From IMG/VR virus record IMGVR_UViG_3300032304_000650, positions 2,751-66,750 of that record: 64,000 nucleotides of DNA. One strand, written 5' to 3'. Made by a program: the position numbers and the translations under genes. Under the pieces are notes generated by a model. The model was not told the DNA's origin, made no database searches, and saw only the letters and a list, made by a program, of their open reading frames with translations. Numbering within the stretch: the first letter of the stretch is position 1; every line of letters begins with the position of its first letter. Below are positions 1 to 64,000 of this stretch, in pieces. Source of the DNA: a virus.

Positions 1-149
1 CTACAGATAACTATTTGAAGAAAGGGCATGAGCTGTTTTCAGATACTATAGTTAGGTTTCAAAAGTGCATGGAGAACAATGAGTGGTACAAAGGATATGA
101 GTTCAATAATCCACATATTAAGATAGACTTACCATCATGGGTTAAATAA
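1..149 (+). CDS. C-terminal fragment of a RecE/exonuclease VIII-like (DUF3799-type) PD-(D/E)XK nuclease
   Basis: Frame 3 is open to TAA at 147-149 and ends ...FQKCMENNEWYKGYEFNNPHIKIDLPSWVK; the W.GY...I.LP.W tail is typical of this family. Truncated by the window edge. Confidence 0.55.
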   Translation, partial: TDNYLKKGHELFSDTIVRFQKCMENNEWYKGYEFNNPHIKIDLPSWVK

Positions 150-150
150 T

Positions 151-181
151 TTTGGTAGTTTCGCAAAAGATTGTATATTCG
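151..181 (+). promoter_or_regulatory. Bacteroidota sigma-A-type promoter (-33 TTTG, -7 TATATTCG)
   Basis: TTTG at 151-154, 19-nt spacer, TATATTCG at 174-181 (one mismatch to TAnnTTTG); intergenic. Confidence 0.55.
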
Positions 182-255
182 CAATATCATTTATTGTGTT
201 AATAGCAAAGGAGGGATAATTTCGGGAGATTTTCGTCCCTCCAAATTTATAAAAT

Positions 256-618
256 ATGGGAAGATTTGATACGCTCAAAATAAATACTAGGTTTCTGCCT
301 ATCAATGATGCGCAGGAGTTAGAAGACTTGTCTGACCTAGAATTCCAAACAAAGGATTTAGAAAGAGAATTTTTAGAATATGAAGTTGGAGAAGATGGCT
401 ATTTATATTATGAAGACTACGAATATGAAATGACCCCAACAGATAATCCAGAAAAACTTTTCAGCATTGAATTAAAAAAAATTAACCAAAAAATAAAAAA
501 GAGCTACCATACGGGTGATGTAGAATTTTACGGGAAACCTTGGGAACACATGTACACATTTAAAGCACAATTCCAAGATGGTAAATTAGTAAGAGTAGAC
601 CTTATAACCAAAGAATAG
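256..618 (+). CDS. hypothetical phage protein
   Basis: 120-aa ORF with A-rich leader; MGRFD...FQTKDL...G.V.FY pattern seen in phage proteins. Confidence 0.75.
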   Translation: MGRFDTLKINTRFLPINDAQELEDLSDLEFQTKDLEREFLEYEVGEDGYLYYEDYEYEMTPTDNPEKLFSIELKKINQKIKKSYHTGDVEFYGKPWEHMYTFKAQFQDGKLVRVDLITKE

Positions 619-631
619 CCATTGAAACCAT

Positions 632-871
632 ATGACCACAAAGACAAAAGGAATAACCAAAGCAAAACTAACCAAACATTACCCAAAGATTGCGAAGATT
701 GTAGACAGTATATGTGAAGACTATAAGTCTGACAATTATTGGTTCTACGTAAACTACAGCGGTAAGTATAAAGATAAACAAGGCAACCCTAGAACAGTTT
801 CTATGGGAGCTATATTAGAATTAATTACCAGCTATGGCTACGATGTAGAAATTATAGCTAAGAAGAAATAG
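632..871 (+). CDS. small protein, possible degenerate HTH
   Basis: 79-aa ORF; C-terminal ILELITSYGYDVEII resembles the end of XRE-type HTH proteins. Confidence 0.6.
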   Translation: MTTKTKGITKAKLTKHYPKIAKIVDSICEDYKSDNYWFYVNYSGKYKDKQGNPRTVSMGAILELITSYGYDVEIIAKKK

Positions 872-958
872 TTTAACGCGACATAGGTAACCCCCACCCC
901 CGCTATGTTTCTACATTGGCGGGTTATTTTTAAATTTTTAACCAATAAATAATATAAC

Positions 959-1243
959 ATGCAACAAGAAACACCAAAGAGAACGTCGTATGGCGCTTGG
1001 AAAAAGCAAACCCCAAGAGGGGAAGTAATTAACTTCACATTAAATGGACAGAGGTATAACATGTGGTTTAACTCAAAGAAAACTCAAGAGAAGCAACCAG
1101 ATTATAATATCTATGAAGATAACTACGTAAGCCCTAGCCAAGTAGTGCAAACGCAAGATGTACAAGCTCAAGTTGTACAATCACAACCTGTGAAACAGCC
1201 TCAGTCTGGATTCGTTCCAGAAAGCAACGGATTAAATTTCTAG
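959..1243 (+). CDS. putative single-stranded DNA-binding protein (DUF736-like)
   Basis: GAWKK...N..K...KQPDY.I core, Q-rich linker, C-terminal Phe; directly upstream of the primase-helicase. Confidence 0.6.
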   Translation: MQQETPKRTSYGAWKKQTPRGEVINFTLNGQRYNMWFNSKKTQEKQPDYNIYEDNYVSPSQVVQTQDVQAQVVQSQPVKQPQSGFVPESNGLNF

Positions 1244-1267
1244 TTTTTCTTTTTTAATTTTAATTTT

Positions 1268-1301
1268 CCCCTGTGAGTGTAATAACTTGCAGGGGTTTTT
1301 T
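1268..1301 (+). terminator. intrinsic terminator
   Basis: CCCCTGTGAG/CTTGCAGGGG stem followed by a T6 run. Confidence 0.7.
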
Positions 1302-1306
1302 GCCCT

Positions 1307-3127
1307 ATGAAATACGCAGTAACGATATTTGACAATATTAGGAATGTAACAAATCCTATAGAGAAAGACCTGAGAGAAGTATTAATGGCCATTAGAGATG
1401 GTGCATATAAGGAGCAAGTAGAAGCTATACGAAATTGTAAAGAAGACCACAAGATACCATCACTAAAACAAAATCTTCCATGTGTTTTATACGCTGGATT
1501 ATTTAATAAGGGTATAGAAAAGATTAATGAACGAGGCGAGAAGACAATCTCTTTTAGAGATGATAAATCCCTTACACTTCATAGCGGATTTGTACCTATT
1601 GATATGGATGGTATCAGTGATATAGAGGCAAAGAAGGAGGAGTTAAAAAAGAATCCGTACATATTTGCACTATGGACATCTGCAAGTGGCAAGGGTATTC
1701 ATGGTATTATTAAAATAGGTGATACCAATAAGCATGCAGAACATTATAAGGCTATATTAGATATGATTCAAGGGCTTGACCCAACAGCAAGAAACCCTTC
1801 AAGGGTGCTGTTTATGTCATACGACCCTAATATCTATATTAATAGCTCAGCTAGTATATTCTATAATATTTTAAAAGAAGAAGAGACAGCCCCTGCAAAC
1901 ATAAAATTCGGTGATGGATACACAGACTATAAAAAGATTGATGTAGCATCTAGAATGATTAGGCTAGCGCCAGACGGAGAGAAGCATCACATCTTATTGA
2001 AAGCTGCTCATCTTATGGGAGGGTATGTTGCTACAAAGCATATAGAATATAATATAGCTAAGGGCATCCTAGAGCATGAAATATCTAAGAAGGATGTAGA
2101 TAACATGGAGCTTGCTAAGAAGACTATTGAAGATGGACTTCGCCATGGCATGACTATGCCTATATCTGAACTAGAAACTTCATTTAGGGAGGCCACTAGA
2201 GAGATTGGTGTAATGGAGGAGGACTTATCTTTCCTTGCATCTAATACAAGAGACGATGATTTCATATATAAATTCAGGGCTGGATTGATACCTATGGGTC
2301 TACCATTTGGATATACCGAGCTAGACGAGCATTTAAGGCTCAAGGAGGGCGAATTTTACGCTTCCCTAGCACATAGTCACATTGGTAAGACAACGGTCAA
2401 TTTATGGCTTATATTCCTATCTGCGATTCATTACGATTGGAATTGGATGATGTATATGGGAGAGAATCAATCTGCGTCTATTAAGATGAAGCTTATGGAA
2501 TTCTTTATAGGCAAGAAGATTATACAGATGAATGACCACGAGCATAACGTAGCGCTTAAGTTTGTTGATGAGCATTTCTTTATTCTGTCTACGGATAATA
2601 TGTATACATACGGTGAGATACTTGAGCATGCTAAAGTGCTTATGCAATACAAGTCTCTTAAAGGTGTATTCATTGACCCGTACAATAGTTTAAAGATGGA
2701 GCTAACAGCTGCTAAGAATAAGTATATATACGACTATGAGGCATATAGCGAGATGCTAAACTTCACTAAAAAGTATAACACAACTATATTCTTATCTGTT
2801 CACACTACAACAGCTTCTCAAAGAGAAAGAGACAGCGAGGGTAATCAGAAGATGCCACACGCTGCTGATACAGAGGGAGGCGCTGCATTGTATAATAGAG
2901 TAGATTATTTTATAACACTGCATAGAAAGATTAAGTCTCAAGACGAGTGGATGTATACGCAAGTATCTATTGATAAGGTACGTAACGGGGAGACTGGAGG
3001 CAAGCCCACTAGGACTGGAAACCCTGTAATGATTAAGATGAACAGAGGTCTTGAGTTCACGGATATCAATGGAGCATTGCCTTTTGATAGAGAAAAGTTA
3101 TTAATAAAGTATAAATGTAGATTTTAG
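1307..3127 (+). CDS. primase (VirE-N/BT4734-like AEP) fused to DnaB-like SF4 helicase
   Basis: N-terminal KQNLP, HSGFVPIDMD, SASGKG, RVLFMSYDP; C-terminal Walker A AHSHIGKT, Walker B FIDPYN, and KVRNGETG. Confidence 0.85.
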   Translation: MKYAVTIFDNIRNVTNPIEKDLREVLMAIRDGAYKEQVEAIRNCKEDHKIPSLKQNLPCVLYAGLFNKGIEKINERGEKTISFRDDKSLTLHSGFVPIDMDGISDIEAKKEELKKNPYIFALWTSASGKGIHGIIKIGDTNKHAEHYKAILDMIQGLDPTARNPSRVLFMSYDPNIYINSSASIFYNILKEEETAPANIKFGDGYTDYKKIDVASRMIRLAPDGEKHHILLKAAHLMGGYVATKHIEYNIAKGILEHEISKKDVDNMELAKKTIEDGLRHGMTMPISELETSFREATREIGVMEEDLSFLASNTRDDDFIYKFRAGLIPMGLPFGYTELDEHLRLKEGEFYASLAHSHIGKTTVNLWLIFLSAIHYDWNWMMYMGENQSASIKMKLMEFFIGKKIIQMNDHEHNVALKFVDEHFFILSTDNMYTYGEILEHAKVLMQYKSLKGVFIDPYNSLKMELTAAKNKYIYDYEAYSEMLNFTKKYNTTIFLSVHTTTASQRERDSEGNQKMPHAADTEGGAALYNRVDYFITLHRKIKSQDEWMYTQVSIDKVRNGETGGKPTRTGNPVMIKMNRGLEFTDINGALPFDREKLLIKYKCRF

Positions 3128-3388
3128 ATGGCGAGCAATTATGTATTTATAGATGACCAAAGAATACCTATACTTGCGTATGACGTTAGTATAGCTGATT
3201 TAGAATTAAGAAAGAGTAAGGTTATAGAGTTTAAAACATTGAAGATTGCCGAGCAGAAGCTTGGTGTCGGTCAGAATGTTTTGAAGTTAGCTATCAAGAA
3301 AAAGGGCAGGGTTTTTTCTACCTTATATCAAAAAGAGTTTGCAATTAGATTTAAACCAAGTAAAAAAAATAAAAATGAAACCAATTAA
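3128..3388 (+). CDS. small DNA-binding protein (NUMOD1/HTH-like)
   Basis: 86 aa; EFKTLKIAEQKLGV resembles the NUMOD1 motif. Confidence 0.55.
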   Translation: MASNYVFIDDQRIPILAYDVSIADLELRKSKVIEFKTLKIAEQKLGVGQNVLKLAIKKKGRVFSTLYQKEFAIRFKPSKKNKNETN

Positions 3389-3785
3389 CGTAACATTTAA
3401 TGTAGGCTCTAATGAAGAGCGTCAGTTTGAAGAGTGTAAAGTCATGTATGACAAGTTCCAGAAGTTTGTATCAAAACAGATTGACTGTTCTAACCCACAA
3501 GAAATTATAGCTCACCTAACAGAGATATCATCCATACTTGGGATGGGGGCTGTTTGTAAGGCTACCCTTGAATACCTAACAGATAAGCTAGCTGTAAAGG
3601 CTATGATGAATATAAAGGACGAGGAGGGTAGTGCAAACGAGCGCAAGGTGATGCTGTCTTTTGCTATTGGAGATTGTTCTTTTTACAATAATGTAATGGA
3701 GCTGTTAATCAAAGAGGCTCATTATAAAATAGAAATATTAAGAACTTCTTTGTCATATTGCAAAAGTGAGTTAGCTTTGTCTTAA
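3375..3785 (+). CDS. hypothetical helical protein (possible recombination mediator)
   Basis: ATG at 3375 after an A-rich leader; C-terminal RTSLSYCKSEL helix. Confidence 0.6.
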   Translation: MKPINVTFNVGSNEERQFEECKVMYDKFQKFVSKQIDCSNPQEIIAHLTEISSILGMGAVCKATLEYLTDKLAVKAMMNIKDEEGSANERKVMLSFAIGDCSFYNNVMELLIKEAHYKIEILRTSLSYCKSELALS

Positions 3786-4144
3786 TGAAGCAAATAAAAA
3801 AGGTTCACAAGCATGGCAAAAAGTTTGATTCTAAACTAGAGTTATACTTCTATGAGCTTCTTCGTAGTAGCAATATACCATTTGACTTTCAAGTATGCTA
3901 TGAAATGGTTCCATCGTTTAAGTATAGTGGGAAAACTGTTAGACCAATGACGCTTACTGTTGACTTTGATTTTACAGGGTATGGTAAGAATGTTATTGTA
4001 GACACAAAAGGGTTCTGGAGAAATGATAATAAACTTAAATGGAAGTTCTTTCAGTGGGGCATGAGTGACGTACAGCCAAAATTATTTTTTCCAAAATCGC
4101 AAAAAGAATGCCTAGAAGTTTTGGAATTGATAAAAAAGTTGTAG
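3785..4144 (+). CDS. DUF1064-like PD-(D/E)XK endonuclease
   Basis: KFDSKLE, VDF and IVDTKG motifs. Confidence 0.8.
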   Translation: MKQIKKVHKHGKKFDSKLELYFYELLRSSNIPFDFQVCYEMVPSFKYSGKTVRPMTLTVDFDFTGYGKNVIVDTKGFWRNDNKLKWKFFQWGMSDVQPKLFFPKSQKECLEVLELIKKL

Positions 4145-4178
4145 TTTAGCAAAACCAATTACTAACCCATCTATACAC

Positions 4179-5225
4179 ATGAGCAAAAAAGAATTTAGAC
4201 CAAGACTCACTCCAGACGAAATGGTCATCCTACAAGACATACGTAGCAAGCATTCCGCATTAGAAAAAGAATGTAAAGAACAAGGTCTTCCAGTAGAAGA
4301 TGTAAAACATTACTGGTTCAAAGGAGAACACTTCTCTATCAACTTAAAAGGGCAAAGCCAAAAGTCTTACGATGATATCAAAGATGATATTATTGCAGAA
4401 ATGAAAGCACATGCGCCTAAGTATGATAAGCTTAAGAGAGATAAAGAGAATCTAAAAATAGACAGTCATTTGTTGATTATTGACCCTGCAGATGTGCATA
4501 TAGGCAAGTTAGCTGTAGCTTCTGAGACAGGCGACGATTACAATAGTATTGTTGCTGTTAGACGTGTGATGGAAGGGGTCTATGGTATTGTAGAAAAGGC
4601 TTCTGCCTTCAAGACTGATAGAATATTATATATCATTGGTAATGACATTTTACATATAGATACCCCTAAAAGACAGACTACAAGTGGCACTCCACAGGAT
4701 ACTGATGGCATGTGGTATGATAACTTTTTGATTGCTAGAAAGTTACATGTTGAAATGATAGAAGTATTAAGAGAGATTGCTGACGTACACGTTCAGTATG
4801 ACCCATCTAATCACGACTATACTAATGGATTCTTTTTAGCAGATAGCATTCAGTCTTGGTTTCACAATGACCAACACGTAAGCTTTAACTGTTCTCCTGC
4901 GCATAGAAAGTATTTTCACTACCATAATAACCTTATAGGTACTACGCATGGAGATGGAGCTAAAGAGAATGATTTACCATTGTTAATGGCACACGAAGCA
5001 AAGCAAGAGTGGAGTATATCAGACCATAAATACTTCTACACACACCATATTCACCACAAACGTTCTAAAGATATTATGGGCGTAACCATTGAATCACTAA
5101 GAAGTCCTAGCGGAGCAGATAGTTGGCATCACCGAAATGGTTATGTCCATTCACCAAAAGCAATAGAAGGCTTCTTACACCATAAAATACATGGACAGAT
5201 AGCTAGATTTACGCATCTGTTTTAA
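4179..5225 (+). CDS. calcineurin-like metallophosphoesterase
   Basis: DVHIG, GND, NHD, HGD and HHIHH metal-binding motifs. Confidence 0.85.
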   Translation: MSKKEFRPRLTPDEMVILQDIRSKHSALEKECKEQGLPVEDVKHYWFKGEHFSINLKGQSQKSYDDIKDDIIAEMKAHAPKYDKLKRDKENLKIDSHLLIIDPADVHIGKLAVASETGDDYNSIVAVRRVMEGVYGIVEKASAFKTDRILYIIGNDILHIDTPKRQTTSGTPQDTDGMWYDNFLIARKLHVEMIEVLREIADVHVQYDPSNHDYTNGFFLADSIQSWFHNDQHVSFNCSPAHRKYFHYHNNLIGTTHGDGAKENDLPLLMAHEAKQEWSISDHKYFYTHHIHHKRSKDIMGVTIESLRSPSGADSWHHRNGYVHSPKAIEGFLHHKIHGQIARFTHLF

Positions 5226-5231
5226 AGATAT

Positions 5232-5306
5232 TCCACCTCAAGTAAATTAAAATTTAAATATTAATAACCAATATAGTAATTAGGGGAAGCTTGGGGTGGA
5301 TTTTTT
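5232..5306 (+). terminator. stem with 47-nt loop and T-run (probable terminator)
   Basis: TCCACCTCAAG (5232-5242) pairs with CTTGGGGTGGA (5290-5300), followed by T6. Confidence 0.45.
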
Positions 5307-5496
5307 AATTTGCGTATATGTAAGATAATAAGAATGGGTCGTTTATATCAGTAGTTACACCATTATCATAAGATAAGAAGTCATCTAGATAACCTTCTTC
5401 TAATTCTTTTATAATATCTTTACTTGAGCATAAATAAAGTCTTTTAAACTCTATATCATCAGCATGCTTGTCTATTTGATGGACGGCTATAATCAT
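5305..5496 (-). CDS. hypothetical protein
   Basis: ORF MIIAVHQ...; starting at 5496 avoids overlap with the plus-strand neighbour. Confidence 0.4.
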   Translation of the reverse strand: MIIAVHQIDKHADDIEFKRLYLCSSKDIIKELEEGYLDDFLSYDNGVTTDINDPFLLSYIYAN

Positions 5497-5511
5497 AAAA
5501 TAAATTGTATC

Positions 5512-5679
5512 ATGAAGGTAATAAAAACAACTGAATCTGCTCAAGATAGATTACACATAGCAGACTTAATAAAGGAAAGAGATAAGTATCAAGTTATAGT
5601 GAATATACTTAATGATAAGATAAGGGAATTGGTATACAAATACGATAATGCTAAGATTGATTACAGCAAAAAAGACTAG
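5512..5679 (+). CDS. small coiled-coil protein
   Basis: MKVIKTTESAQDRL..., last gene of the plus-strand arm. Confidence 0.55.
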   Translation: MKVIKTTESAQDRLHIADLIKERDKYQVIVNILNDKIRELVYKYDNAKIDYSKKD

Positions 5680-5683
5680 CGTC

Positions 5684-5875
5684 TTATTTTGATTTTTTTA
5701 ACTCCTTGAGTTTGAGGTAGATATTAATACATAAATATGTAATAGATAACCCAGAGATTATTAAGGTTAGAATCATATTTATATTAGATAGATTGAATAT
5801 TGTCATTAAGTTTAAGGCAACAGCACCTACTGTGCTTGATACTCCTACTTCGTCTGAAATTTTAAAATGTTCCAT
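5684..5875 (-). CDS. holin-like small membrane protein
   Basis: Two hydrophobic segments and a basic C-terminus; in the lysis region; promoter element at 5896-5903. Confidence 0.6.
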   Translation of the reverse strand: MEHFKISDEVGVSSTVGAVALNLMTIFNLSNINMILTLIISGLSITYLCINIYLKLKELKKSK

Positions 5876-5907
5876 CTATTGTATTAATTATTGTGCAAAT
5901 ATATAAA

Positions 5908-6189
5908 TTATTTCTTACTAGATTTACCATTCCTTCCATTGCGTGCTCTGTTTGACGATTGACTTTCTAGTGACATTTTGCCATCTTTTTTATGACTCAT
6001 ATCTTTACCATCACCATTGCCATATGTTCCAGCCTTTCTGTTAGCTTGATTTAATTCAGCTCTATACTTCTTCTGCTTATCAGTAGAGGCATACTTCTTA
6101 TCATATGCTCTTTTACGAGCAATAGAACTAGGACTCCATCCTAACTTAAGATAACTTGGGTGTTTACCCGCTAATTTATTCTTAGGCAT
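5908..6189 (-). CDS. basic protein with degenerate HNH-like motif
   Basis: GDGKDMSH...SSNRARN pattern of short phage HNH-like proteins. Confidence 0.6.
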   Translation of the reverse strand: MPKNKLAGKHPSYLKLGWSPSSIARKRAYDKKYASTDKQKKYRAELNQANRKAGTYGNGDGKDMSHKKDGKMSLESQSSNRARNGRNGKSSKK

Positions 6190-6271
6190 TCTTTACAATG
6201 TTTTTAAGGTCATCCAAAGATACTGATTGTATTGCTATACTCGCAGGCTGTGGTGCTTCGTTATTTGCCAT
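6182..6271 (-). CDS. 29-aa peptide (not in ORF track)
   Basis: MANNEAPQPASIAIQSVSLDDLKNIVKNA; overlaps both neighbours in typical coupled fashion. Confidence 0.35.
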   Translation of the reverse strand: MANNEAPQPASIAIQSVSLDDLKNIVKNA

Positions 6272-6506
6272 GTATTATTTTTTTTACGTCTGGACAATCT
6301 GATTCAGATACTTGTTCAACTATACTTATGTATCTACCTTTCTCAAATATTTCTATATCTAACTCGCTTTTAAGAGAATCTATTAAAACAGCATCTGTTT
6401 TTTTTATATCATTTAATCTAGCTATTTCTCTTGAGCTTACTATAATTATAAACACAAGGCATGTAAATATAAATGCAACAAGCATTGAAACAGCATTCTT
6501 CTCCAT
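6261..6506 (-). CDS. membrane-anchored coiled-coil protein (spanin-like)
   Basis: N-terminal TM helix; follows the endolysin. Confidence 0.5.
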   Translation of the reverse strand: MEKNAVSMLVAFIFTCLVFIIIVSSREIARLNDIKKTDAVLIDSLKSELDIEIFEKGRYISIVEQVSESDCPDVKKIIHGK

Positions 6507-7102
6507 TAGGATAACAGTTGATGATATTCTTTAAAGTGTTTTATCCTGTCAGCTAATCCAATAGTTCCACCATTTACTTTCTTAGTAACCTTTGTTACAA
6601 CCTCGTCTGTTGCTCCTTGGTCAGCAACTGCATTCAATCCAGTCTTAGACCAAAACCATGCAGCAGATAAAAGTGGGTACTTTGTAGCTACTAAATCAGG
6701 ATTTGCTTCAATGTTATCTTCAACAGTCTTATCAAATGCTTGGTAGTTAGTCTTACCAGTTAATTGAATATAACCTCTACCACGAAACTTAAATCCATCT
6801 CCACTAGCTTGATTGCCATTACCCATTCTGTTTGCATATACAATGTTAGCAATCTTCTCAGGCTTACGCTGATACTCAGCAGCACTCTCAGGAGTGAAAT
6901 ACTTTTTAAATATACCTACAAGACCTTTAGCACTATAGTTTAAGTTTTCTGTAGTAACTCTAAATCCTCCACTCTCGTGTCCTGTTTGAGCTAAAAAATG
7001 TGCTAAACGTATTGGTGTATTAACACCAAACTTTTGAGACACTTCAGGAATCTGCTTGATAACAGAATCAGGTATATGCCCCTTCAATTTATCTAAATTC
7101 AT
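6506..7102 (-). CDS. glycoside hydrolase family 19 endolysin
   Basis: AHFLAQTGHESG, ENLNYS, FRGRGYIQLTGK.NY, SAAWFW, VNGG..GLADR motifs. Confidence 0.92.
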   Translation of the reverse strand: MNLDKLKGHIPDSVIKQIPEVSQKFGVNTPIRLAHFLAQTGHESGGFRVTTENLNYSAKGLVGIFKKYFTPESAAEYQRKPEKIANIVYANRMGNGNQASGDGFKFRGRGYIQLTGKTNYQAFDKTVEDNIEANPDLVATKYPLLSAAWFWSKTGLNAVADQGATDEVVTKVTKKVNGGTIGLADRIKHFKEYHQLLS

Positions 7103-7103
7103 T

Positions 7104-7349
7104 TTACTTTTCCTTTATATTTTTATTACCAAATACAGCTTCTACGCCAGTGATACCACACATAGTTAGTGCTGTATACATAAGGCCGTTAAATACGATA
7201 GGTTCAATAACAAATGCAATACCCATTGCACCTGTAACTACATCTGTGATAGCATAGATAGCCATTAACAGAAACGATACAAACCCTAATACAGCCTTTT
7301 GATTTACGTCAGACTTATCGCTGAACATTCTAAGTAAAAATTCTTTCAT
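7104..7349 (-). CDS. putative holin
   Basis: 81 aa with two TM helices, immediately upstream of the endolysin. Confidence 0.65.
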   Translation of the reverse strand: MKEFLLRMFSDKSDVNQKAVLGFVSFLLMAIYAITDVVTGAMGIAFVIEPIVFNGLMYTALTMCGITGVEAVFGNKNIKEK

Positions 7350-7351
7350 GT

Positions 7352-7954
7352 TTATTTTATTTTCCAGTAAATAGATGCGTTAACAAATGGTGTCTTATTG
7401 ATGTCAACACCAGCTCCTATGTTATATAACTTATCACATTTGGTATTCAATAGTAAGTTAACCTGTATGTTGTTTACAAAGTTAACCTTGTCAAATGAAG
7501 CTCCTACACCCCAAAAAATCTTAGTCTTAGGTAGCTCCTTTACAATTGTAGTCTCTTTGATTGTTCTTTGCTTTACATTAGCTGTAAACATTCTAGACTC
7601 AATAGTATTCTTACTAATAGTATCCAATAATATAACATATCCTAAACTATCTGGTAGACGTAGGGTATCCTTGTATACGTTCTTAGCAAAATACATTTTA
7701 ATAATTTCTAATGTGTCTACATTCATTGGAACTTGTACGAAGATTGTCGTATCGTGGTAGATATCTTTACCTTGCTTAGTAATGACTTTGGTCTTAATAA
7801 TGTCAACAGTGTCTATCTCATGCTTTATAACCTCATAAGGTTTGCCTGCAACATATTTTATCTTAGGTGAGAATGGGTTCTTTACTCCTGTCATCTTTGA
7901 GAACACAAGCAAGACAACTATCACCAAAACTGCTATTTGTAATATCTTTTTCAT
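7352..7954 (-). CDS. Bacteroidota-phage lysis accessory (spanin-like) protein
   Basis: N-terminal TM, DT-rich strands, C-terminal amphipathic beta strands ending YWKIK; in the lysis cassette. Confidence 0.55.
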   Translation of the reverse strand: MKKILQIAVLVIVVLLVFSKMTGVKNPFSPKIKYVAGKPYEVIKHEIDTVDIIKTKVITKQGKDIYHDTTIFVQVPMNVDTLEIIKMYFAKNVYKDTLRLPDSLGYVILLDTISKNTIESRMFTANVKQRTIKETTIVKELPKTKIFWGVGASFDKVNFVNNIQVNLLLNTKCDKLYNIGAGVDINKTPFVNASIYWKIK

Positions 7955-7963
7955 ATGGCAAAT

Positions 7964-9226
7964 TTAAAGATTAAATTTCGTACCTACTAATAGGCCTATC
8001 ATGTTGGTTGGGTACATGTATTTTACGTTAGTGCTTAGTCTAAAACGCTTAGATATGGCTATATCAAATGATGACCCTATAATATAGGTCATTTGGCTAG
8101 TAGCCGCAAAGTCCTTTGACTTACTAGAGTAAGATAAAGGGTTAGACATTATAAATAACTCAGGGGTAATGCCTAGTCTTTTGCTGTAAGTAATAGGCTT
8201 CATACCAAACAGCACTATAGAAGATGCCCAAAACTGCTGTTTTGCACTCTCAAATGGAATAGATGTATTGATAAGGCTTAAGGCATAACCATAGACATAT
8301 GACTTATGCGTCATTACATATGAATTTCCTATAATATGTAGTAAATCTCCTGCATTATAAGCTAGCGTATATGACATTGTAGAAATACCACATAATTTAC
8401 CATTCTGTATGTTCATTTTAGAATACCTCGTAGATAGGGCAAATTGCCTTAAATTTGAGAAGATTGTAAGTGTTGAGCCATAAGATACGTCTCCTGCCAT
8501 AGATGCCCTAGAAACGCCTAAATTTGCCATTAAATTGAACTCACCTTGAATCTGTTGAACCGCACTCATATCAGACGAAAAAATCAATGGCGTTTGGCCT
8601 GCTTTTGCGGAAGACTTTTTCTTTTCTTCCTTCTTTTCTTCTTTTTTCTCTTCCTTTTTCTCCTCGGATTTTTCTTCACTCTTGCTTTCAGATTTGCTTT
8701 CAGAAGATTCAGAACTGCTTTCGCTAGAAGATGAGCTACTTTCGCTACTTGATGATGATTCACTAGAGCTATTCTGACTACTTGACGAGCTAGATGAAGA
8801 TGATGCTGCTGGTGCAGGTGCTGGAGCAGGTGGAGGTGCTGCACTTGCTGCCGCAGATGATGCTGCTGATGATGCCGCTGAACTTGCTGCACTTGAAGCT
8901 GCCGCACTAGCTGTAGAGGCAATTGTATTAGCTACTGTCTGCTGTGTTAATTGCTGTGCTAATTGAGCAACAGGGCATGGCGCTGAATACTCTGCATATA
9001 CTTGATTTACCCACTGCATTAAAGCCCCTGACTTTACATCATTAGCTGTTATATATTTAGACTTACCCATAAAGGTAAGCGTAGTGCCTTGTAGTGGAAC
9101 TATAAATACAGTTACATTCTTACTGCATGGGTCTACGAATGTACTCGTAAGTATCTGAGAGTATGAAAATAAAGGTAGTAATACTACTACCAATAGAGAT
9201 AAAATAAATTTATTTAGGGAATACAT
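7964..9226 (-). CDS. secreted protein with Ser/Ala/Glu-Lys linker and C-terminal beta-barrel-like domain
   Basis: Signal peptide MYSLNKFILSLLVVVLLPLFSYSQ; low-complexity linker at about 8590-8910; alternating beta strands ending TKFNL. Confidence 0.65.
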   Translation of the reverse strand: MYSLNKFILSLLVVVLLPLFSYSQILTSTFVDPCSKNVTVFIVPLQGTTLTFMGKSKYITANDVKSGALMQWVNQVYAEYSAPCPVAQLAQQLTQQTVANTIASTASAAASSAASSAASSAASSAAASAAPPPAPAPAPAASSSSSSSSSQNSSSESSSSSESSSSSSESSSESSESKSESKSEEKSEEKKEEKKEEKKEEKKKSSAKAGQTPLIFSSDMSAVQQIQGEFNLMANLGVSRASMAGDVSYGSTLTIFSNLRQFALSTRYSKMNIQNGKLCGISTMSYTLAYNAGDLLHIIGNSYVMTHKSYVYGYALSLINTSIPFESAKQQFWASSIVLFGMKPITYSKRLGITPELFIMSNPLSYSSKSKDFAATSQMTYIIGSSFDIAISKRFRLSTNVKYMYPTNMIGLLVGTKFNL

Positions 9227-9923
9227 TCTTTTTAACCATTCTTGATAGGATGCGAGCACACGCAATATCTAGTGCTTTCTTTGTGGCTGTTCCTATGGTT
9301 GATTGGTTAAACTTAACTTCTGACAAATTTTCGTCATTAAGTAAGCTTGCTTCACGTGTAGTCTTTGCTTCTCCAAGACCAGACGCTGCTATAATTTCTC
9401 CTGTCTCTGCATTCGTAAATCGTACTTGTAATCCTATTCTTGTTACAACAGTTTCCTTGATACCATCCTTTACTCTAATCTCCTCATCTTCTGAAATAGA
9501 ATAGTCGTAGCATTCAATCTCTACAAAGTAATGGGCTAGTCTAATCTTTCCTCGTCCATCCAGCTTATCTTGAGAAATTCCTGCTTGCGAGGCTTGGAAT
9601 TGCTTGACCATACGGTTTTTAATTTCCGTCTTGTCTTCTGTAAAGGTAAAACGATTGAGATTTTCAAGGTACTCAAGGGTGATGTTTGCAACACCCAAAC
9701 CGACACGCTTTTCTTTAAGCTCTGGATACTGTTCATACATTTCATCTGATATTCCGCATTTTAAGATTTGAATTGGTATAGTCGGGCCATCATAATCCAT
9801 GTATTGACTGATGTCAATCTTAGTCTCAAAGCTAGCCTTATAGTTTTCTGTCTTAGTTGTAGCCACCTGAGCCACCGCTGTAACAGAAAAAAATAATAGC
9901 ATAACTGGCAATATATTTCTCAT
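9210..9923 (-). CDS. CsgG/FlgT-like secreted protein
   Basis: Signal peptide ending AVAQ; GVANITLEYLENLNRF, LQVRFTNAETGEIIAASGLG and ATKKAL match the CsgG/TolB-N fold pattern. Confidence 0.7.
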   Translation of the reverse strand: MRNILPVMLLFFSVTAVAQVATTKTENYKASFETKIDISQYMDYDGPTIPIQILKCGISDEMYEQYPELKEKRVGLGVANITLEYLENLNRFTFTEDKTEIKNRMVKQFQASQAGISQDKLDGRGKIRLAHYFVEIECYDYSISEDEEIRVKDGIKETVVTRIGLQVRFTNAETGEIIAASGLGEAKTTREASLLNDENLSEVKFNQSTIGTATKKALDIACARILSRMVKKNVFPK

Positions 9924-9993
9924 TTTGCTGTTTTTTGTCCTTTTTATAACCACTTATTGCCCAAATGCGCAATATATTTCCAATTTTAATGAT

Positions 9994-10557
9994 TTATTTA
10001 TCTTTTAGTAAACCACAATTCTGGCACTCTAATTCTCCGTCTCCGTCAGAATCTCCCCAAACATGCTCACATTGTCTGTGCGCTTGATATTCAAATTCTA
10101 ACTTCTCCATCTCTTGCTCATGCTCTTGTTGGTCTCTCTTTAATTCAAAGTTTTGTCTGTTCTCTGTAACAGCTAAATCTCTAGCAGCTTCAGCACCTTT
10201 GATAAACGCATCAGGAATAATCGGTGTTGGAACTTTGTTTGTTTCCTTCATGTCGTTAGTATGAGATAGCGTTACACCATCTTCTTCATCCATTTTTTGT
10301 ACCAACATCTTATCCTTGTCTGCATCAGAATAGTAGTAGTCTATAATCTTACCATAGCTACCTATAAATGCACCTAGTAATAATAATAACAGCTCCTTCC
10401 ACTCAGCACCCATTGCTGTACCTGTAGCGATTGCTGCAAATATTCCTAATAAGATTAATACAAATAGTCCTAATACGATGGCTGTTACATACCATCTTTT
10501 CTCCATTAAACTAGTTAAAAGGTCTTTAAAACCTGATTGCTGTTGAGGCTTGTCCAT
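9994..10557 (-). CDS. inner-membrane protein with C-terminal Cys/His cluster
   Basis: Two TM helices (..LLLGAFIGSYGKIIDYYY), coiled coil, CEH...CQNC. Confidence 0.7.
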   Translation of the reverse strand: MDKPQQQSGFKDLLTSLMEKRWYVTAIVLGLFVLILLGIFAAIATGTAMGAEWKELLLLLLGAFIGSYGKIIDYYYSDADKDKMLVQKMDEEDGVTLSHTNDMKETNKVPTPIIPDAFIKGAEAARDLAVTENRQNFELKRDQQEHEQEMEKLEFEYQAHRQCEHVWGDSDGDGELECQNCGLLKDK

Positions 10558-10658
10558 ACGTTATAAATTGTTTCTTGATTACTATTGATTAATTGAGCTG
10601 TCTTCTTGCCTGAACGTATACTACGTTTTGCTCTAGGCTTTTTTGCTTTATTTGCCAT
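10515..10658 (-). CDS. 47-aa basic peptide (not in ORF track)
   Basis: MANKAKKPRAKRSIRSGKK...; TAATG coupling with the upstream stop. Confidence 0.45.
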   Translation of the reverse strand: MANKAKKPRAKRSIRSGKKTAQLINSNQETIYNVWTSLNSNQVLKTF

Positions 10659-10963
10659 TACCAAGCTGCTGGTTTTTCTTTGAACTCATCCGCTTCTTTT
10701 TTAGGCTTAGCTGGTTGAGGTTTTGCTGCTACTTCTTTTTCTTTGATAATAACAGTTTTACTACCACCTGCTGCTTGTTGTTGCGTTTGGTTGTTTTGTA
10801 TATTAATTACTGGAGCTGCTTGTTGAACAGGTGCTTCTTTTTCATCGCCTCCTGTTAACTTAGTAGTTATCCATCCACCTACACCTAAAGTAATTGTGCT
10901 AACGAATCCTATGATTACATTTTTCATAGAACTACCAGTTGATTGTTCTTGTTCTTCTGACAT
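10658..10963 (-). CDS. single-pass membrane protein
   Basis: One TM helix followed by a Q/P/K-rich tail ending in W. Confidence 0.7.
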   Translation of the reverse strand: MSEEQEQSTGSSMKNVIIGFVSTITLGVGGWITTKLTGGDEKEAPVQQAAPVINIQNNQTQQQAAGGSKTVIIKEKEVAAKPQPAKPKKEADEFKEKPAAW

Positions 10964-10969
10964 ATTATA

Positions 10970-11320
10970 TTATTTTATAATTATTGGGGTTCTAGTTTCC
11001 TGACCATTTATATTCATCAAAATTAAGTCATAAGTACCACTCTGCAAACCAGACAGATTCTCTTCCTTAATTAAAAAGCCATCTACAGAAGATAGCCCAT
11101 AAGATTTATAGACTTTGCCTGACATATCCTTAATTGTTACATTGTACTTTGCAGAAGGCTGTAAGTTAAAACTCATAGTAATAGGGCCAGTTGTTGGCGT
11201 TGGAGCTACATTTACATACCCTTGCTTGTCAGGCTTTGCAGCTTGTGGAGCAGGATAATATTCTATTTTCTTACAAGCCAAAATAGATGTTAGTGCGAAT
11301 AATAATGTTACTTTTCTCAT
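10970..11320 (-). CDS. lipoprotein with T9SS C-terminal-domain-like Ig fold
   Basis: Lipobox ILAC; VAPTPTTG, IKDMSGKV, NLSGLQSGTY and terminal IIIK mirror the type A CTD pattern. Confidence 0.7.
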   Translation of the reverse strand: MRKVTLLFALTSILACKKIEYYPAPQAAKPDKQGYVNVAPTPTTGPITMSFNLQPSAKYNVTIKDMSGKVYKSYGLSSVDGFLIKEENLSGLQSGTYDLILMNINGQETRTPIIIK

Positions 11321-12960
11321 TTAAAATTATTTATACCGATTAGACGAATTAATGCTGTGTTTAGGCTTATTCCTATTTGGTTTCCTTTATTGTCAGATGC
11401 ATCCATATTATCTGTTACACCTACATAAGTATTTATATCAGTGCCTGCAGACTTAGCCTTAAATATAACCGTAAACGGTACAATAGTTCCTTTTATTGGC
11501 TCTTTTAATGTCTTGTCTATACCACCAAACTTAACATAGCCATCACCATTCGTAAAGAAGTTAAGCCAAGATGGATTGGTATTAGCCTTAATTTCTTGCA
11601 ACTGAAGTTTAGTTGCATCATAGGTAAACTCAAACTGTAGACCGCATACAGATAATTCATTGGTATTTACAGATATAGGTATAGATATATTATCTGATTC
11701 AACTACTGCGTTAGCTAAACTAACAGCGATGGCTTTCTTTTGTATTGGTGTATTCACTAGTGAAAATGATTGAATTGTTCCGTCCCTAGCTACAACTTGT
11801 GAGCTATGGCTTCTGTTGATATCTCCTGCTATAAGGTAGTTTAATTCTAAGGCCTGATTGGCATTAGTAGTACGAAAATACACAAACTCTTGCGGAGTTA
11901 AAGTATCCTTGCTAAACTCATCCCTCTTATAAGTATACACCTTTGGGTCTATGTTATTGGTAGCAGCAACTTGTGCAAGTACAAGGTAAGGGTCTGCAGC
12001 ATCAAATGAGCCATTATAGTTCACATCAGCAGCCAACCAAGCAGCACCTGACTTTAAATTAGTCTTATTAAAAGTGCCATCTAAATTAACAGAACCAAAC
12101 TCATTTAACGCAGCTGTCGCATCTGATACCGTAACAGCTGATTTAGTCGCATTTAAGAGGCTATCTATGATAACTGATACTTTATATGTCCTATTGGCTA
12201 AAAGCTCCGTAGAAGCCTTAAAAACGCCATTTACATCAGGAGTAAGCGTAACAGAATTTGTTGAGGCCGAGTCGGTAAACTTAATGCGAGTCTGAACAGC
12301 ATTATTTTTATATATATTACCAGTAAGAAGAGTATTTGCATTAGCATCTAAAGTTATAAATGTGCTCTTAGGAAGAGGCATATAAGTATCAATATAAGTA
12401 CCATCCGATTTCCAGCCCGACACGAAGTTCATATACAAACTATCATAAGCTGTACCTGCAGCCACATTATTTACCTTAAGACGTATCTTGATGTATTTCC
12501 CATCACGTAGATTGCTATTTGAAGTAACTGTAGTGTAGATTCTCTGGATAGCATTATTGCCATTTGGTGAATATACATAGTTAGCATAATTGTAATTCTG
12601 TGAACCATTTTGTGTTGTGTTTTGAGCTGTTCTAATATATGTAAATCCTGGATGGAAGCTGTTCTGAATGCTCATTGTAGCACCTGTAGGCATAGCACTG
12701 CTATCGCCACTAAAATTAGTTACGCTTAATATAGTATATGTTCTATAGTTATACTGAAAGTCAAAATATAGCGTTCTAGTAGAAGATGATTTCTCCTTAT
12801 ACATAACCACCATATCAACAGTATCCCCTTTAAGGATACTCGTATCTTTTATATTTCTAGTAATATTAGACTTCTCTAGGTAGATTTCAGGAATTTGAGC
12901 TGTTACATTTATACATAAAAACGTAACAAGACTAAGGATTAATTTTTTGAATAAGTTCAT
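11317..12960 (-). CDS. secreted cohesin/dockerin-domain protein
   Basis: Signal peptide MNLFKK...VTAQ; dockerin-like ADVNYNGSFDAAD and GDINRS; cohesin-like ISIPISVNT...GLQFEFTYDATKL. Confidence 0.7.
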   Translation of the reverse strand: MNLFKKLILSLVTFLCINVTAQIPEIYLEKSNITRNIKDTSILKGDTVDMVVMYKEKSSSTRTLYFDFQYNYRTYTILSVTNFSGDSSAMPTGATMSIQNSFHPGFTYIRTAQNTTQNGSQNYNYANYVYSPNGNNAIQRIYTTVTSNSNLRDGKYIKIRLKVNNVAAGTAYDSLYMNFVSGWKSDGTYIDTYMPLPKSTFITLDANANTLLTGNIYKNNAVQTRIKFTDSASTNSVTLTPDVNGVFKASTELLANRTYKVSVIIDSLLNATKSAVTVSDATAALNEFGSVNLDGTFNKTNLKSGAAWLAADVNYNGSFDAADPYLVLAQVAATNNIDPKVYTYKRDEFSKDTLTPQEFVYFRTTNANQALELNYLIAGDINRSHSSQVVARDGTIQSFSLVNTPIQKKAIAVSLANAVVESDNISIPISVNTNELSVCGLQFEFTYDATKLQLQEIKANTNPSWLNFFTNGDGYVKFGGIDKTLKEPIKGTIVPFTVIFKAKSAGTDINTYVGVTDNMDASDNKGNQIGISLNTALIRLIGINNFK

Positions 12961-13429
12961 AGCATGCTTTTTTAATTGCTGTGCTAAGGTTCTGTTGGTT
13001 AAACTTACCGTCTGTGCCGACAAGTATCGTTGAAGTTGACACCTCGGATGCGCTACCTTCTACCAAGATTGGCTTGGACTTTTTACCATCCTTATCCATA
13101 TAACCCTTGATTCTAATAACGACATCGGTGTTGTCTTTATGGAATACTGATAGGTTGCTTTTAGTCTTCAGTACATCCATATAAATCAACTCCGCAAAGA
13201 TAATGTTTTTGGATGATGGGTTCAAAGCGTATCCTTTCTCTTGTAATAACTCTTCTATAATATTCTTTACACCAAACTCTATTTTTCTATTGCCTGCTAA
13301 ATCGCCTAGCTTAATGCTGTTCTGAACAGATATAGATACGTCTTGGGCTGTAACACTTGATACAAATAGCAAAGCCCCCATTAGGAGGCCAAGCTTATAT
13401 TTACTTACACAATGAGAACTAATTTTCAT
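12932..13429 (-). CDS. second CsgG/TolB-N-like secreted protein
   Basis: Signal peptide ending VTAQ; FGVKNIIEELLQEKGY...FNQQNLSTAIKKAC parallels ORF 9210-9923. Confidence 0.6.
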   Translation of the reverse strand: MKISSHCVSKYKLGLLMGALLFVSSVTAQDVSISVQNSIKLGDLAGNRKIEFGVKNIIEELLQEKGYALNPSSKNIIFAELIYMDVLKTKSNLSVFHKDNTDVVIRIKGYMDKDGKKSKPILVEGSASEVSTSTILVGTDGKFNQQNLSTAIKKACYELIQKINP

Positions 13430-13856
13430 CTACCAAAGGTACGATAGTAGCTTCAATTTTTTCTTTACCTAATACCTTCTCAAGTAATACTGGGAAGTAG
13501 TCGTCTGTTTCAATATTGAATAACTCAGCTACATCTAACTTAGGTACTTCAATATTCTTCTCAATATTTTCTAATTCTTGAATTTTCTTGATTAACTCTT
13601 CTTGATTCTCAGGAGCAACAACGTAAGATTCACCTTCTTGCTTACCTAATTCCTTAAAGATTTCTAATCTAGCTTCTTCGTAAGACTTAACTTCTTCAGC
13701 TACAGCCTTATTCAATTCATTGTTTAATAAATACTTAGCACGGATACTTAACTTGTGAGATAGTACACCCTTGCTTCTTTCGCCTGTTTCTCTGTTTAAT
13801 AATCGTCCGTTTAATTCTTCAAATAAAACTACGATTTCTCCTAATGTTAACTTCAT
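13419..13856 (-). CDS. hypothetical helical protein (DUF1617-like)
   Basis: KLSIRAKY.L...YEEARLEIFKELG pattern common downstream of tail-fibre genes. Confidence 0.6.
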   Translation of the reverse strand: MKLTLGEIVVLFEELNGRLLNRETGERSKGVLSHKLSIRAKYLLNNELNKAVAEEVKSYEEARLEIFKELGKQEGESYVVAPENQEELIKKIQELENIEKNIEVPKLDVAELFNIETDDYFPVLLEKVLGKEKIEATIVPLVDEN

Positions 13857-13857
13857 A

Positions 13858-14133
13858 TTATTGGTTTGGTGTTAAAAATTTTTCATCTACTTCAGCCCAT
13901 TTGCCTGCTGGACAAGCTCCTTTTACTGGAGAGAATACCTTTGCCTTCAAAGCACAACCGCATAGTCCACAATGGATAAGAGGCTCTGTCTTCTTGTGTT
14001 CGCATCCGTTACAAATCTGTATTCTTTCTGTAGCTAGTTCTGCTTGCTCATCTGTAGGGTTAAACATTATACCCCATGCAGAGAATATCTCTTTTACTTT
14101 TGCCATAGCCTTAAAGGCATCACTTAAATTCAT
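13858..14133 (-). CDS. small Cys-rich Zn-binding protein (DUF6171-like)
   Basis: R..IC..C, C..CGC.L.AK, CP.GKW; start set at 14133, downstream of the promoter at 14155-14162. Confidence 0.7.
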   Translation of the reverse strand: MNLSDAFKAMAKVKEIFSAWGIMFNPTDEQAELATERIQICNGCEHKKTEPLIHCGLCGCALKAKVFSPVKGACPAGKWAEVDEKFLTPNQ

Positions 14134-14169
14134 GTGGTTTACTTTGTGGTTAGGCAAATATAAGAAATA

Positions 14170-14652
14170 TTAGCAATCAACTACGTTCTCAGCACCGAAT
14201 AATGTAACTAATTTTTCCTTAAGCTTACCATAAGCAAAAGCAAATATTGTGCCATCTTCTAAAGCACTTAAATCAGGAACTGTTTTTGTATATTCTTCTT
14301 CCACGTCTTGCATTTCCCAAGTAGAGCTTGCAGGAGTTATAACCTCTCCCTCTGAATCTAAAACAGCGTCTGTTACTACTTCTACATTTCTTTGTACTGT
14401 TCTTGTAGCCTCTACTTCTTTAGTCATAGCAACCCATAGGTTATCACCTATTTGTTGATTACGAGCTTGTCCACCACTTAGTGGCATAGGGGACATACCG
14501 TTGTTAGTTACTGAGTCAGCCTGAGATTGGAATAATTCAATTCTAAAGCTAGCGCTACCGTACTTAGATACTTGATAGTCTGCGATTCTTACGTAAGCCT
14601 CAGATGTGATACCTTTATCTGTACCAATCTGTGTTGTGATTTTTAAAGCCAT
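14170..14652 (-). CDS. tail-fibre-associated protein
   Basis: MALKI...AYVRI...FAYGKLK...VVDC pattern; adjacent to fibre genes. Confidence 0.6.
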   Translation of the reverse strand: MALKITTQIGTDKGITSEAYVRIADYQVSKYGSASFRIELFQSQADSVTNNGMSPMPLSGGQARNQQIGDNLWVAMTKEVEATRTVQRNVEVVTDAVLDSEGEVITPASSTWEMQDVEEEYTKTVPDLSALEDGTIFAFAYGKLKEKLVTLFGAENVVDC

Positions 14653-14671
14653 TATTTATTGTTTTTAGTTG

Positions 14672-15028
14672 TTATGATTGAGGTGGCTCATCTTTAGTTA
14701 AAAAAGGAGCATTTGTGTATACAAAATTATCTGATTTCTTTTTAAAGGCAAGCATTCCATCTAGTCTGCTATTAATAAAGTCTTGATTTAATAAAGACTC
14801 TAGCCATCCAGAAACTATCTCTGTTGTAAGTTCATTGATTGGAGAAAAGTTAGCTGGGTTAGGAGGAGGTAATTTAGCTTCACCTACAAAGTCTGCCTCA
14901 TATTTTTTACCATCAACTTCTTCCACCACTCTTTTAATATAGTGTACTTTATATACAATATTCTCCATCCCATCTTTGTTAGGCATGATTGCAGAATCAA
15001 TAATCCTCCATGTGTATGTTTTGCTCAT
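14672..15028 (-). CDS. tail-fibre-associated/assembly protein
   Basis: TYTW.I...NIVYKVH...F.P.NELT.E.V.GW pattern; follows a fibre gene. Confidence 0.6.
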   Translation of the reverse strand: MSKTYTWRIIDSAIMPNKDGMENIVYKVHYIKRVVEEVDGKKYEADFVGEAKLPPPNPANFSPINELTTEIVSGWLESLLNQDFINSRLDGMLAFKKKSDNFVYTNAPFLTKDEPPQS

Positions 15029-15029
15029 A

Positions 15030-17462
15030 TTATGCGTTTAATAGTTGGTTAAGTTTAGTCTCTAATAACTCTATTCTTGCATTAGCATCTATTAGTTTTT
15101 GATTTAACTCTTTAGTGCTCTCTACAAATAGTCCGCTAAGTTCGCTATAATTTACACTGTATGTATCAGTCTCTTCGTGATAATTAACAACTTCTGGGCA
15201 AACTGCAGCAGTTTCTTGAGCTATAAGACCTATATGCTTTTTATTTTCTGTATCTATAATCCAGTTGTAGTATACACCTCTTAATTGTAATACTTTATCC
15301 AATGCGCTATCTACAGTAATTATATTTTCTTTAAGTCTACCATCAGATATGTTAGAGAATGTGTATGCCCAAGATGTAGCATCACACCATGAATCATTTG
15401 TAATTCTATGCTTACCATTAGTACAAGCTCTTACCCAGTCGTATGTTTCAGAGCCAGTTATACCTGTGCAATCATTACCACCAAAATAATATAATTCCCA
15501 CTTACCTCTATCTTGCATATAGATACCTCCGTTACCACTATTCCACATAAAAAATGAACGATAGCCTGCATTATCATATGCACCATAACCAGAATAACCA
15601 TTTTGACCAGTTCCATAAGTATGTACATTACCATATGAACCATATGAATCAGCAGATGTTAATCCTCTTCCACCTCCACCAAAATAAGCATGATTTGTAT
15701 TTAATGTTCCTATTGCAATATCTCCATTACCATCTCTTAATACGATATTATTACCTGCGTTTCCTGAAGTAGCATTTATAGTCGCTGAGTTTGCTTGACC
15801 TGATATAGAGCCTGCTGAATTAGCATAACCGTGAAAATGACCAGATGTAAATCTAGCTACCCATCCTACAGCTTGTCTATGAAATCCAAATTCTCCTTCA
15901 TTCATCATCAAAGTGATTCCAGTTCCACCACCAAAATGCAAACCTCTCCATCCATTCTTTTCACCAAGTATTTGTGCAGAACCATAGCTACCATCATTGT
16001 TTGGATAAAAATGTAATCCATAATGGTTTGGAAAATAAAGTCCATAGTTACCATTAAATTGTATCCAGTTTTGTGGAATGAAATAACCACTTGCATTTCT
16101 TGTAGGAATAGTATTAGCATCACCTCCTGTAGAAACAGAATAACCACCAACTGTACTTGAGTTGCCTCCATTAGCTGGTGCAGAGCCAGCAGTATCTGCA
16201 TACCCAGCAGCTGCTTTTGTCCAAGCTCCCCAACTACCTCCTTCTTGATATCTTATCCAAATGTATGGATTAGTTGTATTTCTTAACCAATAAAACTGAC
16301 TTGCATATTGATTAATTGTATAATCATTTCCAAGTCCTAATGTAAATCCATAATGTTGACCTCCTTGAGGCCCATTATTACTACCTTGCATGTATCTAAC
16401 CCCAAAATTTCCTACACTATTAAAGTCTTGGTAAGTGCCATGGTTTTGACCCATGTTATTAAACAAACGATGAACATCTGTCATATTACCAATACCAACA
16501 CTTGTTAAATAAGCACTGTCATTAGTAAAACTAGAAACAGCTGTTGGTCTGCCACTTACATTTGTCCATGCAACACTTCCTGTACTTTCTGAATACCTTG
16601 ACCAATCTACTTTAATTCCAAAAGTACTACTACCATTCCATCCCATTAAGTTTGGATTCACTCCCCATGCATTTCCACCATCTGAAGTAGCCACAGGATT
16701 TTGTGGAGTATGTCTACTTATTGTAGTTCCATCTGGAGAAGTACCATTTGAAGCATCAAATATAGTATGACTATTACCATACTGTTTCCACATTAGTTGA
16801 CCAGCTACTGCCCCATCTGTTACTCCTTTATAGTTAGTTCTTCCTGTAGAAAAAGTTGTAGAAGTAGCAGCATTACCAGTAATACTTCCAGCAGAAGTTA
16901 TATATCCAGCAGGATTAGTGCTGTTATATGGAGTAAATCCTAAAGCATTTGTTACTAATGTACTTGTAATACCAGTTAGGTATGTAGAGTTATCATAAGT
17001 TATTGTAGTACCACTAGCTTTAACAAAACCTGTTCCATTTAATGTAGTTCCTGCGCTTACTGTATAACTTCTATCAGCTGATAAATCAAAAGTAGTACCA
17101 TTAATTGTTATTGTTCTAGCGTTTGTTACAGGCGTAAATCCTAGTGCTGTTGTTACATCACTTGAAGTAAGTGTAACATCTCCAGTTCTTGTATTAAACG
17201 AAGAAAGACCTGCAGCTATAGTAAATGTTCTATTAGCGCTTAAATCTAATGTTGTACCATTGATTGTTATAGTTCTAGATGTAGGTACATATGAGCTCAA
17301 TGAAGATGACAATGCATAAGAACTTAAAGCTGTAGTCACATATGCTTGTGATGCTACTAACTGATTTGTATGCATAGTAATTCCAGCAGGAACCGTTATG
17401 TGGTTTTCTGAATTGTATGCTACTATGTGAGCTAAGTGACCTAAATCTTTTGTTTTTCCCAT
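15030..17462 (-). CDS. tail fibre with C-terminal intramolecular chaperone (peptidase S74)
   Basis: TITINGT repeats, G/N-rich body, SDGRLKENI...GLIAQE...coiled-coil end. Confidence 0.85.
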   Translation of the reverse strand: MGKTKDLGHLAHIVAYNSENHITVPAGITMHTNQLVASQAYVTTALSSYALSSSLSSYVPTSRTITINGTTLDLSANRTFTIAAGLSSFNTRTGDVTLTSSDVTTALGFTPVTNARTITINGTTFDLSADRSYTVSAGTTLNGTGFVKASGTTITYDNSTYLTGITSTLVTNALGFTPYNSTNPAGYITSAGSITGNAATSTTFSTGRTNYKGVTDGAVAGQLMWKQYGNSHTIFDASNGTSPDGTTISRHTPQNPVATSDGGNAWGVNPNLMGWNGSSTFGIKVDWSRYSESTGSVAWTNVSGRPTAVSSFTNDSAYLTSVGIGNMTDVHRLFNNMGQNHGTYQDFNSVGNFGVRYMQGSNNGPQGGQHYGFTLGLGNDYTINQYASQFYWLRNTTNPYIWIRYQEGGSWGAWTKAAAGYADTAGSAPANGGNSSTVGGYSVSTGGDANTIPTRNASGYFIPQNWIQFNGNYGLYFPNHYGLHFYPNNDGSYGSAQILGEKNGWRGLHFGGGTGITLMMNEGEFGFHRQAVGWVARFTSGHFHGYANSAGSISGQANSATINATSGNAGNNIVLRDGNGDIAIGTLNTNHAYFGGGGRGLTSADSYGSYGNVHTYGTGQNGYSGYGAYDNAGYRSFFMWNSGNGGIYMQDRGKWELYYFGGNDCTGITGSETYDWVRACTNGKHRITNDSWCDATSWAYTFSNISDGRLKENIITVDSALDKVLQLRGVYYNWIIDTENKKHIGLIAQETAAVCPEVVNYHEETDTYSVNYSELSGLFVESTKELNQKLIDANARIELLETKLNQLLNA

Positions 17463-17485
17463 GCTACAAAATTAATTTTTATTAT

Positions 17486-17737
17486 TTATACTATACTATT
17501 TTGTTGCATAGCATATTGATAAGCAGTTATCACTTCTTCTGTCCATATTGCATTAGCTATAGCCTGAACTTTTGTGTTTTCATTTTCTATATTATCACCA
17601 GGACACACAATATGCCTATGATAAGACCTTGAAATTTCAATTCCATCTTTTTCAATAATTGTTGCTGTTCTTACTTGAATAGAATTATTTTCCACAAGCT
17701 CTATTTGGTCTACTTTTATTATTTCTTGTAATGCCAT
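17486..17737 (-). CDS. tail-fibre chaperone/tip-associated protein
   Basis: IQVRTA...SRSYHRH...AIWTEEVI..Y; typically follows YEEG.WTP-type fibres. Confidence 0.65.
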   Translation of the reverse strand: MALQEIIKVDQIELVENNSIQVRTATIIEKDGIEISRSYHRHIVCPGDNIENENTKVQAIANAIWTEEVITAYQYAMQQNSIV

Positions 17738-17749
17738 TTTATATTAATT

Positions 17750-19606
17750 TTATATTATTGAATATGTTATTGTTAATGAATAAACTACTCCACTTGAATT
17801 AACACTAGGGCCATGGTTATAACCCCCTGATTGAGCATTTTCAATTATATATATAAAAGAAGCGCCAGGGTCAATAGTAAGCCCCAACCATGTGTATCCT
17901 GAACTTAGAATAATAGAGTTATTAGCACATATTGTACCAGCAGACCTAGAAGTTCCACCAGCAGCAAATGGAACTCCATTAACTCTTAATGTTCCACCAG
18001 GAGACCCACTAATAGACGACCACTGCAGTTGAAATTGTAAATGCACTAAGTTTCCTACTCTTACATATCTACCTGAATTTAATCCACCCATTACATAAGT
18101 TCCTGAATTCCATGCTAATTGTGGAGTCCAGTTTCCTTCTTCATAATAGTTAAGAGTACCAGAGCCACTTCCAAATTGAACTCCTGCTGCAAAATATCCT
18201 TTACCAGCTCCAGTTACATTAAATTTTGATGCTCCACCTTGGTCACCGTAAAAATGATAACCAATTGTAGGGCTAGTAGAATAATAATTTGCATCACCAG
18301 GGCCACTTGCTGATGCCATATATGCACCATTTGCACTTTGTGTTTGTATAGAATAGCTTGAAGAAGCAGTTGTTTTATTAACTAATAAACAACCAATTGT
18401 ACCTGGCCCAGTAGTTGTAAGGCGCATTCGTTCTGCATCATTTGTTGTAAATGTTACATCGTGATTGCTTCTTGAACCAATAGTTACAATACCACCAATA
18501 TTTCCAGCAAATTGTCCAGTTACGCTACCAGATGAAGCTAAAATAAATCCATAGGCAGAACCATCAACTTGTAAAACTCTTGCCCCACTAGCAACTGCAT
18601 TAATGCTACTCGTCCCAATTCCAACATTACCATCATTTGCAAAAGTAATTAAATCAACACTATCTGCTGCATTTGTAATTCTTAAACTATTTGAATTAGT
18701 TCCAATTTTAATATAACTATTTGGCGCACCACTTGAATATCTTCCTATTTCTAATTTAGCATTATTGTCATTTAATATTGAAATACCGCCAGCTACTGAT
18801 AATTTTCCATAAGTTCCTGTAGGTGTTGTAGTTCCGATTCCAACATTACCACTGCTTGTTATAGCTAATTTTACACTTGCAGAACTACCTCCATAAACAT
18901 AAAAACTATTAGGTGCTATTGATGCACTACCTCCAAATCCTATATCATAACCATAAGCAGTTGTAGTATTAAAAAATGATAAATAACTATAAACATTTGT
19001 ACCTGTACTTGTTATAGTGGCATTTGTTGAACCGCTTGTTGTTAGACTTAATCCAGTTGCCGTTACACTACTTGAGAATGTAGCAGCACCAGTAGAATCT
19101 ATGCGTAATCTTTCAACAGAATCAGTTATAAATACTAATGGGTATGCTTGTAAAACTCCAAGATATGCCGTATTATTTGTAACACCAGTAGTAGTTGAAC
19201 CTGAATTATTAAATCCTAAAACACTATTTGCAACTCCAGATGCCGTTACAAGTATTCTTGTATTTACAGATGTACCTACAAAGTTTGAACCAGTAGCAGC
19301 TTGTAAACTACCACTAAACGTAGCACTTGTACCACTTAGCGCTCCAGTCAATGTACCACCACTTAAATTTAATTTTGTGCCTATGCTTGTAGCAACCGTA
19401 GTAGCAAAGTTTGCATCATTTCCTAAAGCAGCTGCTAATTCATTTAATGTATCTAAAGTAGAAGGAGCAGAAGCCACAAGATTACTTACAGCTGTAGTTA
19501 CATAGTTCTGAGTAGCTACTAGTTGTCCAGTAGATAATACTACATTACCACTACCATCTACTGAGATGTAGTTAATTAAGTCCGCTATGCTTGTATTCTT
19601 ACTCAT
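17750..19606 (-). CDS. tail fibre protein
   Basis: APSTLDTLNELAAALGND, GNVGIGT repeats, C-terminal YEEGNWTP...YVRVGNLV domain. Confidence 0.85.
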   Translation of the reverse strand: MSKNTSIADLINYISVDGSGNVVLSTGQLVATQNYVTTAVSNLVASAPSTLDTLNELAAALGNDANFATTVATSIGTKLNLSGGTLTGALSGTSATFSGSLQAATGSNFVGTSVNTRILVTASGVANSVLGFNNSGSTTTGVTNNTAYLGVLQAYPLVFITDSVERLRIDSTGAATFSSSVTATGLSLTTSGSTNATITSTGTNVYSYLSFFNTTTAYGYDIGFGGSASIAPNSFYVYGGSSASVKLAITSSGNVGIGTTTPTGTYGKLSVAGGISILNDNNAKLEIGRYSSGAPNSYIKIGTNSNSLRITNAADSVDLITFANDGNVGIGTSSINAVASGARVLQVDGSAYGFILASSGSVTGQFAGNIGGIVTIGSRSNHDVTFTTNDAERMRLTTTGPGTIGCLLVNKTTASSSYSIQTQSANGAYMASASGPGDANYYSTSPTIGYHFYGDQGGASKFNVTGAGKGYFAAGVQFGSGSGTLNYYEEGNWTPQLAWNSGTYVMGGLNSGRYVRVGNLVHLQFQLQWSSISGSPGGTLRVNGVPFAAGGTSRSAGTICANNSIILSSGYTWLGLTIDPGASFIYIIENAQSGGYNHGPSVNSSGVVYSLTITYSII

Positions 19607-19607
19607 T

Positions 19608-22600
19608 CTATCTTGCTTTTAAAATATCTATTTCCGCTTTAAGTTCTTGAATTGCTTTTACCGCTATTGCTAAAATACCATCGTAATCCAATGCATAACC
19701 ATCTGTATAATTACCATGAACTAAGTTAGGTATTTCATCTTCTAAAATATCTTGAGCTATAAAACCAGTATGTGTAAATGTTCCATACTCTTCTTTACCA
19801 GGAGATTTTTTTATAAATGATGCTGGCTTAAGTTTTAGTATAGTATCTAATTGAGAATTTACTATATAATTAATATCTTTTTTATTTCTTCTATCGGATA
19901 CGTTTGAGCCAGCAAATGAATAGCTACCATTTCTATCCATAGAAAATAAAGTAGTACCCCAACCGCCACCATAAGGCCCTTGGTCTCTATTAATTCTAAA
20001 ATTAGTAGTATCATTATATCCAAACCCTATAGCCCATGTATTTGAATTGTATCCTTGAGAGAATAATATAGAAGAACTATCAGTTCCGCCTGATGCCCCT
20101 ACTCTGAACTCCGCACATATACCCCAAGAGTGATTGCCGTGCGTATTTAAAAACTGTGCAGTTGGATTATTTCCAGTAGCACTTCCTGTATTTGTAACTC
20201 TTAAAACATCAGGGACTCCACTTGTAATATCTAGTTTAAAACCAGGATTAGTAGTGCCTATTCCAACAAGACCAGACCCTGTAATTGTCATTCTAGTAGT
20301 AAGTGAAGCATATGCTCCAAGACCTGTTTTAAATTTAATATCACCAAAATATGGAGCTCCTTCTGTTGTTGAAGATATAGCAGCTCTCATAGTATTAATA
20401 TCTCCATCAACAAACATTACAGCTTCTTCATTACCAACAGCTGCTCCATTGTTTCTTAATATAATATGACCACCTAAGCCTCCACTAACAGACCTAAAAA
20501 TATCAAGAGGGCCTTGAGCAGTTGTTCCAGCTCCTATTAGCACATTACCACCGCTTGTAATACTCATTCGTTCAGTATCATTTGTTCCAAGTACTAAAGA
20601 AGATGCACCAGCATTTATTATATAAGCGTTATTTTGAGCAAATGTTGCACTTACAGAGTTTCCGCCTACACCAATATAGAGTTGTGCAGTTGATGATGTA
20701 TTTCTCCATCCAGAATTTGAATAAGCAGATGCACCATCATTTTGTATTGACAATTTAGTGTTTGGACTAGTCGTCCCAATCCCAACTGAACCACCGCTTG
20801 TGATAATTAAAAAATCAGATGAATAATTATTAAAAGCAAGTCCGCCATCGGTTGTATTATAAATCTGCCAATCAGGAAATTGATATCCAAAAGAAGTTGT
20901 TCTACCCGAAAGTTTATAATGTGTGCCTGCTGTTACACTACTTGAGAATGTAGCAGCACCAGTAGATTTAGATAATTTAAAATTATCATAACCGCTTTCA
21001 TTATATATTACATAATCATTTGATGATAAATTTTCTCTCATTCCAACAAACCATTGTTGAACTGTAGCAGTTTGAAATCCAATTCCATTATAATTTGTTA
21101 CTGCATCTCTATTTAAAGCTAATCCTCTTATGTTGTTATTTATAGTTATTACCCCACTAAACGTAGCACTTGTACCACTTAAAGCACCGCCAAATACTGT
21201 ACCCATTCCAGTGGCATCAATTGAAACTTTGTCTGATAAATTAATTCCTAAAATATTAAACGTAGTTGCACCACTAGACTTTTTCGCATATATATATTTG
21301 TTATTTTCTAAATTAATATCTTGAGAAAGACTAATACTTGTACCATTCAAAGCACCAGTAAGCGTACCACCAGCTAAAGGTAAATAGCTACTAAGTGCAG
21401 AGCTTGTAATATACCCACTTGGGTTAGTAGCATTGTAAGGAGTAAATCCTAATGCTGTCGTAACCTGAGAGCTATTAATACTTGTTAAGTAAGTGCTATT
21501 GTCATAAGTAACAGTTGTTCCTGATACCTTTACAAAACCAGTACCATTTAATTGAGCCTGACCTGAGAATGCGCCTACTTGATAACTATATGCATGCACC
21601 TCCAATGTATCGTTTAAGTTACATGGGAAGTTTAATACAATAGTTGTTCCATTGCCTGCCGCATACTCTGTAGATAAAAGCTTAGAGCCATTATAAAACA
21701 CATCTACTAAACCTGAATTATAAGTTACATTAAATGTAGTCTGTCCTGCAGTTGCAGTAAACTCTGTAACAACTCTTAAAGCATTATTAGCTAAGAAAGC
21801 TGTTTGATATCTATATACCTCTATAACGTCATTTACAGACGCACCATTGGTCAATACTATCGTAGTGCCATTAGTTGCTGTAAAGTCTGTTGTATTGTCT
21901 AATTTAACCCCATTTCGGTATACATCTGTAAGCCCTGGCGTATACCCACCAGATATTGTGAATGTAGTCTGATTTGCAGTAGCTACATATCTTAAAATAC
22001 TTCTTGCAGAAGCGTCTGTTGTAATAGTCCAAGACCTATCTGCTGATAAGTCATATGAAGTTCCGTTAATTGTAATTGTTCTTGCATTGGTAACAGGAGT
22101 ATATCCTAATATTGTAGAAATTGTCTTTGGCTTATACAGGCTAGTTGCAGACTCATAAACAATAACTTGATTGTTTTGAACAGAGCCTTCTGCGTAGTTA
22201 TGAAGCTCATTCATCTCAAACCCATTCTGCACCTTCACAAAGATTTCTCCATTGTTAGAATTAGCTCTAGTTACGATACCTATAAATACTAAGTGCGCAG
22301 GAGCATAAGGCTTGTTTGTTAATCCAAAGATTAAAGCACCATCCACACCTAGCCATACTGGGTCTCCAGCTGTAGCTCCATTTGTATTCAATCCAGAAAG
22401 TAAACCCTCTGTAATTACATTTCCTTTACCATTAGTAGATAAACTAACCTCAAGCAATCCCATTGTCTTAGAAGAAGTTCCTTCTGAAACATTAGATGCT
22501 TTTGATACAATCATATTAGTGCCATCCGCAGATGATACATAAACAGCTTGTCCTTTGCTTATTGCCTGACCAGCTTTTACTTCATGTTTTAAAGTAGAAG

Positions 22601-22781
22601 TAAAACCTGCAGGTAAAGAACCTATTCCTAAGTCAGCATATAATTCAGCAGCAGTTCTATATGACACTACATTACTTGAGTCTAATACGAGAAACTTGTC
22701 TGTATTAGAACCTGCATCAGCCACCGTATTAAGGGCAGCTGAACCAGTTACATTTATTCCACTTAAGAATCTTTTAGACAT
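19608..22781 (-). CDS. long tail fibre with S74 chaperone and two putative docking domains
   Basis: Two ATAxQTTF...NG.KL...NGTTIVL domains, GNVGIGT repeats, SDRRNKKDI...GFIAQD. Confidence 0.85.
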   Translation of the reverse strand: MSKRFLSGINVTGSAALNTVADAGSNTDKFLVLDSSNVVSYRTAAELYADLGIGSLPAGFTSTLKHEVKAGQAISKGQAVYVSSADGTNMIVSKASNVSEGTSSKTMGLLEVSLSTNGKGNVITEGLLSGLNTNGATAGDPVWLGVDGALIFGLTNKPYAPAHLVFIGIVTRANSNNGEIFVKVQNGFEMNELHNYAEGSVQNNQVIVYESATSLYKPKTISTILGYTPVTNARTITINGTSYDLSADRSWTITTDASARSILRYVATANQTTFTISGGYTPGLTDVYRNGVKLDNTTDFTATNGTTIVLTNGASVNDVIEVYRYQTAFLANNALRVVTEFTATAGQTTFNVTYNSGLVDVFYNGSKLLSTEYAAGNGTTIVLNFPCNLNDTLEVHAYSYQVGAFSGQAQLNGTGFVKVSGTTVTYDNSTYLTSINSSQVTTALGFTPYNATNPSGYITSSALSSYLPLAGGTLTGALNGTSISLSQDINLENNKYIYAKKSSGATTFNILGINLSDKVSIDATGMGTVFGGALSGTSATFSGVITINNNIRGLALNRDAVTNYNGIGFQTATVQQWFVGMRENLSSNDYVIYNESGYDNFKLSKSTGAATFSSSVTAGTHYKLSGRTTSFGYQFPDWQIYNTTDGGLAFNNYSSDFLIITSGGSVGIGTTSPNTKLSIQNDGASAYSNSGWRNTSSTAQLYIGVGGNSVSATFAQNNAYIINAGASSLVLGTNDTERMSITSGGNVLIGAGTTAQGPLDIFRSVSGGLGGHIILRNNGAAVGNEEAVMFVDGDINTMRAAISSTTEGAPYFGDIKFKTGLGAYASLTTRMTITGSGLVGIGTTNPGFKLDITSGVPDVLRVTNTGSATGNNPTAQFLNTHGNHSWGICAEFRVGASGGTDSSSILFSQGYNSNTWAIGFGYNDTTNFRINRDQGPYGGGWGTTLFSMDRNGSYSFAGSNVSDRRNKKDINYIVNSQLDTILKLKPASFIKKSPGKEEYGTFTHTGFIAQDILEDEIPNLVHGNYTDGYALDYDGILAIAVKAIQELKAEIDILKAR

Positions 22782-22784
22782 CTA

Positions 22785-23759
22785 TTATTTTTTAATTACT
22801 ACACGATATGCGTTTGATGAAGGAGCTAATGCAAAAGTAACTGTAACTACTGTTGTACTAGTAGCCACTACATCTGCCATAACTTCTTCATATGTTGCAT
22901 TATCGTAAATCGCTACAATCACATCTCTTGTACCCAAGTTATGAGTCAAAGCAAAAGTTGTTGCAGAAGCGTTACCTACGTTAGCAGCATAACCTCCAAC
23001 AGCTGCATCCAAGTAAGTTTTTAACTTAAGAGGAGTTACTATTCTTTGGTCGTCTGTTCCTGTGTTTACTTCAGTTTGAGTAGCAATTTCTGCTAAACCT
23101 AAAGTAGTTTCTGTAGCTTGGTCTCTATTTACTTCTAATTGAATCCAATCAGCAGCACTTGAAGTAGATGCACTATTGATTTTTGCAATAATAACATCAC
23201 CTACATTAAATGCTACACCACCTGTAGTACCTGCTACAGATACGTACCAATAATCTCCAGCTTTAGTTCCTGCTGTTGGAGCAGAGCCTACTGGGAAAGA
23301 GCCACTAGAAGCATTCCATGCACCTTCTAGATTTCCTAATCCACCTATATTTGCGTCTACATAAGCCTTAACAGCTGCTGCTGTAGGTACTGCTGTAGAA
23401 CCATTATTTGTAGTTAAGTCTGTAGATACGTTAGCAAGTTTTGCAGTAGTAATTCCAGCATCTTTTACTCTAATTGTATCTGTTGCAATCTCTACTGTAG
23501 AATTATCTACATTCACATCTAAGGTAATAATACCATTAGAAGTAGCTGCAGTTAATCCAGCACCACCGATTACGTCACGAATGTCTCCTGACATGTCAAT
23601 CCATGCTGTGCCATCCCAGAAGTAAATTCTGTTATCTCCAGTATTGTAATAAACCTGACCAGCTACAGGTGAGCTAGGTGCAGATGATAAATTCTGAATC
23701 GCTGCGTTCAGAATCTGGTTTTTCGCTAGGTCTAAATTGACCAAAAACTTTTTTGCCAT
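22785..23759 (-). CDS. virion/tail structural protein
   Basis: T/A/G-rich; QATETTLGLAEIATQTE and THNLGT.DV motifs. Confidence 0.7.
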   Translation of the reverse strand: MAKKFLVNLDLAKNQILNAAIQNLSSAPSSPVAGQVYYNTGDNRIYFWDGTAWIDMSGDIRDVIGGAGLTAATSNGIITLDVNVDNSTVEIATDTIRVKDAGITTAKLANVSTDLTTNNGSTAVPTAAAVKAYVDANIGGLGNLEGAWNASSGSFPVGSAPTAGTKAGDYWYVSVAGTTGGVAFNVGDVIIAKINSASTSSAADWIQLEVNRDQATETTLGLAEIATQTEVNTGTDDQRIVTPLKLKTYLDAAVGGYAANVGNASATTFALTHNLGTRDVIVAIYDNATYEEVMADVVATSTTVVTVTFALAPSSNAYRVVIKK

Positions 23760-23764
23760 TTTTT

Positions 23765-24379
23765 TTAATTTAAGTATGCTTTTCCACTAAACGCAGCAGT
23801 AAAGCTAATTGTGATTTGATTTAAAGAATTATATTTTACATCTCCAGTAACTTCGTCATTTGCTGTATCAACGACATTTACTGAAGGGTATTTATTCATA
23901 TTATGATTTACAGTCCATGTAGTAGAAGCAGTCTGTTGGTCGTGAACATAGTTCTCTCTTACTTGCGTTTTTATATACGCAAAGTTCAAGTCTATCTCAA
24001 CAGTAGTTCCTTCAAAATTATTTGAGCCAGTTAATCCAAGTCCAAGGTCTAATATTGTAGATTTTAAAACATAAGGTGTAGCCTGACTTAAACTATTATT
24101 AAATACAATGTCGCTATAAATAGGAGTCAACTTACCATAGTCATAAAGACTAACCTTTGTAGACAAGCGCTCAACAACTTGGTCTAATTTCAATGTTCCA
24201 ACATAGAAGTTATCAGCATATTCTACAGCCTTCTTATATATATAAATGATATCTCTCTCATAATCAAGCGTTTCACTCTCTTCGGAGAACATATCATTGT
24301 ATGCTACAGCTCCTAGCCTATAAAGCGTCTTATCCGCTTTTAAGAGAATATCTGATATTTCGGTTATATTATAACCCAT
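23765..24379 (-). CDS. tail hub/structural protein
   Basis: C-terminal H.Q..ASTTWTVNHN...YPSV.VVD...FSGKAYLN domain. Confidence 0.65.
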   Translation of the reverse strand: MGYNITEISDILLKADKTLYRLGAVAYNDMFSEESETLDYERDIIYIYKKAVEYADNFYVGTLKLDQVVERLSTKVSLYDYGKLTPIYSDIVFNNSLSQATPYVLKSTILDLGLGLTGSNNFEGTTVEIDLNFAYIKTQVRENYVHDQQTASTTWTVNHNMNKYPSVNVVDTANDEVTGDVKYNSLNQITISFTAAFSGKAYLN

Positions 24380-24936
24380 TAGTACCCTATTTTAAGTGCG
24401 TCAGAAACAAATTTACCTCTATCTAAACATGACTGAGATGCACCAATGTCTCCATCAATACCAGCCTTCTTAGCAGACTCCTGCTCAATAAATAATCTCA
24501 TGACATCTTTTACAAATCTGTATTCTTTTTCTAAGCTTGGGTTTAAAGCCATCTTATTAGAGTTAGAGTAAAATGCACTCATGATATAACACACTAGAAC
24601 AGCCAATTCTGTCTTAGTATAAATACTGCCAGATTGAGGGCTAGATGATGTTAATGCAAGTATAATTGTAAAAGCGTAGTCTTTTTCTATAAAAGCCGTA
24701 TTAGTGACACTATCTGTACCACTTAATAAAATTGTATTACCAGCGCTAAAAGGCCATACATATTCGTTATATGTAATATTCCCAACCTTTAAATAAGTTC
24801 CGTCTGATTTTCTAATAGTCAACTTTCTAGCTGTAAAAGTACCAGTAGCCTCTACGTTGTATGTAGACGTATCAACTATAGTTAGCTGACTACAGTCTGC
24901 ACCTTGTGAAACCGTAATTGAGGTAATAAAAGGCAT
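24379..24936 (-). CDS. structural protein
   Basis: Start MPFITS at 24936, downstream of the promoter at 24952-24959; beta-rich N-terminus, helical C-terminus. Confidence 0.6.
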   Translation of the reverse strand: MPFITSITVSQGADCSQLTIVDTSTYNVEATGTFTARKLTIRKSDGTYLKVGNITYNEYVWPFSAGNTILLSGTDSVTNTAFIEKDYAFTIILALTSSSPQSGSIYTKTELAVLVCYIMSAFYSNSNKMALNPSLEKEYRFVKDVMRLFIEQESAKKAGIDGDIGASQSCLDRGKFVSDALKIGY

Positions 24937-24970
24937 ATTGAAATGTTTATGCAAATATACCTAAAAACAG

Positions 24971-27900
24971 CTATTTATTCTCTGTCTTCAATATCTTCAT
25001 ATATTGTATGCCAGTAGGGTTGTCAGCATTCATGATTCTAAGCTTGTATAATATATCAAAGTACTCTTGAGCTTCCTTCTTATCCATCTCTTTAGCCTTA
25101 TCGTATATATACTTCGCTCTAGTCTTAGGGTCATTTATTCTGTAAGCCTCATAAACCTGTTGGTCATAATTTTGTTTGATATACTTATCAGTAGTTGCCT
25201 TAGCTACATTTGGAGAAAGGTCGTATTTAAGCCCACCAGCCTTATTTGCAGATTCTTTTACAAGTCTTTCATATAAGCTAGGGTAATTCTTATTTACTAT
25301 ATTAAGTGTGCCTTGTATCTCTTTATTCTTAGAGGCTATGTCAGCATTGTATTTGTCATACATTTTTGTATCCTTGTTCATCAATGCAGCATGCGCCTTT
25401 GATTTCAAGAAGTCAATCTCCTCGTAATCCATCATGATTCTAGTCTGGTAGTAGTTAGGAGTTCCAGCAAATAGTCTCTTCTGTAATGATAAACTATTTA
25501 AAATAGCACCTTTCCAGTCTTTTTGAAGACCTTCCTTAAGAGTTACTGGAGCTCCAGTTGCTAATTCTACAGCTGTTTCAAACGCTATCTTAGGAACATA
25601 GATAAGAGGGTTTCTTTCTGGCTGACCATATATCTTCTGACCTGCAGCCTGTAATCTAGCTGGAGAAGTGCCAGTCAAAGAACCTATCTTTTTATAAACT
25701 CCACCAACAGCCTCATCCATAGCGCCTTCATAATCATCTGGAATACCTGCCTCGTCTGTAACTATTTGCTTCTTAGTAAATATATCTAGGTTATTGTAAG
25801 CTAATAAAGCAGCAGCGCCTGGAGGTAGTTTAGCTGGGATTTCTGTTACATCTCCAAAAGGATTTGCGTTAGCTATAGCACTTACGTAGTCTGCCTTTGT
25901 ATATATATTTTTACTACGCTTAGATTCAAATCCCATCATTGCAGCAACCCAGAAGTTCTTAAAGAAAGGAGGCATTGGAACTTTAATAAATTGTCTTTCT
26001 GGAGCATCTCCTCCTACATATATATTTAAGTAGTTTAACTTCTGATATTCAGATAGTGAATCCCATGCAGCTTTCTTTTTCTTTTTTTCTTCATCGTCTT
26101 CCCATGGCATATTCATAATTCCTGCACTATAGGCTGTTAACAAGCCTCCTATAGCAAGCATTTCTCCCATCTGATACATCGCTCTTGCTGGATTTTTCTT
26201 AATCTGATTGATTACAGAAACTCCAGTTTGAACTGTAGAGTTTAGATATATAATAAGTCTAGATGCTGGCTTTACAAGGCTTCCACCTCTAGCAAAATCA
26301 GAACTTCTTCTAGCCTCATGTGCGGCCATTGCATATATTGCATCTAACTCAGCCTTACTTGGCTTTCTTTTATTTTCTTTTTCAAACTTTTCTTCAAATA
26401 CTTTTCTAGCTCTATCAAATATAATAAGTCTAGTAGCCTTCTCTGTTACGTCAGAAACTTTACCAAGACCTGTTTTATCAATCAACTTATCTATAAGCTC
26501 TATTGGCTTTGAGCTATATTGACTAGCTGTATTTATAAGCTTTTCGTATCCAGTACCATCTATTATATCTTTTGATAAAAGTGAAGTCTCTAATTCTCTT
26601 CCAGCATTCATTTCTGTAAATGCTCCCCACTTAGCTGCAAGTCTATACTTATCACCTCTTCCAATTACTTGCTTAATAGAACCTTTCCATCCAACAGTAT
26701 CAACTCCACCTAATGCAATCTGAGCATAAGCTACAGGTACGGAAGGAGAGAATACGTCTGTTGCAACAGCAGCTGTTAACGGGTCAAGCGCAATCATCTG
26801 GAATATACCAAATCCTGGGTTCTTACCAGTAAGTAACTTCTGTGTTAAACTAGCAAATGTTATGTTAGCTAATATGTTTACTTCATCAGACTGACTGTAT
26901 CTAGCATTCCATTGGTCTGCAATTTCATCTGTGGCAAGAACTGCTTTTCTTTGTCCATCTTGATAAAAAAATATGTAAGACATTCCTTCAGGAGCTGTTT
27001 TGTAAACTGGATTACCATCCTTATCTAAAACAACATCACCATCTTCATCTACTACTGGTATAGCTATTTCTACCAAACCATTGTTTGGATTCTGTTCTGC
27101 AAAATTAGCAAGCTGAGTAGCTGCTCTATTGTTTGAAACATTCTTATAGTGGCCCGTAGCAAATACTTGGAATATAGCTTCATAGTCTGTAAGTATATCA
27201 CCATCAGCGCCACCACTCAAAACAGACTTTCTAAGCTGATTTGGATTCTTAGACATTACTCTAGCGTAGTCTGGGTCTTGCTCTTTAAGTATTTTATCAA
27301 TGTATGAAATAGGCACGTAATCGTACTTAATATACATATCATAAGTTTCTTTTGATACTAATCCGTTATCAAGTTTTTCTTTCATGATATTTCTATAAGT
27401 ATCAAACATCTTATCTGCACGCTCGTTTAATTTATCAAATTCAGGATAAGCATTTTCAATAGTCTCTAACTGCTTACTTGCCATACCAGCGTTATATGGA
27501 ATTTTATTTCCATTTGCATCTACAGTAGAACCAACTTGGTAATTCTGTAAATACTCTGTAGTTTCTTTTGTCTGAGGATTATATTTTTTACCTAATACTT
27601 TTCTATCTTGTAAGTATTCTACAGCAGCGTCTATTTTAACTTGAAGCGCTTCTTTCTTAGCATTACTTCTAAGTTTTTTCATCTGAGCACGCATTGCTTG
27701 TAGCTCATTAAATTTATCTTGAACCATATTCTGAACAGCAACAACTCTGCGCATGTTCATGATTTGATTAAGTAAGTCAACCTCGCTGAACTTAATTTTA
27801 CCTTCACCAAATGATAAATCCTTTTTATCAGAAAGTCCTTTATATACAGCGTCTATTACATCTTCTGTAGCTAATGCAGCTTGTGCTCCAAATCCTCTAG

Positions 27901-30900
27901 ATGTAGTCAACATTGCATCAGCTAAAGCTCCAGTTGCGCCAGCATCTGTAAACAGCTTTCTAACTGAAGTTTGATTCTCAATGCCTAAAAGTTTTATATT
28001 CTTATATGCATTTTTTAATTTATTTATAATTCCTGTATTTGATACAGACTCTTTCGCTCTTGTAGTAGCATTCATGTTATATTCAAAAGAAGAGATTGCA
28101 TCAGCTTCTGTTCTAGCGTTTTGTTTAGCTGTTTGTTTAGCAGACTTTCTTGATTTACCAGTATTCCCTACTTGTAATTGCATTCCACTAGGATTCTTTG
28201 TAATAACTACACCAGCTTTACCAAATGAGTTATCTTTTTTTACAGTAACATTATCTCCAAGTAAATCAGAAACATATTCAACCAACTCGTTACCATCAAA
28301 ACCTTTCTGATATACATCTGTAATTCCACCAGCTTCTTTTCTTTTAATTATAGCAGACTTAGGCTCTGGCCCTTTTTCTGCATTCTTAGCTAGATTAATA
28401 TCCCCAGTCCATCCTCTAGAAGAAATTATTGCACTTCCTCCTTCATTTAATTTATTGTATATATCCTTAACGATAGCATCTCTAGTATCTTTTGGGACTA
28501 CATTTAATACATTAAGACTAACAACAGCGTCGTATGTTTTATTTATATCTGAGCTACTTGTAAATGCTGGTTGCTTTTTACCTTTCCATCTATCTATATT
28601 TGGTTCAAATGAATCTACATTAGGAATAACATCTGACATTGCATCAGACCCTAATCCTAATCCAGCTCCATAATCTAATACAGACTTAGCTCCTAAAGAC
28701 TTTGCTATATTAGCAGCTTTAACATAACTACCAGTTGTGGTAGCTACTTGAGTTGTGCCACTTGATTTATCTGCCTTAATTGCATTATCTACCTGAAGCG
28801 CCATTGAAGAACTTAGTTTAACAATAGGCTGAGCACCCATAGCTGACTTAGCTGCTTGTGGCTTAGCTCTTTGGCCTAATGGCGTTTGGTTTGCTTCTTT
28901 AGAAGCTGGAACAAAATCAGGAGCAACTTTCCTTACATCGTAAAACTCTTCAAATATTCCTATAGGTTGACCTGTAACGATGAATGGATAAGACGGATGA
29001 TTCTTAAATCTATCGTCTGTTCTAGTATCTATAATTGGGCTATTCTTGTCTATTTGTATAGCAGCTACAATATCACCATATTCTGCATTTTTAAGCATTG
29101 GCTCATTTGATATTTCAAGCGCTGTTTCTAGTCTTGGTATTCCAAAGTTCTTTTCAGTAAATGCGCTAAACACCTTCTTTGTAAATCCACCTCTTTGGTC
29201 ATAACTAAACTTACCAGCTCCTTCTATTGGCATTAATCCATCTAAATCAGATAAAGATTCAATGCTTGTCTTTTTCCCCTTATCAGCAAGTAGTTGTCTG
29301 AATGTTACTCCAGTTGATACGTTAGTATCCAACTTTGCATCAAGGTATTTAACTAAGTCTTTTTCTGGTACACCTTTATCTACTGCATTGTAAAACTCTC
29401 CCATCATATATCCATAGAAGTCATAGCTCCCTGTAATACCTTCTTCTTTTTGTGACATGATAAGACCAATGCCATCACTTTGTTTAGCTCTATTTAAAAA
29501 TTTCTGAGCAGCAGCTTTTGTTGTAAATGCCCATACTCCAGTACCATCTTGATAAGAGTATGCAACACCACCGTTAAACTCATGAACATATCCACTAGGT
29601 GATTTAACAATAGCTGATATAGCCTTGTCTGCAGCAAATATAAATGCGTTTGCACCATCAAGGTCATTCATTGTTATAAACTTCAAAGACTTCTCGTCAA
29701 AGTTTCTTTCCGCTATCTCTAAGTTTAATCCTTCTTTATTTACCTTTCTACCATTTGGCTGTATGCCACCTGCATTAATCCTTATTGGGTTAGATGTTAA
29801 TCCAGCCTCTGTAGCAGAACCACTTGTCTCGCTAACTATCACCACTTCACGTCCAGTCTGGAACGCTTCTTTAATCTTAGCAGCAACAGCCTTTAAGTCA
29901 TCTATAGATTGTATGTCTGAATTGAATCCAATAATTTCTAAGAATCCTTTAATTACATCAAGGATATTATTCATCACAATAGGCTGGTCTGCTGGTAATT
30001 CAATTTGTCCATCAGCAACTCTTGCTATAAATTCTACAATAGCTTCTGACTTAACTGTATCATCACCATACTTTGCATACCCATCACCAAAAGCAAGTAC
30101 ATCCATAACACCATCAACAGATTCACTTAGGTTTCTAAGCTGGTCATACATTTGACCAACAGCCTCTGAGTTCTGCTGTGCAATCATGTTAATGATAGGA
30201 TGTGCTCCTTCATGAAATATCGTAGAAGTCTTATTCTTTTTGCCAAGCACTTCTCCATTTAGATATATAGTATTATTGACTCTATCAAATGCCCCATTAG
30301 AACCCCTATAATCTTTTTCTTTATCCTTACTTACGCTATATCCATTATCAATTTCTTGCTGTATTAGTATGTCCCCGTATTGCTGAGCAGATGGGACTAC
30401 TACTACCTTAACACCTGGATTGATAGACTTAAGAGCAGAAACTACATTTGACGCATAGTTTATAATTCTATCTCCAAATGTTTTAGGATTTTCTACTGTA
30501 GACGTGTCTGCATTTTGTGCATCTACTACTACTATTTGTCCTTGCGTTTTGCTGCCGAAATTGCGATAGCGATTATCTGGTTCATTGGTCGCTTGTTCTT
30601 GCTGTCCTTCAATTCCCTCACGTTGGATGATATTGCCTTCTGGAGTGATTTCTTGCTGCTGCTGGCTGCTTTCTTGAGTGGCATATTGTTTATTTTTAAT
30701 GTTTAATCCTGTTTTATCATCAACCTCTTCGGATAATGGGTCTTCCGATACTTGTGCTCTAGCTATACGACCATTAACATCTTGTAACTCTGCATTTAAC
30801 GCAGCAAGTGCTGGTAGGTCTGTTTCTGGAGTATTAGCTATTTTTTGTTGTATACCTTCAGCTTTTATAGTTAATCCAGCAACAGTAGGAACAGCATCTT

Positions 30901-32422
30901 GATTAGATACCATCACCTTGCCTTTTGCTTCTCTAAATTTATCTATGTCTTCAACAGACTTCTTAGCAGTACCTTCTGGAACTAAACCCGATTGCTCCAT
31001 GGCAACCATGTTATTATATATAGTCTGATTATCTAGATTTGATATAGCGTTATAAGCATATGACTTTACATACTTAGGAACAGCTATAGCACCACCGACA
31101 GCAGCAAATCCTAGCTGAGTTAAAAACTCTGCCTTAAACTGCTCTTCAGCTGATTCATCTGAACCACCTCTAATCTTTTCCATGGAATATGCAACAGCAC
31201 CATCTAAACTGCCAGATAAGGCTAATTCCTTTCCATTTGCGGCAGCATCTTTTAAGAATGCCTTAGTTGCTTGTCCAAAAGATTTAAGCTCTCTAGCGGG
31301 CTTTATTTGAGAGAATGTCTTTAATACCTTACTACCTAAGTATTGACTAACAACACCCTCTGCAGCTCCAGTCATTAAAGACACCTTGCTATTCCAGAAG
31401 TTATTAGCAACCTCATATGCATCATCATCGGATAAACCGTTTTGCTTTGCTTTTTGGAATGCTTGATTCTTGCTATCAAATTGCTGTCTTTTAGCTTGAA
31501 CCGCACCGACAACTGCTGGAGATAAAAACTGTCCAAGTCCTGGGATTGTACTAACAGCTATACCAGTAGTAATATCTGGAACTACTCCACCCATCATACC
31601 AGTAGTTTCAGCTCCAAAACCTCTTCTTTCTGTTTGTATTGTACCAAGGTCTTTATCTCTTGGCATTTCTGTATATCTTACCTTATTAGGTTTCCCAGCT
31701 TCTCCTATAGTAGTTAATTGAACTCGTTTATTGCCTTTCATAAAAGCTATCTGCTCTTCTCTATCCATCACATCAAATCCTTCTACTTCCTTATTTGTAT
31801 TAATTGTAGCATTATAACCATCTAAAAAACTAGCTATCTTGCCATCTATTACATTCTTAAGTACTGGAAATCCTTTATCATCTTTGCCTATTCTTAATTC
31901 TCCAGCTTTAAATCTAGATAAAAAATCTTCTCTCTTCTGTGTAATAAATATATCTCTCATTGGCATATCAGCTGATAACTGATTAGCATATATTTTAGCC
32001 TGATTATCTACAGCTATAAGAGCATTATCATATGTATTTATGTTTGACTTAGACTTTTGTAATCCTAGGTCTGCAGGCTTTTCTGTAACTTTTGCATCTT
32101 TCTTAACCACTGGAACTGGCTGTCTTTCAGAAACCTGAGCAGTTGTTGGCATTGCATTTTTAGCAACATCTTCCATTGTAAAAGAAGTCTTAGGAGCTGG
32201 TTGCTTAGCTGCTGCTTTTTGAGCAGGAAGTTGTCCTGCCATGGCTGCTCTAAATACTGGCTTTAAAGAAGTTGCACCCTTTCTAAGCGTATTCATGTAG
32301 TTAGCTTTTAACAGCTCTCCAACACTAGAATACCCTGTTCTTCTATCTTTTGGATTAGTAGGGCCTTGAGAATTATCTTCGCTATTGAAATTAACGGTTT
32401 CGTCTGTAGTATTTTCAGCCAT
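24971..32422 (-). CDS. giant internal virion/ejection protein, polyvalent (zincin peptidase, class I MTase, LPD38-like)
   Basis: 2483 aa; HEGAH at about 30200-30214; VLDYGAGLG...YDAVVSLNVLNVV at about 28200-28760; C-terminal ARRSSDFARGG...FIKVP...SPARL region. Confidence 0.7.
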   Translation of the reverse strand: MAENTTDETVNFNSEDNSQGPTNPKDRRTGYSSVGELLKANYMNTLRKGATSLKPVFRAAMAGQLPAQKAAAKQPAPKTSFTMEDVAKNAMPTTAQVSERQPVPVVKKDAKVTEKPADLGLQKSKSNINTYDNALIAVDNQAKIYANQLSADMPMRDIFITQKREDFLSRFKAGELRIGKDDKGFPVLKNVIDGKIASFLDGYNATINTNKEVEGFDVMDREEQIAFMKGNKRVQLTTIGEAGKPNKVRYTEMPRDKDLGTIQTERRGFGAETTGMMGGVVPDITTGIAVSTIPGLGQFLSPAVVGAVQAKRQQFDSKNQAFQKAKQNGLSDDDAYEVANNFWNSKVSLMTGAAEGVVSQYLGSKVLKTFSQIKPARELKSFGQATKAFLKDAAANGKELALSGSLDGAVAYSMEKIRGGSDESAEEQFKAEFLTQLGFAAVGGAIAVPKYVKSYAYNAISNLDNQTIYNNMVAMEQSGLVPEGTAKKSVEDIDKFREAKGKVMVSNQDAVPTVAGLTIKAEGIQQKIANTPETDLPALAALNAELQDVNGRIARAQVSEDPLSEEVDDKTGLNIKNKQYATQESSQQQQEITPEGNIIQREGIEGQQEQATNEPDNRYRNFGSKTQGQIVVVDAQNADTSTVENPKTFGDRIINYASNVVSALKSINPGVKVVVVPSAQQYGDILIQQEIDNGYSVSKDKEKDYRGSNGAFDRVNNTIYLNGEVLGKKNKTSTIFHEGAHPIINMIAQQNSEAVGQMYDQLRNLSESVDGVMDVLAFGDGYAKYGDDTVKSEAIVEFIARVADGQIELPADQPIVMNNILDVIKGFLEIIGFNSDIQSIDDLKAVAAKIKEAFQTGREVVIVSETSGSATEAGLTSNPIRINAGGIQPNGRKVNKEGLNLEIAERNFDEKSLKFITMNDLDGANAFIFAADKAISAIVKSPSGYVHEFNGGVAYSYQDGTGVWAFTTKAAAQKFLNRAKQSDGIGLIMSQKEEGITGSYDFYGYMMGEFYNAVDKGVPEKDLVKYLDAKLDTNVSTGVTFRQLLADKGKKTSIESLSDLDGLMPIEGAGKFSYDQRGGFTKKVFSAFTEKNFGIPRLETALEISNEPMLKNAEYGDIVAAIQIDKNSPIIDTRTDDRFKNHPSYPFIVTGQPIGIFEEFYDVRKVAPDFVPASKEANQTPLGQRAKPQAAKSAMGAQPIVKLSSSMALQVDNAIKADKSSGTTQVATTTGSYVKAANIAKSLGAKSVLDYGAGLGLGSDAMSDVIPNVDSFEPNIDRWKGKKQPAFTSSSDINKTYDAVVSLNVLNVVPKDTRDAIVKDIYNKLNEGGSAIISSRGWTGDINLAKNAEKGPEPKSAIIKRKEAGGITDVYQKGFDGNELVEYVSDLLGDNVTVKKDNSFGKAGVVITKNPSGMQLQVGNTGKSRKSAKQTAKQNARTEADAISSFEYNMNATTRAKESVSNTGIINKLKNAYKNIKLLGIENQTSVRKLFTDAGATGALADAMLTTSRGFGAQAALATEDVIDAVYKGLSDKKDLSFGEGKIKFSEVDLLNQIMNMRRVVAVQNMVQDKFNELQAMRAQMKKLRSNAKKEALQVKIDAAVEYLQDRKVLGKKYNPQTKETTEYLQNYQVGSTVDANGNKIPYNAGMASKQLETIENAYPEFDKLNERADKMFDTYRNIMKEKLDNGLVSKETYDMYIKYDYVPISYIDKILKEQDPDYARVMSKNPNQLRKSVLSGGADGDILTDYEAIFQVFATGHYKNVSNNRAATQLANFAEQNPNNGLVEIAIPVVDEDGDVVLDKDGNPVYKTAPEGMSYIFFYQDGQRKAVLATDEIADQWNARYSQSDEVNILANITFASLTQKLLTGKNPGFGIFQMIALDPLTAAVATDVFSPSVPVAYAQIALGGVDTVGWKGSIKQVIGRGDKYRLAAKWGAFTEMNAGRELETSLLSKDIIDGTGYEKLINTASQYSSKPIELIDKLIDKTGLGKVSDVTEKATRLIIFDRARKVFEEKFEKENKRKPSKAELDAIYAMAAHEARRSSDFARGGSLVKPASRLIIYLNSTVQTGVSVINQIKKNPARAMYQMGEMLAIGGLLTAYSAGIMNMPWEDDEEKKKKKAAWDSLSEYQKLNYLNIYVGGDAPERQFIKVPMPPFFKNFWVAAMMGFESKRSKNIYTKADYVSAIANANPFGDVTEIPAKLPPGAAALLAYNNLDIFTKKQIVTDEAGIPDDYEGAMDEAVGGVYKKIGSLTGTSPARLQAAGQKIYGQPERNPLIYVPKIAFETAVELATGAPVTLKEGLQKDWKGAILNSLSLQKRLFAGTPNYYQTRIMMDYEEIDFLKSKAHAALMNKDTKMYDKYNADIASKNKEIQGTLNIVNKNYPSLYERLVKESANKAGGLKYDLSPNVAKATTDKYIKQNYDQQVYEAYRINDPKTRAKYIYDKAKEMDKKEAQEYFDILYKLRIMNADNPTGIQYMKILKTENK

Positions 32423-32473
32423 ATTAACGTATGAATTATATACGCAAATCTAAGATTTTTTGGCTAGATATTC

Positions 32474-33703
32474 CTATTGAGGAGCCATGATTGTTCCTGG
32501 CTGGTAACCTCTTCTCTGATAGAAGCTAATCATTGCATTCTGAGCAGCAGTTATTTCAGCCTTTGTAAAACCCATATCAGCAAGCTCATCTTCACTGTAT
32601 AACTCACCACCAGTCTGTACTAGGAAGTTTAACATAGACGCACTAGCTTGTTTGTTTTTACCTAAAGCCTTCTGTCTTGCAATAGCTAATCTATCTAGAG
32701 TAGCTTTATCCTTCATATTAAGGTTAAGGCTTTTAAGTTTAGCGTCAAACTCTTTCATAGATACATATGTACCTAAAGTATTTCTATCTAAATAACCTCT
32801 AGTTGCAGATATAACCATTGCTGGAGTTGCTTTTGTAATGTCTCCATTAAGCTCAGGATATGCTGTAATTATTTTATCTGCCGTATTTTGTGCAAGCTTT
32901 TTCTTTATCAAAGACTCTTCATCTGTACTTGTACTTTGTATTGATGATAATAATTGATTTTTTTGTGCTATAGCTGCATTTTTTATTCTTGCATCAGCTC
33001 CTAGTGCTTGATTTATTCTACCTAAAACAGCATAAGGGTCTTTCATTGAAAACTTTTCTCTTTCTGGAACAGATATCTCTTGATATCCTGGTTTATTAGC
33101 TTCTCCTAATGGTATCTTAAATGCTTCAGATTTAGTATACTCACCTTTATTATCCTTTATACCAACAAGTGTCCTATCTAATTCTGCTAAATCTCTTTCA
33201 TTTGCCTCAAATTCATAAGCAGTTGGCGCTTTTAATTCATCAAAATTTATCTTATTTATTGGCTGTGTTTTTAGTTTAATGATATCTCTATTCATATCAT
33301 CTGGAAGCGCATATCCAGTAGCAGTCATTCTATCAGCATATTTAACTAAACCATCTAAAACAGAACCAGCCATAGCAGAATCTGAATAAACCTTATTTAA
33401 TCTTCCTTTAACAGCATCAAGTTCAGCTTTTTTAGCAGCAAGTTCACTAGGCTTTACTCTACGTCTATTCATTTTAGAATACTCTATAGCAGTGTTTCTG
33501 TAGTTATCAAACTCAGTAGCAAACAAAGGAATATCCTTTGACATTATTTTATTAGTATCATAAGTGCTTTTAAAGTCATCTATTTCTTTTCTTACGATTT
33601 GCTCTTGTTGCATTCTAATGTTTGCAGCCTGCTCTAAACCACGAGCAATACCTTGGCCTAATCCAGAAAAATCAATGCCTTGTGTATAAAAATTTAATGC
33701 CAT
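32474..33703 (-). CDS. internal virion (ejection) protein
   Basis: Helical, N-terminal IDFSGLG; position between the muzzle and the giant protein. Confidence 0.6.
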   Translation of the reverse strand: MALNFYTQGIDFSGLGQGIARGLEQAANIRMQQEQIVRKEIDDFKSTYDTNKIMSKDIPLFATEFDNYRNTAIEYSKMNRRRVKPSELAAKKAELDAVKGRLNKVYSDSAMAGSVLDGLVKYADRMTATGYALPDDMNRDIIKLKTQPINKINFDELKAPTAYEFEANERDLAELDRTLVGIKDNKGEYTKSEAFKIPLGEANKPGYQEISVPEREKFSMKDPYAVLGRINQALGADARIKNAAIAQKNQLLSSIQSTSTDEESLIKKKLAQNTADKIITAYPELNGDITKATPAMVISATRGYLDRNTLGTYVSMKEFDAKLKSLNLNMKDKATLDRLAIARQKALGKNKQASASMLNFLVQTGGELYSEDELADMGFTKAEITAAQNAMISFYQRRGYQPGTIMAPQ

Positions 33704-33707
33704 TATA

Positions 33708-34343
33708 TTATCTTGGTTTTTTGAAATTTCCGTAATTGCTTCCCATCATCATTCCTGGGTCTTGTGATGTAAATAATTTCTCTGTAGCTGCGCTTCCTAA
33801 ACCTTGAGCAGCACCTCCTGCGGCTGATTTAAACAATCCACCTAAAAAACTTCCACCACCTGCAGCTGAAGCTCCACCAGTCAATGCAGCACCAGCTATA
33901 CCACCTACAGCGCCAATAATTCCACTAAGCATTTGAGCTCTTCTTGCTTTCTTAGCCGCAAGCTCGTTGTACTGTTGTTCTGCTTTATATCTTTCAAGTT
34001 CAGTTTGAGCTTGACCAAATTGCATACCTGTTTGAATTCCTGTCATTGCATTTTCTCTTCTAATCATTGCATCTTGTGCAGCAAGTCTTAATGCTGAATC
34101 ATTAGAGCTGGCTAATAATCCAGGAGCTCCAGCCAATAAAGAACGCTTACCTCTTAATGCTCCAAGACCAGCGCTCACCCCTCTTCCGATTTCTTGTATA
34201 GCTAATTGTCTTGAAGCGGCATCCATGCCTTGTCTTGACAATGCTTGAGATTGCTCGTATGCTGCCCTCATTTCTGGAGACAATGTAAGCCCTTGAATTC
34301 TATTCATTGCACCCGAAATCTTTCTATCTAATTTGCTAGCCAT
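33708..34343 (-). CDS. internal virion/DNA pilot protein
   Basis: A/G/Q-rich helical protein with a hydrophobic GAVGGIAGAAL segment. Confidence 0.6.
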   Translation of the reverse strand: MASKLDRKISGAMNRIQGLTLSPEMRAAYEQSQALSRQGMDAASRQLAIQEIGRGVSAGLGALRGKRSLLAGAPGLLASSNDSALRLAAQDAMIRRENAMTGIQTGMQFGQAQTELERYKAEQQYNELAAKKARRAQMLSGIIGAVGGIAGAALTGGASAAGGGSFLGGLFKSAAGGAAQGLGSAATEKLFTSQDPGMMMGSNYGNFKKPR

Positions 34344-34344
34344 T

Positions 34345-37300
34345 TTATCTATTGTTTAAAGGTTGTAGTATTCCTAATTCTGCGTAATACAAATCTACTA
34401 AGTTTTGCGGATTTGTAGCTTTTAAGTTTAATTCAAGCCATGAACCCTTTAGCACCTTACCGCCATATAAACCACCAGTGCTATTTATATCTCTTTTAAA
34501 AGACGCATGATATTTATCATCTTTTATCTTAAAATCGGCACTTAACAGCTTTGAATTGTTATTCATATTAGTAACAATATCGCTAGTTAAAGGGGCTACC
34601 CATGTTGTGTTACCTAGTGTAGTAAGTGTATTATAATGCTTTTTTATATTCGGGTTTTGATTAAACACTAACTTTATAGAAGGAGTTTGTTGCACTCCAT
34701 AAAAATTAGCATAAGCTGTAGTGTTATTATGCGCCCATAACTCACCATTTTTCCATGATACTATAAGGTTCCCAGCAACAGCAATCCACTCTGGATTATA
34801 ATCATAGAAAGCACTATATGCATTTCTAGGTTCAGAGAATCCAAATGTATAGTCTGTTATAGTACTTCCACTTCCCTGCATAACAGTTATAAACTCCTCT
34901 TCAAATGCATCATAAACACCTAATACTTTAGCATATCCGCCATTGCCAAATTTATCTGCATTATTTGTTTTTTGATACTTTGTAATCTTATCTGTAAGGA
35001 AAAAGTGAGCTTTGTATGTTTCACTTATAGAAGTCATACCATCTGCAGCTAATCTAACTTGACACCCAAGTATTGGGTCTGTAAAATAGTCAGCGCTAGC
35101 AGAAGATGCTAATGAGCAATACTGCTCACCAATTCCATAATCACCTTGATAATACTGAATGCTATTTAAAATTTCTGAACTTTGAGATACCACGCTTCCT
35201 CCATCAGCAGTCTGTAGTACATTCTGCAATACAGGAACAACTCCACAAGCTCTATTTTGAAATACTTTTAGCTGTTGACCTCTTATTTTAAATCTTTGGA
35301 TATCACCCTTTTGCCTATCGTATTCGTCAAGATTAGCAGGGTTAAATCTATTTGTATTATTTATATTTGTTCCTTGCTCGTATTCGCCTGAATATCTTAT
35401 AAGGGTAGGATAATACGTTTCTTTTGCATATTCATCTATTACAAAAGGTCTGCCATTACCATCTACTTTAGATGGATATTTATCAGACACAGACATATCA
35501 ATTACATAAGCATTATTATTTCTTCTTCTGTTGTATACGTCTCCTCTAATAAAGTTATATTTAGCAGGTCTAGAACCTGTTCCTATGATTTGATTTTGCC
35601 CAGCTCCTTCATGTACAAGGTTGTTATTAGCATCTTTTATAATATAATAATCTTCCCCAAACTCGTAATATAATTGCTGTTCGTCGGTTGAATTAGGAAA
35701 GGTGCTATACAGCTCTAAATAGTACCCTGTAGTAGCTGTTTCCCATTGACTCATTAAACTAGCGTCATATGTAACTTTTATCCAATAACCTGTTCCAGTT
35801 CCATCATTATCTCCAGTAGGATTTTCTAACAAAACATCTAATATTGGTAAATCTAGTGCAAGGGTATTAAATCCATATATCTTAACTCTATCCCCTTTTT
35901 GGAATGAATATACAGGATATCCATTTTTATTTTTATTATAATTGCTAATATCCATATATCCATAAAGAGTATCCTTATGAACTTTATTTGTAGTAGCCCA
36001 AACAAAATTAGATGAAGTTAAATTATTAGTTCTTACAAAAGAAAATGTTTTAGCCCAAGAAGGAGGTGCATGATTTACATCAATTAATATTTTTGGATTA
36101 TAAAGCAATGAATTTCCTATTGCATTACTACCTACTACTTTTAATGGCAGTGTTGTAACCTTCATTGAATCACCAGTAACAACACCATTAGTAACTCCAA
36201 ATTCATCAAAATAAACTATACCAAATTTATATGTAGAGCTATGTTTGTAGCATGATATATTTACATCTGTAGGAGTCTCTGTTGATACTAAATCAACATA
36301 AGCTTCTCCTACTGTATTCCATGTAATTCTATTTCCTGTAGGAGTATATGATACTAAAAGGTCATTAGTACTACTACTTGTTCCTGATAATTTTGCTTCT
36401 GCGTCTATAACTCCTTTAAAATAGTCTCTTATATTTGTAGCAGTAGTAGTCCCATTAGGAACTGTGTAATCATATCCAAAAGTCTCTTCAGTAACCTCAA
36501 CTGGGAAAACATTATCATTAGTAACTGTAACTACTACATCTAATCTAACTTTATCTCCCATAGCAGGAACACCGCTAAATATAAATCTCCAGTTCCTACC
36601 AACATCCTGAGATGTAACACTTAATAAAGCAGTACTAGAAGAAGGTTCTTGCTCATCTGCTGTTACTGTAACAGATATTGGGTTATTAAAAGTATTTCCT
36701 TCTAATATTCCTCCATATGCTAATATATTACCATTAAGTAATTCTTGCGTATTAGCTTTCTTAGGTACATAATCAAATAATTGAATACTTTCTGTAACAC
36801 TTGAAAATGGATAAGCTCCATCATTAAAAAAATTATATACTCTAGTAACATTACTTGGCATTGCCAATCTTTGCTTATCTAATACGGTAACTATCATTCT
36901 ATCCGAAAATGCGGCAGCAACAGTCTCTCTTGTAGATATTTCTATTCTATAACAATCTATAGGGCCTGTATTATATGATACGCTTATTACGTTATTTTTT
37001 GTAGGGTCTGCGTCTAAGTTTAAATCAGTAATATTAAATGGTGCAAAAACTTTACTCCACGGACTCCATGTAGACTTAGTATTATCCTTGTATACCCATC
37101 TATAACTAAATTGGAATAACTTACTTCTAAGATTATTTTGAGTATCTGGACTATCTCCATAAGAACATACTGGTGCTTTTGTAGGCATCTTCCTAGCAAC
37201 AGTTAAATATTCCATCTTCCAATTTGTTCCATAAGTTTTACCTGATACTGTAGCTTCTTTTATATTAAGCTTCATAGGTTTATTATTCCTATCAGTCCAA

Positions 37301-37545
37301 TGAATCACATCACCTTCGTCTTCTGTTCTATAAAGTATATTAATAGATGCAATAGGGAACTTAGGGTCAAAATTAAATATATCCTCTTGACTATCTATAA
37401 ATGATATTAAAAGTGGAGATATAGTATTTGCCTTAACATCATAAGAATATATACCATGATAACCAGCTGAGTTATAGTTAAAGTAAAATACCCTCTGCTT
37501 TAACTCGTCGTAATGAGAACCTATACATTGATTTGTAGACGGCAT
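34345..37545 (-). CDS. tail muzzle/stabilisation protein lacking its usual N-terminal ~60 aa
   Basis: CIG..YDE...FYF, WTDRNNKPMKLN, FSYRWVYKD..KS.WSP, YKFGIVYFDEFG, N...TT.F..E..NA..AFYDY.PE-type motifs of crAss/phi38:1-like stabilisation proteins. Confidence 0.8.
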   Translation of the reverse strand: MPSTNQCIGSHYDELKQRVFYFNYNSAGYHGIYSYDVKANTISPLLISFIDSQEDIFNFDPKFPIASINILYRTEDEGDVIHWTDRNNKPMKLNIKEATVSGKTYGTNWKMEYLTVARKMPTKAPVCSYGDSPDTQNNLRSKLFQFSYRWVYKDNTKSTWSPWSKVFAPFNITDLNLDADPTKNNVISVSYNTGPIDCYRIEISTRETVAAAFSDRMIVTVLDKQRLAMPSNVTRVYNFFNDGAYPFSSVTESIQLFDYVPKKANTQELLNGNILAYGGILEGNTFNNPISVTVTADEQEPSSSTALLSVTSQDVGRNWRFIFSGVPAMGDKVRLDVVVTVTNDNVFPVEVTEETFGYDYTVPNGTTTATNIRDYFKGVIDAEAKLSGTSSSTNDLLVSYTPTGNRITWNTVGEAYVDLVSTETPTDVNISCYKHSSTYKFGIVYFDEFGVTNGVVTGDSMKVTTLPLKVVGSNAIGNSLLYNPKILIDVNHAPPSWAKTFSFVRTNNLTSSNFVWATTNKVHKDTLYGYMDISNYNKNKNGYPVYSFQKGDRVKIYGFNTLALDLPILDVLLENPTGDNDGTGTGYWIKVTYDASLMSQWETATTGYYLELYSTFPNSTDEQQLYYEFGEDYYIIKDANNNLVHEGAGQNQIIGTGSRPAKYNFIRGDVYNRRRNNNAYVIDMSVSDKYPSKVDGNGRPFVIDEYAKETYYPTLIRYSGEYEQGTNINNTNRFNPANLDEYDRQKGDIQRFKIRGQQLKVFQNRACGVVPVLQNVLQTADGGSVVSQSSEILNSIQYYQGDYGIGEQYCSLASSASADYFTDPILGCQVRLAADGMTSISETYKAHFFLTDKITKYQKTNNADKFGNGGYAKVLGVYDAFEEEFITVMQGSGSTITDYTFGFSEPRNAYSAFYDYNPEWIAVAGNLIVSWKNGELWAHNNTTAYANFYGVQQTPSIKLVFNQNPNIKKHYNTLTTLGNTTWVAPLTSDIVTNMNNNSKLLSADFKIKDDKYHASFKRDINSTGGLYGGKVLKGSWLELNLKATNPQNLVDLYYAELGILQPLNNR

Positions 37546-37548
37546 TTA

Positions 37549-37785
37549 TTATGTTTTGAATCTTAGTGTAATAGAATTTGTACAATATGTAGTGCTTGAC
37601 TGAACTTTAATTTGGAAGGCTGTATCAGGCACATCAGTATATCTAATAGCAGTACCAACCGTGAATGAAACACCTGTTTTAGTCCACCCAGCCACAAGAG
37701 CACCTGCTGTGTCCAAAGCTGTTAATGTAAAGTTTCCTGTATCTAAGCCTTTTGTTGAAAGCGTTACGTCTACTGTTTGAGGCAT
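37549..37785 (-). CDS. small beta-sandwich protein
   Basis: 78 aa; VPD....IKVQS...CTN; own promoter element at 37806-37813. Confidence 0.65.
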   Translation of the reverse strand: MPQTVDVTLSTKGLDTGNFTLTALDTAGALVAGWTKTGVSFTVGTAIRYTDVPDTAFQIKVQSSTTYCTNSITLRFKT

Positions 37786-37818
37786 TGAAATTCAATTTTA
37801 TGGTTCAAAGATACGAAT

Positions 37819-40431
37819 TTAAGAGCTACAACTTCCTACATTGGTAACAGAACCACCACCTCCATTTACTGTATCTGCTACTGCACATACATTCATAGTC
37901 ATGCCAGGCCCTACCGAATCATAAACCGTTGAGCCACCGCACTGCTCGTAAGATATATAAATGTCATAATTGGCATCTGAATTATAAATATCATAAGATG
38001 TGCAAGTGACTGGGTTATAACCACAATATCCAGCAACAATGCCATCTTGAGCTCCTGTACGAGTTTGACCCGCTGTTGGAGAACATTGATTTATATCCAT
38101 CTGTCTATAGTATCTTACATTACCCACACACTCATAATAGTCTTCTATTGGAAGCATATTTATCCAGTTAGCATCTGTACTTGGATATGAATTTGCAGGA
38201 TTACTTCCAACTCCATAATATAAATAATTACCACCACCTAAGTCAACCCTAAACTGTGCAGTATTCATCCCGCTATAACAAGCATTTGTATTAGCCATTA
38301 CCGCTGCAGTATTAACAGTACCACCTGAACAATAATGATAAGTACCTGCAGGATTTGTATAGCTAGGAGTTGTCGTATTACAAGGAGCAGCTCCTAAAAC
38401 TCCATCTGAATTTCTAGTAGTATTATAAGTAGAAGAGCATGGATTTACATCTCTTTGAGGTTGATATGATGTACAATCTATACATACTCTAGCTCCTTCA
38501 TTTTGCCAGTTTGCAGTTGTTACACAGTTGCCATTTGAAGGAGCAGTATTACCTACATTTATAAAAGTTTGACCAGGAGGCTGATTTAATATATAATTAT
38601 TAAATGTAGCAGAACATGGTCTAGTATCTCTAAATACAGCCCAGTTAGCACACTGATAGCATGTGTTATAGTTTTGAGCTGTTAATATAGGAGTAGTTAC
38701 GCAGTTACCATTAGTAGGAGCTGTATTGCCTACGTTTACATCATTTACTCTATAATTATTATAAGTAGGACTACAAGGGTTAGTATCTCTATATACTAGA
38801 TAATTTGTACAAGATGAACATGTATTATATGCTTGACTTGTCCAAGATGCAGTTGTATTACAGTTTCCAGCAGGAGGAGTTGTTTGACCTAAGCTAACTG
38901 TATCATTTACAAAATATTCATTCCAAGTAGGTGAACATGCATTTTTATCTCTGAAAACTGGATATGTAACACAATTATAACAATAATTAAATTCTTGATT
39001 AACTAATATCCTATCGTCATCTGGATAGTCGTTTACTGGATTAGTGGCATATGTAATAGTGCCATTTGGCCCTCTACTATATTGATTACCAGTAAAACAT
39101 GCATTACTATTTTGATGTATAGCATATTCGTTAATTTGACCTCCAATACAAACATAATAAGTGCCAATACTTGTACCACTATAATCAGCTGTTGTAATAC
39201 AATTGCCAGATGCAGGCTGTATTGTATCTATTACTCCATTTACTTTATACTTATTATAGCTTGTTGAGTTAGGATTAATATCCTTATATACGTCATAAGT
39301 AACACAATCTATACAGGTATTATAATTTTGGTCTACCCATACAGGTGTAGTGTCTCCACATTGAAAGCAAGTTGTATTAGTTGTACAAGGAACAACAGGG
39401 TCACATCTTGTTATAGTTAATCCTGTAACAGCTGGAGGGGTAGTACCACCAGCAACGCAAATATATTCAGGAGAATTAGCTTCAACAACTCTTGAAGAAG
39501 GATTGCCATTACATGCAAAGAATGTAACATCTAATCTATTTGCAGTTGTATTTGTAACAGTAAAGCAAGAGCAATCTCCAGCTAAAACGCAATCTGAAAC
39601 TATAGAAATAGCTACTTTATTTGCAGTATTAGCTTTATCTCTTAAACCTATATAGTATGTTCCATCTACTACGTTAGTGTATTCAGTATTAGGAAGAGTT
39701 ACATCTACAAATGTACCAGCTAATGCAGCAGCTGCAGTAGTATAAATTGTATTAGTTATTTGAAAAGTTCCTCCACCTCCAGTAAAAGTATTAGCTCTTA
39801 TGGTTGATTGACCAGTAAATTCATCACAAACATGATTTAATACACAGTTTACAGGCTCTGGAAGACACGTAACAATAGCAGAAGTGCTACCCTTTAATCC
39901 TCCAGTATCCATTATGGCTATATAGTATGTTGCATTACCTAAATTCTGAAAAGTATAAGACGAAGTAGTCAATGCAAATCTAGTTCCTGATGCATTTAGT
40001 CTAGTCAACGCATCTGCTTCTGATACCGTACTTATAGATATAAAACTAAAAGACTTCCATCCTCCAGCAAAATTATTTACAACTATTTTACCACTTCCTA
40101 TATATGCAGTACAACTAACTGTAGTTGTCATAGTAATAGGGTCTGGTATCCAAACAGCAGTTCCAGCTAACTCACACTTAGGCACATAAACAGCAGTCCC
40201 TTCTAATGAGCAATTTGGAGTAAATAAGGCGCTTCCTGACAACTTACAGTCATTGATTGCTAAAGATGCATTATTAACCTTTACATTGCCTCTAATGGCC
40301 GTAAAATGCATTTCAGGGGCATTCCCCTTGAATACACCGTTTCTGGCTTCCTTATGGTTATTTAATGGTAAGACATCATTAGAATCGTCAAGATTCATGA
40401 CACCATCTAATGTTTTTATTTCTTTGCCCAT
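37819..40431 (-). CDS. Cys-rich repeat virion protein with muzzle-type N-terminal peptide
   Basis: 870 aa; N-terminal GVMNLDD...HKEARN...AIRGN; about 50-aa C..C...RD.NPCS.TYN repeats. Confidence 0.75.
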   Translation of the reverse strand: MGKEIKTLDGVMNLDDSNDVLPLNNHKEARNGVFKGNAPEMHFTAIRGNVKVNNASLAINDCKLSGSALFTPNCSLEGTAVYVPKCELAGTAVWIPDPITMTTTVSCTAYIGSGKIVVNNFAGGWKSFSFISISTVSEADALTRLNASGTRFALTTSSYTFQNLGNATYYIAIMDTGGLKGSTSAIVTCLPEPVNCVLNHVCDEFTGQSTIRANTFTGGGGTFQITNTIYTTAAAALAGTFVDVTLPNTEYTNVVDGTYYIGLRDKANTANKVAISIVSDCVLAGDCSCFTVTNTTANRLDVTFFACNGNPSSRVVEANSPEYICVAGGTTPPAVTGLTITRCDPVVPCTTNTTCFQCGDTTPVWVDQNYNTCIDCVTYDVYKDINPNSTSYNKYKVNGVIDTIQPASGNCITTADYSGTSIGTYYVCIGGQINEYAIHQNSNACFTGNQYSRGPNGTITYATNPVNDYPDDDRILVNQEFNYCYNCVTYPVFRDKNACSPTWNEYFVNDTVSLGQTTPPAGNCNTTASWTSQAYNTCSSCTNYLVYRDTNPCSPTYNNYRVNDVNVGNTAPTNGNCVTTPILTAQNYNTCYQCANWAVFRDTRPCSATFNNYILNQPPGQTFINVGNTAPSNGNCVTTANWQNEGARVCIDCTSYQPQRDVNPCSSTYNTTRNSDGVLGAAPCNTTTPSYTNPAGTYHYCSGGTVNTAAVMANTNACYSGMNTAQFRVDLGGGNYLYYGVGSNPANSYPSTDANWINMLPIEDYYECVGNVRYYRQMDINQCSPTAGQTRTGAQDGIVAGYCGYNPVTCTSYDIYNSDANYDIYISYEQCGGSTVYDSVGPGMTMNVCAVADTVNGGGGSVTNVGSCSS

Positions 40432-40432
40432 T

Positions 40433-40624
40433 TTAAGGTCTATCGTTTGTTTTTAAATTACTATTAGTAATCTTTGTATTACCTCTTATTGCCTGAAATT
40501 TAATAAGACCTCTATTACCTCTAAATACGCCATTCCTAGCTTCTTTATGATGAGAAGAAGGGAAGGTGTCTCTTGGGTCATCAAGATTCATGACACCACT
40601 AAATGTCTTTCTTTCAAATCTCAT
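40433..40624 (-). CDS. stand-alone muzzle N-terminal peptide
   Basis: 63 aa; paralogous to the first ~60 aa of 37819-40431 (KT..GVMNLDD..D..P...HKEARNGVF.GN.....F.AIRGN.K..N..L..ND). Confidence 0.75.
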   Translation of the reverse strand: MRFERKTFSGVMNLDDPRDTFPSSHHKEARNGVFRGNRGLIKFQAIRGNTKITNSNLKTNDRP

Positions 40625-40625
40625 A

Positions 40626-41396
40626 TTATGACTTAGCTACTAATTTAGTACCCATTCTGATAACCTCATTTGCATCCCATAATGTTATAGGATTTTCTCT
40701 AAGGTTAGCTAATCTCTTTTGGTTGTAATATTCTTTTCTTCTAAGCTGTTTGTCTCCTAAGCTAGCTTTTCTGCCTAATGGCAAATGCTCCATATCTTTC
40801 CATGCTATAAACGCTAAAACAGCTTCCCTAATTTGAATAGGTATTTTATAGTCAACATCATCTGCTGGAGATGACATATATTCTAATACAACATATTGAT
40901 AAGCATATTCATTATCTAAGTAAATTAATCCTTGTTCTTCGTCAACATCAAATTCTCCTGGAGCATTTAATACAGAGCCAACTCCAAATATATTTATATA
41001 ACTAGCTCCATCAAAATAATTTACGAAAGCCAAATCTTGTAATCTATATGTATTACCATTGCTACTATCTGTATTGCTAGTAAGTCTATCTGATTGGTTT
41101 ATTTTGTAAGAACTAAGATTTCTGTTTCTTCTTAAAGTTGCAACTTCTCCTTTTTGGTTAAATATTCCAATTTTAGAAAAACCTACATAATCAGATGGTA
41201 GAGTTACTGTTTTATTTGCATTTACTGCTAACTTAACAGTTTTAGTAGTGCCATATACATCCATTCCCATTTCCTCTACCCCTCTAACACCAATAGTCCA
41301 TAGTCTCCTATAGTCTGCATTAGATAGCCTAGCTTGGTCTATATACTGATATATTACCTCTGATAATCCAACCCATTTTGCAGTATCCTTTGCCAT
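40626..41396 (-). CDS. tail ring/tubular protein
   Basis: LPSDYV..SKI, VVLEYMS and IP....EA..AFI.W motifs; position after the capsid genes. Confidence 0.7.
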   Translation of the reverse strand: MAKDTAKWVGLSEVIYQYIDQARLSNADYRRLWTIGVRGVEEMGMDVYGTTKTVKLAVNANKTVTLPSDYVGFSKIGIFNQKGEVATLRRNRNLSSYKINQSDRLTSNTDSSNGNTYRLQDLAFVNYFDGASYINIFGVGSVLNAPGEFDVDEEQGLIYLDNEYAYQYVVLEYMSSPADDVDYKIPIQIREAVLAFIAWKDMEHLPLGRKASLGDKQLRRKEYYNQKRLANLRENPITLWDANEVIRMGTKLVAKS

Positions 41397-41401
41397 ATTA
41401 A

Positions 41402-42025
41402 TTATAATTTATCTAAGCCATCATTTGTTGAATCTTGAGGAGTAGCCTTTCTAGGTCTTAACTGCCCCATTACAAGATTAATAATATCTGTTATGTATTC
41501 TTGCGGAACATTTAATTCTGCATCCATATCTGAACTTTCCGTGCTAACCATTCTTACTATAGCCAATCTTCCAACTAAATTTGTATAGCTTTTAAACCAT
41601 AATTTTTTACCTTCTGCCCAATAAAATATTTTACTAGGAGGCTGTTTTAAGCTATCCATATAATCTAGTTCTCTAACAGAAATAGGTATTGGTGATTTAG
41701 CAAGACCTGTTGATGTCGGGAATGTTACAGTAGATATACCATATCCTCTAGCTAGTCCAAGTGGAACTTGAGGTAGGTCTAATGAATAATATCCTGTATC
41801 ATTATCTCTTGTTATAGCAAGATTTTTAAATGTCAAATAGAATACATCACTAACAGTTTCTATACCATCAAGCTTAATTGATTCTGTATAGTTTACTTTA
41901 GCCATATAAGCCAATGCCTCATTGATATACAGATTAATTTCTTTCTCTGTAATATTTGCGTCGTCAGTAGGCACTCCGCCATACAGCATACGTCTTATTT
42001 GTTCTATCAGTACTTTTCTAGTCAT
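41402..42025 (-). CDS. tail ring/adaptor protein
   Basis: EI..YINEA N-terminus, VPQEY...II C-terminus; ring-gene cluster. Confidence 0.65.
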   Translation of the reverse strand: MTRKVLIEQIRRMLYGGVPTDDANITEKEINLYINEALAYMAKVNYTESIKLDGIETVSDVFYLTFKNLAITRDNDTGYYSLDLPQVPLGLARGYGISTVTFPTSTGLAKSPIPISVRELDYMDSLKQPPSKIFYWAEGKKLWFKSYTNLVGRLAIVRMVSTESSDMDAELNVPQEYITDIINLVMGQLRPRKATPQDSTNDGLDKL

Positions 42026-42720
42026 TATTGACCTTCATTTTTAATTGTTTGAGCAGCTCTAACTAAATCTACATCTTTTAAATTAATACCTATTAAACCA
42101 ACTGCTATATAAATAATCTCATTCATATCTGCATCTGACCATTCAGGATTTACAGAGCCAGTAGAAGGTATAAGTGTTTTACCTGTAGGAACTGTAGCGC
42201 CTTGAGGTAAATGGACTAAGTCATCATAATAAGCCCATACCATTTTATTTGGAGTTCTTATGTATCCTAATATTACGCTATTATTTACTAATGGAAATAG
42301 TTTTAATGTACTTCCAACTTCCATATACACTGGGTCTGCGGCTGTTGGTGCATCTATTGGATTAATTAAATGAGTAGCTAAATTATCATCAAATACTTTT
42401 TTAACAGGCCTATTTGCAGTTGTTCTTACTGAAGTTATAGCCCATGCTGTAGCAGGCTTTGTAACTATTCCTAAAGTAGCACTTAAATTCACCTCTGTAT
42501 AAAACTTAGAAAGCCTATCAGATACTGAAGAATTTACCATTAATCCAGCTGGGCTATTTCTGTTATTACTATTAATATTACCAGTGCCATCTACGATAGA
42601 TTCAATATATTGGTATTGAGCCATATTGATTATCATATTGAAATCATCTGGTGCGATATATGTACCTTGGTATTTGTCTACCAAGTACGATACTATTTTG
42701 TATGATTCATCTATAGTCAT
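42025..42720 (-). CDS. tail ring/head-tail adaptor protein
   Basis: K.Q.TYI.PDDFN.....AQ, YIRTP....WAY, GINLKD. Confidence 0.7.
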   Translation of the reverse strand: MTIDESYKIVSYLVDKYQGTYIAPDDFNMIINMAQYQYIESIVDGTGNINSNNRNSPAGLMVNSSVSDRLSKFYTEVNLSATLGIVTKPATAWAITSVRTTANRPVKKVFDDNLATHLINPIDAPTAADPVYMEVGSTLKLFPLVNNSVILGYIRTPNKMVWAYYDDLVHLPQGATVPTGKTLIPSTGSVNPEWSDADMNEIIYIAVGLIGINLKDVDLVRAAQTIKNEGQ

Positions 42721-42735
42721 AATGCAAATATAAAC

Positions 42736-42764
42736 AAAAAAAGCCCCACCGAGAACGGCAGGGC
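42736..42764 (-). terminator. intrinsic terminator
   Basis: Minus strand GCCCTGCC-loop-GGTGGGGC-T7. Confidence 0.75.
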
Positions 42765-42796
42765 GTAACCAATGAAACCATATAACACAAAGCGAC

Positions 42797-43717
42797 TTAA
42801 TTATTGATTATATGCTTAATCTGAGAGTAAAATTCTTTTCCTTTCTCAGTCAAGCAAAATTCAGCCAAAAACTGTAACGGCTCTTTACCGTCAGGTATTT
42901 GTGCAATATATGATTTACTATCTCCCCAGATAGCTTGCCCTTTTACAGAGCTGGTATCAACAAGTCCACTAGCCATAGCCTTTTGTACTACGTACTGAAT
43001 CTTAACCAATGGGTTATTGTATGTCTTAATGAACATGTCAGGATTTTTATCGGCAACATTTAGATAGTCAAATCTAATAGCCTTTTCTCCTCTTTCTACG
43101 CTTTGAGCATTTACGAATTTAACTCCTAAGTACTTGGCATGAGGAATCATCATATCTAAAGGAGCATCCATTGCTATTCTCATAGCATCCATACGAATCT
43201 CTGCTTTTTCCATATTCTTTGATTCTTCAGCTTGGAAGTCTAGCATTTTATACAAAGGCTTGCTTCCTGCCATTCTGTTCTTTACATCAACATTCATGTT
43301 GCTCTTTTTCAAGAACTCCAATAATGAAGGCTTGTTTGATGGAACTCTTAAGTATCCATTTACAAATCTTACATCAGGTCTTTGACGTTGCTTTTGTTCA
43401 GACAGATGCTCTTGGTCTTCAACCCATATACTAGAAACTCCTTCCAAGTATCTAATATTTCTTTCTGTACCCGTTTCTTCATCATAAATGATGTCTTCAT
43501 TCTTAATCAAATAATTCTCAGGATAAGGTAACTTACCTGGAGTAGTTACATAGAAAGTTTGAATTAATTGGAATACGTAAAAGTCTGGTTTCTTAGCTTG
43601 TTTTTTAGGTGCATCAACTACGATGTCAACGACCTCGCTAATTTGTGTTGCTGTTGGCTCTATATCAATGATATTGCCTTCAGCATCAATTGTTTGCTTT
43701 TTAATTGCTTTTGCCAT
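42797..43717 (-). CDS. conserved protein downstream of major capsid (crAss-like capsid-adjacent family)
   Basis: IYDEETG..RNIRY.....SIWVEDQ...F.NG.L.V; synteny. Confidence 0.7.
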   Translation of the reverse strand: MAKAIKKQTIDAEGNIIDIEPTATQISEVVDIVVDAPKKQAKKPDFYVFQLIQTFYVTTPGKLPYPENYLIKNEDIIYDEETGTERNIRYLEGVSSIWVEDQEHLSEQKQRQRPDVRFVNGYLRVPSNKPSLLEFLKKSNMNVDVKNRMAGSKPLYKMLDFQAEESKNMEKAEIRMDAMRIAMDAPLDMMIPHAKYLGVKFVNAQSVERGEKAIRFDYLNVADKNPDMFIKTYNNPLVKIQYVVQKAMASGLVDTSSVKGQAIWGDSKSYIAQIPDGKEPLQFLAEFCLTEKGKEFYSQIKHIINN

Positions 43718-43748
43718 AATGGTTATTTTGTGTTATGCAAATATAGGT

Positions 43749-43782
43749 AAAAAAGAAAACCCCACCATTACTGGCAGGGTTT
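43749..43782 (-). terminator. intrinsic terminator after major capsid gene
   Basis: Minus strand AAACCCTGCC-loop-GGTGGGGTTT then a T-rich tail. Confidence 0.8.
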
Positions 43783-43803
43783 CCTATATCTATCTTGTTA
43801 AAA

Positions 43804-45147
43804 TTAGCTCTTAACGCTGATGTATTGGTTTGCACCAAACACTTGGATACCGCAGTATGCCATGTGGTGTACATTCAATTCCATCTTGTCAGAAGTTGGA
43901 ACTTTAGCCAAAGCACCAGTTTCCCAAACTTTAACATCTTTTCCTGGCTCTACTTCGTTAGAAACAATACGTAAAGAAGGAATCTTGTCTCCGTTTGCTG
44001 CATCTCTTCCCTCTTTCATTGGGATTAAGATACCGCTGTTCTTGTAGTACTCAGTTGTTGGAGCAACACCGTATACAGCTTCAGCATTGAATGGTAAGTA
44101 CTTCTTCAAGTGGAAAGTTGTACCGTCAATCTTCAATGAATCAAAACCGTATTTAACAGCTAATTCTTGAGAACCACCTGCATTAGCCCAAACAATAGCA
44201 CCATTTTGGTACTTAGTGAATAAAGCGTCATCAACTACAGTTCTTAAGTAAGAATCCATCAAGAAGTGATACTCTTGAGCACCACCATTGAAGTCAGCTA
44301 AACGAGCTAAAGCATGGAAGTCATCAATTGTGAAACCGCTAGAAGAAGCGTTCCACTGATAAGTTTGACCACCAGCCTCAATTTGAGGAACTAAACCTGT
44401 AGCACCAACTGTTCCAGTGATGTTATCTGTAGGCTTACCAAACATTAACTTGAATTCTTTGTTGTTCATGAAACGACGAACAGCTTCATCTAAACCTTTG
44501 TAGGTATAGTAAGCTTGGCCATCTACATTGAAATACAATTCTTCAATCTTAGCACGGTCAGTGATAGAGAAATCTTCACGGATTTCAGTTGTGTAGAAAG
44601 TTTTCTTTTCAGTCAAACCTGTTAAAGTGTTGAATTTGCTAGATGCTTCACCAGCTTCTGTGATACCACGGAATAACAAGTGAGCAGTAGAATCAGCACC
44701 TAAGTCTGTGTTTGCATCAATTGCAGCGCTTAAAGGCTTGATTGTGCAAGCAGTAGCAGAAGCTACAGCAGTGATTTTGTACTGAACGCCAGTTGCAGCA
44801 TTCTCAACAACTTCACCAACACGTAATGGAGACCTTCCGTTATCAACGAATGAATTAGAGATTACTACATCAATAGCAGCACCAGCAGCAACATTTGTTA
44901 ATGTACCACCGTTTAATTGTACTGCAGAATGTAATTTACCCTTAGATTCAAAGTGGAAGAATTCTCTTGAAGGAACTGTAGCTTTCATTCCTAACGCCTC
45001 AAGTAATTGAGTGTAGTTTTGAGAGCCATACTTCTCAATAAACTTATCGTAGTATTGAGGTTTTAAAATAGACAAATCAGACACGAATTGACGTGTAACT
45101 TGTCCGCTGGTAGGTTGTACGCTACCTGGTTGTAATGGAGCTGGCAT
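43804..45147 (-). CDS. major capsid protein
   Basis: 447 aa, strongly biased codons, EKYG.Q, GF.SLK....TFHLK; portal-scaffold-MCP synteny. Confidence 0.85.
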   Translation of the reverse strand: MPAPLQPGSVQPTSGQVTRQFVSDLSILKPQYYDKFIEKYGSQNYTQLLEALGMKATVPSREFFHFESKGKLHSAVQLNGGTLTNVAAGAAIDVVISNSFVDNGRSPLRVGEVVENAATGVQYKITAVASATACTIKPLSAAIDANTDLGADSTAHLLFRGITEAGEASSKFNTLTGLTEKKTFYTTEIREDFSITDRAKIEELYFNVDGQAYYTYKGLDEAVRRFMNNKEFKLMFGKPTDNITGTVGATGLVPQIEAGGQTYQWNASSSGFTIDDFHALARLADFNGGAQEYHFLMDSYLRTVVDDALFTKYQNGAIVWANAGGSQELAVKYGFDSLKIDGTTFHLKKYLPFNAEAVYGVAPTTEYYKNSGILIPMKEGRDAANGDKIPSLRIVSNEVEPGKDVKVWETGALAKVPTSDKMELNVHHMAYCGIQVFGANQYISVKS

Positions 45148-45179
45148 AATTAAATGTTTTTATCCTTTTATTAAAATTG

Positions 45180-46322
45180 TTATAAACTAAACATTTTGCT
45201 TACCATAGTATCGTAATCATTTGTATCAGACACAGCAGCAGTCCTAGGAGTGTTACTGTAGTCAATATTTTTCATACCCTTCAACAAATCAGACTTCGCT
45301 TTGCTTACCGCTTGGGTAACCATAGAGTTGACTATTTTGTCTCTGTTTTGTAAGAAGTAGATATCTTCTGCAATTTGCTTGGCATCGTACTTACCATCCT
45401 TGTAGTAACGAGGGCCATAAAAAGATTCTAAATCAAAGTCCTTCAAATCATTTTGAAGTTTTGCCTTTTCCTCTTGTGACAGAGAATAATTGCCGTCAAA
45501 CTGAACTTCCTCGTCCTTGTAATTGACTTTAAAACCTTCAAAACTTTTCAAGCCTTCGTCAATGCTTTTTTCAAACATTTCTCTAGCTTGCTGATAGACC
45601 TTTGACTGTTCTTCTTCCTGAGCTTTCAAATACTGACTCACAATTTCATCCGTGTTAACAGATTGTTGTGACTCTTGAAATTGACTCAAGATATCTGGAA
45701 AACTAATGTCCTGTTTTAATGTTTGCAAGTAATCTTTCGCTTCACGCACATCCTTCTTCAATTCTCTTGCAAGCGCTTTTTCCTGCTTCTCAATTTGACG
45801 CTTTTTACTAGCAATCTCATCTTCTGACATCAAAGACTCATCAAAGTTCTTATCAATGCCATATTTAGCTTGGAACTCTTCCTCAATTTCTTCTGGGCTT
45901 AACTCTGGGTAATCGTAAGCTATCTTAAGCTTAATTACGTCAGACTCTGGCATAGAATCTAATTCAGAAAGAACTTTTTGTTCATATAAGATATCCGCAA
46001 CTTCACTAATGTTTCCGCTAGTCAGATTCTCATATATATCTTTGGCTACTTCATTCTCCCACTCAAAAATCACTTTTTGCGTAGTTTCTGTTTTACCTTC
46101 TTCACTATTGCTTTCAGTATTTGTAGGCTCTTGTGAAGTTTGAGCTGGCTCTGAAGTTCCTTCTGTAGCTGTAGCACCTTCTTCAGTATTTACTTGAGAA
46201 GGGTCAGCTTGTGTTGGTTCTGTTTGAGTCGGCTCTGCTTGTGTTTGTTCTATTTGATTTGACTCGCTTTCCGTATTGGAATAGCTGTTTATATCAAACG
46301 GATTTGTTTCGTTTTCTGGCAT
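45180..46322 (-). CDS. capsid scaffolding protein
   Basis: Very acidic, disordered N-terminus, coiled coils, KNIDY near the C-terminus; between portal and MCP. Confidence 0.7.
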   Translation of the reverse strand: MPENETNPFDINSYSNTESESNQIEQTQAEPTQTEPTQADPSQVNTEEGATATEGTSEPAQTSQEPTNTESNSEEGKTETTQKVIFEWENEVAKDIYENLTSGNISEVADILYEQKVLSELDSMPESDVIKLKIAYDYPELSPEEIEEEFQAKYGIDKNFDESLMSEDEIASKKRQIEKQEKALARELKKDVREAKDYLQTLKQDISFPDILSQFQESQQSVNTDEIVSQYLKAQEEEQSKVYQQAREMFEKSIDEGLKSFEGFKVNYKDEEVQFDGNYSLSQEEKAKLQNDLKDFDLESFYGPRYYKDGKYDAKQIAEDIYFLQNRDKIVNSMVTQAVSKAKSDLLKGMKNIDYSNTPRTAAVSDTNDYDTMVSKMFSL

Positions 46323-46355
46323 ATTGGTTTATTTTATGTTATGCAAATATATAAA

Positions 46356-48665
46356 TTATTCAGCTTGGTTCATTTCTTCTTGCTCTTGTACCATTTGTTG
46401 CTGCTGTTGTGCAATCTGCATTTCCATCTCTGCTTGCTGTTTCTTTGCAAAGAATGCATCAACAACCTCTTTCATTTCTACACTAAGAGGTCTTCCTAAT
46501 TCATATGATTTAAGTAATGCTAGTTGTACAAACTCTTGCTCTGAAAGGTCTTGCTTCATTTTCATCTCTGTTGTAACAATATTCAGTTTACCTTGAGACT
46601 CTAATTGTTGAAGCTGTGCATCAGCTTGAGCTTTTACTTGTATTGATTGTTGTTGAACTTGCGCATTCATTTCTGAGTTTCTTTGCGCCTTCTCCATTTC
46701 TACCTTTTCCTTATTCTTTTTAGCCTTTGCCATGTACATTTCAGCAAGCTTAGTATTTTTAATACTTCTTATTCTAAATGCATCTTCAAATTCAAGTACT
46801 CCAGCAGACAATGAAGTTTGAATCATAGCCTCTAAGAATTGTCTTTCTCTCTCGTCTGGCATTACTTCAATCTTAACATCAAATTGTCTTCCTTTAACAG
46901 CTTCTGGACTTAAGTATTCTTCGTACTGCTTTCCTCCGTATAATACAGAATCATAAAGTAATAATGAAATCTTAAATGCTGTTTGTTGATACAAGTTTAA
47001 GTATGCATCGTATATAAAGTCAGTAGCATTATTAGATGCTTGAATTTGAGCCTGTTGCACACCTAGACCTAATTTTGGATTAACTCCAGAACCTTCTCTA
47101 TACTCATTAACGCCAATCTCATCACGTAGTCTATCTAAATAGTGGTTATAAACCATTATTAATTGTTGAATCTGACTTACGCTTCCAGAATTAGGCGCTT
47201 CTTGAATAGGAAGTCCATTCATTTGGTCTCCGTCTTCTGTCCTACGTCTATAGTAGATATTACCAGTTTGGTCATATACAGCTTGAAGCTCAAGTGGACT
47301 TAAGGCTTTAGCTTGTCCAATATTAATATCTGATAATGAGTCAATATCTATAATTAAACCCGATGGTCTAAGCTTAGCAATTAACTGTTGAATCTTCAAG
47401 TGAGCTAAAGTCATCTGGCGAATAGAAGTTTCCATTCTTTCAGGAATAGCCATATTCTCCAAATCTAAGTTCTCGTGCATGTAAACACTATAGCTAAAAT
47501 ATACATCAGCAATCTCTTTTGCAACAGATGGCTTAATCATATTTTTAGCAATACCCCACTCAAGCATAATGTCACTATTCAATACATATACGCCTCTATA
47601 TATTACGTACATGTCTTTTGCTATAGATTCTTTATTGTCAGCTTGACCATTTGGAGTTTTTGTTTTTCTATCTACAGCTACAAGATTGCCATATTTATTT
47701 GTCTTAGCTTGATAAACAACGTTATCTATAGTCTTAACCTCATAATCAAGTACATCAACAGACCAATCATCATATGGTCTATCTATAGTACTTCTAAACA
47801 TCTCATTCCATTTAACAGCCTGAGTATATTGCTTAGATTTCATTGCGATTTGCCATATTTTTTCTTCTGGCATATCTGGGTAGTTGTTTCTAATGTCCAC
47901 TATCTTCATAGATAGTATCTCCCCTATAAATGAAACATCTCTAAAGTCATCATATTGAGAAAACCCGTAGAATCCATTTTCTGGAACTACTCTTCTTACA
48001 TTAATTTTTCCGTTAGGGCCTACTGAAACTTTAGTAGCTCCGTATCCAACTTCTGCTATATCTTCTAAAATCTTACGCTTGATAACAGGCCATCCATTTT
48101 CATGGAATACATAATCACAGCCTTTTTCAAATAAAATCTCTTCTGGTAATTGATATTCTAATCCAAAGTATAATTCTAATTCATCATAATCTGCTGGCGT
48201 ATACTGGTTTTCTGGAATTAACTTAGTACCAGTCTGTTGCTCCATTTGCTTAACCTCTTCTCCAAAGTTCATTCTAAACTCAGCATCGTCTCTATCGTAT
48301 TGTTTTCTTTCTACTGATACTGGGTCTATTGCAGATGCTTTTACCTTCTCATCCCTCTTCATAAATCCGCCTATAATAACCTGCATAAACTTAGGAGCTA
48401 TAGCAGGGGCTTTCATATCAAGATTGACAAAAGCTTCTTTCCCGTCTACGTTTAACAAATCTAAAAACTCTTGCATAGGCTGTCTACCTCTTGCAAACTT
48501 TCTATTTTTATCAAACTTTTTATTACGAGTAGTGTAGTAACCACTATTGTATGCTTTTTGCAAGAATTTAGATATTTTCAATCCTTCTTGCATGTCTCTT
48601 TTTAGCTTAGAGTTTCCTAAATGGAAATTAAGCAATTCTCTTGATGTTTCTTTATTGTCGCTCAT
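46356..48665 (-). CDS. portal protein
   Basis: 769 aa after TerL; ARG.Q....F, PKF, HLKIQQ.IAK..P.G..ID, Y.QTG, IRDEIG.NE.R.G-type motifs. Confidence 0.88.
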   Translation of the reverse strand: MSDNKETSRELLNFHLGNSKLKRDMQEGLKISKFLQKAYNSGYYTTRNKKFDKNRKFARGRQPMQEFLDLLNVDGKEAFVNLDMKAPAIAPKFMQVIIGGFMKRDEKVKASAIDPVSVERKQYDRDDAEFRMNFGEEVKQMEQQTGTKLIPENQYTPADYDELELYFGLEYQLPEEILFEKGCDYVFHENGWPVIKRKILEDIAEVGYGATKVSVGPNGKINVRRVVPENGFYGFSQYDDFRDVSFIGEILSMKIVDIRNNYPDMPEEKIWQIAMKSKQYTQAVKWNEMFRSTIDRPYDDWSVDVLDYEVKTIDNVVYQAKTNKYGNLVAVDRKTKTPNGQADNKESIAKDMYVIYRGVYVLNSDIMLEWGIAKNMIKPSVAKEIADVYFSYSVYMHENLDLENMAIPERMETSIRQMTLAHLKIQQLIAKLRPSGLIIDIDSLSDINIGQAKALSPLELQAVYDQTGNIYYRRRTEDGDQMNGLPIQEAPNSGSVSQIQQLIMVYNHYLDRLRDEIGVNEYREGSGVNPKLGLGVQQAQIQASNNATDFIYDAYLNLYQQTAFKISLLLYDSVLYGGKQYEEYLSPEAVKGRQFDVKIEVMPDERERQFLEAMIQTSLSAGVLEFEDAFRIRSIKNTKLAEMYMAKAKKNKEKVEMEKAQRNSEMNAQVQQQSIQVKAQADAQLQQLESQGKLNIVTTEMKMKQDLSEQEFVQLALLKSYELGRPLSVEMKEVVDAFFAKKQQAEMEMQIAQQQQQMVQEQEEMNQAE

Positions 48666-48691
48666 AATTATAGCAAAAGTACAAAAATAGA

Positions 48692-50719
48692 TTACACGGT
48701 AATCTTATATGTTTTTAATGGTAAAGAATGAAGTTTTATGTCCTCCTTTTCGCTTTCCAAAGATACGCCAGAAAGTAGACTAATCATAAATGCCACACTT
48801 CGGTCAAATGGTGTACGATTTTCATGGTCATATGCTAGCAACTCCTCCAGCAAATCCGAAAAGTATATTTTTCTACAATGACTCTCTATATAAGATATAC
48901 AGGTATCCAATTGCCTAGCCATAGCAAAGCTATCTCCAGAAGCTACCCCATATTTTTTAGGGCCACCTTGCCTTCTTTTGTGCCTGTCAACAGCAGCATC
49001 TGGCGTTCTTAATAGATAAGACTTGAATCCCTTATTCTGGAAATAGTCAACAAAGTCATCACCTACGTCATTCTCGTAACATGCCTTATATCCGTAAAAC
49101 ACGGATGCTTTTAGCATTTCGTCATGAAACAAACTCTTAAGTCTTGGCCTTCCTACGTACTCAGCTACTGGCATACCTGTATTTTCTGGGTCTTTCATAT
49201 CTAGCTTCTCAAACACGTAGCATGTTCCCATTGAACCCTTACCGCTAATAACAGAGGACTTAAATGGGTCAATCCCGCTTGAGTATATGTGATTATTAGC
49301 TGGAGACTTTGAGCCGTTAATTTCAACAGACTTATTTTGCATGTCTTTTGCAGGAAACTTATGTATCAGCCAAGAACCTTCTTTGTCATCAACCCAGTCT
49401 ACAGTCCTATTGTCTTTCCAAAAAAACCTTACCCTTCTCATTGGCGCTTTTTCTTCTTTAAGGAAGTCTAGCTGGTTATATATGTTTTCTGCATTAAAAT
49501 AGCATTTTTTAGAATCAATCATAAAAGCCTCGTTTTCATCAAACGGGTTCATACGAATCTCCTCCGATAACTGCTGTTTATCTGTTATTAGTTTTCTTTG
49601 TGATAGCAAATATTCTTTGCTGCCCATTTCAATCTTAATTCCAAACTTCTCGTATATAAACTTCTTTTGCTTTTCAGTAGGTGCATCTATAATAGATTTA
49701 CCATACTCATCTATAAATCCTTCGTATCCATCATATGCTGGACAGAAATATCTATAAAGACCAGAAGCGGTCATAGCATTTTCAAATTGGTTAGACGAAT
49801 CGTATAAGCTTTTATAAGGCTCACCTCCAGACTTAGCGTCATTGGCAGTAGATGGTATAAGGCAGAATCCAACCTTTATAGCACCACGACCCATTGTCTT
49901 TTTAACGATAGGCCAGTATTGGTTAACAGATACATCTTTAGGCCACTTACCAGCCTCATCCATTAGTAGCGCAGTAACACGCCCAGAATCATACGAGTTA
50001 AGGGCAGTGTTTTTGAAATTAATCTTTGACTCAAGGCCAATGTCATCATCAAATATCTTTCCCTTCTCCCTGCTCTTAGCCTTCTTTTTATCCTTCTTTT
50101 TCTTAAATACAAGTTCTGTTTTAGTCTCTTCATCTTCTGCTCTCGGTTTTAGGAATATCGGTAAATTACGATACCCGTTCATTACCATGTATACGAATGC
50201 ATCACTAGCATCCTTTCCCGTCTTTGATATAATACCACAGAATGACTTACGTTTAGTTATAGCCTTCCATACCAGGTATGCAGTAGCTTGCGATGTAGCA
50301 CCCTCACGACGCTTCTTAATCCTTACTATACCAAAACAGTATGGCAGTGATTCTGCATGCTCTTGGAAATAGAAATACTTTCTATCTACATCTCTATAGT
50401 CTGGGTTTGAGCCATCCTCTAGTGTCCAGTAGTTTAAATAAAAATAATGCAACCCTGTAATATAGGTTGCCTCTCCATCGTTATAAAACCAGTATCCGTT
50501 GTATATGCGACCCATTTCCTGAATAACAAAGTCACGTTGCTGGTCGTTGTATATAGGTGTGCCCTCTTCATCAAATTCTAGTTCATCAAAATAGTCTGGT
50601 ATATCAATTTTGTAAAATTTTTGGTCATCCTTATCTAAGTCAAAGTTTTCTATTAGAGAACTTTCTGGTATTTCTGGAAACTTATATTTAATTCCGTATA
50701 CTTCTATTGATTTAGCCAT
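48692..50719 (-). CDS. terL: terminase large subunit
   Basis: YITGLHYFYL, KKRREGAT (Walker A variant), LLMDEAGKW (Walker B), GIDPF nuclease motif. Confidence 0.92.
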   Translation of the reverse strand: MAKSIEVYGIKYKFPEIPESSLIENFDLDKDDQKFYKIDIPDYFDELEFDEEGTPIYNDQQRDFVIQEMGRIYNGYWFYNDGEATYITGLHYFYLNYWTLEDGSNPDYRDVDRKYFYFQEHAESLPYCFGIVRIKKRREGATSQATAYLVWKAITKRKSFCGIISKTGKDASDAFVYMVMNGYRNLPIFLKPRAEDEETKTELVFKKKKDKKKAKSREKGKIFDDDIGLESKINFKNTALNSYDSGRVTALLMDEAGKWPKDVSVNQYWPIVKKTMGRGAIKVGFCLIPSTANDAKSGGEPYKSLYDSSNQFENAMTASGLYRYFCPAYDGYEGFIDEYGKSIIDAPTEKQKKFIYEKFGIKIEMGSKEYLLSQRKLITDKQQLSEEIRMNPFDENEAFMIDSKKCYFNAENIYNQLDFLKEEKAPMRRVRFFWKDNRTVDWVDDKEGSWLIHKFPAKDMQNKSVEINGSKSPANNHIYSSGIDPFKSSVISGKGSMGTCYVFEKLDMKDPENTGMPVAEYVGRPRLKSLFHDEMLKASVFYGYKACYENDVGDDFVDYFQNKGFKSYLLRTPDAAVDRHKRRQGGPKKYGVASGDSFAMARQLDTCISYIESHCRKIYFSDLLEELLAYDHENRTPFDRSVAFMISLLSGVSLESEKEDIKLHSLPLKTYKITV

Positions 50720-51330
50720 TACTCAAATTGTTTTTTAGTAAACTTGTCAATTTTTTCAAACATATTTAACCCAGTCCCAGTTAGTGCAAATATCTTTATA
50801 CTAGCATCTCTATTCTCAAGAGCTACTATATATCCCTTCTTTGCCATCCTATTGTTTATAGCATAAAAGTTATATTGCATATCTGCGCAATCCCTTTTAA
50901 AGTCTCTCATAGAATAAAAGTTATATGTCCCAGCCCAAAGCAAAAAGGAGCATTCTACTAAAGATAGCTTAGTTATACTAGAAACTGTATTCATCTTAGC
51001 TAAGAATGTATACATATCTATAATTCTGCCATCCCTTTCTTTTACCTTGGCAAGCGCTTTTTCGTATGCACTGTTTCTAGCTTGTACAACTTTTGTCCTA
51101 ATATGCCTTTGTAGATTATTTATATGCTTGTCCTTACCGTATACCTTTTGCTTCTCTTTAAACAGCTTATAACTAAGTTTGTCGTACTTCTCGTTCTTGT
51201 TTTTAATTACACGACTTTTAGTGTCTTTAGAGCTTTCGTGCAGTCTTTTTAATCTAAGAACTTCCTCTTTAGTAGACTTGTACGCTTCGTATAATTCCTT
51301 CCAAGTGCTGTTCTTTGTTATGTATTTCAT
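50719..51330 (-). CDS. coiled-coil protein with C-terminal winged-helix-like domain
   Basis: Basic coiled coil then ...KKGYI...FALTGTG (MarR-like end). Confidence 0.55.
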   Translation of the reverse strand: MKYITKNSTWKELYEAYKSTKEEVLRLKRLHESSKDTKSRVIKNKNEKYDKLSYKLFKEKQKVYGKDKHINNLQRHIRTKVVQARNSAYEKALAKVKERDGRIIDMYTFLAKMNTVSSITKLSLVECSFLLWAGTYNFYSMRDFKRDCADMQYNFYAINNRMAKKGYIVALENRDASIKIFALTGTGLNMFEKIDKFTKKQFE

Positions 51331-51620
51331 TTAACAAGTTGTTCTATTAAAGGCTTGCTTCTTGATTTATCTTTTTCCTCGTCTCCAGTAAGCGCGTTGT
51401 CAATTTTAAGCTTTTTCATAACGTCGTTTATGTCACCTACGCTATTAAAAAACTTCATAACCCTTTCCATAGTCCCGTCATTCTTATCTGACAGCTCTAA
51501 TACAGATAGGTCTGTGTTGTTTAGCATGCTGGTTATTTCGTTAAGCTTTCTATTTAAAGCATAATAAGCTCCTACAATACCATCTTGTTCGTACAGTTTT
51601 AGTTTTTCTTTATCGGTCAT
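51327..51620 (-). CDS. hypothetical protein, possible terminase small subunit
   Basis: Helical, about 97 aa, two genes upstream of TerL; function inferred from position only. Confidence 0.45.
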   Translation of the reverse strand: MTDKEKLKLYEQDGIVGAYYALNRKLNEITSMLNNTDLSVLELSDKNDGTMERVMKFFNSVGDINDVMKKLKIDNALTGDEEKDKSRSKPLIEQLVK

Positions 51621-52210
51621 ACAGTTTCTTTTGCTAAACAATCGGAATACCTAAGTCTTATTGCAGTTTCAACAACCCCGTTTACGTTATGGGTCATCTC
51701 GTAGTCTGAATGGATGTATGTTATAGCAATATCACCTACTTCAAAGTCAGTTATTGAGTCAGACTTTGCTAAAATCTTTAATTTGTTGGGTATTTTTACT
51801 TTTTCTGCCTCAAATACGCTAGATTGCTCTACATATATCCTTTCTGCGAGCATAAATCCGTCTATTGGAATTAATTTTCCTTCAATTACGCCAAAGTATA
51901 CGAATATCCCTTCAACAGAAAAGAGTTTGTAACCGTGTGGGATACGTTTGTCTGTAAGTTCAGATTCCTCACGCATGCTATTGTGGTGTGCCAGTACATG
52001 TGTTCCTGCTTTTAAGTTTTTGTAATCGGTTAATAAGACTCCTTGGGTGAAATTAGTGACACGGCTATCCCATGAATACTCATTAGCCATGTAAAGTTGA
52101 CCTTTAGTTCCGTCTTCTTTTGTAAATGAGTGTGTTTCTTTTTCATCAACGTCAACTAGTACTATGACGCGATTGCCAACAGGCCGAATTTTGTTGTACA
52201 GTTCTTTCAT
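51617..52210 (-). CDS. GroES-like co-chaperonin-domain protein
   Basis: IRPVGNRVIV N-terminus and a second PIDGFMLAE...VGD repeat. Confidence 0.6.
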   Translation of the reverse strand: MKELYNKIRPVGNRVIVLVDVDEKETHSFTKEDGTKGQLYMANEYSWDSRVTNFTQGVLLTDYKNLKAGTHVLAHHNSMREESELTDKRIPHGYKLFSVEGIFVYFGVIEGKLIPIDGFMLAERIYVEQSSVFEAEKVKIPNKLKILAKSDSITDFEVGDIAITYIHSDYEMTHNVNGVVETAIRLRYSDCLAKETV

Positions 52211-52256
52211 TTGCTTTGGTTATTCGCAAATATACGCAGATATTCGTATTTGTATC

Positions 52257-52562
52257 CTATTTAAATCGTTCTCCTTTGCCAGATGTTCTACCAGAGCGGT
52301 ATACTTGAGAACTTTTAGACCATAGATGATGATAAGCCCACCATCCTGGAGTCAACTTAGATGCGTTTGCAGATTTTGCATGACGGCTTCTATAGTTTTT
52401 TCTTGCTTCAGCAGAATAATTAGAGGAGTAGCCTTTAGCCCCAAATCTTACGATACGAACTTTATCGCCTTCTTTAGCAAGTACAACCTTTTTATGCGTT
52501 CCATCGGTAGCATTTTTAGGTTTATTGTACCCAGCAAATTTTTCTCCTCTATATTCTACCAT
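52257..52562 (-). CDS. basic protein (DUF5754-like)
   Basis: KK..VL......RIVRFGA.GYS......RKNYRSRH......PGWW. Confidence 0.65.
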   Translation of the reverse strand: MVEYRGEKFAGYNKPKNATDGTHKKVVLAKEGDKVRIVRFGAKGYSSNYSAEARKNYRSRHAKSANASKLTPGWWAYHHLWSKSSQVYRSGRTSGKGERFK

Positions 52563-52696
52563 TTCCCTGTCTTTAATTTTTTAAAGTCTTTAGCAGACAC
52601 AGTTGATTTACTTTTAGGCTTAGATGTTCCAGCCTTTTTCTTAGCGTTGATGTTATTCACTAAGCTGTTCTTTACTCCTAGTTTATTTACTTTCAT
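52556..52696 (-). CDS. 46-aa Lys-rich peptide (not in ORF track)
   Basis: MKVNKLGVKNSLVNNINAKKKAGTSKPKSKSTVSAKDFKKLKTGKW. Confidence 0.65.
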   Translation of the reverse strand: MKVNKLGVKNSLVNNINAKKKAGTSKPKSKSTVSAKDFKKLKTGKW

Positions 52697-52697
52697 A

Positions 52698-52826
52698 TTA
52701 TCTTCCTTGGCCGCGGTAAGTTTTTGGCTTACCTACGTGTTTATTATAAGTTTTTTTAGCAGCACCTGTCTTGCGCTTACCAAAAGAAATTTTTACGCTA
52801 CCTCCAGCTGATTTAAGCTTTGCCAT
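52698..52826 (-). CDS. 42-aa basic peptide ending YRGQGR (not in ORF track)
   Basis: MAKLKSAGGSVKISFGKRKTGAAKKTYNKHVGKPKTYRGQGR. Confidence 0.7.
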   Translation of the reverse strand: MAKLKSAGGSVKISFGKRKTGAAKKTYNKHVGKPKTYRGQGR

Positions 52827-52827
52827 T

Positions 52828-53496
52828 TTATTTATTTGTATTAACAAATGGGTTGTTTATAAATAGAGCACTTGCTCCTCTTTCTTTTGAACCTTGTCCT
52901 GTTTTAGTAGAACGTATAAAACCTCTGTTCTTAAACATTTGTTTTTTTAATGCCTCATCATAAGAAGCCTTATCTTTAAAATAGTAAGTATCCTGACCAC
53001 CTTCTTTATTGTCATCTCTCCATGTAAAACTATATTCAGTCTTTTTGTCTTCTTGTTTTGGAGGAACTTCTTGCTTAGGTTTTTCTTTTGGCTTTGGCTC
53101 TTCTTTAGGTGTAGTGTTTTCTACTGCATTCATTATCTCAAATGTTCTAGCACCTAATATACCATCTGCAAGCGTACCTGCTTTTGGCATACCATACTTA
53201 TTCATCATATTTTGAATAACCTTTTTACCCTCTGGAGTTGATTCCAAATATGCTATTTGAGCTTTCTGAAAATCTTTATTTGACGTAGTAGGGAAATTAT
53301 ATTTACTTGCATAATCAAGCAATGTTTCTTCTGTAAGTCCAGATTCAGTAAAGGCGTTACTTCTACCTGTAGGAGTTTTTTCTACACCACCTCCATAAAC
53401 AGAAAGTCCTGTTCCTTTTACTTTTTTAGATTTAGGAGTTGGCTCTTGTCTAGCCATTTTATCAACAACGATTTGATGTATTCTAGCTAAATCCAT
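52828..53496 (-). CDS. hypothetical protein with peptidoglycan-binding-like motif
   Basis: FQ......ADGILGART resembles the PG_binding_1 DG..G..T motif; P/K/E linker. Confidence 0.5.
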   Translation of the reverse strand: MDLARIHQIVVDKMARQEPTPKSKKVKGTGLSVYGGGVEKTPTGRSNAFTESGLTEETLLDYASKYNFPTTSNKDFQKAQIAYLESTPEGKKVIQNMMNKYGMPKAGTLADGILGARTFEIMNAVENTTPKEEPKPKEKPKQEVPPKQEDKKTEYSFTWRDDNKEGGQDTYYFKDKASYDEALKKQMFKNRGFIRSTKTGQGSKERGASALFINNPFVNTNK

Positions 53497-53497
53497 A

Positions 53498-53785
53498 TTA
53501 GTACATGTTTTTTAACTTACTCTTAGACTTATCAAGAGCAGATTTTATTTTAGCTCTATCAATAGCATTGATTAGACGAGGTCTTCTTGGGTCGTTGATT
53601 GTCATCTCTTTCTCAACGTACATTTTACCTTTGCCTCTTTCAGCAGCTTCTGCTTCAGCTCTTGTCTCTTGTTTTATTCTAGGGCCATTCTTTTTAAAGT
53701 CTTCTTGAAATTCTTTATTCATAGCATCGCTATTATCAGGTCTGCCCATTTCGCCTACTTTCTTTTTCTTTGGAGGTATTTGCAT
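53498..53785 (-). CDS. hypothetical basic protein
   Basis: 95-aa ORF tightly packed in the operon. Confidence 0.6.
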   Translation of the reverse strand: MQIPPKKKKVGEMGRPDNSDAMNKEFQEDFKKNGPRIKQETRAEAEAAERGKGKMYVEKEMTINDPRRPRLINAIDRAKIKSALDKSKSKLKNMY

Positions 53786-53786
53786 A

Positions 53787-54035
53787 TTATTTTTTCTTTT
53801 TAGCTGTTTTAGTAGCTGGTTTTTTAGTTTCTATTTTCTTAAGTGTTTTGTTCTTAGTATCTTTTTTCTTTCTAGGCTTCTTAACTTCATCAAGTGCCTT
53901 GATTGTACTTTCTGCTATTCTCTCAACTTCCGCTTTTTCCTCGGCAGTTAAGTTACTCTGCTTTACATAGTCAGTAGGAACGTATTCCCATTTCTTTCCA
54001 AACAGATTTTTAAAGAATTCAATTATCTTTTTCAT
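53787..54035 (-). CDS. Lys-rich histone-tail-like protein
   Basis: Amphipathic N-terminus and KKP/TK-rich C-terminus. Confidence 0.65.
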   Translation of the reverse strand: MKKIIEFFKNLFGKKWEYVPTDYVKQSNLTAEEKAEVERIAESTIKALDEVKKPRKKKDTKNKTLKKIETKKPATKTAKKKK

Positions 54036-54049
54036 ATGTACAAAAGTAG

Positions 54050-54670
54050 TTATTTCTTAGAATAGTTTTCAACTATGTATTTTAATACCCCTTCTGGTAG
54101 TTTACGGTATGATTTCTTAAACCCAGTTGGTATCATTTCCATTAGCTTCTTGTCGTAGTATATCCCAGTAGGAAACCTTTTTATATATGGTATAACAGCG
54201 TAACTATACAAATAAGCATTAGCTTTCTGTACATAATCCTGTACGTTTATTGGTAAGCCCCACTTCTTTATCTTTTCAACAACCCTCATTTCGCAATCCT
54301 TCTCTAGCTCTACCATGTCATCAATGACTTTAGATAGCTGTGTCTTGTTCATGATAACAGAACCATCTAGCCAACCCCATAGTTTACCACATGCTATACT
54401 CCACTTGTCCCACCTATCGTCAGATTTCCACTGCTCCATATGACAGAACTCGTGAACCAGTATTTGCATCCAGTCTTCTACTGGCTTGCCGCATGCTACT
54501 ACCAATACTTTTTCTTCCCCCTCAAAATACCCACTACATTCCTGTACAAAGTCGTCCGTTAAGACAACTTGTTTAGAAGGAGATAACATTAACTCTACTC
54601 CGTATGTTTTACACTGTCTTTTTACAGATGCCATGAATGGCTTAAACTCTTCTGGTATGTTGTATTTCAT
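54050..54670 (-). CDS. zincin-like metallopeptidase
   Basis: ILVHEFCH.EQW with downstream E.DCE. Confidence 0.7.
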   Translation of the reverse strand: MKYNIPEEFKPFMASVKRQCKTYGVELMLSPSKQVVLTDDFVQECSGYFEGEEKVLVVACGKPVEDWMQILVHEFCHMEQWKSDDRWDKWSIACGKLWGWLDGSVIMNKTQLSKVIDDMVELEKDCEMRVVEKIKKWGLPINVQDYVQKANAYLYSYAVIPYIKRFPTGIYYDKKLMEMIPTGFKKSYRKLPEGVLKYIVENYSKK

Positions 54671-54728
54671 AGAGACCCAAAGTTAAGCTAGTATTGGATT
54701 TGAACAAATTCCCGCATCGTAAGGGTAT

Positions 54729-55187
54729 CTATAATAGCCTTAACCTATTTCCGTTGAAGAATACATTAGGATTCACCCAGAACTCTATATTAGACCCTAG
54801 CTTTTGAGCTATTATCTTATTCTCAATTAGGTCTGTTATGCCAGCCTTTATAGTATTGGGGGAAGATATACCTGTGGAGACCTGTATGTCTGGAATATGG
54901 TATACTACCGTCTGACTGAGTGGGCGTATAGTACATGCACCATAAACCAGTAGCCTCAACCCAGTACCCGTCAAATTCATTAAATCTTTAAGGTTGTCAT
55001 TAAACAGCTTTGTATAAGCCGAAGTGTCCGTTAGTGACATCTTGTTCTTAGGTATCTTCCTGACAGCGTATAGGTCATCCCCATCCTTCATTTGCCATAC
55101 CTCCTCATCGTGTTTTGTAATATAGTGACGCTCCTCTAGTCCTAGAATCTTAAATGGACTCTGTATGTACGATTCGTACTTTTTCAT
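54729..55187 (-). CDS. RepL-like winged-helix protein
   Basis: YTKLF...HTH...FWVNPNVFFNGNR C-terminal signature. Confidence 0.7.
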   Translation of the reverse strand: MKKYESYIQSPFKILGLEERHYITKHDEEVWQMKDGDDLYAVRKIPKNKMSLTDTSAYTKLFNDNLKDLMNLTGTGLRLLVYGACTIRPLSQTVVYHIPDIQVSTGISSPNTIKAGITDLIENKIIAQKLGSNIEFWVNPNVFFNGNRLRLL

Positions 55188-55474
55188 ATATTTGCTTTGC
55201 GGTTGTTAAGTACCCCAAATATACGTCATCTTGAAACTAAAAAATCAATTTGACGTATTTTTTTTACAAAAAATTGAAAAACACGTATTGATTCTCAGTT
55301 AGTTACAAGGTTTCCTTCTTATATATATTATACAGATGTATTCCATACTCTGTATCCTGTTTTACAAACAGGTTTATACGTAGATATGGCACTCTATAAA
55401 GTAAAGCTGTTACTTTACCGTATCGGCTGTTTAGTCAAGCGTTAACTTGACGTGCGGCTACCCGTCAGAAAGTA

Positions 55475-55518
55475 TGAGGTATGTGACCATGCAAATAGTG
55501 AGGTATGTAACCATGCAA
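55475..55518. repeat. tandem 20-bp direct repeat (24-bp period)
   Basis: TGAGGTATGTGACCATGCAA (55475-55494) and TGAGGTATGTAACCATGCAA (55499-55518). Confidence 0.85.
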
Positions 55519-56097
55519 GGGAACTATATATGCATAGTGGGTATAACGCCTAGGTGAAATTCAATTTCCTAGCCCGTGTACCCCATAGAAATGATTGAAA
55601 ATCAGCAAGTTATATCGTAAAAACTAACTAGATAGAAGTGATAACGCATAGCTATTATACGTATAGATAGGATGCTATAATATAAATAGTTGTCTATGCA
55701 ACTAACTTAGATTCCCTCCTCATATCAATGTTCAAACATCTAATTCATTCACCTATCACGCGCGCACATACGCGCTATATACTAACTAGGATTTTGTACC
55801 TAAATTCTCCTAGGGAACTCAGATTTTATGGGTCTAAATGTTAAAATTCCTTTAACACATTTCCTGCCATTTTAAGGCGATTCTAGCCTATCAAATCGTT
55901 TTTGAGGCAATCACCTTAGCCACCCTGAGAAAGTGGAAATTTGGGGAAATTAACAGGTCTTTAACATATACACTTTAACTTTTTCTTAACGTATGTTTTC
56001 GTATCATACGCGCATACGCGCACCCTATATCCTTATAGGGAGGCCATAAAAAAGCTTTAACAAAGTTTTAACTACCCCATCCATTGCGGTATCAAAA

Positions 56098-56105
56098 TAT
56101 CTTTG
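56098..56105 (+). promoter_or_regulatory. early promoter -7 element
   Basis: TATCTTTG(CA) at the head of the plus-strand arm; no clear -33 TTTG at canonical spacing. Confidence 0.65.
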
Positions 56106-56109
56106 CAGT

Positions 56110-56442
56110 TTTACAATGTCAACGGGGGACACCCCAACGACGCAGTTCTTTTCAAGGTGGGTCACTCTAGGTAATCATTCCTAGGTAAGCACGACCCGAT
56201 ATCGCGAAAGGTTAGACAATCTGACTAAGTAGCACGAAAGGATATCCGCTAGGCCAACAAGCACACCACAACAACAAACACCATCACCGCGCTGAGGGTA
56301 TAAAAAGAGAGCGGGTAAGTAGCTACCACGGACATAGGTAGCGATGACCTTACAGCAACGGAATCTGATTCTAGATTAATAGAATAGACGAGCTGAGATT
56401 GTCTCAGTTGCAGTCGGTTTACTAGGACGATGGCCCAATGTA
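56110..56442 (+). ncRNA. candidate structured ncRNA of unknown family
   Basis: ORF-free, GC-enriched, at least 8 stems visible by eye and GAA/AGUA loop-E-like internal loops; bounded by a promoter and a ribozyme cut site. Confidence 0.6.
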
Positions 56443-56491
56443 CGCGGTTAAAAAAGCACCGCGCTGACGAGTCGCAGAACGACGAAACATT
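56437..56491 (+). ncRNA. hammerhead ribozyme, type III
   Basis: AAUGUA^CGCGGU-loop-ACCGCG CUGACGA GUCG-cagaa-CGAC GAAA CAUU: complete core, three stems, GUA cleavage triplet (cut after 56442). Confidence 0.92.
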
Positions 56492-56513
56492 AACAAAAAA
56501 AACTATATGTATT

Positions 56514-56747
56514 ATGGAAAGGAATTACAGCGTATCAATTAACACTACAAGCCATTTTGAACTAGAGTACAAGCAAAGAGCTGTAGCTTTTGAGTTCAAG
56601 ACTTTTGATGAAGCCTATGAAAAGTACAAGGAATTAGTCGCAGATGAATCAGCGCACGTATCTACCTTGAACAGCGTGAGGTCTAGCGTGACAATCACCA
56701 TGGCGCACGAGGACAGAATCCAATACAGAGTAAACATATACAACTAA
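56514..56747 (+). CDS. early hypothetical protein
   Basis: ATG at 56514 after an A-rich leader (MERNYSV...). Confidence 0.7.
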   Translation: MERNYSVSINTTSHFELEYKQRAVAFEFKTFDEAYEKYKELVADESAHVSTLNSVRSSVTITMAHEDRIQYRVNIYN

Positions 56748-56758
56748 AATTTAATACC

Positions 56759-57001
56759 ATGGAACAATTACTAAGCAACAAGTATGAGCAACTATGCGAC
56801 ACGCTGTCAATAGTTGAGGAATTCGTAGGCAGTCTTGCAAGCGAACGCACCCAAATGGATATAGCTGTTAAACTATGTCCATACGTAGACAATTTAAAAA
56901 AGCTAGTGAGAGACAATCCTAGTATTGTACGTGAGACCATTGCGCACGACTACATAGGGTTAAGAGACGAAGACGAGGATTTTTTACCAAGACTAGCATA
57001 A
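56759..57001 (+). CDS. early hypothetical protein
   Basis: 80-aa ORF ending immediately before the second ribozyme. Confidence 0.7.
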   Translation: MEQLLSNKYEQLCDTLSIVEEFVGSLASERTQMDIAVKLCPYVDNLKKLVRDNPSIVRETIAHDYIGLRDEDEDFLPRLA

Positions 57002-57002
57002 A

Positions 57003-57058
57003 GGTTAACTGACGAGCTGTTTATCAGCGAAATGCCCGCCCCCACGGGTATCTTAACC
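57003..57058 (+). ncRNA. hammerhead ribozyme, type I
   Basis: GGUUAA CUGACGA GCUG-uuuau-CAGC GAAA UGCCCG-loop-CGGGUA UC^ UUAACC: complete core, AUC triplet (cut after 57052). Confidence 0.92.
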
Positions 57059-57074
57059 AAAAAAAATAAATGTT

Positions 57075-57998
57075 ATGAGAAATCAAACAGCAACAAAAGT
57101 ATTAGACCAAGAGTCTAGATTCAGCGCAAAAACTACTGATTCAGCAGAGCGCAAAATTGACACAATCTTAGAGAACAGCAGACAAGACAACGTCTTTGTT
57201 GAATCCTCAATTGTGAGTTTATCTGAAATCACAGGTATGGCCACACGTAAAGGATTAGAGCAGGCTGTTATCTGCGAGAACGAAATCGTTAACGTGGTAT
57301 CATCTAGCTATGGTCACTTGGATAATCGTAAATTCTACTACGAGGCAGAGTCTAAGTTGATTGACGCTGACATCTACTACAAACAGCGCTCAGTGAACAA
57401 AGATAACCGCTCATTCGCTGTAGACTATGTCCTAGCTGACGATAGATACAAGATTGAGATTAAAGGTGAACAAGACATCTTACGTCCTATGTTACGATTC
57501 GTTAATAGCTACGATGGTAGCTGTAAGACTAGCGGTTCAATCGGATTTTGGCGCAAGGTATGTGACAATGGTTTACATGTAGCTAATTTCAACATCGGGT
57601 TTAGTGTTAAGCACCGCGGTAATATTGCTGAGGTAGTTATGCCTAAGCTAGACGAAATTGTAGGTCAGTTCATGGACAACGAATTCTTTACACTTAAGCG
57701 TAAGTTTGAGGTGCTTGCAGAGCGTCCCGTTACTAATGTAGAAGACTACGTAAAAGCTACAGCTAAGACCCTAGGGTTATTCAAATACGAGGCATCAGAT
57801 AAGAATCCCGAGCCTAGTGCAAACGCACGTTTTGTTTTTGACGTAATCAACCGCGAGTCTAAGCTATTGAATACACGTCCTAACCAATGGATTGTATACA
57901 ACGCATTCAACGAGCTGTTACACGGCAAGTTAAAGAAGACGTTTGACCAACAAAAGAATCTTGACGAGCAATTGTTTGAGACAATCTATGCGGGTTAA
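57075..57998 (+). CDS. DUF932 family protein
   Basis: VVS..Y....N, NSYDGS, RKVC.NG, KH.G, W..YNA.NE. Confidence 0.85.
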   Translation: MRNQTATKVLDQESRFSAKTTDSAERKIDTILENSRQDNVFVESSIVSLSEITGMATRKGLEQAVICENEIVNVVSSSYGHLDNRKFYYEAESKLIDADIYYKQRSVNKDNRSFAVDYVLADDRYKIEIKGEQDILRPMLRFVNSYDGSCKTSGSIGFWRKVCDNGLHVANFNIGFSVKHRGNIAEVVMPKLDEIVGQFMDNEFFTLKRKFEVLAERPVTNVEDYVKATAKTLGLFKYEASDKNPEPSANARFVFDVINRESKLLNTRPNQWIVYNAFNELLHGKLKKTFDQQKNLDEQLFETIYAG

Positions 57999-58010
57999 GA
58001 TATCACCACG

Positions 58011-58037
58011 GGAGGGGCGCAATGCTCCTCCTTTTTT
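58011..58037 (+). terminator. intrinsic terminator
   Basis: GGAGGGGC/GCTCCTCC stem plus T6. Confidence 0.8.
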
Positions 58038-58060
58038 ATATTATCTAAAATAATAATCTT

Positions 58061-58228
58061 ATGCTAGTAGAAATCAAAGAGAAGTCCGTATATGGTGGCA
58101 CGCTACTATATCCAAATAATCAGACGGCTGTATACCTTACTGAGTTGATGAATAAAAAAACTTTCAATATCAGAGACCTAGATATACTAACCGACCTAGG
58201 GTATACTATTAACATTATTAAATTATAA
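58061..58228 (+). CDS. 55-aa early protein (not in ORF track)
   Basis: MLVEIKEKSVYGGTLLYPNN...KKTF...LGYTI. Confidence 0.7.
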   Translation: MLVEIKEKSVYGGTLLYPNNQTAVYLTELMNKKTFNIRDLDILTDLGYTINIIKL

Positions 58229-58239
58229 AAACTATCATC

Positions 58240-58425
58240 ATGAAAAATCTATTCGCTGTTATTACCTTTTGTTTCTTGACAGCCTGCTTCAGCATCCTTT
58301 GGCTAGCTGTATTGATGCAACTAGAACAGCACAATCAATTCGCAAGTTACTTTGCAGTAGCATTTGTAGGTGGCTGTTTATCTTTTTTAGGGTATCTGAA
58401 ATTAGAAAATCGTAAAACAAAATAA
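58240..58425 (+). CDS. small two-TM membrane protein
   Basis: Two hydrophobic helices. Confidence 0.65.
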   Translation: MKNLFAVITFCFLTACFSILWLAVLMQLEQHNQFASYFAVAFVGGCLSFLGYLKLENRKTK

Positions 58426-58427
58426 TC

Positions 58428-58652
58428 ATGACAAAGCAATTTAAGATTGGCGAATATGCCATCGGAGGTATTATTAAAGTATCTAAAGCTAAAGGTCACG
58501 TGACCATACAAGCGCTAGATTGGGACACTAAAGAGGTATTAATTAACCGCAGATTTTTTGATTGGGGCGAGGAGGCTATGTCCAATTGTTTAAACGACTT
58601 GACTAGCTGTTACCACGCAGATAAAATATTAGATTACATTAAAAATAATTAA
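58428..58652 (+). CDS. early hypothetical protein
   Basis: 74-aa ORF, FKIGEYA.GGII. Confidence 0.7.
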   Translation: MTKQFKIGEYAIGGIIKVSKAKGHVTIQALDWDTKEVLINRRFFDWGEEAMSNCLNDLTSCYHADKILDYIKNN

Positions 58653-58653
58653 A

Positions 58654-59010
58654 ATGGAAAAAATTATCATGAAGAACGTATTCTACGATACACCACAAGA
58701 CAAAGTAGAAGAGCCTAAAAGACCCGTATTCGCTACTATTGAACACGAAGACGAGGCTATTATATTATCTAATCTATTAGACGATGTATACGTACACGAC
58801 TACAGCTATGTAATGTCTGACGATGCCAAGGTTTACGAGCGAGGCAGAAGGCATGAGGATAGAATCAAGAAGGGTATTGATATCTTATTGTTTCACCTTA
58901 AGAATGACCCTACAACGCTATTAAAACAGCTGTTAGAATGTAGGTCAGAGCAATTCATTGACGGCCTAACACATAGGACAATCAAGTCTTGGTTCCCTTT
59001 ATACATGTAA
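58654..59010 (+). CDS. early hypothetical protein
   Basis: 118 aa; HD.SY.MSDD..VY.RG motif. Confidence 0.7.
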   Translation: MEKIIMKNVFYDTPQDKVEEPKRPVFATIEHEDEAIILSNLLDDVYVHDYSYVMSDDAKVYERGRRHEDRIKKGIDILLFHLKNDPTTLLKQLLECRSEQFIDGLTHRTIKSWFPLYM

Positions 59011-59028
59011 ACTATTAAATTAAATAAA

Positions 59029-59214
59029 ATGACACAAGATTTATTTGAAACACCCGAATTGCTACCAACAGCAGTTCAAATTATTTTAAAGCAATTCAGT
59101 GAGCTAGAAAATAGCTACGACAATTGCATTGCATTGGTGGATGAATTAAATATGATTGGATGGGGATGCGATTATGGTTTAGATGGCATACCATACGATT
59201 TACAAAAATTATAA
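59029..59214 (+). CDS. early hypothetical protein
   Basis: DLFE.PE.LP...DYGLD..PY.L. Confidence 0.7.
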   Translation: MTQDLFETPELLPTAVQIILKQFSELENSYDNCIALVDELNMIGWGCDYGLDGIPYDLQKL

Positions 59215-59235
59215 ACTTATTAAACTATTAACACA

Positions 59236-59652
59236 ATGAACTATTCATTTTATCTATTCGTACAATTACGAACACTAATCCTAGGCCAAGGTATTGAGTA
59301 TGATATCCAATTCGGTATTGACCAAGACTTATTTGCTATGTATGAGAAGTCTGCCTACAATGTAGGTGAATTACCCGAGTACGAATGTATGGTCAGTTTC
59401 CTGCAAGCTTACAAAAATAATGAGATAGCTATTATTATGGACAGCTTTAACAATTACTTAGCTAAGCATGATTGGGTAGTATTACTTGATGAAAGTGGTA
59501 TCAGTCATGACTTTATCAAGCCAAGGAGAGGAGACATATTACAATTCATTAGAGTTAACGACAACGACTCTACCATTGGAGAATTCTTACACCTTCCCAG
59601 CAATCAACCGCTAAACATATTTGCAGACCGCACACTTAAATTAAATAAATAA
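59236..59652 (+). CDS. early hypothetical protein
   Basis: 138-aa ORF with A-rich leader. Confidence 0.65.
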   Translation: MNYSFYLFVQLRTLILGQGIEYDIQFGIDQDLFAMYEKSAYNVGELPEYECMVSFLQAYKNNEIAIIMDSFNNYLAKHDWVVLLDESGISHDFIKPRRGDILQFIRVNDNDSTIGEFLHLPSNQPLNIFADRTLKLNK

Positions 59653-59654
59653 TT

Positions 59655-59873
59655 ATGAAACAACAAATAACAGCAAAATGGTTACTAACCGAATTGCAAA
59701 ACATGGAGGCACTAGGTGATGACCTATCTAAAATTAAATTAAGCTACCGATACGACCCTGACTCAGATGTAGAGCCAATAACCTATGTAAGCGAGGGTCT
59801 CTTTGATGCTGAAACTAATAATATTCTAGAAGAACTAATATTCTTGACTGACGCGTCAGAGTATGAAGATTAA
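59655..59873 (+). CDS. early acidic hypothetical protein
   Basis: 72-aa ORF. Confidence 0.65.
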   Translation: MKQQITAKWLLTELQNMEALGDDLSKIKLSYRYDPDSDVEPITYVSEGLFDAETNNILEELIFLTDASEYED

Positions 59874-59892
59874 ATTATCTAAAATAATAACT

Positions 59893-60033
59893 ATGGCAAA
59901 CAATCAAGATAGGTGGTATTACAATCACTATTGGATATATCTAGTAGGAGACAAGTACTACCCAAGCATAGACGGCTCAGAGTGGACAACCCTAGAGGGT
60001 GCAAAGGCTCACATAGATTATCTAGCTAAATAA
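59893..60033 (+). CDS. 46-aa early protein (not in ORF track)
   Basis: MANNQDRWYY...TLEGAKAHIDYLAK. Confidence 0.6.
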   Translation: MANNQDRWYYNHYWIYLVGDKYYPSIDGSEWTTLEGAKAHIDYLAK

Positions 60034-60043
60034 AACTATCATC

Positions 60044-60166
60044 ATGGCGCAAAATAAAAAATATAAACTTACAGCACAAGGACACAAACACATGCCATTT
60101 TTAATAGCAGAAACTATTATTGAGCTGTCTTGGACTCCAAATTTGCTGTATTGGGAAGAAATTTAA
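60044..60166 (+). CDS. 40-aa early protein (not in ORF track)
   Basis: MAQNKKYKL...YWEEI; leader AAAACTATCATC identical to that of 58240. Confidence 0.55.
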   Translation: MAQNKKYKLTAQGHKHMPFLIAETIIELSWTPNLLYWEEI

Positions 60167-60248
60167 CAAAACTTTATGAGTCCTTTAACAAAATTTTTAG
60201 AAATCGGGTCGGAACTTTGCTGTATCAAATAATTAAAAACTATTTATT

Positions 60249-60419
60249 ATGAAAAAGAAAATTTTATCGCATCCTGCTGTTGAAGAGTTTTATGAAGACT
60301 CTGACGGCTATTGGGTTAACCTCAAAGACAACTATAGATGGTATGGCTGTGTTGCTATACATCAAGCTACATTGTCTAGAATATTAAACTCATTAAAGTA
60401 CGAGTTAGAAAATATTTAG
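60249..60419 (+). CDS. 56-aa early protein (not in ORF track)
   Basis: MKKKILSHPAV...DGYWVNLKD.Y. Confidence 0.6.
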   Translation: MKKKILSHPAVEEFYEDSDGYWVNLKDNYRWYGCVAIHQATLSRILNSLKYELENI

Positions 60420-60478
60420 GTTAACGTGGGATGCGACACGTACAACGCATACTTTTTAAATTATCTAAACTAATATTT

Positions 60479-60778
60479 ATGAACAGCTTTATTGTAGACT
60501 ATGACAAACAAACGCTCCAATTAAATTACAATGGAGAGCAGTTTGACTTTGATTTAAAAAAAGGAGACAAGCGCGACTTTTGGCATGGATTCAGAACGAG
60601 TGACCCATACGAAATGGATGTCAATCTAGTTATAGACGAATACGACGACAAGCCATACGTAAACGTATTCTTATGCAGACTAGACATGAAAGATGGCTAC
60701 TACTATGTAGACTCTGACACATGCGAGCTAATTGAAGAACATACAACTAAAGGGAATATATTAAATTATCTAAACTAA
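60479..60778 (+). CDS. early hypothetical protein
   Basis: Start MNSFIV at 60479 follows the shared leader motif. Confidence 0.65.
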   Translation: MNSFIVDYDKQTLQLNYNGEQFDFDLKKGDKRDFWHGFRTSDPYEMDVNLVIDEYDDKPYVNVFLCRLDMKDGYYYVDSDTCELIEEHTTKGNILNYLN

Positions 60779-60782
60779 TAAT

Positions 60783-60995
60783 ATGGCAAAAGAAATGAGG
60801 GTCTATATTATAGACACATCTAGAATGAGCGATGAGGATTTATTCCGCAAGCCCGTATACACATCTGACAATGAATCGTTTATGGATATGGCAGAGACCT
60901 TTGGCGATGTCTATTCCTTAAAAGGCTTTGAGGATGCTGTATCACTACGCTCCATGGATTTAAGCAACTGCTATTTAAGATTTATTAAAATATAA
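60783..60995 (+). CDS. early hypothetical protein
   Basis: FMD.AE..G.VYSL.GFE...YLRFI. Confidence 0.7.
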   Translation: MAKEMRVYIIDTSRMSDEDLFRKPVYTSDNESFMDMAETFGDVYSLKGFEDAVSLRSMDLSNCYLRFIKI

Positions 60996-61006
60996 AAAAA
61001 CAAATC

Positions 61007-61261
61007 ATGTTATCAAACGAATCAAAAAAACAATTAGAAGAAATGTGCGACGATGTTGCACCATACTACATCCTAGATGTAATCAAAGATGCATACAGCT
61101 GTACTAGAAAGCGCGACTTAATAGACGAGATGATTGAATACCTGCAGGACGAGGGGTATATTACTATTAAGCCATCTAGCATATTAGAACAGCAGAAGGT
61201 AGAAGACTTCGTGGTAGAGCTAAAACCATACCACAATGACCGCCAATATTTATTCATTTAA
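61007..61261 (+). CDS. early hypothetical protein
   Basis: 84-aa ORF. Confidence 0.65.
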   Translation: MLSNESKKQLEEMCDDVAPYYILDVIKDAYSCTRKRDLIDEMIEYLQDEGYITIKPSSILEQQKVEDFVVELKPYHNDRQYLFI

Positions 61262-61311
61262 ATTTGCTAAACTGCAAGTAATTAATTAATTTTACACAAA
61301 ATCATAACACC

Positions 61312-61563
61312 ATGACACAAGACCAATGGAATTCACTACTAGTTGAGCGCGCATCAGAGATGGCGCATCATAGAACTGCAATTGATTTTATCTTAAATGC
61401 ACCATTTGAAAAAGAGTTTAATGAAAATGACCTATGGGTATCTGACGGAGGTGACGACGATGATTCACTTGTATACACGGACGAGGCTCAAGACGTATTC
61501 AATTTTTACTACGACGAGTACTACGACCAATTGATTAACACATATGAAATATCTATATCATGA
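61312..61563 (+). CDS. highly acidic early protein
   Basis: YTDEAQDVFN.YYDEY; D/E-rich. Confidence 0.7.
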   Translation: MTQDQWNSLLVERASEMAHHRTAIDFILNAPFEKEFNENDLWVSDGGDDDDSLVYTDEAQDVFNFYYDEYYDQLINTYEISIS

Positions 61564-61676
61564 GCGATTTAAAGTACCTACAATACGCGCAACTAATTAT
61601 ATTCACGGGGTTTCTTATTAGTGCTGTAGCATTGATTATTAATCTTATCAAAGAACATCTTAACAAAAACAAATGA
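61560..61676 (+). CDS. small TM peptide (not in ORF track)
   Basis: MSDLKYLQYAQLIIFTGFLISAVALIINLIKEHLNKNK; ATGA overlap. Confidence 0.5.
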   Translation: MSDLKYLQYAQLIIFTGFLISAVALIINLIKEHLNKNK

Positions 61677-61745
61677 TTGAATATATTATTCTAGCTGTTA
61701 TCATATACTTGCTAGGTGTTATATTCTCAACTAAAAAACAAACCA

Positions 61746-61991
61746 ATGACATACCTAGTATACGCACTAACAACACAAGACGAAGAAAAAATTGAGAGTA
61801 CTGACTCATTCACCAATTACCAAGACGCATTAGCTTACTACCAAAACACATTCAGAAACCAAGCAGACCAAATCATAGACTATGGCGGTACGCATGTAAT
61901 CATGCTGTATGCAAAGGATAGTGACAAAGGTGTAAGAGTATTTAAGAGACACACTATTGAGACAACATTTAATACATCAGACAATGACTAA
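61746..61991 (+). CDS. hypothetical protein
   Basis: Start MTYLVY after an AACCA leader. Confidence 0.65.
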   Translation: MTYLVYALTTQDEEKIESTDSFTNYQDALAYYQNTFRNQADQIIDYGGTHVIMLYAKDSDKGVRVFKRHTIETTFNTSDND

Positions 61992-62214
61992 CGCACAAAA
62001 ATTAAAAACAGCGATTGATTCGGCATCTGCTATTGATACAATAGAAAATATTTCTGGAGTTGCAATGATACACTTAAGGACTATACCCGAATCCTACGAC
62101 TACCTTGGAGATAGTATTATAGGAGACTATAGGGTATCAGTATACGACATGAAAACAATTGGAAGGTCTTATGTACTAGATGTACACGGGGTCGGAATGT
62201 TTCAAATACTTTAA
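61984..62214 (+). CDS. hypothetical protein
   Basis: Start MTNAQK overlapping the previous stop. Confidence 0.6.
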   Translation: MTNAQKLKTAIDSASAIDTIENISGVAMIHLRTIPESYDYLGDSIIGDYRVSVYDMKTIGRSYVLDVHGVGMFQIL

Positions 62215-62215
62215 C

Positions 62216-62500
62216 ATGAAAAATATAAGAGAACATCTATCAGAAATTAATCCCGATGCTATAATGTGGGATGGACTAGACGAGGCTATAGTAGGCATCA
62301 CTGAATGCGGCAAGGCTGTGTATGACATATACAAAATGGAGCTGATATTCGCACGCACAATGTCATTTGAAGAGGCATCTGAATGGGTGTCATTCAATAT
62401 ACTAGACGCATATGTAGGAGAGTTCACCCCTATACACTTGTGGGTTTATCCAAAATATAAAAACAATCAAAAAGTATGCATGAAGAAAAAGAAAAAGTAG
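62216..62500 (+). CDS. widespread conserved phage protein
   Basis: DGLDEAIVG...AVYD...EEA.EW..FNI..AYVGE.TP. Confidence 0.75.
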   Translation: MKNIREHLSEINPDAIMWDGLDEAIVGITECGKAVYDIYKMELIFARTMSFEEASEWVSFNILDAYVGEFTPIHLWVYPKYKNNQKVCMKKKKK

Positions 62501-62889
62501 TAATAAGTCCTTATGTGTTTGTAGGCATACGTGGAGCGGATATCCCTTTGAAGTTTAAAAAGGCCATCCAAGAACAAAAAACTATATACACGCAGAAGAT
62601 GGTAATAGAATCAATTGAACATGTGACAGGCATACCTTTTAAGCAGATACAAAGCAAGTATAGATTTAGACCGCTAACTCAAGCTAGAAATATGTACTGC
62701 TACTATTCATATCAATATCTTAAGTGGACACTACTTGAAATTGGTAAGAGTATAGGAGGCAGAGACCATACTACGGTTTTACATAATATTAATGTATACC
62801 ATGACTTATGTTTTTCAGATGCTGAATATGAAAAGAAATCTATAGCTATTAAAAATCTAATAGAATGGAAGAGCCAAAATTCTATTTAG
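62476..62889 (+). CDS. DnaA C-terminal (domain IV)-like HTH protein
   Basis: R.R....AR....Y......TL.EIG...GGRDHTTVLH signature. Confidence 0.85.
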   Translation: MHEEKEKVVISPYVFVGIRGADIPLKFKKAIQEQKTIYTQKMVIESIEHVTGIPFKQIQSKYRFRPLTQARNMYCYYSYQYLKWTLLEIGKSIGGRDHTTVLHNINVYHDLCFSDAEYEKKSIAIKNLIEWKSQNSI

Positions 62890-63092
62890 ATAATGGCATG
62901 GTTGTGTTTACGGAAAAGTTCCTTTTAGATAGGGGATTCTGCTGTAACAACGGATGCCGTCATTGCCCGTATAAAAAATTAAATAAAAATGAACATACTA
63001 AAACAAATATTTCAGACTCCAAGAGCGGAGAAACCAAGCACGAGCTACGACAAGGCTGTCCTCACAGCAGAATTGAGGACGAAGATGATTGA
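62865..63092 (+). CDS. DUF5522-like Cys-rich protein
   Basis: FY..NG..VFTE.FL..RG.CC.NGCRHCPY. Confidence 0.75.
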   Translation: MEEPKFYLDNGMVVFTEKFLLDRGFCCNNGCRHCPYKKLNKNEHTKTNISDSKSGETKHELRQGCPHSRIEDEDD

Positions 63093-63375
63093 TGAATTAT
63101 TTACTATACAGCGTGACATCCTAGATAAGAAAGGATATGACTACGCGGGAGAGGACGTGCTATCTAATTTCAGATTAGCTGGCATGATTGTCAACCAAGG
63201 CTCACTCAATCCCGATGCTGTTAATTGTCTTAACCTAATTGGCACTAAGGTCGCAAGGCTAGGTCAGTTACTATCATCAAACAAATCTGCGCAGAATGAA
63301 TCTATTCAAGACTCTGTTGTTGACTTATGTAACTACAGCGCATTACTTTATCTAATCCTAAAAATGGAGAAATAA
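62989..63375 (+). CDS. nucleotide-modification-associated domain 1 (DUF1599-like) protein
   Basis: KK..DYA..D.LSNF...K.ARL...ESIQDS..DL.NY. Confidence 0.75.
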   Translation: MNILKQIFQTPRAEKPSTSYDKAVLTAELRTKMIDELFTIQRDILDKKGYDYAGEDVLSNFRLAGMIVNQGSLNPDAVNCLNLIGTKVARLGQLLSSNKSAQNESIQDSVVDLCNYSALLYLILKMEK

Positions 63376-63453
63376 ATGATAAAAATAATTATAACAATAG
63401 CGATATGGGAATTAACTAAATTCATATTCTATAAACTTATAAACGAATAACAT

Positions 63454-63693
63454 ATGAAAGACATGCAACTATACAAATACATATGTATAAAATATCCTCA
63501 CATAAACTATATAGAAGGAGAGAATTTGAGCCTAGATGGTATTTATGCTAAAGAGGTAGCTAAAAGATGGGCTGACAAAGAAAACTACCCATGTATAATA
63601 GACATAGCATATAGTCTTGACTTATCTGAAAGGCAAGTATATAGAATATCTAAACAATATAATATGGGTAAAAGACCTTTAAAAATAAAATAA
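63454..63693 (+). CDS. small HTH protein
   Basis: DIAYSLDLSERQVYR. Confidence 0.7.
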   Translation: MKDMQLYKYICIKYPHINYIEGENLSLDGIYAKEVAKRWADKENYPCIIDIAYSLDLSERQVYRISKQYNMGKRPLKIK

Positions 63694-63694
63694 T

Positions 63695-63916
63695 ATGTAC
63701 ATACCTAGACCAATTATAATAGTAGCTATACTAGTCACCTTAATCGTATTTTTACGATATATGCATGACTACTGCGTCGTAAATCTACGAGCAATCAAAG
63801 CTGAGGCTGTTGTAGATAGCTTAATAATGGAGAACCAATACAAGGATTTAATTATAAACCAAATAAAAGATACAAGCTATGGCGAAGAAATCAAAAAGCA
63901 AAGTAAATGGAATTAA
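63695..63916 (+). CDS. membrane-anchored small protein
   Basis: N-terminal TM helix, then a short coiled segment. Confidence 0.6.
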   Translation: MYIPRPIIIVAILVTLIVFLRYMHDYCVVNLRAIKAEAVVDSLIMENQYKDLIINQIKDTSYGEEIKKQSKWN

Positions 63917-64000
63917 AGTAGCTGAAGTATATGTAACAAACGTATACTCAAAAGGATTAGAACACAATTTTGACATCCTTCACAGCCACACAGATGGAAC

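Follow-up and report, generated by a model that had tools for sequence, protein, structure and literature searches.

A split muzzle gene in a crass-like phage with its N-terminal segment encoded as a microprotein and again as a tag on a cysteine-rich protein

Introduction

Podophage tails are gated by conserved muzzle, or nozzle, proteins, each normally made as a single chain. The fibres and tailspikes of podophages (T7 gp17 and P22 gp9 are examples) attach at the adaptor-nozzle junction through an N-terminal anchor that is conserved, whereas the distal, receptor-binding part can be exchanged. Their anchors are separate domains that bind the tail surface.

Two described systems come closest to the locus reported here. 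The first is ΦcrAss001 gp44, which PMC10172136 describes as a hexameric tail-tip gatekeeper composed of a ring-joining domain, a seven-bladed propeller, two Ig domains, and a crass domain. The second is the split nozzle of the Pseudomonas podophage A1002, which consists of nozzle-rope gp39 and nozzle-base gp42 (PLoS Biol 2026, PMC13730344). A literature search for a split muzzle gene yielded the A1002 split-nozzle paper and, beyond it, only general papers on Crassvirales, and none of the passages retrieved from a review (PMC10136315) describes such a gene.

The DNA analyzed here, called the window, is a stretch of 64,000 nucleotides. Its source is a freshwater crass-like phage; phages with this split muzzle presumably infect Flavobacteriia.

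Organization of the locus

An ORF check of the window recovered all four ORFs where a first-pass annotation had placed them, all on the minus strand (Table 1). The 63-amino-acid (aa) ORF is joined to the 870-aa ORF by TAA-A-ATG, the 870-aa and 78-aa ORFs are separated by a gap of 33 nt containing more in-frame stops, and the junction between the 78-aa ORF and the muzzle body reads TAATAA-ATG. The 870-aa, 78-aa, and body ORFs happen to lie in one frame. Because the stops are TAA and additional in-frame stops intervene, the ORFs are not joinable by stop-codon read-through, and this form of recoding was ruled out. The annotation had also proposed that the muzzle gene is cut at the CIG motif with every piece keeping its own start and stop codons, and this is what the sequence contains.

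Table 1. Features of the split muzzle locus, and two fibre/spike genes elsewhere in the window
Feature	Coordinates	Strand	Description
Free N-peptide gene, 63 aa	40433..40624	-	Detached N-terminal muzzle segment; corresponds in alignment to intact muzzles at residues 1-60
N-tag, residues 1-61 of the 870-aa ORF	40249..40431	-	Paralogue of the free peptide
Neck, residues 62-97 of the 870-aa ORF	40141..40248	-	Three 12-residue repeats, one Cys each
Variable Cys-rich distal part of the 870-aa protein	37819..40140	-	Includes repeats of ~50 residues with motif NYNTCxxC...
Whole 870-aa ORF	37819-40431	-	46 Cys
p78, 78-aa gene	37549..37785	-	Small six-stranded beta-sandwich (model)
Muzzle body, 1066 aa	34345..37545	-	Lacks the N-terminal ~60 residues; starts MPSTNQCIG
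Main predicted peptide socket, body residues ~844-1061	34363..35016	-	From the interface list of the docking model
Second part of the predicted socket, body residues 1-50	37396..37545	-	Adjoins the peptide C-terminus (interface list of the docking model)
Peptidase_S74 chaperone-domain fibre/spike protein	15030-17462		
Peptidase_S74 chaperone-domain fibre/spike protein	19608-22781		

A neighboring 207-aa protein matches CrAss_Ring_2 weakly (E 6e-4, 20 bits, under the Pfam cut-off of 27). A scan for sigma-70-type promoters was uninformative, with 53 sites found against 47 +/- 8.4 expected.

A muzzle protein without its N-terminal segment

Profile matches identify the 1066-aa ORF as a crassvirus-type muzzle protein that lacks the N-terminal segment. 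It matches crAss_MUZ (PF25731) at 49.5 bits and crAss_MUZ_C (PF25729) at 35 bits, where the Pfam gathering cut-off is 27 for both families. The crAss_MUZ match spans profile positions 977-1223 only, and the alignment of PHROG 14478 with the body begins only at profile position 59. No PDB sequence was matched by the body at E<=1 with phmmer.

The fold was tested on an intact relative, P0003 (1160 aa, about 50-52% identical to the body), not on the window protein. The AlphaFold2 (AF2) model of P0003 (pLDDT 85.5) matches the ΦcrAss001 muzzle 7qol_P with a Foldseek E of 3.2e-38 and a VIA Z of 32.4 (rmsd 4.5 over 756 residues), at a sequence identity to gp44 of ~16% in the structural alignment. Podophage nozzles align from residues 1-4 of this model, and plain propellers from residues ~29-45 to ~1035. 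The entry codes of A1002 gp39 and gp42 are absent among the matches listed in structure searches with the same model.

The first-pass annotation had stated that intact members of this family carry the missing segment directly before the CIG motif, and this is correct: PHROG 14478, phi38:1, elemoF, and the muzzles of two related contigs (L006 and L040) all have it. The virion proteins phi38:1 gp097 and elemoF gp22 match at 26-27% identity (E 6e-24 to 2e-20), and their start codons lie 59-62 codons ahead of the position matching body residue 1. The L006/L040 protein (52% identical) is unbroken across the split point (...NISNSLPGGTNMCIGTYYD...). Overall, body residue 1 aligns with residue ~58-61 of the intact homologues. 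The window muzzle is thus not the single polypeptide expected of a crassvirus muzzle, its N-terminal segment being encoded separately.

The missing segment is encoded twice

That segment occurs upstream of the body in two copies. The paralogy that had been noted between the 63-aa ORF and the start of the 870-aa ORF is clear, at 57% identity over 61 aa (tblastn E 2.7e-20 with the 64-kb window as search space), and the DNA of the free peptide and of the tag is 67% identical over 153 nt. No third copy exists in the window or elsewhere in the 66,750-bp virus record. PHROG and Pfam scans placed none of the three upstream products (63, 870, and 78 aa) in a family and gave noise only at E<=10, and a tblastn search of 50,697 phage records with the 63-aa peptide was negative (E<=0.01).

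Conservation and selection of the split

The locus was compared across 27 sources, namely, the window and 26 IMG/VR contigs. The muzzle is body-only, with the same break point, in 10 of the 27 (the window and 9 contigs), and all 10 loci have at least one N-peptide ORF directly upstream. The gene is intact in 14 sources, N-extended in 1 distant contig, and cut by the contig end in 2. The 120 homologues listed for an intact muzzle comprise 85 intact proteins, 33 body-only ones, and 2 fragments; every one of the 33 body-only proteins starts M[APQ][SL]xNQCIG. Sister phages and cultured relatives keep an intact muzzle gene.

Purifying selection acts on the 63-aa gene. Five orthologue pairs give dN/dS values of 0.06-0.15 (dS 1.0-1.8), and the three differences between the free-peptide genes of the window and contig L029 are all synonymous. 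An assembly artefact had been named as one outcome that would overturn the annotation. In three other studies, contigs (runs X2, X3, and X12) extend collinearly through 37400-40700 without joints, and the break is shared by the nine related contigs. No RNA run was among those listed. The split is conserved and selected, and it is no artefact.

The relatives differ in which copies of the segment they carry: the muzzle may be intact, or it may be accompanied by a free peptide only, a tagged protein only, both, or two free peptides and a tagged protein. Three genomes bounded by terminal repeats (G001-G003), the CheckV completeness of which is only 58-60%, have a single segment copy, which heads a 210-aa ORF. 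In contig L037, there is only a free peptide, followed by a 26-nt AT-rich spacer and then the body. Since some genomes thus have the free peptide only and others the tagged protein only, either form seems sufficient. This argues in favor of the proposal in the first-pass annotation that the body can take either a plain or a tagged cap. The number of free-peptide genes per genome is zero, one, or two, a variation that would fit a dosage-set number of appendages per virion.

The tree of a neighboring 256-aa gene, as drawn, requires two changes of state. It allows a single origin of the fission without establishing one, because its sole outgroup sits on a very long branch. A 342-aa protein, P0210, begins with a distant N-peptide and continues into non-muzzle sequence, which could reflect an independent split; its locus was sought in IMG/VR, and none was found.

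Predicted docking of the peptide onto the body

Structure prediction supports a complex between the two pieces. The input consisted of the 63-aa peptide, body residues 1-300, and body residues 640-1066, with three controls. The free peptide docked onto the body with ipSAE values of 0.83, 0.81, and 0.84 (best control, 0.00), 235-238 contacts, and a partner pLDDT of 86-88. Docking of the free peptide, as put forward in the first-pass annotation, is thus predicted. The pass mark is one that 58 of 80 solved complexes attained, against 2 of 110 mismatched pairs, in a calibration whose set-up differed from the three chains and custom alignments used here. The pass may also stem from the predictor having memorized the solved ΦcrAss001 muzzle, which is a single chain.

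The predicted contact lies mainly on the C-terminal part of the body, with the interface comprising residues 1-3, 5, 23-50, 844-850, 882, 904-916, 928-965, 972, 978, 993, and 1035-1061. On the peptide, the 10 interface residues with the lowest predicted error are 12, 29-31, 43, 47-49, 51, and 52, and in the alignment 9 of these 10 are identical in the tag. In the models, the peptide appears to supply strands of the closing blade together with part of the ring-joining region that is built with the C-terminal domain. The earlier idea that the peptide completes the propeller in trans is therefore broadly supported by the prediction but incomplete, because the peptide also appears to form part of the ring-joining region.

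The tagged cysteine-rich protein and p78

In the compared loci, the tagged ORFs are 210, 509, 839, 846, 870, and 1068 aa long. The first-pass annotation had envisaged the tag as a general plug-in for different cargos, and this does not hold: 16 of 16 tagged non-muzzle cluster representatives share the same type of neck immediately behind the tag, with a Cys roughly every 12 residues. A Cys recurs every ~11-13 residues from residue 60-63 in 15 of them, and the remaining one, P0131, is a fragment that lacks its 5' end and has its register shifted. Judged from these sequences, the tagged proteins are one diversifying fibre-like family. Of the 78 homologues of the Cys-rich part, 29 are N-tagged, and the other 49 begin differently: in other phages, the part stands behind unrelated N-termini. 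Its variability and the shuffling of its modules suggest that it behaves like a receptor-binding module. A Protein Atlas search with the Cys-rich cargo gave a best score of 0.78, to a viral SprB-repeat cluster, as a weak lead only.

Cysteine columns were scanned for possible disulfide partners of the neck in split bodies. The sole standout was Cys198, present in 62% of split rows and 0% of intact rows, a difference that is not conclusive.

The 78-aa protein, p78, follows the tagged ORF closely in its distribution. It is present in 9 of 9 loci with a complete tagged ORF and absent from 14 of 14 intact loci and from L037, the locus with a free peptide only. Its AF2 model has a pLDDT of 92.8, its 36 homologues are 78-79 aa long, and a Foldseek search with the model found no PDB match at E<=0.001.

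Proposed mechanism and alternatives

The best full explanation, to which we give a probability of roughly 0.7, is that the split muzzle works by trans-complementation that doubles as a fibre anchor. The muzzle gene underwent fission in the loop after residue ~60. The detached segment, made as a separate polypeptide, is predicted to insert noncovalently into the body, so that the muzzle fold would be rebuilt from two chains, with the closing blade and the ring-joining region set against the C-terminal domain. The tag copy would use the same socket, as suggested by the conserved interface residues and by complete genomes in which a tagged copy is the only segment, and it would anchor a fibre- or adhesin-like appendage at the ring-muzzle junction. 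The tag thus probably plugs the large Cys-rich protein into the tail tip. Where both genes are present, as in the window, plain and appendage-bearing peptides would share the six sockets of the hexamer. A more tentative extension, which we regard as possible but do not favor outright, is that microprotein and tag compete for the six sockets, with gene dosage or expression setting the number of appendages per virion; new distal modules would then be gained simply by recombination behind the tag.

An alternative that keeps the same split and trans-complementation holds that free and tagged copies are not interchangeable and occupy fixed, distinct positions, either in alternating sockets (3+3, with three-fold symmetry) or with the tag on spare sites of the 12-fold ring above the muzzle. 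The two copies differ systematically at positions 35 and 38-44 (RGN..LIKFQ in the free peptide and KGNAPEMHFT in the tag), and these class-specific residues are kept across lineages, which could mean that the copies are not interchangeable. Moreover, both classes are maintained in four lineages, and the 12-mer ring of ΦcrAss001 meets its six-fold muzzle via two ring conformations (PMC10172136). The existence of tagged-only genomes and of the free-only contig speaks for one class being able to serve alone, however, and the best-defined interface residues are nearly all identical between classes; we consider fixed positions unlikely.

The 870-aa protein could instead be internal, a tail-lumen or plug protein held by its tag at the ring-joining region and released at infection. 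The two conventional Peptidase_S74 fibre/spike proteins already present in the window would fit such a role, but the 46 cysteines and repeated beta-rich modules, the wide length range (210-1068 aa), and the shuffling behind other N-termini typify surface receptor-binding proteins and not ejected ones, and the Atlas lead to SprB repeats, weak as it is, points the same way. This makes an internal location distinctly improbable.

Rejoining of the pieces into a single-chain muzzle, whether by an intron, trans-splicing, ribosomal bypass, or a +1 shift at TAA-A-ATG, is very improbable. In its favor, only 1 nt lies between the 63-aa stop and the following ATG in the window, L029, L031, and L032, and three of the ORFs share a frame. 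Against this, the spacing differs in L030 and L037, several in-frame stops separate the ORFs, every body-only gene has its own ATG at the same residue, and the intervening ORFs are conserved proteins themselves. There was also no Rfam match at the gathering threshold across the window or at E<=1 in 37300-40800, and the intervening ORFs match no homing endonuclease family in PHROG or Pfam. With neither an intron RNA nor an endonuclease ORF found, a self-splicing intron or mobile insertion was rejected.

Finally, that the 63-aa ORF is a decaying remnant, for which its small size and lack of family or phage-record matches might speak, or that the arrangement was created by assembly, is scarcely credible given the low dN/dS, the orthologues in independent contigs, the collinear contigs of three other studies, and L037, in which the peptide is the sole source of the segment.

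Significance and comparison with known systems

The fission described here of a gatekeeper protein is clade-wide and selected, and the detached piece is re-used, on the reading that we prefer, as the anchor of a hypervariable appendage. Intact, free-only, and tagged-only loci, loci with both forms, and loci with two free peptides and a tagged protein together offer a ready-made comparative series. If confirmed, trans-complementation with anchoring would mean that a two-chain nozzle can be reached by a second, independent route, A1002 being the first. It would also represent a new mode of receptor-binding-protein attachment in crass-like phages of Bacteroidota, the adsorption apparatus of which is poorly understood, and a clear example from nature of a ~60-residue microprotein that is functional and that annotation pipelines could easily miss.

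With ΦcrAss001 gp44 (7QOK/7QOL), the window muzzle shares the Pfam families PF25731 and PF25729, the overall fold as modeled for the intact relative, and a genomic place after small ring-like structural genes. It differs in that gp44 is one chain, whereas here the first ~60 residues are separate and duplicated as a tag. The nearest cultured relatives, the Cellulophaga phage phi38:1 and the Flavobacterium phage elemoF, have homologous muzzle-like virion structural proteins, encoded in the same order behind the portal and small structural genes, but these proteins (gp097, 1324 aa; gp22, 1493 aa) are single ORFs that include the N-terminal segment.

A1002 has a two-chain nozzle of the sort proposed here for the window phage, in which the platform and propeller strands missing from the base come from a partner with a fibre-docking appendage. 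It belongs to an unrelated lineage, however; its complementing strands are C-terminal in gp39, and it is not known to have a free microprotein paralogue. In the window phage, by contrast, the piece is the N-terminal 60 residues, it exists both free and tagged, and its relatives form a series from intact to split to split with duplicate. T7 gp17 and P22 gp9 follow the logic proposed here, a constant anchor with an interchangeable tip, but where these proteins attach by separate domains, the anchor of the window phage would be a piece of the muzzle fold itself.

Identity and layout of the split muzzle

The 1066-aa protein of the window, which lacks the N-terminal ~60 residues of a muzzle (the N-segment) and is here called the body, exceeds the cut-offs of both crAss_MUZ and crAss_MUZ_C in Pfam, and it matches PHROG 14478 only from profile position 59. 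On the basis of its sequence and fold, it is a member of the crassvirus muzzle family that departs from the family's single-chain feature. Its cultured relatives, Cellulophaga phage phi38:1 gp097 and Flavobacterium phage elemoF gp22, are distant (26-27% identity) single ORFs that start 59-62 codons before the point aligned to body residue 1, with N-termini patterned like the 63-aa peptide. The statement in the first-pass annotation that intact muzzles begin with such a segment is thus borne out by both.

In the whole record (66,750 bp, with direct terminal repeats), the N-segment occurs just twice, as a free 63-aa peptide and as a tag that forms residues 1-61 of the 870-aa ORF. These copies are 57% identical in protein (E 2.7e-20) and 67% identical in DNA, which indicates diverged paralogues and not a recent repeat. 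Both this paralogy, which the first-pass annotation had proposed, and its claim that the pieces keep their own start and stop codons held up. The junctions are TAA-T-ATG between the 256-aa and 63-aa genes, TAA-A-ATG between the 63-aa and 870-aa ORFs, and TAATAA-ATG between the 78-aa ORF (p78) and the body, and the 33-nt gap from the 870-aa ORF to p78 holds two further in-frame stops. The 870-aa, 78-aa, and 1066-aa ORFs share one frame; nevertheless, the stops in the gaps make a read-through fusion of the three impossible. A strong terminator-like hairpin (nine pairs, seven of them G-C, then a T-run) sits between a 306-aa gene and the tail-gene block. No further terminator-like site was found on the minus strand from 42743 down to 33500, so the block may be a single transcription unit.

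Features of the split muzzle locus and other features of the window
Feature	Positions	Strand	Basis
Terminator-like hairpin	42743-42764	-	
Virion structural gene, 256 aa	40626-41396	-	PHROG 13977
Free N-peptide ORF, 63 aa	40433-40624	-	ORF call
Tagged Cys-rich ORF, 870 aa, 46 Cys	37819-40431	-	ORF call
p78 ORF, 78 aa	37549-37785	-	ORF call
Muzzle body ORF, 1066 aa, N-terminus MPSTNQCIG	34345-37545	-	ORF call
Giant protein, 2483 aa	24971-32422	-	
Protein of 1057 aa	19608-22781	-	Peptidase_S74, E 1.7e-9
Protein of 810 aa	15030-17462	-	Peptidase_S74, E 7e-16

An intact 1160-aa relative (P0003, from contig L038) was modelled with AF2 from an 83-row alignment (pLDDT 85.5, pTM 0.73). Residues 1-60 are placed confidently (block means 76-94), with strands at 2-8, 28-30, 32-35, and 41-45, and the split site corresponds to coil 52-61. 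In structure searches, the model matched the muzzle of ΦcrAss001, 7qol_P (Foldseek E 3.2e-38, VIA Z 32.4), followed by the podophage nozzles Pa223, P22 gp10, SU10, VP1, Sf6 gp8, and T7 gp12 (Z 25-17.5). Nozzle alignments start at residues 1-4, and those of generic propellers start at ~29-45 and end at ~1035. This difference suggests that residues ~29-60 would be part of a propeller blade and that the ring-joining/platform region, which excerpts of PMC10172136 describe for ΦcrAss001 gp44, would include residues 1-28 and the last ~120 residues of the chain.

The split across related loci

With the conserved 256-aa neighbour as the query, 26 distinct IMG/VR contigs were retrieved, giving 27 classified sources together with the window. 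Fourteen encode an intact muzzle of 1152-1344 aa that starts with the N-segment, one (the distant contig L053) an N-extended muzzle, and 10 a body-only muzzle; two contigs end just past an N-peptide. In each of the 10 split loci, one or more N-peptide ORFs lie directly upstream of the body. The window and contigs L029, L031, and L032 have a free 63-aa peptide, tagged cargo (the Cys-rich part behind the tag; 1068, 509, and 846 aa in the three relatives), p78, and the body. L030 has two free peptides, a tagged 839-aa protein, a 74-aa ORF, and the body, and L033-L036 have a single tagged 210-aa ORF, an 82-aa ORF, and the body. L037 is the minimal split (10773-11000): only an AT-rich spacer of 26 nt separates its free 62-aa peptide from the body, and both cargo and p78 are missing. 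As evidenced by whole-record scans, three terminal-repeat-bounded genomes of the single-tagged-ORF layout contain the N-segment as a tagged copy only, and the L037 record contains a free copy only.

Individual relatives show further variation. The tandem free-peptide genes of L030 (10773-11158; 62 aa each), ahead of the tagged gene, indicate that the peptide cassette was duplicated more than once. L032 alone has two extra genes (308 and 213 aa; 13530-15052) between the cargo gene and p78, indicating that the gap within the split locus accepts insertions.

The 120 homologues listed for the intact muzzle comprise 85 intact proteins, 33 body-only proteins, and two fragments; the listed body-only proteins start at an identical residue in 33 of 33 cases (M[APQ][SL]xNQCIG). 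Also, P0210 (342 aa) has a distant N-peptide (E 4e-4) followed by non-muzzle sequence and may reflect a separate fission event in a different lineage; a search of IMG/VR did not recover its locus. In a tree of the 256-aa neighbour, for which the only outgroup sits on a very long branch, the 14 intact loci form one well-supported clade (100/99) opposite the 11 split or truncated loci; two state changes are required as drawn, and only one is forced by the well-supported branches. We take the intact muzzle to be ancestral because the more distant homologues are intact, a polarity not drawn from this tree.

Tag, neck, and Cys-rich cargo

A search of 1.84 billion cluster representatives with an N-segment profile (E<=1e-3) yielded 93 matches, and 92 of these lie within the protein's first ten residues. 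Sixty-eight run on into a muzzle body (41 at full length and 27 shorter than 1100 aa, read as fragments), 16 are tagged Cys-rich proteins (158-1134 aa), one is a clean free peptide of 63 aa, and eight are short, ambiguous, or spurious. From residue 60-63 of every tagged protein, Cys recurs about every 12 residues, in register except in the truncated P0131. Because this neck is common to all 16, tag and neck appear, from sequence, to be one conserved anchoring module before a variable distal part. The first-pass annotation had cast the arrangement as a plug-in display system; a general plug-in for different cargos does not hold, because all 16 tagged proteins carry the same kind of Cys neck and not unrelated cargos.

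The distal part (residues 98-870) has 78 homologues, of which 29 are tagged and 49 have other N-termini. The latter include a class of 1157-1425-aa proteins on ~35-kb contigs, presumably from another phage group, in which the Cys-rich module is C-terminal to a quite different conserved N-terminus (P0235-P0262). Receptor-binding proteins such as phage tail fibres typically show this kind of shuffling, in which a distal module is combined with different anchors. The cargo matched no family in Pfam or PHROG, and its likeness to SprB repeats is a weak Atlas lead only. Across 38001-40000, in the cargo gene, GC skew is -0.04 and AT skew -0.01, compared with -0.12 to -0.21 and -0.03 to -0.17 in the adjacent 2-kb bins; an unusual amino-acid composition or a foreign origin could account for this.

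p78, which travels with the tagged gene, is modelled as a beta-sandwich of six strands (pLDDT 92.8), for which no significant PDB match was found. It aligns with residues 18-70 of P0278 (hhalign probability 62%, E 7e-5, 40% identity over 52 columns), one of a kind of untagged Cys-rich protein in which an N-terminal domain precedes a Thr-rich linker. Thus, p78 and this domain may share a common origin, and we suspect that p78 is an accessory of the appendage.

The 810-aa and 1057-aa proteins end in Peptidase_S74 intramolecular chaperone domains, identifying them as conventional tail fibre or spike proteins, which the phage has in addition to the presumably muzzle-anchored Cys-rich protein. The giant protein, possibly a virion protein that is ejected, contains two stretches that score below the cut-off of their families: one resembling Methyltransf_23, which falls just short (26.6 bits against 27), and one of LPD38, a "large polyvalent protein" family (22.6 bits). 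Gene orientation and GC skew change sign at ~5500-6500 and ~55000-57000; the long minus-strand block between holds structural genes, with plus-strand genes at both ends.

Predicted docking of the peptide

For complex prediction, the body was supplied as two chains (residues 1-300 and 640-1066) and the 63-aa peptide as their partner, and every chain had its own alignment. The ipSAE values for peptide on body were 0.83, 0.81, and 0.84, against 0.00 for the best of three controls, with 235-238 contacts, a partner pLDDT of 86-88, and at least 98% of contacts agreeing between runs. Fifty-eight of 80 solved complexes attain the tool's mark, as do 2 of 110 mismatched pairs; these counts are only roughly valid here. 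In the model, 56 of the peptide's 63 residues contact the body, mostly at residues 844-1061 and in a few cases at 1-50, and replacing the C-terminal body chain abolished the score. The peptide C-terminus adjoins the body N-terminus, as expected for a loop break. Because peptide and body are halves of a gene with a solved single-chain relative (7QOK), the docking pass may reflect likeness to that structure and not independent evidence. Of the 10 interface residues with the lowest error in the docking model of the free peptide, nine are unchanged in the aligned tag, which suggests that the tag would fit the same socket; genomes with the tagged form only make the same point genetically.

Proposed mechanism and alternatives

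The muzzle gene has undergone a fission that is conserved and selected, and the detached segment has been duplicated. The N-segment is predicted to re-insert into the body and rebuild the fold. The tagged paralogue would use that socket as well, and a fibre-like Cys-rich appendage would thereby be rooted where ring and muzzle meet. This is the zone in which podophage fibres are usually attached.

Other readings fare less well. Free and tagged forms might hold fixed, non-interchangeable positions, which we consider unlikely, and an internal, lumen-facing cargo seems a little less probable still. Rejoining of the pieces at the RNA or translation level is disfavoured by their own ATGs, the in-frame stops between them, the lack of an Rfam match, and the variable spacing. 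Finally, the idea that the split is an artefact or a decaying remnant is contradicted. The free-peptide gene has a dN/dS of 0.06-0.15 (dS 1.0-1.8), and the tag has one of 0.10-0.32 where dS is computable, dS being saturated in 3 of 6 pairs. Positions 37400-40700 are present in 20 DNA runs from 7 studies, of which one run may be the source; the habitat label, where given, is freshwater. An assembly artefact, raised in the first-pass annotation, is countered by contigs from three of these studies, which cross the interval collinearly and without joints, differing by 57-124 substitutions. In one of these contigs, a 1-nt deletion in the peptide gene is offset by a 1-nt insertion within 3 nt.

Comparison with known systems

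No description of a split muzzle was found in full-text literature searches or in the passages retrieved from a Crassvirales review. The closest functional precedent, judging from excerpts of its report (PMC13730344), is the split nozzle of phage A1002, in which a fibre-bearing nozzle-rope supplies the platform and propeller strands missing in the nozzle-base. The split muzzle differs from it in belonging to a different lineage, in having the other end of the protein detached, in possessing a free microprotein paralogue, and in presenting a graded natural series of layouts.

Follow-up and report, generated by a model that had tools for sequence, protein, structure and literature searches.

The window, the 64,000-nt stretch of DNA analysed here, comes from a freshwater phage of ~66.7 kb, probably with a Bacteroidota host; the phage is apparently lytic. 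A block on its + strand comprises two small ORFs, a DUF932 gene, two hammerhead ribozyme motifs and a conserved structured leader RNA (Table 1). ORF1 and ORF2 matched no Pfam, PHROG or NCBIfam family. The gene that follows the second hammerhead had been described as encoding a DUF932 protein, which its Pfam and PHROG matches confirmed; against TIGR03299 the protein scored 35.6 bits, under the cut-off of 110.7. A literature search on DUF932 listed no paper on its function.

Table 1. Features of the ribozyme-bearing gene block (positions in the window).
Feature	Position	Strand	Remarks
TATCTTTG, candidate Bacteroidota-type −7 promoter box	56098..56105	+	Putative, from sequence conservation
Conserved structured leader RNA, ~330 nt	56106..56442	+	5′ end approximate; 3′ end at the predicted type III cut
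Type III hammerhead ribozyme	56437..56491	+	Predicted cut after A56442 (GUA)
ORF1, 77 aa	56514..56747	+	No family; swappable cassette
ORF2, 80 aa	56759..57001	+	No family; stop 1 nt before type I
Type I hammerhead ribozyme	57003..57058	+	Predicted cut after C57052 (AUC)
DUF932 protein, 307 aa	57075..57998	+	Pfam PF06067, E 9.7e-16; phrog_21518, E 1.4e-105
Terminator-like hairpin, 10 pairs (6 G-C), then TTTTTATATT	58010..58042	+	From a consensus scan

The candidate promoter box fits TAnnTTTG, the Bacteroidota-type −7 promoter consensus. In alignment A1, the window shares TATCTTTG with relatives L002 and L004, and L003 has a close version of it. At the corresponding place, the more divergent L006 and L008 carried TTTG-N19-21-TAnnTTTG. 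From 54 to 60 kb, the + strand holds three TAnnTTTG sites, of which the box is one, and a scan for sigma-70-type promoters was at chance level (11 sites vs 8.9 expected). Plus-strand transcription and the 'early' timing that the earlier note had assumed are presumed from the conserved box and the gene layout. Parts of the stretch occurred as contigs in 20 sequencing rows, mostly freshwater metagenomes, and the runs mapped onto it gave no molecule ends. An RNA library contributed one 231-nt contig on the leader at a depth of 2.4, which is uninformative on transcription, abundance and ends; stretches left uncovered in that library carry no weight as evidence. The hairpin downstream of the DUF932 gene is the probable 3′ end of the unit, the terminator scan having returned three such sites in the region vs 2.2 expected. 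This hairpin had been overlooked in the earlier note.

Two same-strand hammerheads of different topology had been proposed for this block, and both stood up to direct reading of the sequence, a descriptor search and shuffling. In the type III motif, stem III (AAUGU/ACAUU, 5 bp) carries the cleavage-site triplet GUA, stem I is CGCGGU/ACCGCG (6 bp), and the core CUGACGA leads into stem II (GUCG/CGAC, 4 bp, loop CAGAA), followed by GAA and A15.1. The type I motif has GGUUAA/UUAACC (6 bp) as stem I, its CUGACGA core precedes stem II (GCUG/CAGC, 4 bp) and GAA, and stem III is AUGCCCG/CGGGUAU (7 bp, including one G-U), with C17. Both cores match the hammerhead consensus throughout (C3 U4 G5 A6 N7 G8 A9, G10.1-C11.1, G12 A13 A14, A15.1-U16.1 and H17), the H17 position, which excludes G, being A in type III and C in type I. 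The descriptor placed stems I/II/III of 6/4/5 bp (type III) and 6/4/7 bp (type I) around a three-helix junction. The two motifs had also been called intergenic, which holds if ORF1 begins at ATG 56514; a mechanically called ORF from ATG 56430 overlaps the type III motif.

The two motifs were the sole descriptor matches on either strand of the 64 kb, and 300 dinucleotide shuffles yielded nine matches at looser stem limits and none with stems of the observed length. Models built from relatives matched only the same two sites, both in the window (68.5 and 68 bits) and across the whole 66,750-bp record; the window matches arise by construction, because the seeds included the window's own motifs. 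The Infernal/Rfam search proposed in the earlier note succeeded in part. RF00008 detected the type III motif with 42.7 bits (E 1.8e-7), under its gathering score of 48.5, but the type I motif was missed: no Rfam model, Hammerhead_1 (RF00163) included, gave a proper match, and RF00008 aligned there out of register with 13.7 bits. At gathering thresholds, Rfam returned nothing in the window, and c4-2 RNA in L011 alone among 17 relatives. A gathering score is a curators' threshold rather than a biological feature.

Folding distinguished the two motifs. Type I adopted the hammerhead fold as its minimum free energy (MFE) structure (−16.6 kcal/mol, z −2.49). On its own, the 55-nt type III sequence formed stems I and II and lacked stem III in its MFE structure, with a z of only −0.83; stem III appeared only within 81 nt of context. 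Natural hammerheads usually need a tertiary contact for fast cleavage at cellular Mg2+ concentrations. A pseudoknot of the type I loop II with the flanks was not supported, the permutation test being not significant: for pairing of the loop with one or the other flank, 77/500 and 153/500 permutations reached or exceeded the observed value.

Comparison with relatives indicated that the folds are maintained. Among 26 type III homologues, 95% of cells were paired vs 58% in shuffled controls, 14 of 18 pairs were altered on both sides, and the covariation score of 0.847 (vs 0.165) was reached by none of 500 shuffles. For type I, 107 matches (101 distinct) showed 98.7% paired cells vs 73%, changes on both sides of 15/17 pairs and a covariation score of 0.591 vs at most 0.081 in slid controls, in an alignment that was fitted to the model and is thus biased toward structure. 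The type I stem I, GGUUAA/UUAACC, was near-invariant: at all six positions the most frequent pair occurred in 89-100 of the 101 distinct sequences, partly as a result of the search pattern used. Synteny was likewise retained, in keeping with the check that the earlier note had suggested: both in the window and in 7/8 close relatives (L002 and L004-L009), a type I motif immediately precedes the DUF932 gene, while L003 has none there, and no hammerhead match was found at nine more distant DUF932 loci (L010-L018).

Hammerheads recur as arrays at related loci. Among the 100 loci scanned with the models, out of 141 collected, 48 carried at least two hammerheads, always on the same strand, and array size ranged from 2 to 6, the largest occurring in the close relative L009. 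In all 24 mixed arrays, every type III motif lay 5′ of every type I motif. These arrays form 10 clusters by shared sequence, for which a random order has a product probability of ~10^-4.4; the counts are not independent, because the search patterns prescribed certain motif positions and the loci are partly related. In the sample, then, ribozymes whose body stays with the downstream RNA come first, and those whose body stays with the upstream RNA lie between genes. Spacing to the reading frames was tight. An ORF started 7-25 nt 3′ of the ribozyme for 61 of 66 distinct type III motifs (median 13) and 48 of 64 distinct type I motifs (median 17). The gap between the upstream ORF and type I had a median of −1 nt, with the stop codon often within GGUUAAC or CUGA. 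Type III motifs were preceded by a non-coding gap with a median of 200 nt, and in 24/61 cases the nearest ORF was on the opposite strand.

Alternatively, the hammerhead copies might chiefly be linkers or relics of recombination through which gene cassettes are exchanged, with cleavage incidental or lost. The variable array size and the near-invariant type I stem I, in so far as the latter does not stem from the search pattern, are compatible with such a role. So is a related DNA contig from one sequencing run, which carried 269 other letters in place of 56501-56757, ORF1 being exchanged exactly between the type III motif and ORF2. However, over 100 copies combine compensatory change in all three stems with a core that is intact, which shows selection on the RNA fold rather than on DNA identity, and homology-driven linkers leave the twister substitution described below inexplicable. 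We therefore consider linkers very improbable as the main explanation.

The sequence upstream of the type III motif, which the earlier note had called a structured RNA, is conserved and covarying. Alignment A8 had 57 pairs, with 99.3% of cells paired and 20 pairs altered on both sides (at most 3 in slid controls). Alignment A9, with more divergent relatives, had 46 pairs, of which 27 were altered on both sides. Helix 1 joins the 5′ and 3′ ends of the leader and stops 5 nt before stem III of the ribozyme, and A9 contained several invariant unpaired motifs, such as UGAGGGUAUAnAAAGA. An nhmmer search found homologues at 23 loci (16 distinct), in every case directly before the first ORF of this operon and nowhere else. 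As a single sequence, the leader folded only slightly better than its shuffles (z −1.69, with 3/100 shuffles as good). A permuted hammerhead core within the leader was considered and dropped, as the candidate segments GCGAAA and CUGAGGG misfit G8/A9 or stem II.

Searches of Rfam 15 at E ≤ 10 matched 56106-56436 to no family, with only chance-level eukaryotic matches (E 4-5), and the divergent L006 homologue matched no family either. The leader holds no + strand ORF of more than 28 aa. A blastn search of 55200-58000 at distant settings, against 50,697 phage records, did not return the leader; its only match was 90 nt within the DUF932 gene, shared with 11 records of Flavobacterium phages. A 24-nt leader pattern matched exactly in two known relatives only, and a 22-base pattern had no exact match among genome contigs. 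Overall, the ~330-nt leader is a conserved, covarying structured RNA without an Rfam family, and it appears to be undescribed.

The ribozyme behind the leader varies among relatives. In L163 and L165, the same leader is followed by a match to twister-P1 (RF03160) at the place of the hammerhead (L163:417-475). The match scored 41.4 bits (E 1.4e-7) over a full-length alignment, short of the gathering score of 67.2, and represents a single distinct sequence, L163 and L165 being identical. Over 56741-57100, which spans ORF2, L163 DNA is 78.8% alike to the window; the 15.1-16.1 pair of its type I motif is non-canonical. The twister-P1 match in place of type III behind the same leader argues for selection on cleavage at this position. 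In seven other leader-bearing relatives (L006, L007, L008, L027, L028, L168 and L171), no ribozyme follows the leader, so a local ribozyme is not indispensable. In these seven, the 3′ tail of the leader reads CA(A/C)ACAU-A-UUAACC and complements the two arms (5 + 6 bp) of the type I motif that follows 185-304 nt downstream; the A/C difference in the tail covaries with U/G in the type I arm, at one position and in two clades. The tail could form a discontinuous hammerhead, in which CAMACAU-A-UUAACC would be the substrate of the following type I core, one core serving two sites that flank ORF1. In L006-type relatives, this would place a candidate second cut between CAAACAUA and UUAACC, dependent on the downstream type I core. 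A wider search for 'orphan' type I substrates returned 320 matches, mostly chance, and was too noisy for use; the comparison above covers the seven leader-linked cases.

These observations bear on what the leader is for. It may be an autonomous trans-acting structured RNA whose release is the main point, with the ribozyme as a 3′-end maturation device and mRNA processing secondary. Conservation, covariation and the paired 5′ and 3′ ends suit such an RNA. Twister-P1 cleaves near its own 5′ end, as the type III motif is predicted to do, leaving only 5-6 ribozyme nt on the leader, and the tail complementarity in the seven ribozyme-less relatives would offer another route to release. Nonetheless, the leader occurs only directly before the first ORF of the operon, like a 5′ UTR, has no target, partner or function on record, and is represented by an RNA contig that says nothing of its abundance or ends; moreover, the tail complementarity, with its one covarying position in two clades, may be what recombination left of the 3′ half of a type I motif. 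We regard release as the main point as possible, while leaning against it. A broader proposal is that the leader constitutes a new class of structured phage RNA, for which the selected function is separation from the first mRNA via type III, twister-P1 or a discontinuous hammerhead, and that the freed RNA acts in trans early in infection; we regard this proposal as a whole as rather doubtful.

The leader could also be a cis-acting 5′ UTR element (a sensor, or an element of antitermination or translation control) that may gate the ribozyme and make cleavage conditional. It abuts the ribozyme, helix 1 ending just before stem III, contains invariant unpaired motifs and stays on the mRNA in the seven relatives that lack a local ribozyme. 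Furthermore, Perreault et al. (2011; PMC3088659) raise regulated cleavage of phage hammerheads as a possibility. By contrast, an unrelated twister replaces the hammerhead while the leader is unchanged, which argues against specific allosteric coupling, and we hold the cis-acting role to be unlikely.

Overall, we consider it likely that a rightward phage transcript makes a structured leader and then cuts itself twice, at the type III and type I motifs. What the sequences show is the anatomy of the motifs, how rarely such motifs arise by chance, their covariation and synteny, and the exchange of ribozymes among relatives; from these we infer cleavage, the transcription start, the timing and the purpose. 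Transcription would start near 56106 and first produce the ~330-nt leader. The first cut, after A56442, would free a leader that ends in just 6 nt of the ribozyme, and the type III body would be retained as a structure at the 5′ end of the ORF1-ORF2 RNA, 22 nt before ATG 56514. The second cut, after C57052, would occur in the type I ribozyme, which begins 1 nt past the ORF2 stop and whose body would form a 3′ structure on a 610-nt ORF1-ORF2 RNA (56443-57052). The DUF932 mRNA would then carry a 22-nt A-rich, unstructured leader (57053 to ATG 57075) and probably end at the hairpin. The earlier note had given the same three sizes, all of which are correct by coordinates. We suggest that the purpose is to free the leader RNA and to uncouple the stability and translation of the cistrons.

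Hammerhead chemistry leaves 5′-OH and 2′,3′-cyclic phosphate ends, which are therefore expected at the predicted cuts; the earlier note's ideas that 5′-OH ends alter decay or defence sensing gained no support. In T7, RNase III cuts the early polycistronic RNA at structures between the cistrons, giving defined mRNAs whose ends are structured; the reaction depends on protein and leaves 5′-phosphate and 3′-OH ends. In the window, unlike T7, the RNA itself is the predicted enzyme, with 5′-OH and 2′,3′-cyclic phosphate products. RtcB joins such ends, and a host RtcB-type ligase could conceivably circularize the 610-nt RNA into a stable circular mRNA, since hammerhead-product ends suit the enzyme and both ribozyme bodies are on this fragment. 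However, no back-joined contig occurred in four runs, contigs being poor evidence either way, and Perreault et al. (PMC3088659) sought spliced or circular products in their own systems and detected none. Circularization is accordingly a highly unlikely fate for the fragment.

The self-processing transcript itself has precedent. According to PMC3088659, hammerhead clusters flank genes in prophages of Clostridium scindens, Azorhizobium caulinodans and Agrobacterium tumefaciens, the last with a triple hammerhead around ardA, and processing into gene-length mRNAs was proposed for such clusters; three tandem arrangements were cleaved in vitro in 2-kb transcripts, and in vivo activity was reported for the Agrobacterium set. 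The hypothesis is thus already published and partly tested. As in these clusters, same-strand hammerheads of mixed type in the window flank single genes or short blocks, the flanked genes vary, and the role put forward is the division of a long transcript into mRNAs of gene length (PMC3088659). Unlike them, the window phage is metagenomic, from freshwater and apparently lytic, and a conserved structured leader precedes its first ribozyme. Among the sampled loci, the window family also follows a strict type III-then-type I order, a feature on which Figure 3 and the supplements of PMC3088659 may bear. The earlier note's account of a transcript that cuts itself is partly supported, by the complete cores on one strand, covariation, synteny, the leader, the fragment sizes and the twister-P1 replacement, but its novelty had been overrated.

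Haloviruses HF1 and HF2 provide a second comparison. As discussed in PMC3088659, their HHphage variant is situated 13 nt before the start codon of the gene that opens an early polycistronic transcript, with a mapped 5′ end at most 3 nt from the cleavage site. Both there and in the window, a ribozyme stands shortly before the start codon of the first gene. By contrast, HF1/HF2 are archaeal viruses with a single ribozyme of variant, high-Mg core, and no leader RNA family is described for them there. The window type I motif also resembles the type I hammerheads of eukaryotic RNA viruses in its long helix III and its position a few nt before a start codon; no canonical loop-loop contact is seen. 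Those viruses use cap-independent translation, whereas the window belongs to a bacterial DNA phage, in which an effect on translation would be by analogy.

Twister and hammerhead ribozymes share gene contexts in bacteria and phages, a statistical association by nearby genes according to a review (PMC6765202), which still calls the purpose of the many such ribozymes in phages undetermined. The window family differs in showing a one-for-one replacement at an orthologous site behind the same leader. The presence of unrelated self-cleaving classes at equivalent positions implies that cleavage itself is needed. The hammerhead pair alone is an ordinary further example of the phenomenon published in 2011. 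What appears to be new is the structured leader, the twister-P1 swap behind it, the type III-before-type I polarity and the ~13-17 nt spacing to the start codon. Neither the leader nor the polarity rule nor the one-for-one swap turned up in the literature searched, with the proviso that the figures and supplements of PMC3088659 may bear on type order. The locus family offers a compact test bed in which a conserved structured RNA is combined with a cleavage device swapped between unrelated ribozymes, and the tight spacing to start and stop codons adds to its value. It predicts effects on end protection, on translation of mRNAs that lack a Shine-Dalgarno sequence and on ncRNA release. Separately, long leaders were also seen upstream of other type III hammerheads, in a second cluster of 35 members.

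Both hammerheads that the earlier note had read in the sequence were recovered at exactly the same coordinates (see table). A descriptor requiring CUGANGA and GAAA cores, three stems, U16.1 and H17 matched these two sites only, on both strands of the 64 kb. In 300 dinucleotide shuffles, relaxing the stem limits gave 9 matches; no match reached the stem lengths observed. In the Rfam check proposed in that note, RF00008 matched the type III hammerhead (42.7 bits, E = 1.8e-7), under its gathering score of 48.5; Rfam missed type I entirely. The MFE structure of the type I sequence was the hammerhead fold (z = −2.49). That of the type III sequence had stems I and II alone; its A/U-rich stem III (5 bp) formed only when folded in an 81-nt context.

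Features of the transcription unit, its surroundings and related loci (L-numbers; window coordinates unless a locus is named)
Feature	Position	Strand	Remark
Long ORF	24971-32422	−	2483 aa, inside the block of large genes
Inverted repeat	55217-55262		18 nt
Tandem repeat	55475-55518		24 nt, 95% identical
CTTTAAC-containing motif	55841-55862, 55950-55969, 56047-56067		several copies
CG/CA/TG tract	55990-56030		alternating purine-pyrimidine
Candidate promoter box	56098-56105	+	conserved in window, L002 and L004, nearly so in L003
Leader	56106-56436		structured RNA
Type III hammerhead	56437-56491		predicted cut after A56442
ORF1			77 aa, matches no family
ORF2			80 aa, matches no family
Type I hammerhead	57003-57058		predicted cut after C57052
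DUF932 gene			
Terminator-like hairpin	58010-58042		probable end of unit, after DUF932
Type I hammerheads upstream of DUF932	L004:3921-3984, L005:3919-3982, L006:3879-3942, L008:2123-2188, L009:3294-3359		CUGAGGAU or CUGAAGAU (extra U between A9 and stem II)
Twister-P1 (RF03160) match	L163:417-475		identical in L165
Freshwater-2 motif match	L163:994-1074		weak
c4-2 antisense RNA match	L011:1344-1422	−	

Related loci were gathered via DUF932 (17) and via two DNA patterns (33 and 95 further stretches). The descriptor was positive in 110 of 141 loci, where it identified 67 different sequences of type III and 64 of type I. Alignment of 26 type III copies, checked by hand, gave 95% paired cells (58% in shuffles) and showed changes on both sides of 14 of 18 pairs. 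Two covariance models, applied to 100 of the 141 loci, yielded 70 matches for type III and 107 for type I; in the window and the whole record, they matched the two known sites only, the window sequences being in both seeds. In the type I alignment, which was fitted to the model, 15 of 17 pairs had changed on both sides and the covariation score was 0.591; shuffles scored 0.135, and slid controls no more than 0.081.

Synteny with DUF932 was borne out: a type I hammerhead lies directly upstream of this gene in the window, L002 and L004-L009. The copies in L004-L009 carry an additional U after A9 and were missed by the descriptor. The L163 copy (∼980-1040) may be impaired, as it has GAAU and a flipped 15.1-16.1 pair. 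The freshwater-2 match in L163 (28.1 bits, E = 0.039; gathering score 49.9) overlaps this variant hammerhead and the DUF932 leader. In L003, a plain hairpin takes the place of the type I hammerhead, and none of the nine more distant DUF932 loci, L010-L018, had a hammerhead match. One of these, L011, is a 39,290-bp phage contig whose c4-2 match scored 49.4 bits against a gathering score of 41.

The hammerheads obey positional rules. At least two occurred in 48 of the 100 loci, always on the same strand, with a maximum of six (L009: III-I-I-I-I-I). In all 24 mixed arrays, every type III copy was 5′ of every type I copy; by shared sequence these arrays form 10 clusters, and the probability of this order arising at random in them is ∼10^-4.4, subject to deeper common descent and to the ascertainment of loci by sequence pattern. 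An ORF started 7-25 nt downstream in 61 of 66 distinct sequences of type III (median 13) and in 48 of 64 of type I (median 17). Type I copies adjoin the upstream ORF (median gap −1 nt), whose stop codon commonly coincides with TAA in GGUUAAC or TGA in CUGA of the ribozyme. Type III copies follow a non-coding stretch (median 200 nt), and the nearest upstream ORF was on the opposite strand in 24 of 61 cases. These rules fit the chemistry of the two topologies, in which the type III body stays on the downstream RNA and the type I body on the upstream RNA. Coding fragments would thus each carry a compact 3′ structure, and downstream mRNAs would begin with a short, unstructured, A-rich leader.

The leader upstream of the type III hammerhead is more than a spacer. 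It aligned with L002 and L005 and, after a metagenome scan, with L150, L151, L153, L157, L161, L162, L163 and L165; the divergent L006, L007, L008, L027, L028, L168 and L171 were recovered with a profile search, which brought the total to 23 loci (16 distinct sequences). For 10 sequences, RNAalifold gave a consensus of 57 pairs; 99.3% of cells were paired, and both sides had changed in 20 pairs, compared with at most 3 in slid controls. A more diverse alignment (12 sequences) had both-side changes in 27 of its 46 pairs, and several unpaired motifs were invariant; L007 had two extra hairpin insertions. Support for the structure is good, not conclusive, because it was derived from the alignments on which it was scored and these represent only about four lineages. 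No Rfam family matched the leader. A 231-nt contig from a freshwater RNA library falls inside it (56153-56360), which cannot show transcription. Separately, 35 long non-coding leaders with patchy similarity precede other type III hammerheads (L020, L042, L092, L120 and 31 other loci) and might be another leader RNA family.

Three configurations were found behind the leader. The window and seven other distinct sequences have a type III hammerhead. In L163 and L165, the same place, ∼25 nt before the first ATG, is occupied by the twister-P1 match (41.4 bits against a gathering score of 67.2; E = 1.4e-7). This natural replacement experiment argues that cleavage behind the leader is the selected trait. 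In L006 (1848-1863) and at the same site in L007, L008, L027, L028, L168 and L171, there is no local ribozyme. The next type I hammerhead lies 185-304 nt downstream, and the leader tail, CA(A/C)ACAU-A-UUAACC, is the complement of that hammerhead's two substrate arms (5 + 6 bp). The A/C difference in the tail is paired with U/G in the hammerhead arm, one covarying position. This arrangement may represent a discontinuous hammerhead, or simply the remnant of a recombination event.

The text of Perreault et al. 2011 (PMC3088659) describes multiple hammerheads flanking genes in prophages, proposes processing into operon- or gene-length mRNAs, reports that three tandem arrangements gave expected products, and places a halovirus HHphage ribozyme 13 nt before the start codon of an early gene. 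The earlier note thus gives the standard mechanism, already present in that text, and its two hammerheads are a further example of a known arrangement. The text of a 2019 review (PMC6765202) still describes the purpose of the ribozymes as undetermined and observes that twister and hammerhead occur in common contexts. Three things are added here, none of which was found in the running text of the literature searched: a conserved leader RNA, the replacement of a hammerhead by a twister at an orthologous site, and the type III-before-type I order. Overall, the hammerhead observation is confirmed; self-cleavage of a putative early transcript into an ncRNA, an ORF1-ORF2 RNA and a DUF932 mRNA is predicted, being partly supported in silico and already published as a hypothesis. 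What gives the locus moderate interest is chiefly its leader RNA, together with the positional rules.

The IMG/VR virus record comprises 66,750 bp with direct terminal repeats, the window being bases 2751-66750. Large minus-strand genes occupy ∼6.5-55.2 kb and small plus-strand ORFs extend from 56.5 kb to the end. The hammerhead unit starts this plus-strand block, behind a 1.3-kb stretch in which neither strand has an ORF longer than 38 aa. In a related 11,002-nt DNA contig from run X2, 56501-56757 (ORF1) is swapped for 269 unrelated letters, fitting exactly between the type III hammerhead and the start of ORF2; this is a cassette exchange at ribozyme boundaries. Metagenomes containing DNA of the stretch are mostly freshwater, and a search of cultured phage records returned only Flavobacterium phages as relatives of the DUF932 gene. 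TAnnTTTG is the consensus of the Bacteroidota-type promoter box; such a box and A/T-rich leaders devoid of Shine-Dalgarno sequences appear consistent with a Bacteroidota host. Within the non-coding divergent region (55188-56100), the tandem repeat, the CTTTAAC motif copies and the inverted repeat may be operator or origin-like elements. Compared with the window, the CG/CA/TG tract immediately preceding the promoter box is much expanded in L002-L005 and has 35-38 additional nt in the contigs from runs X2 and X4.
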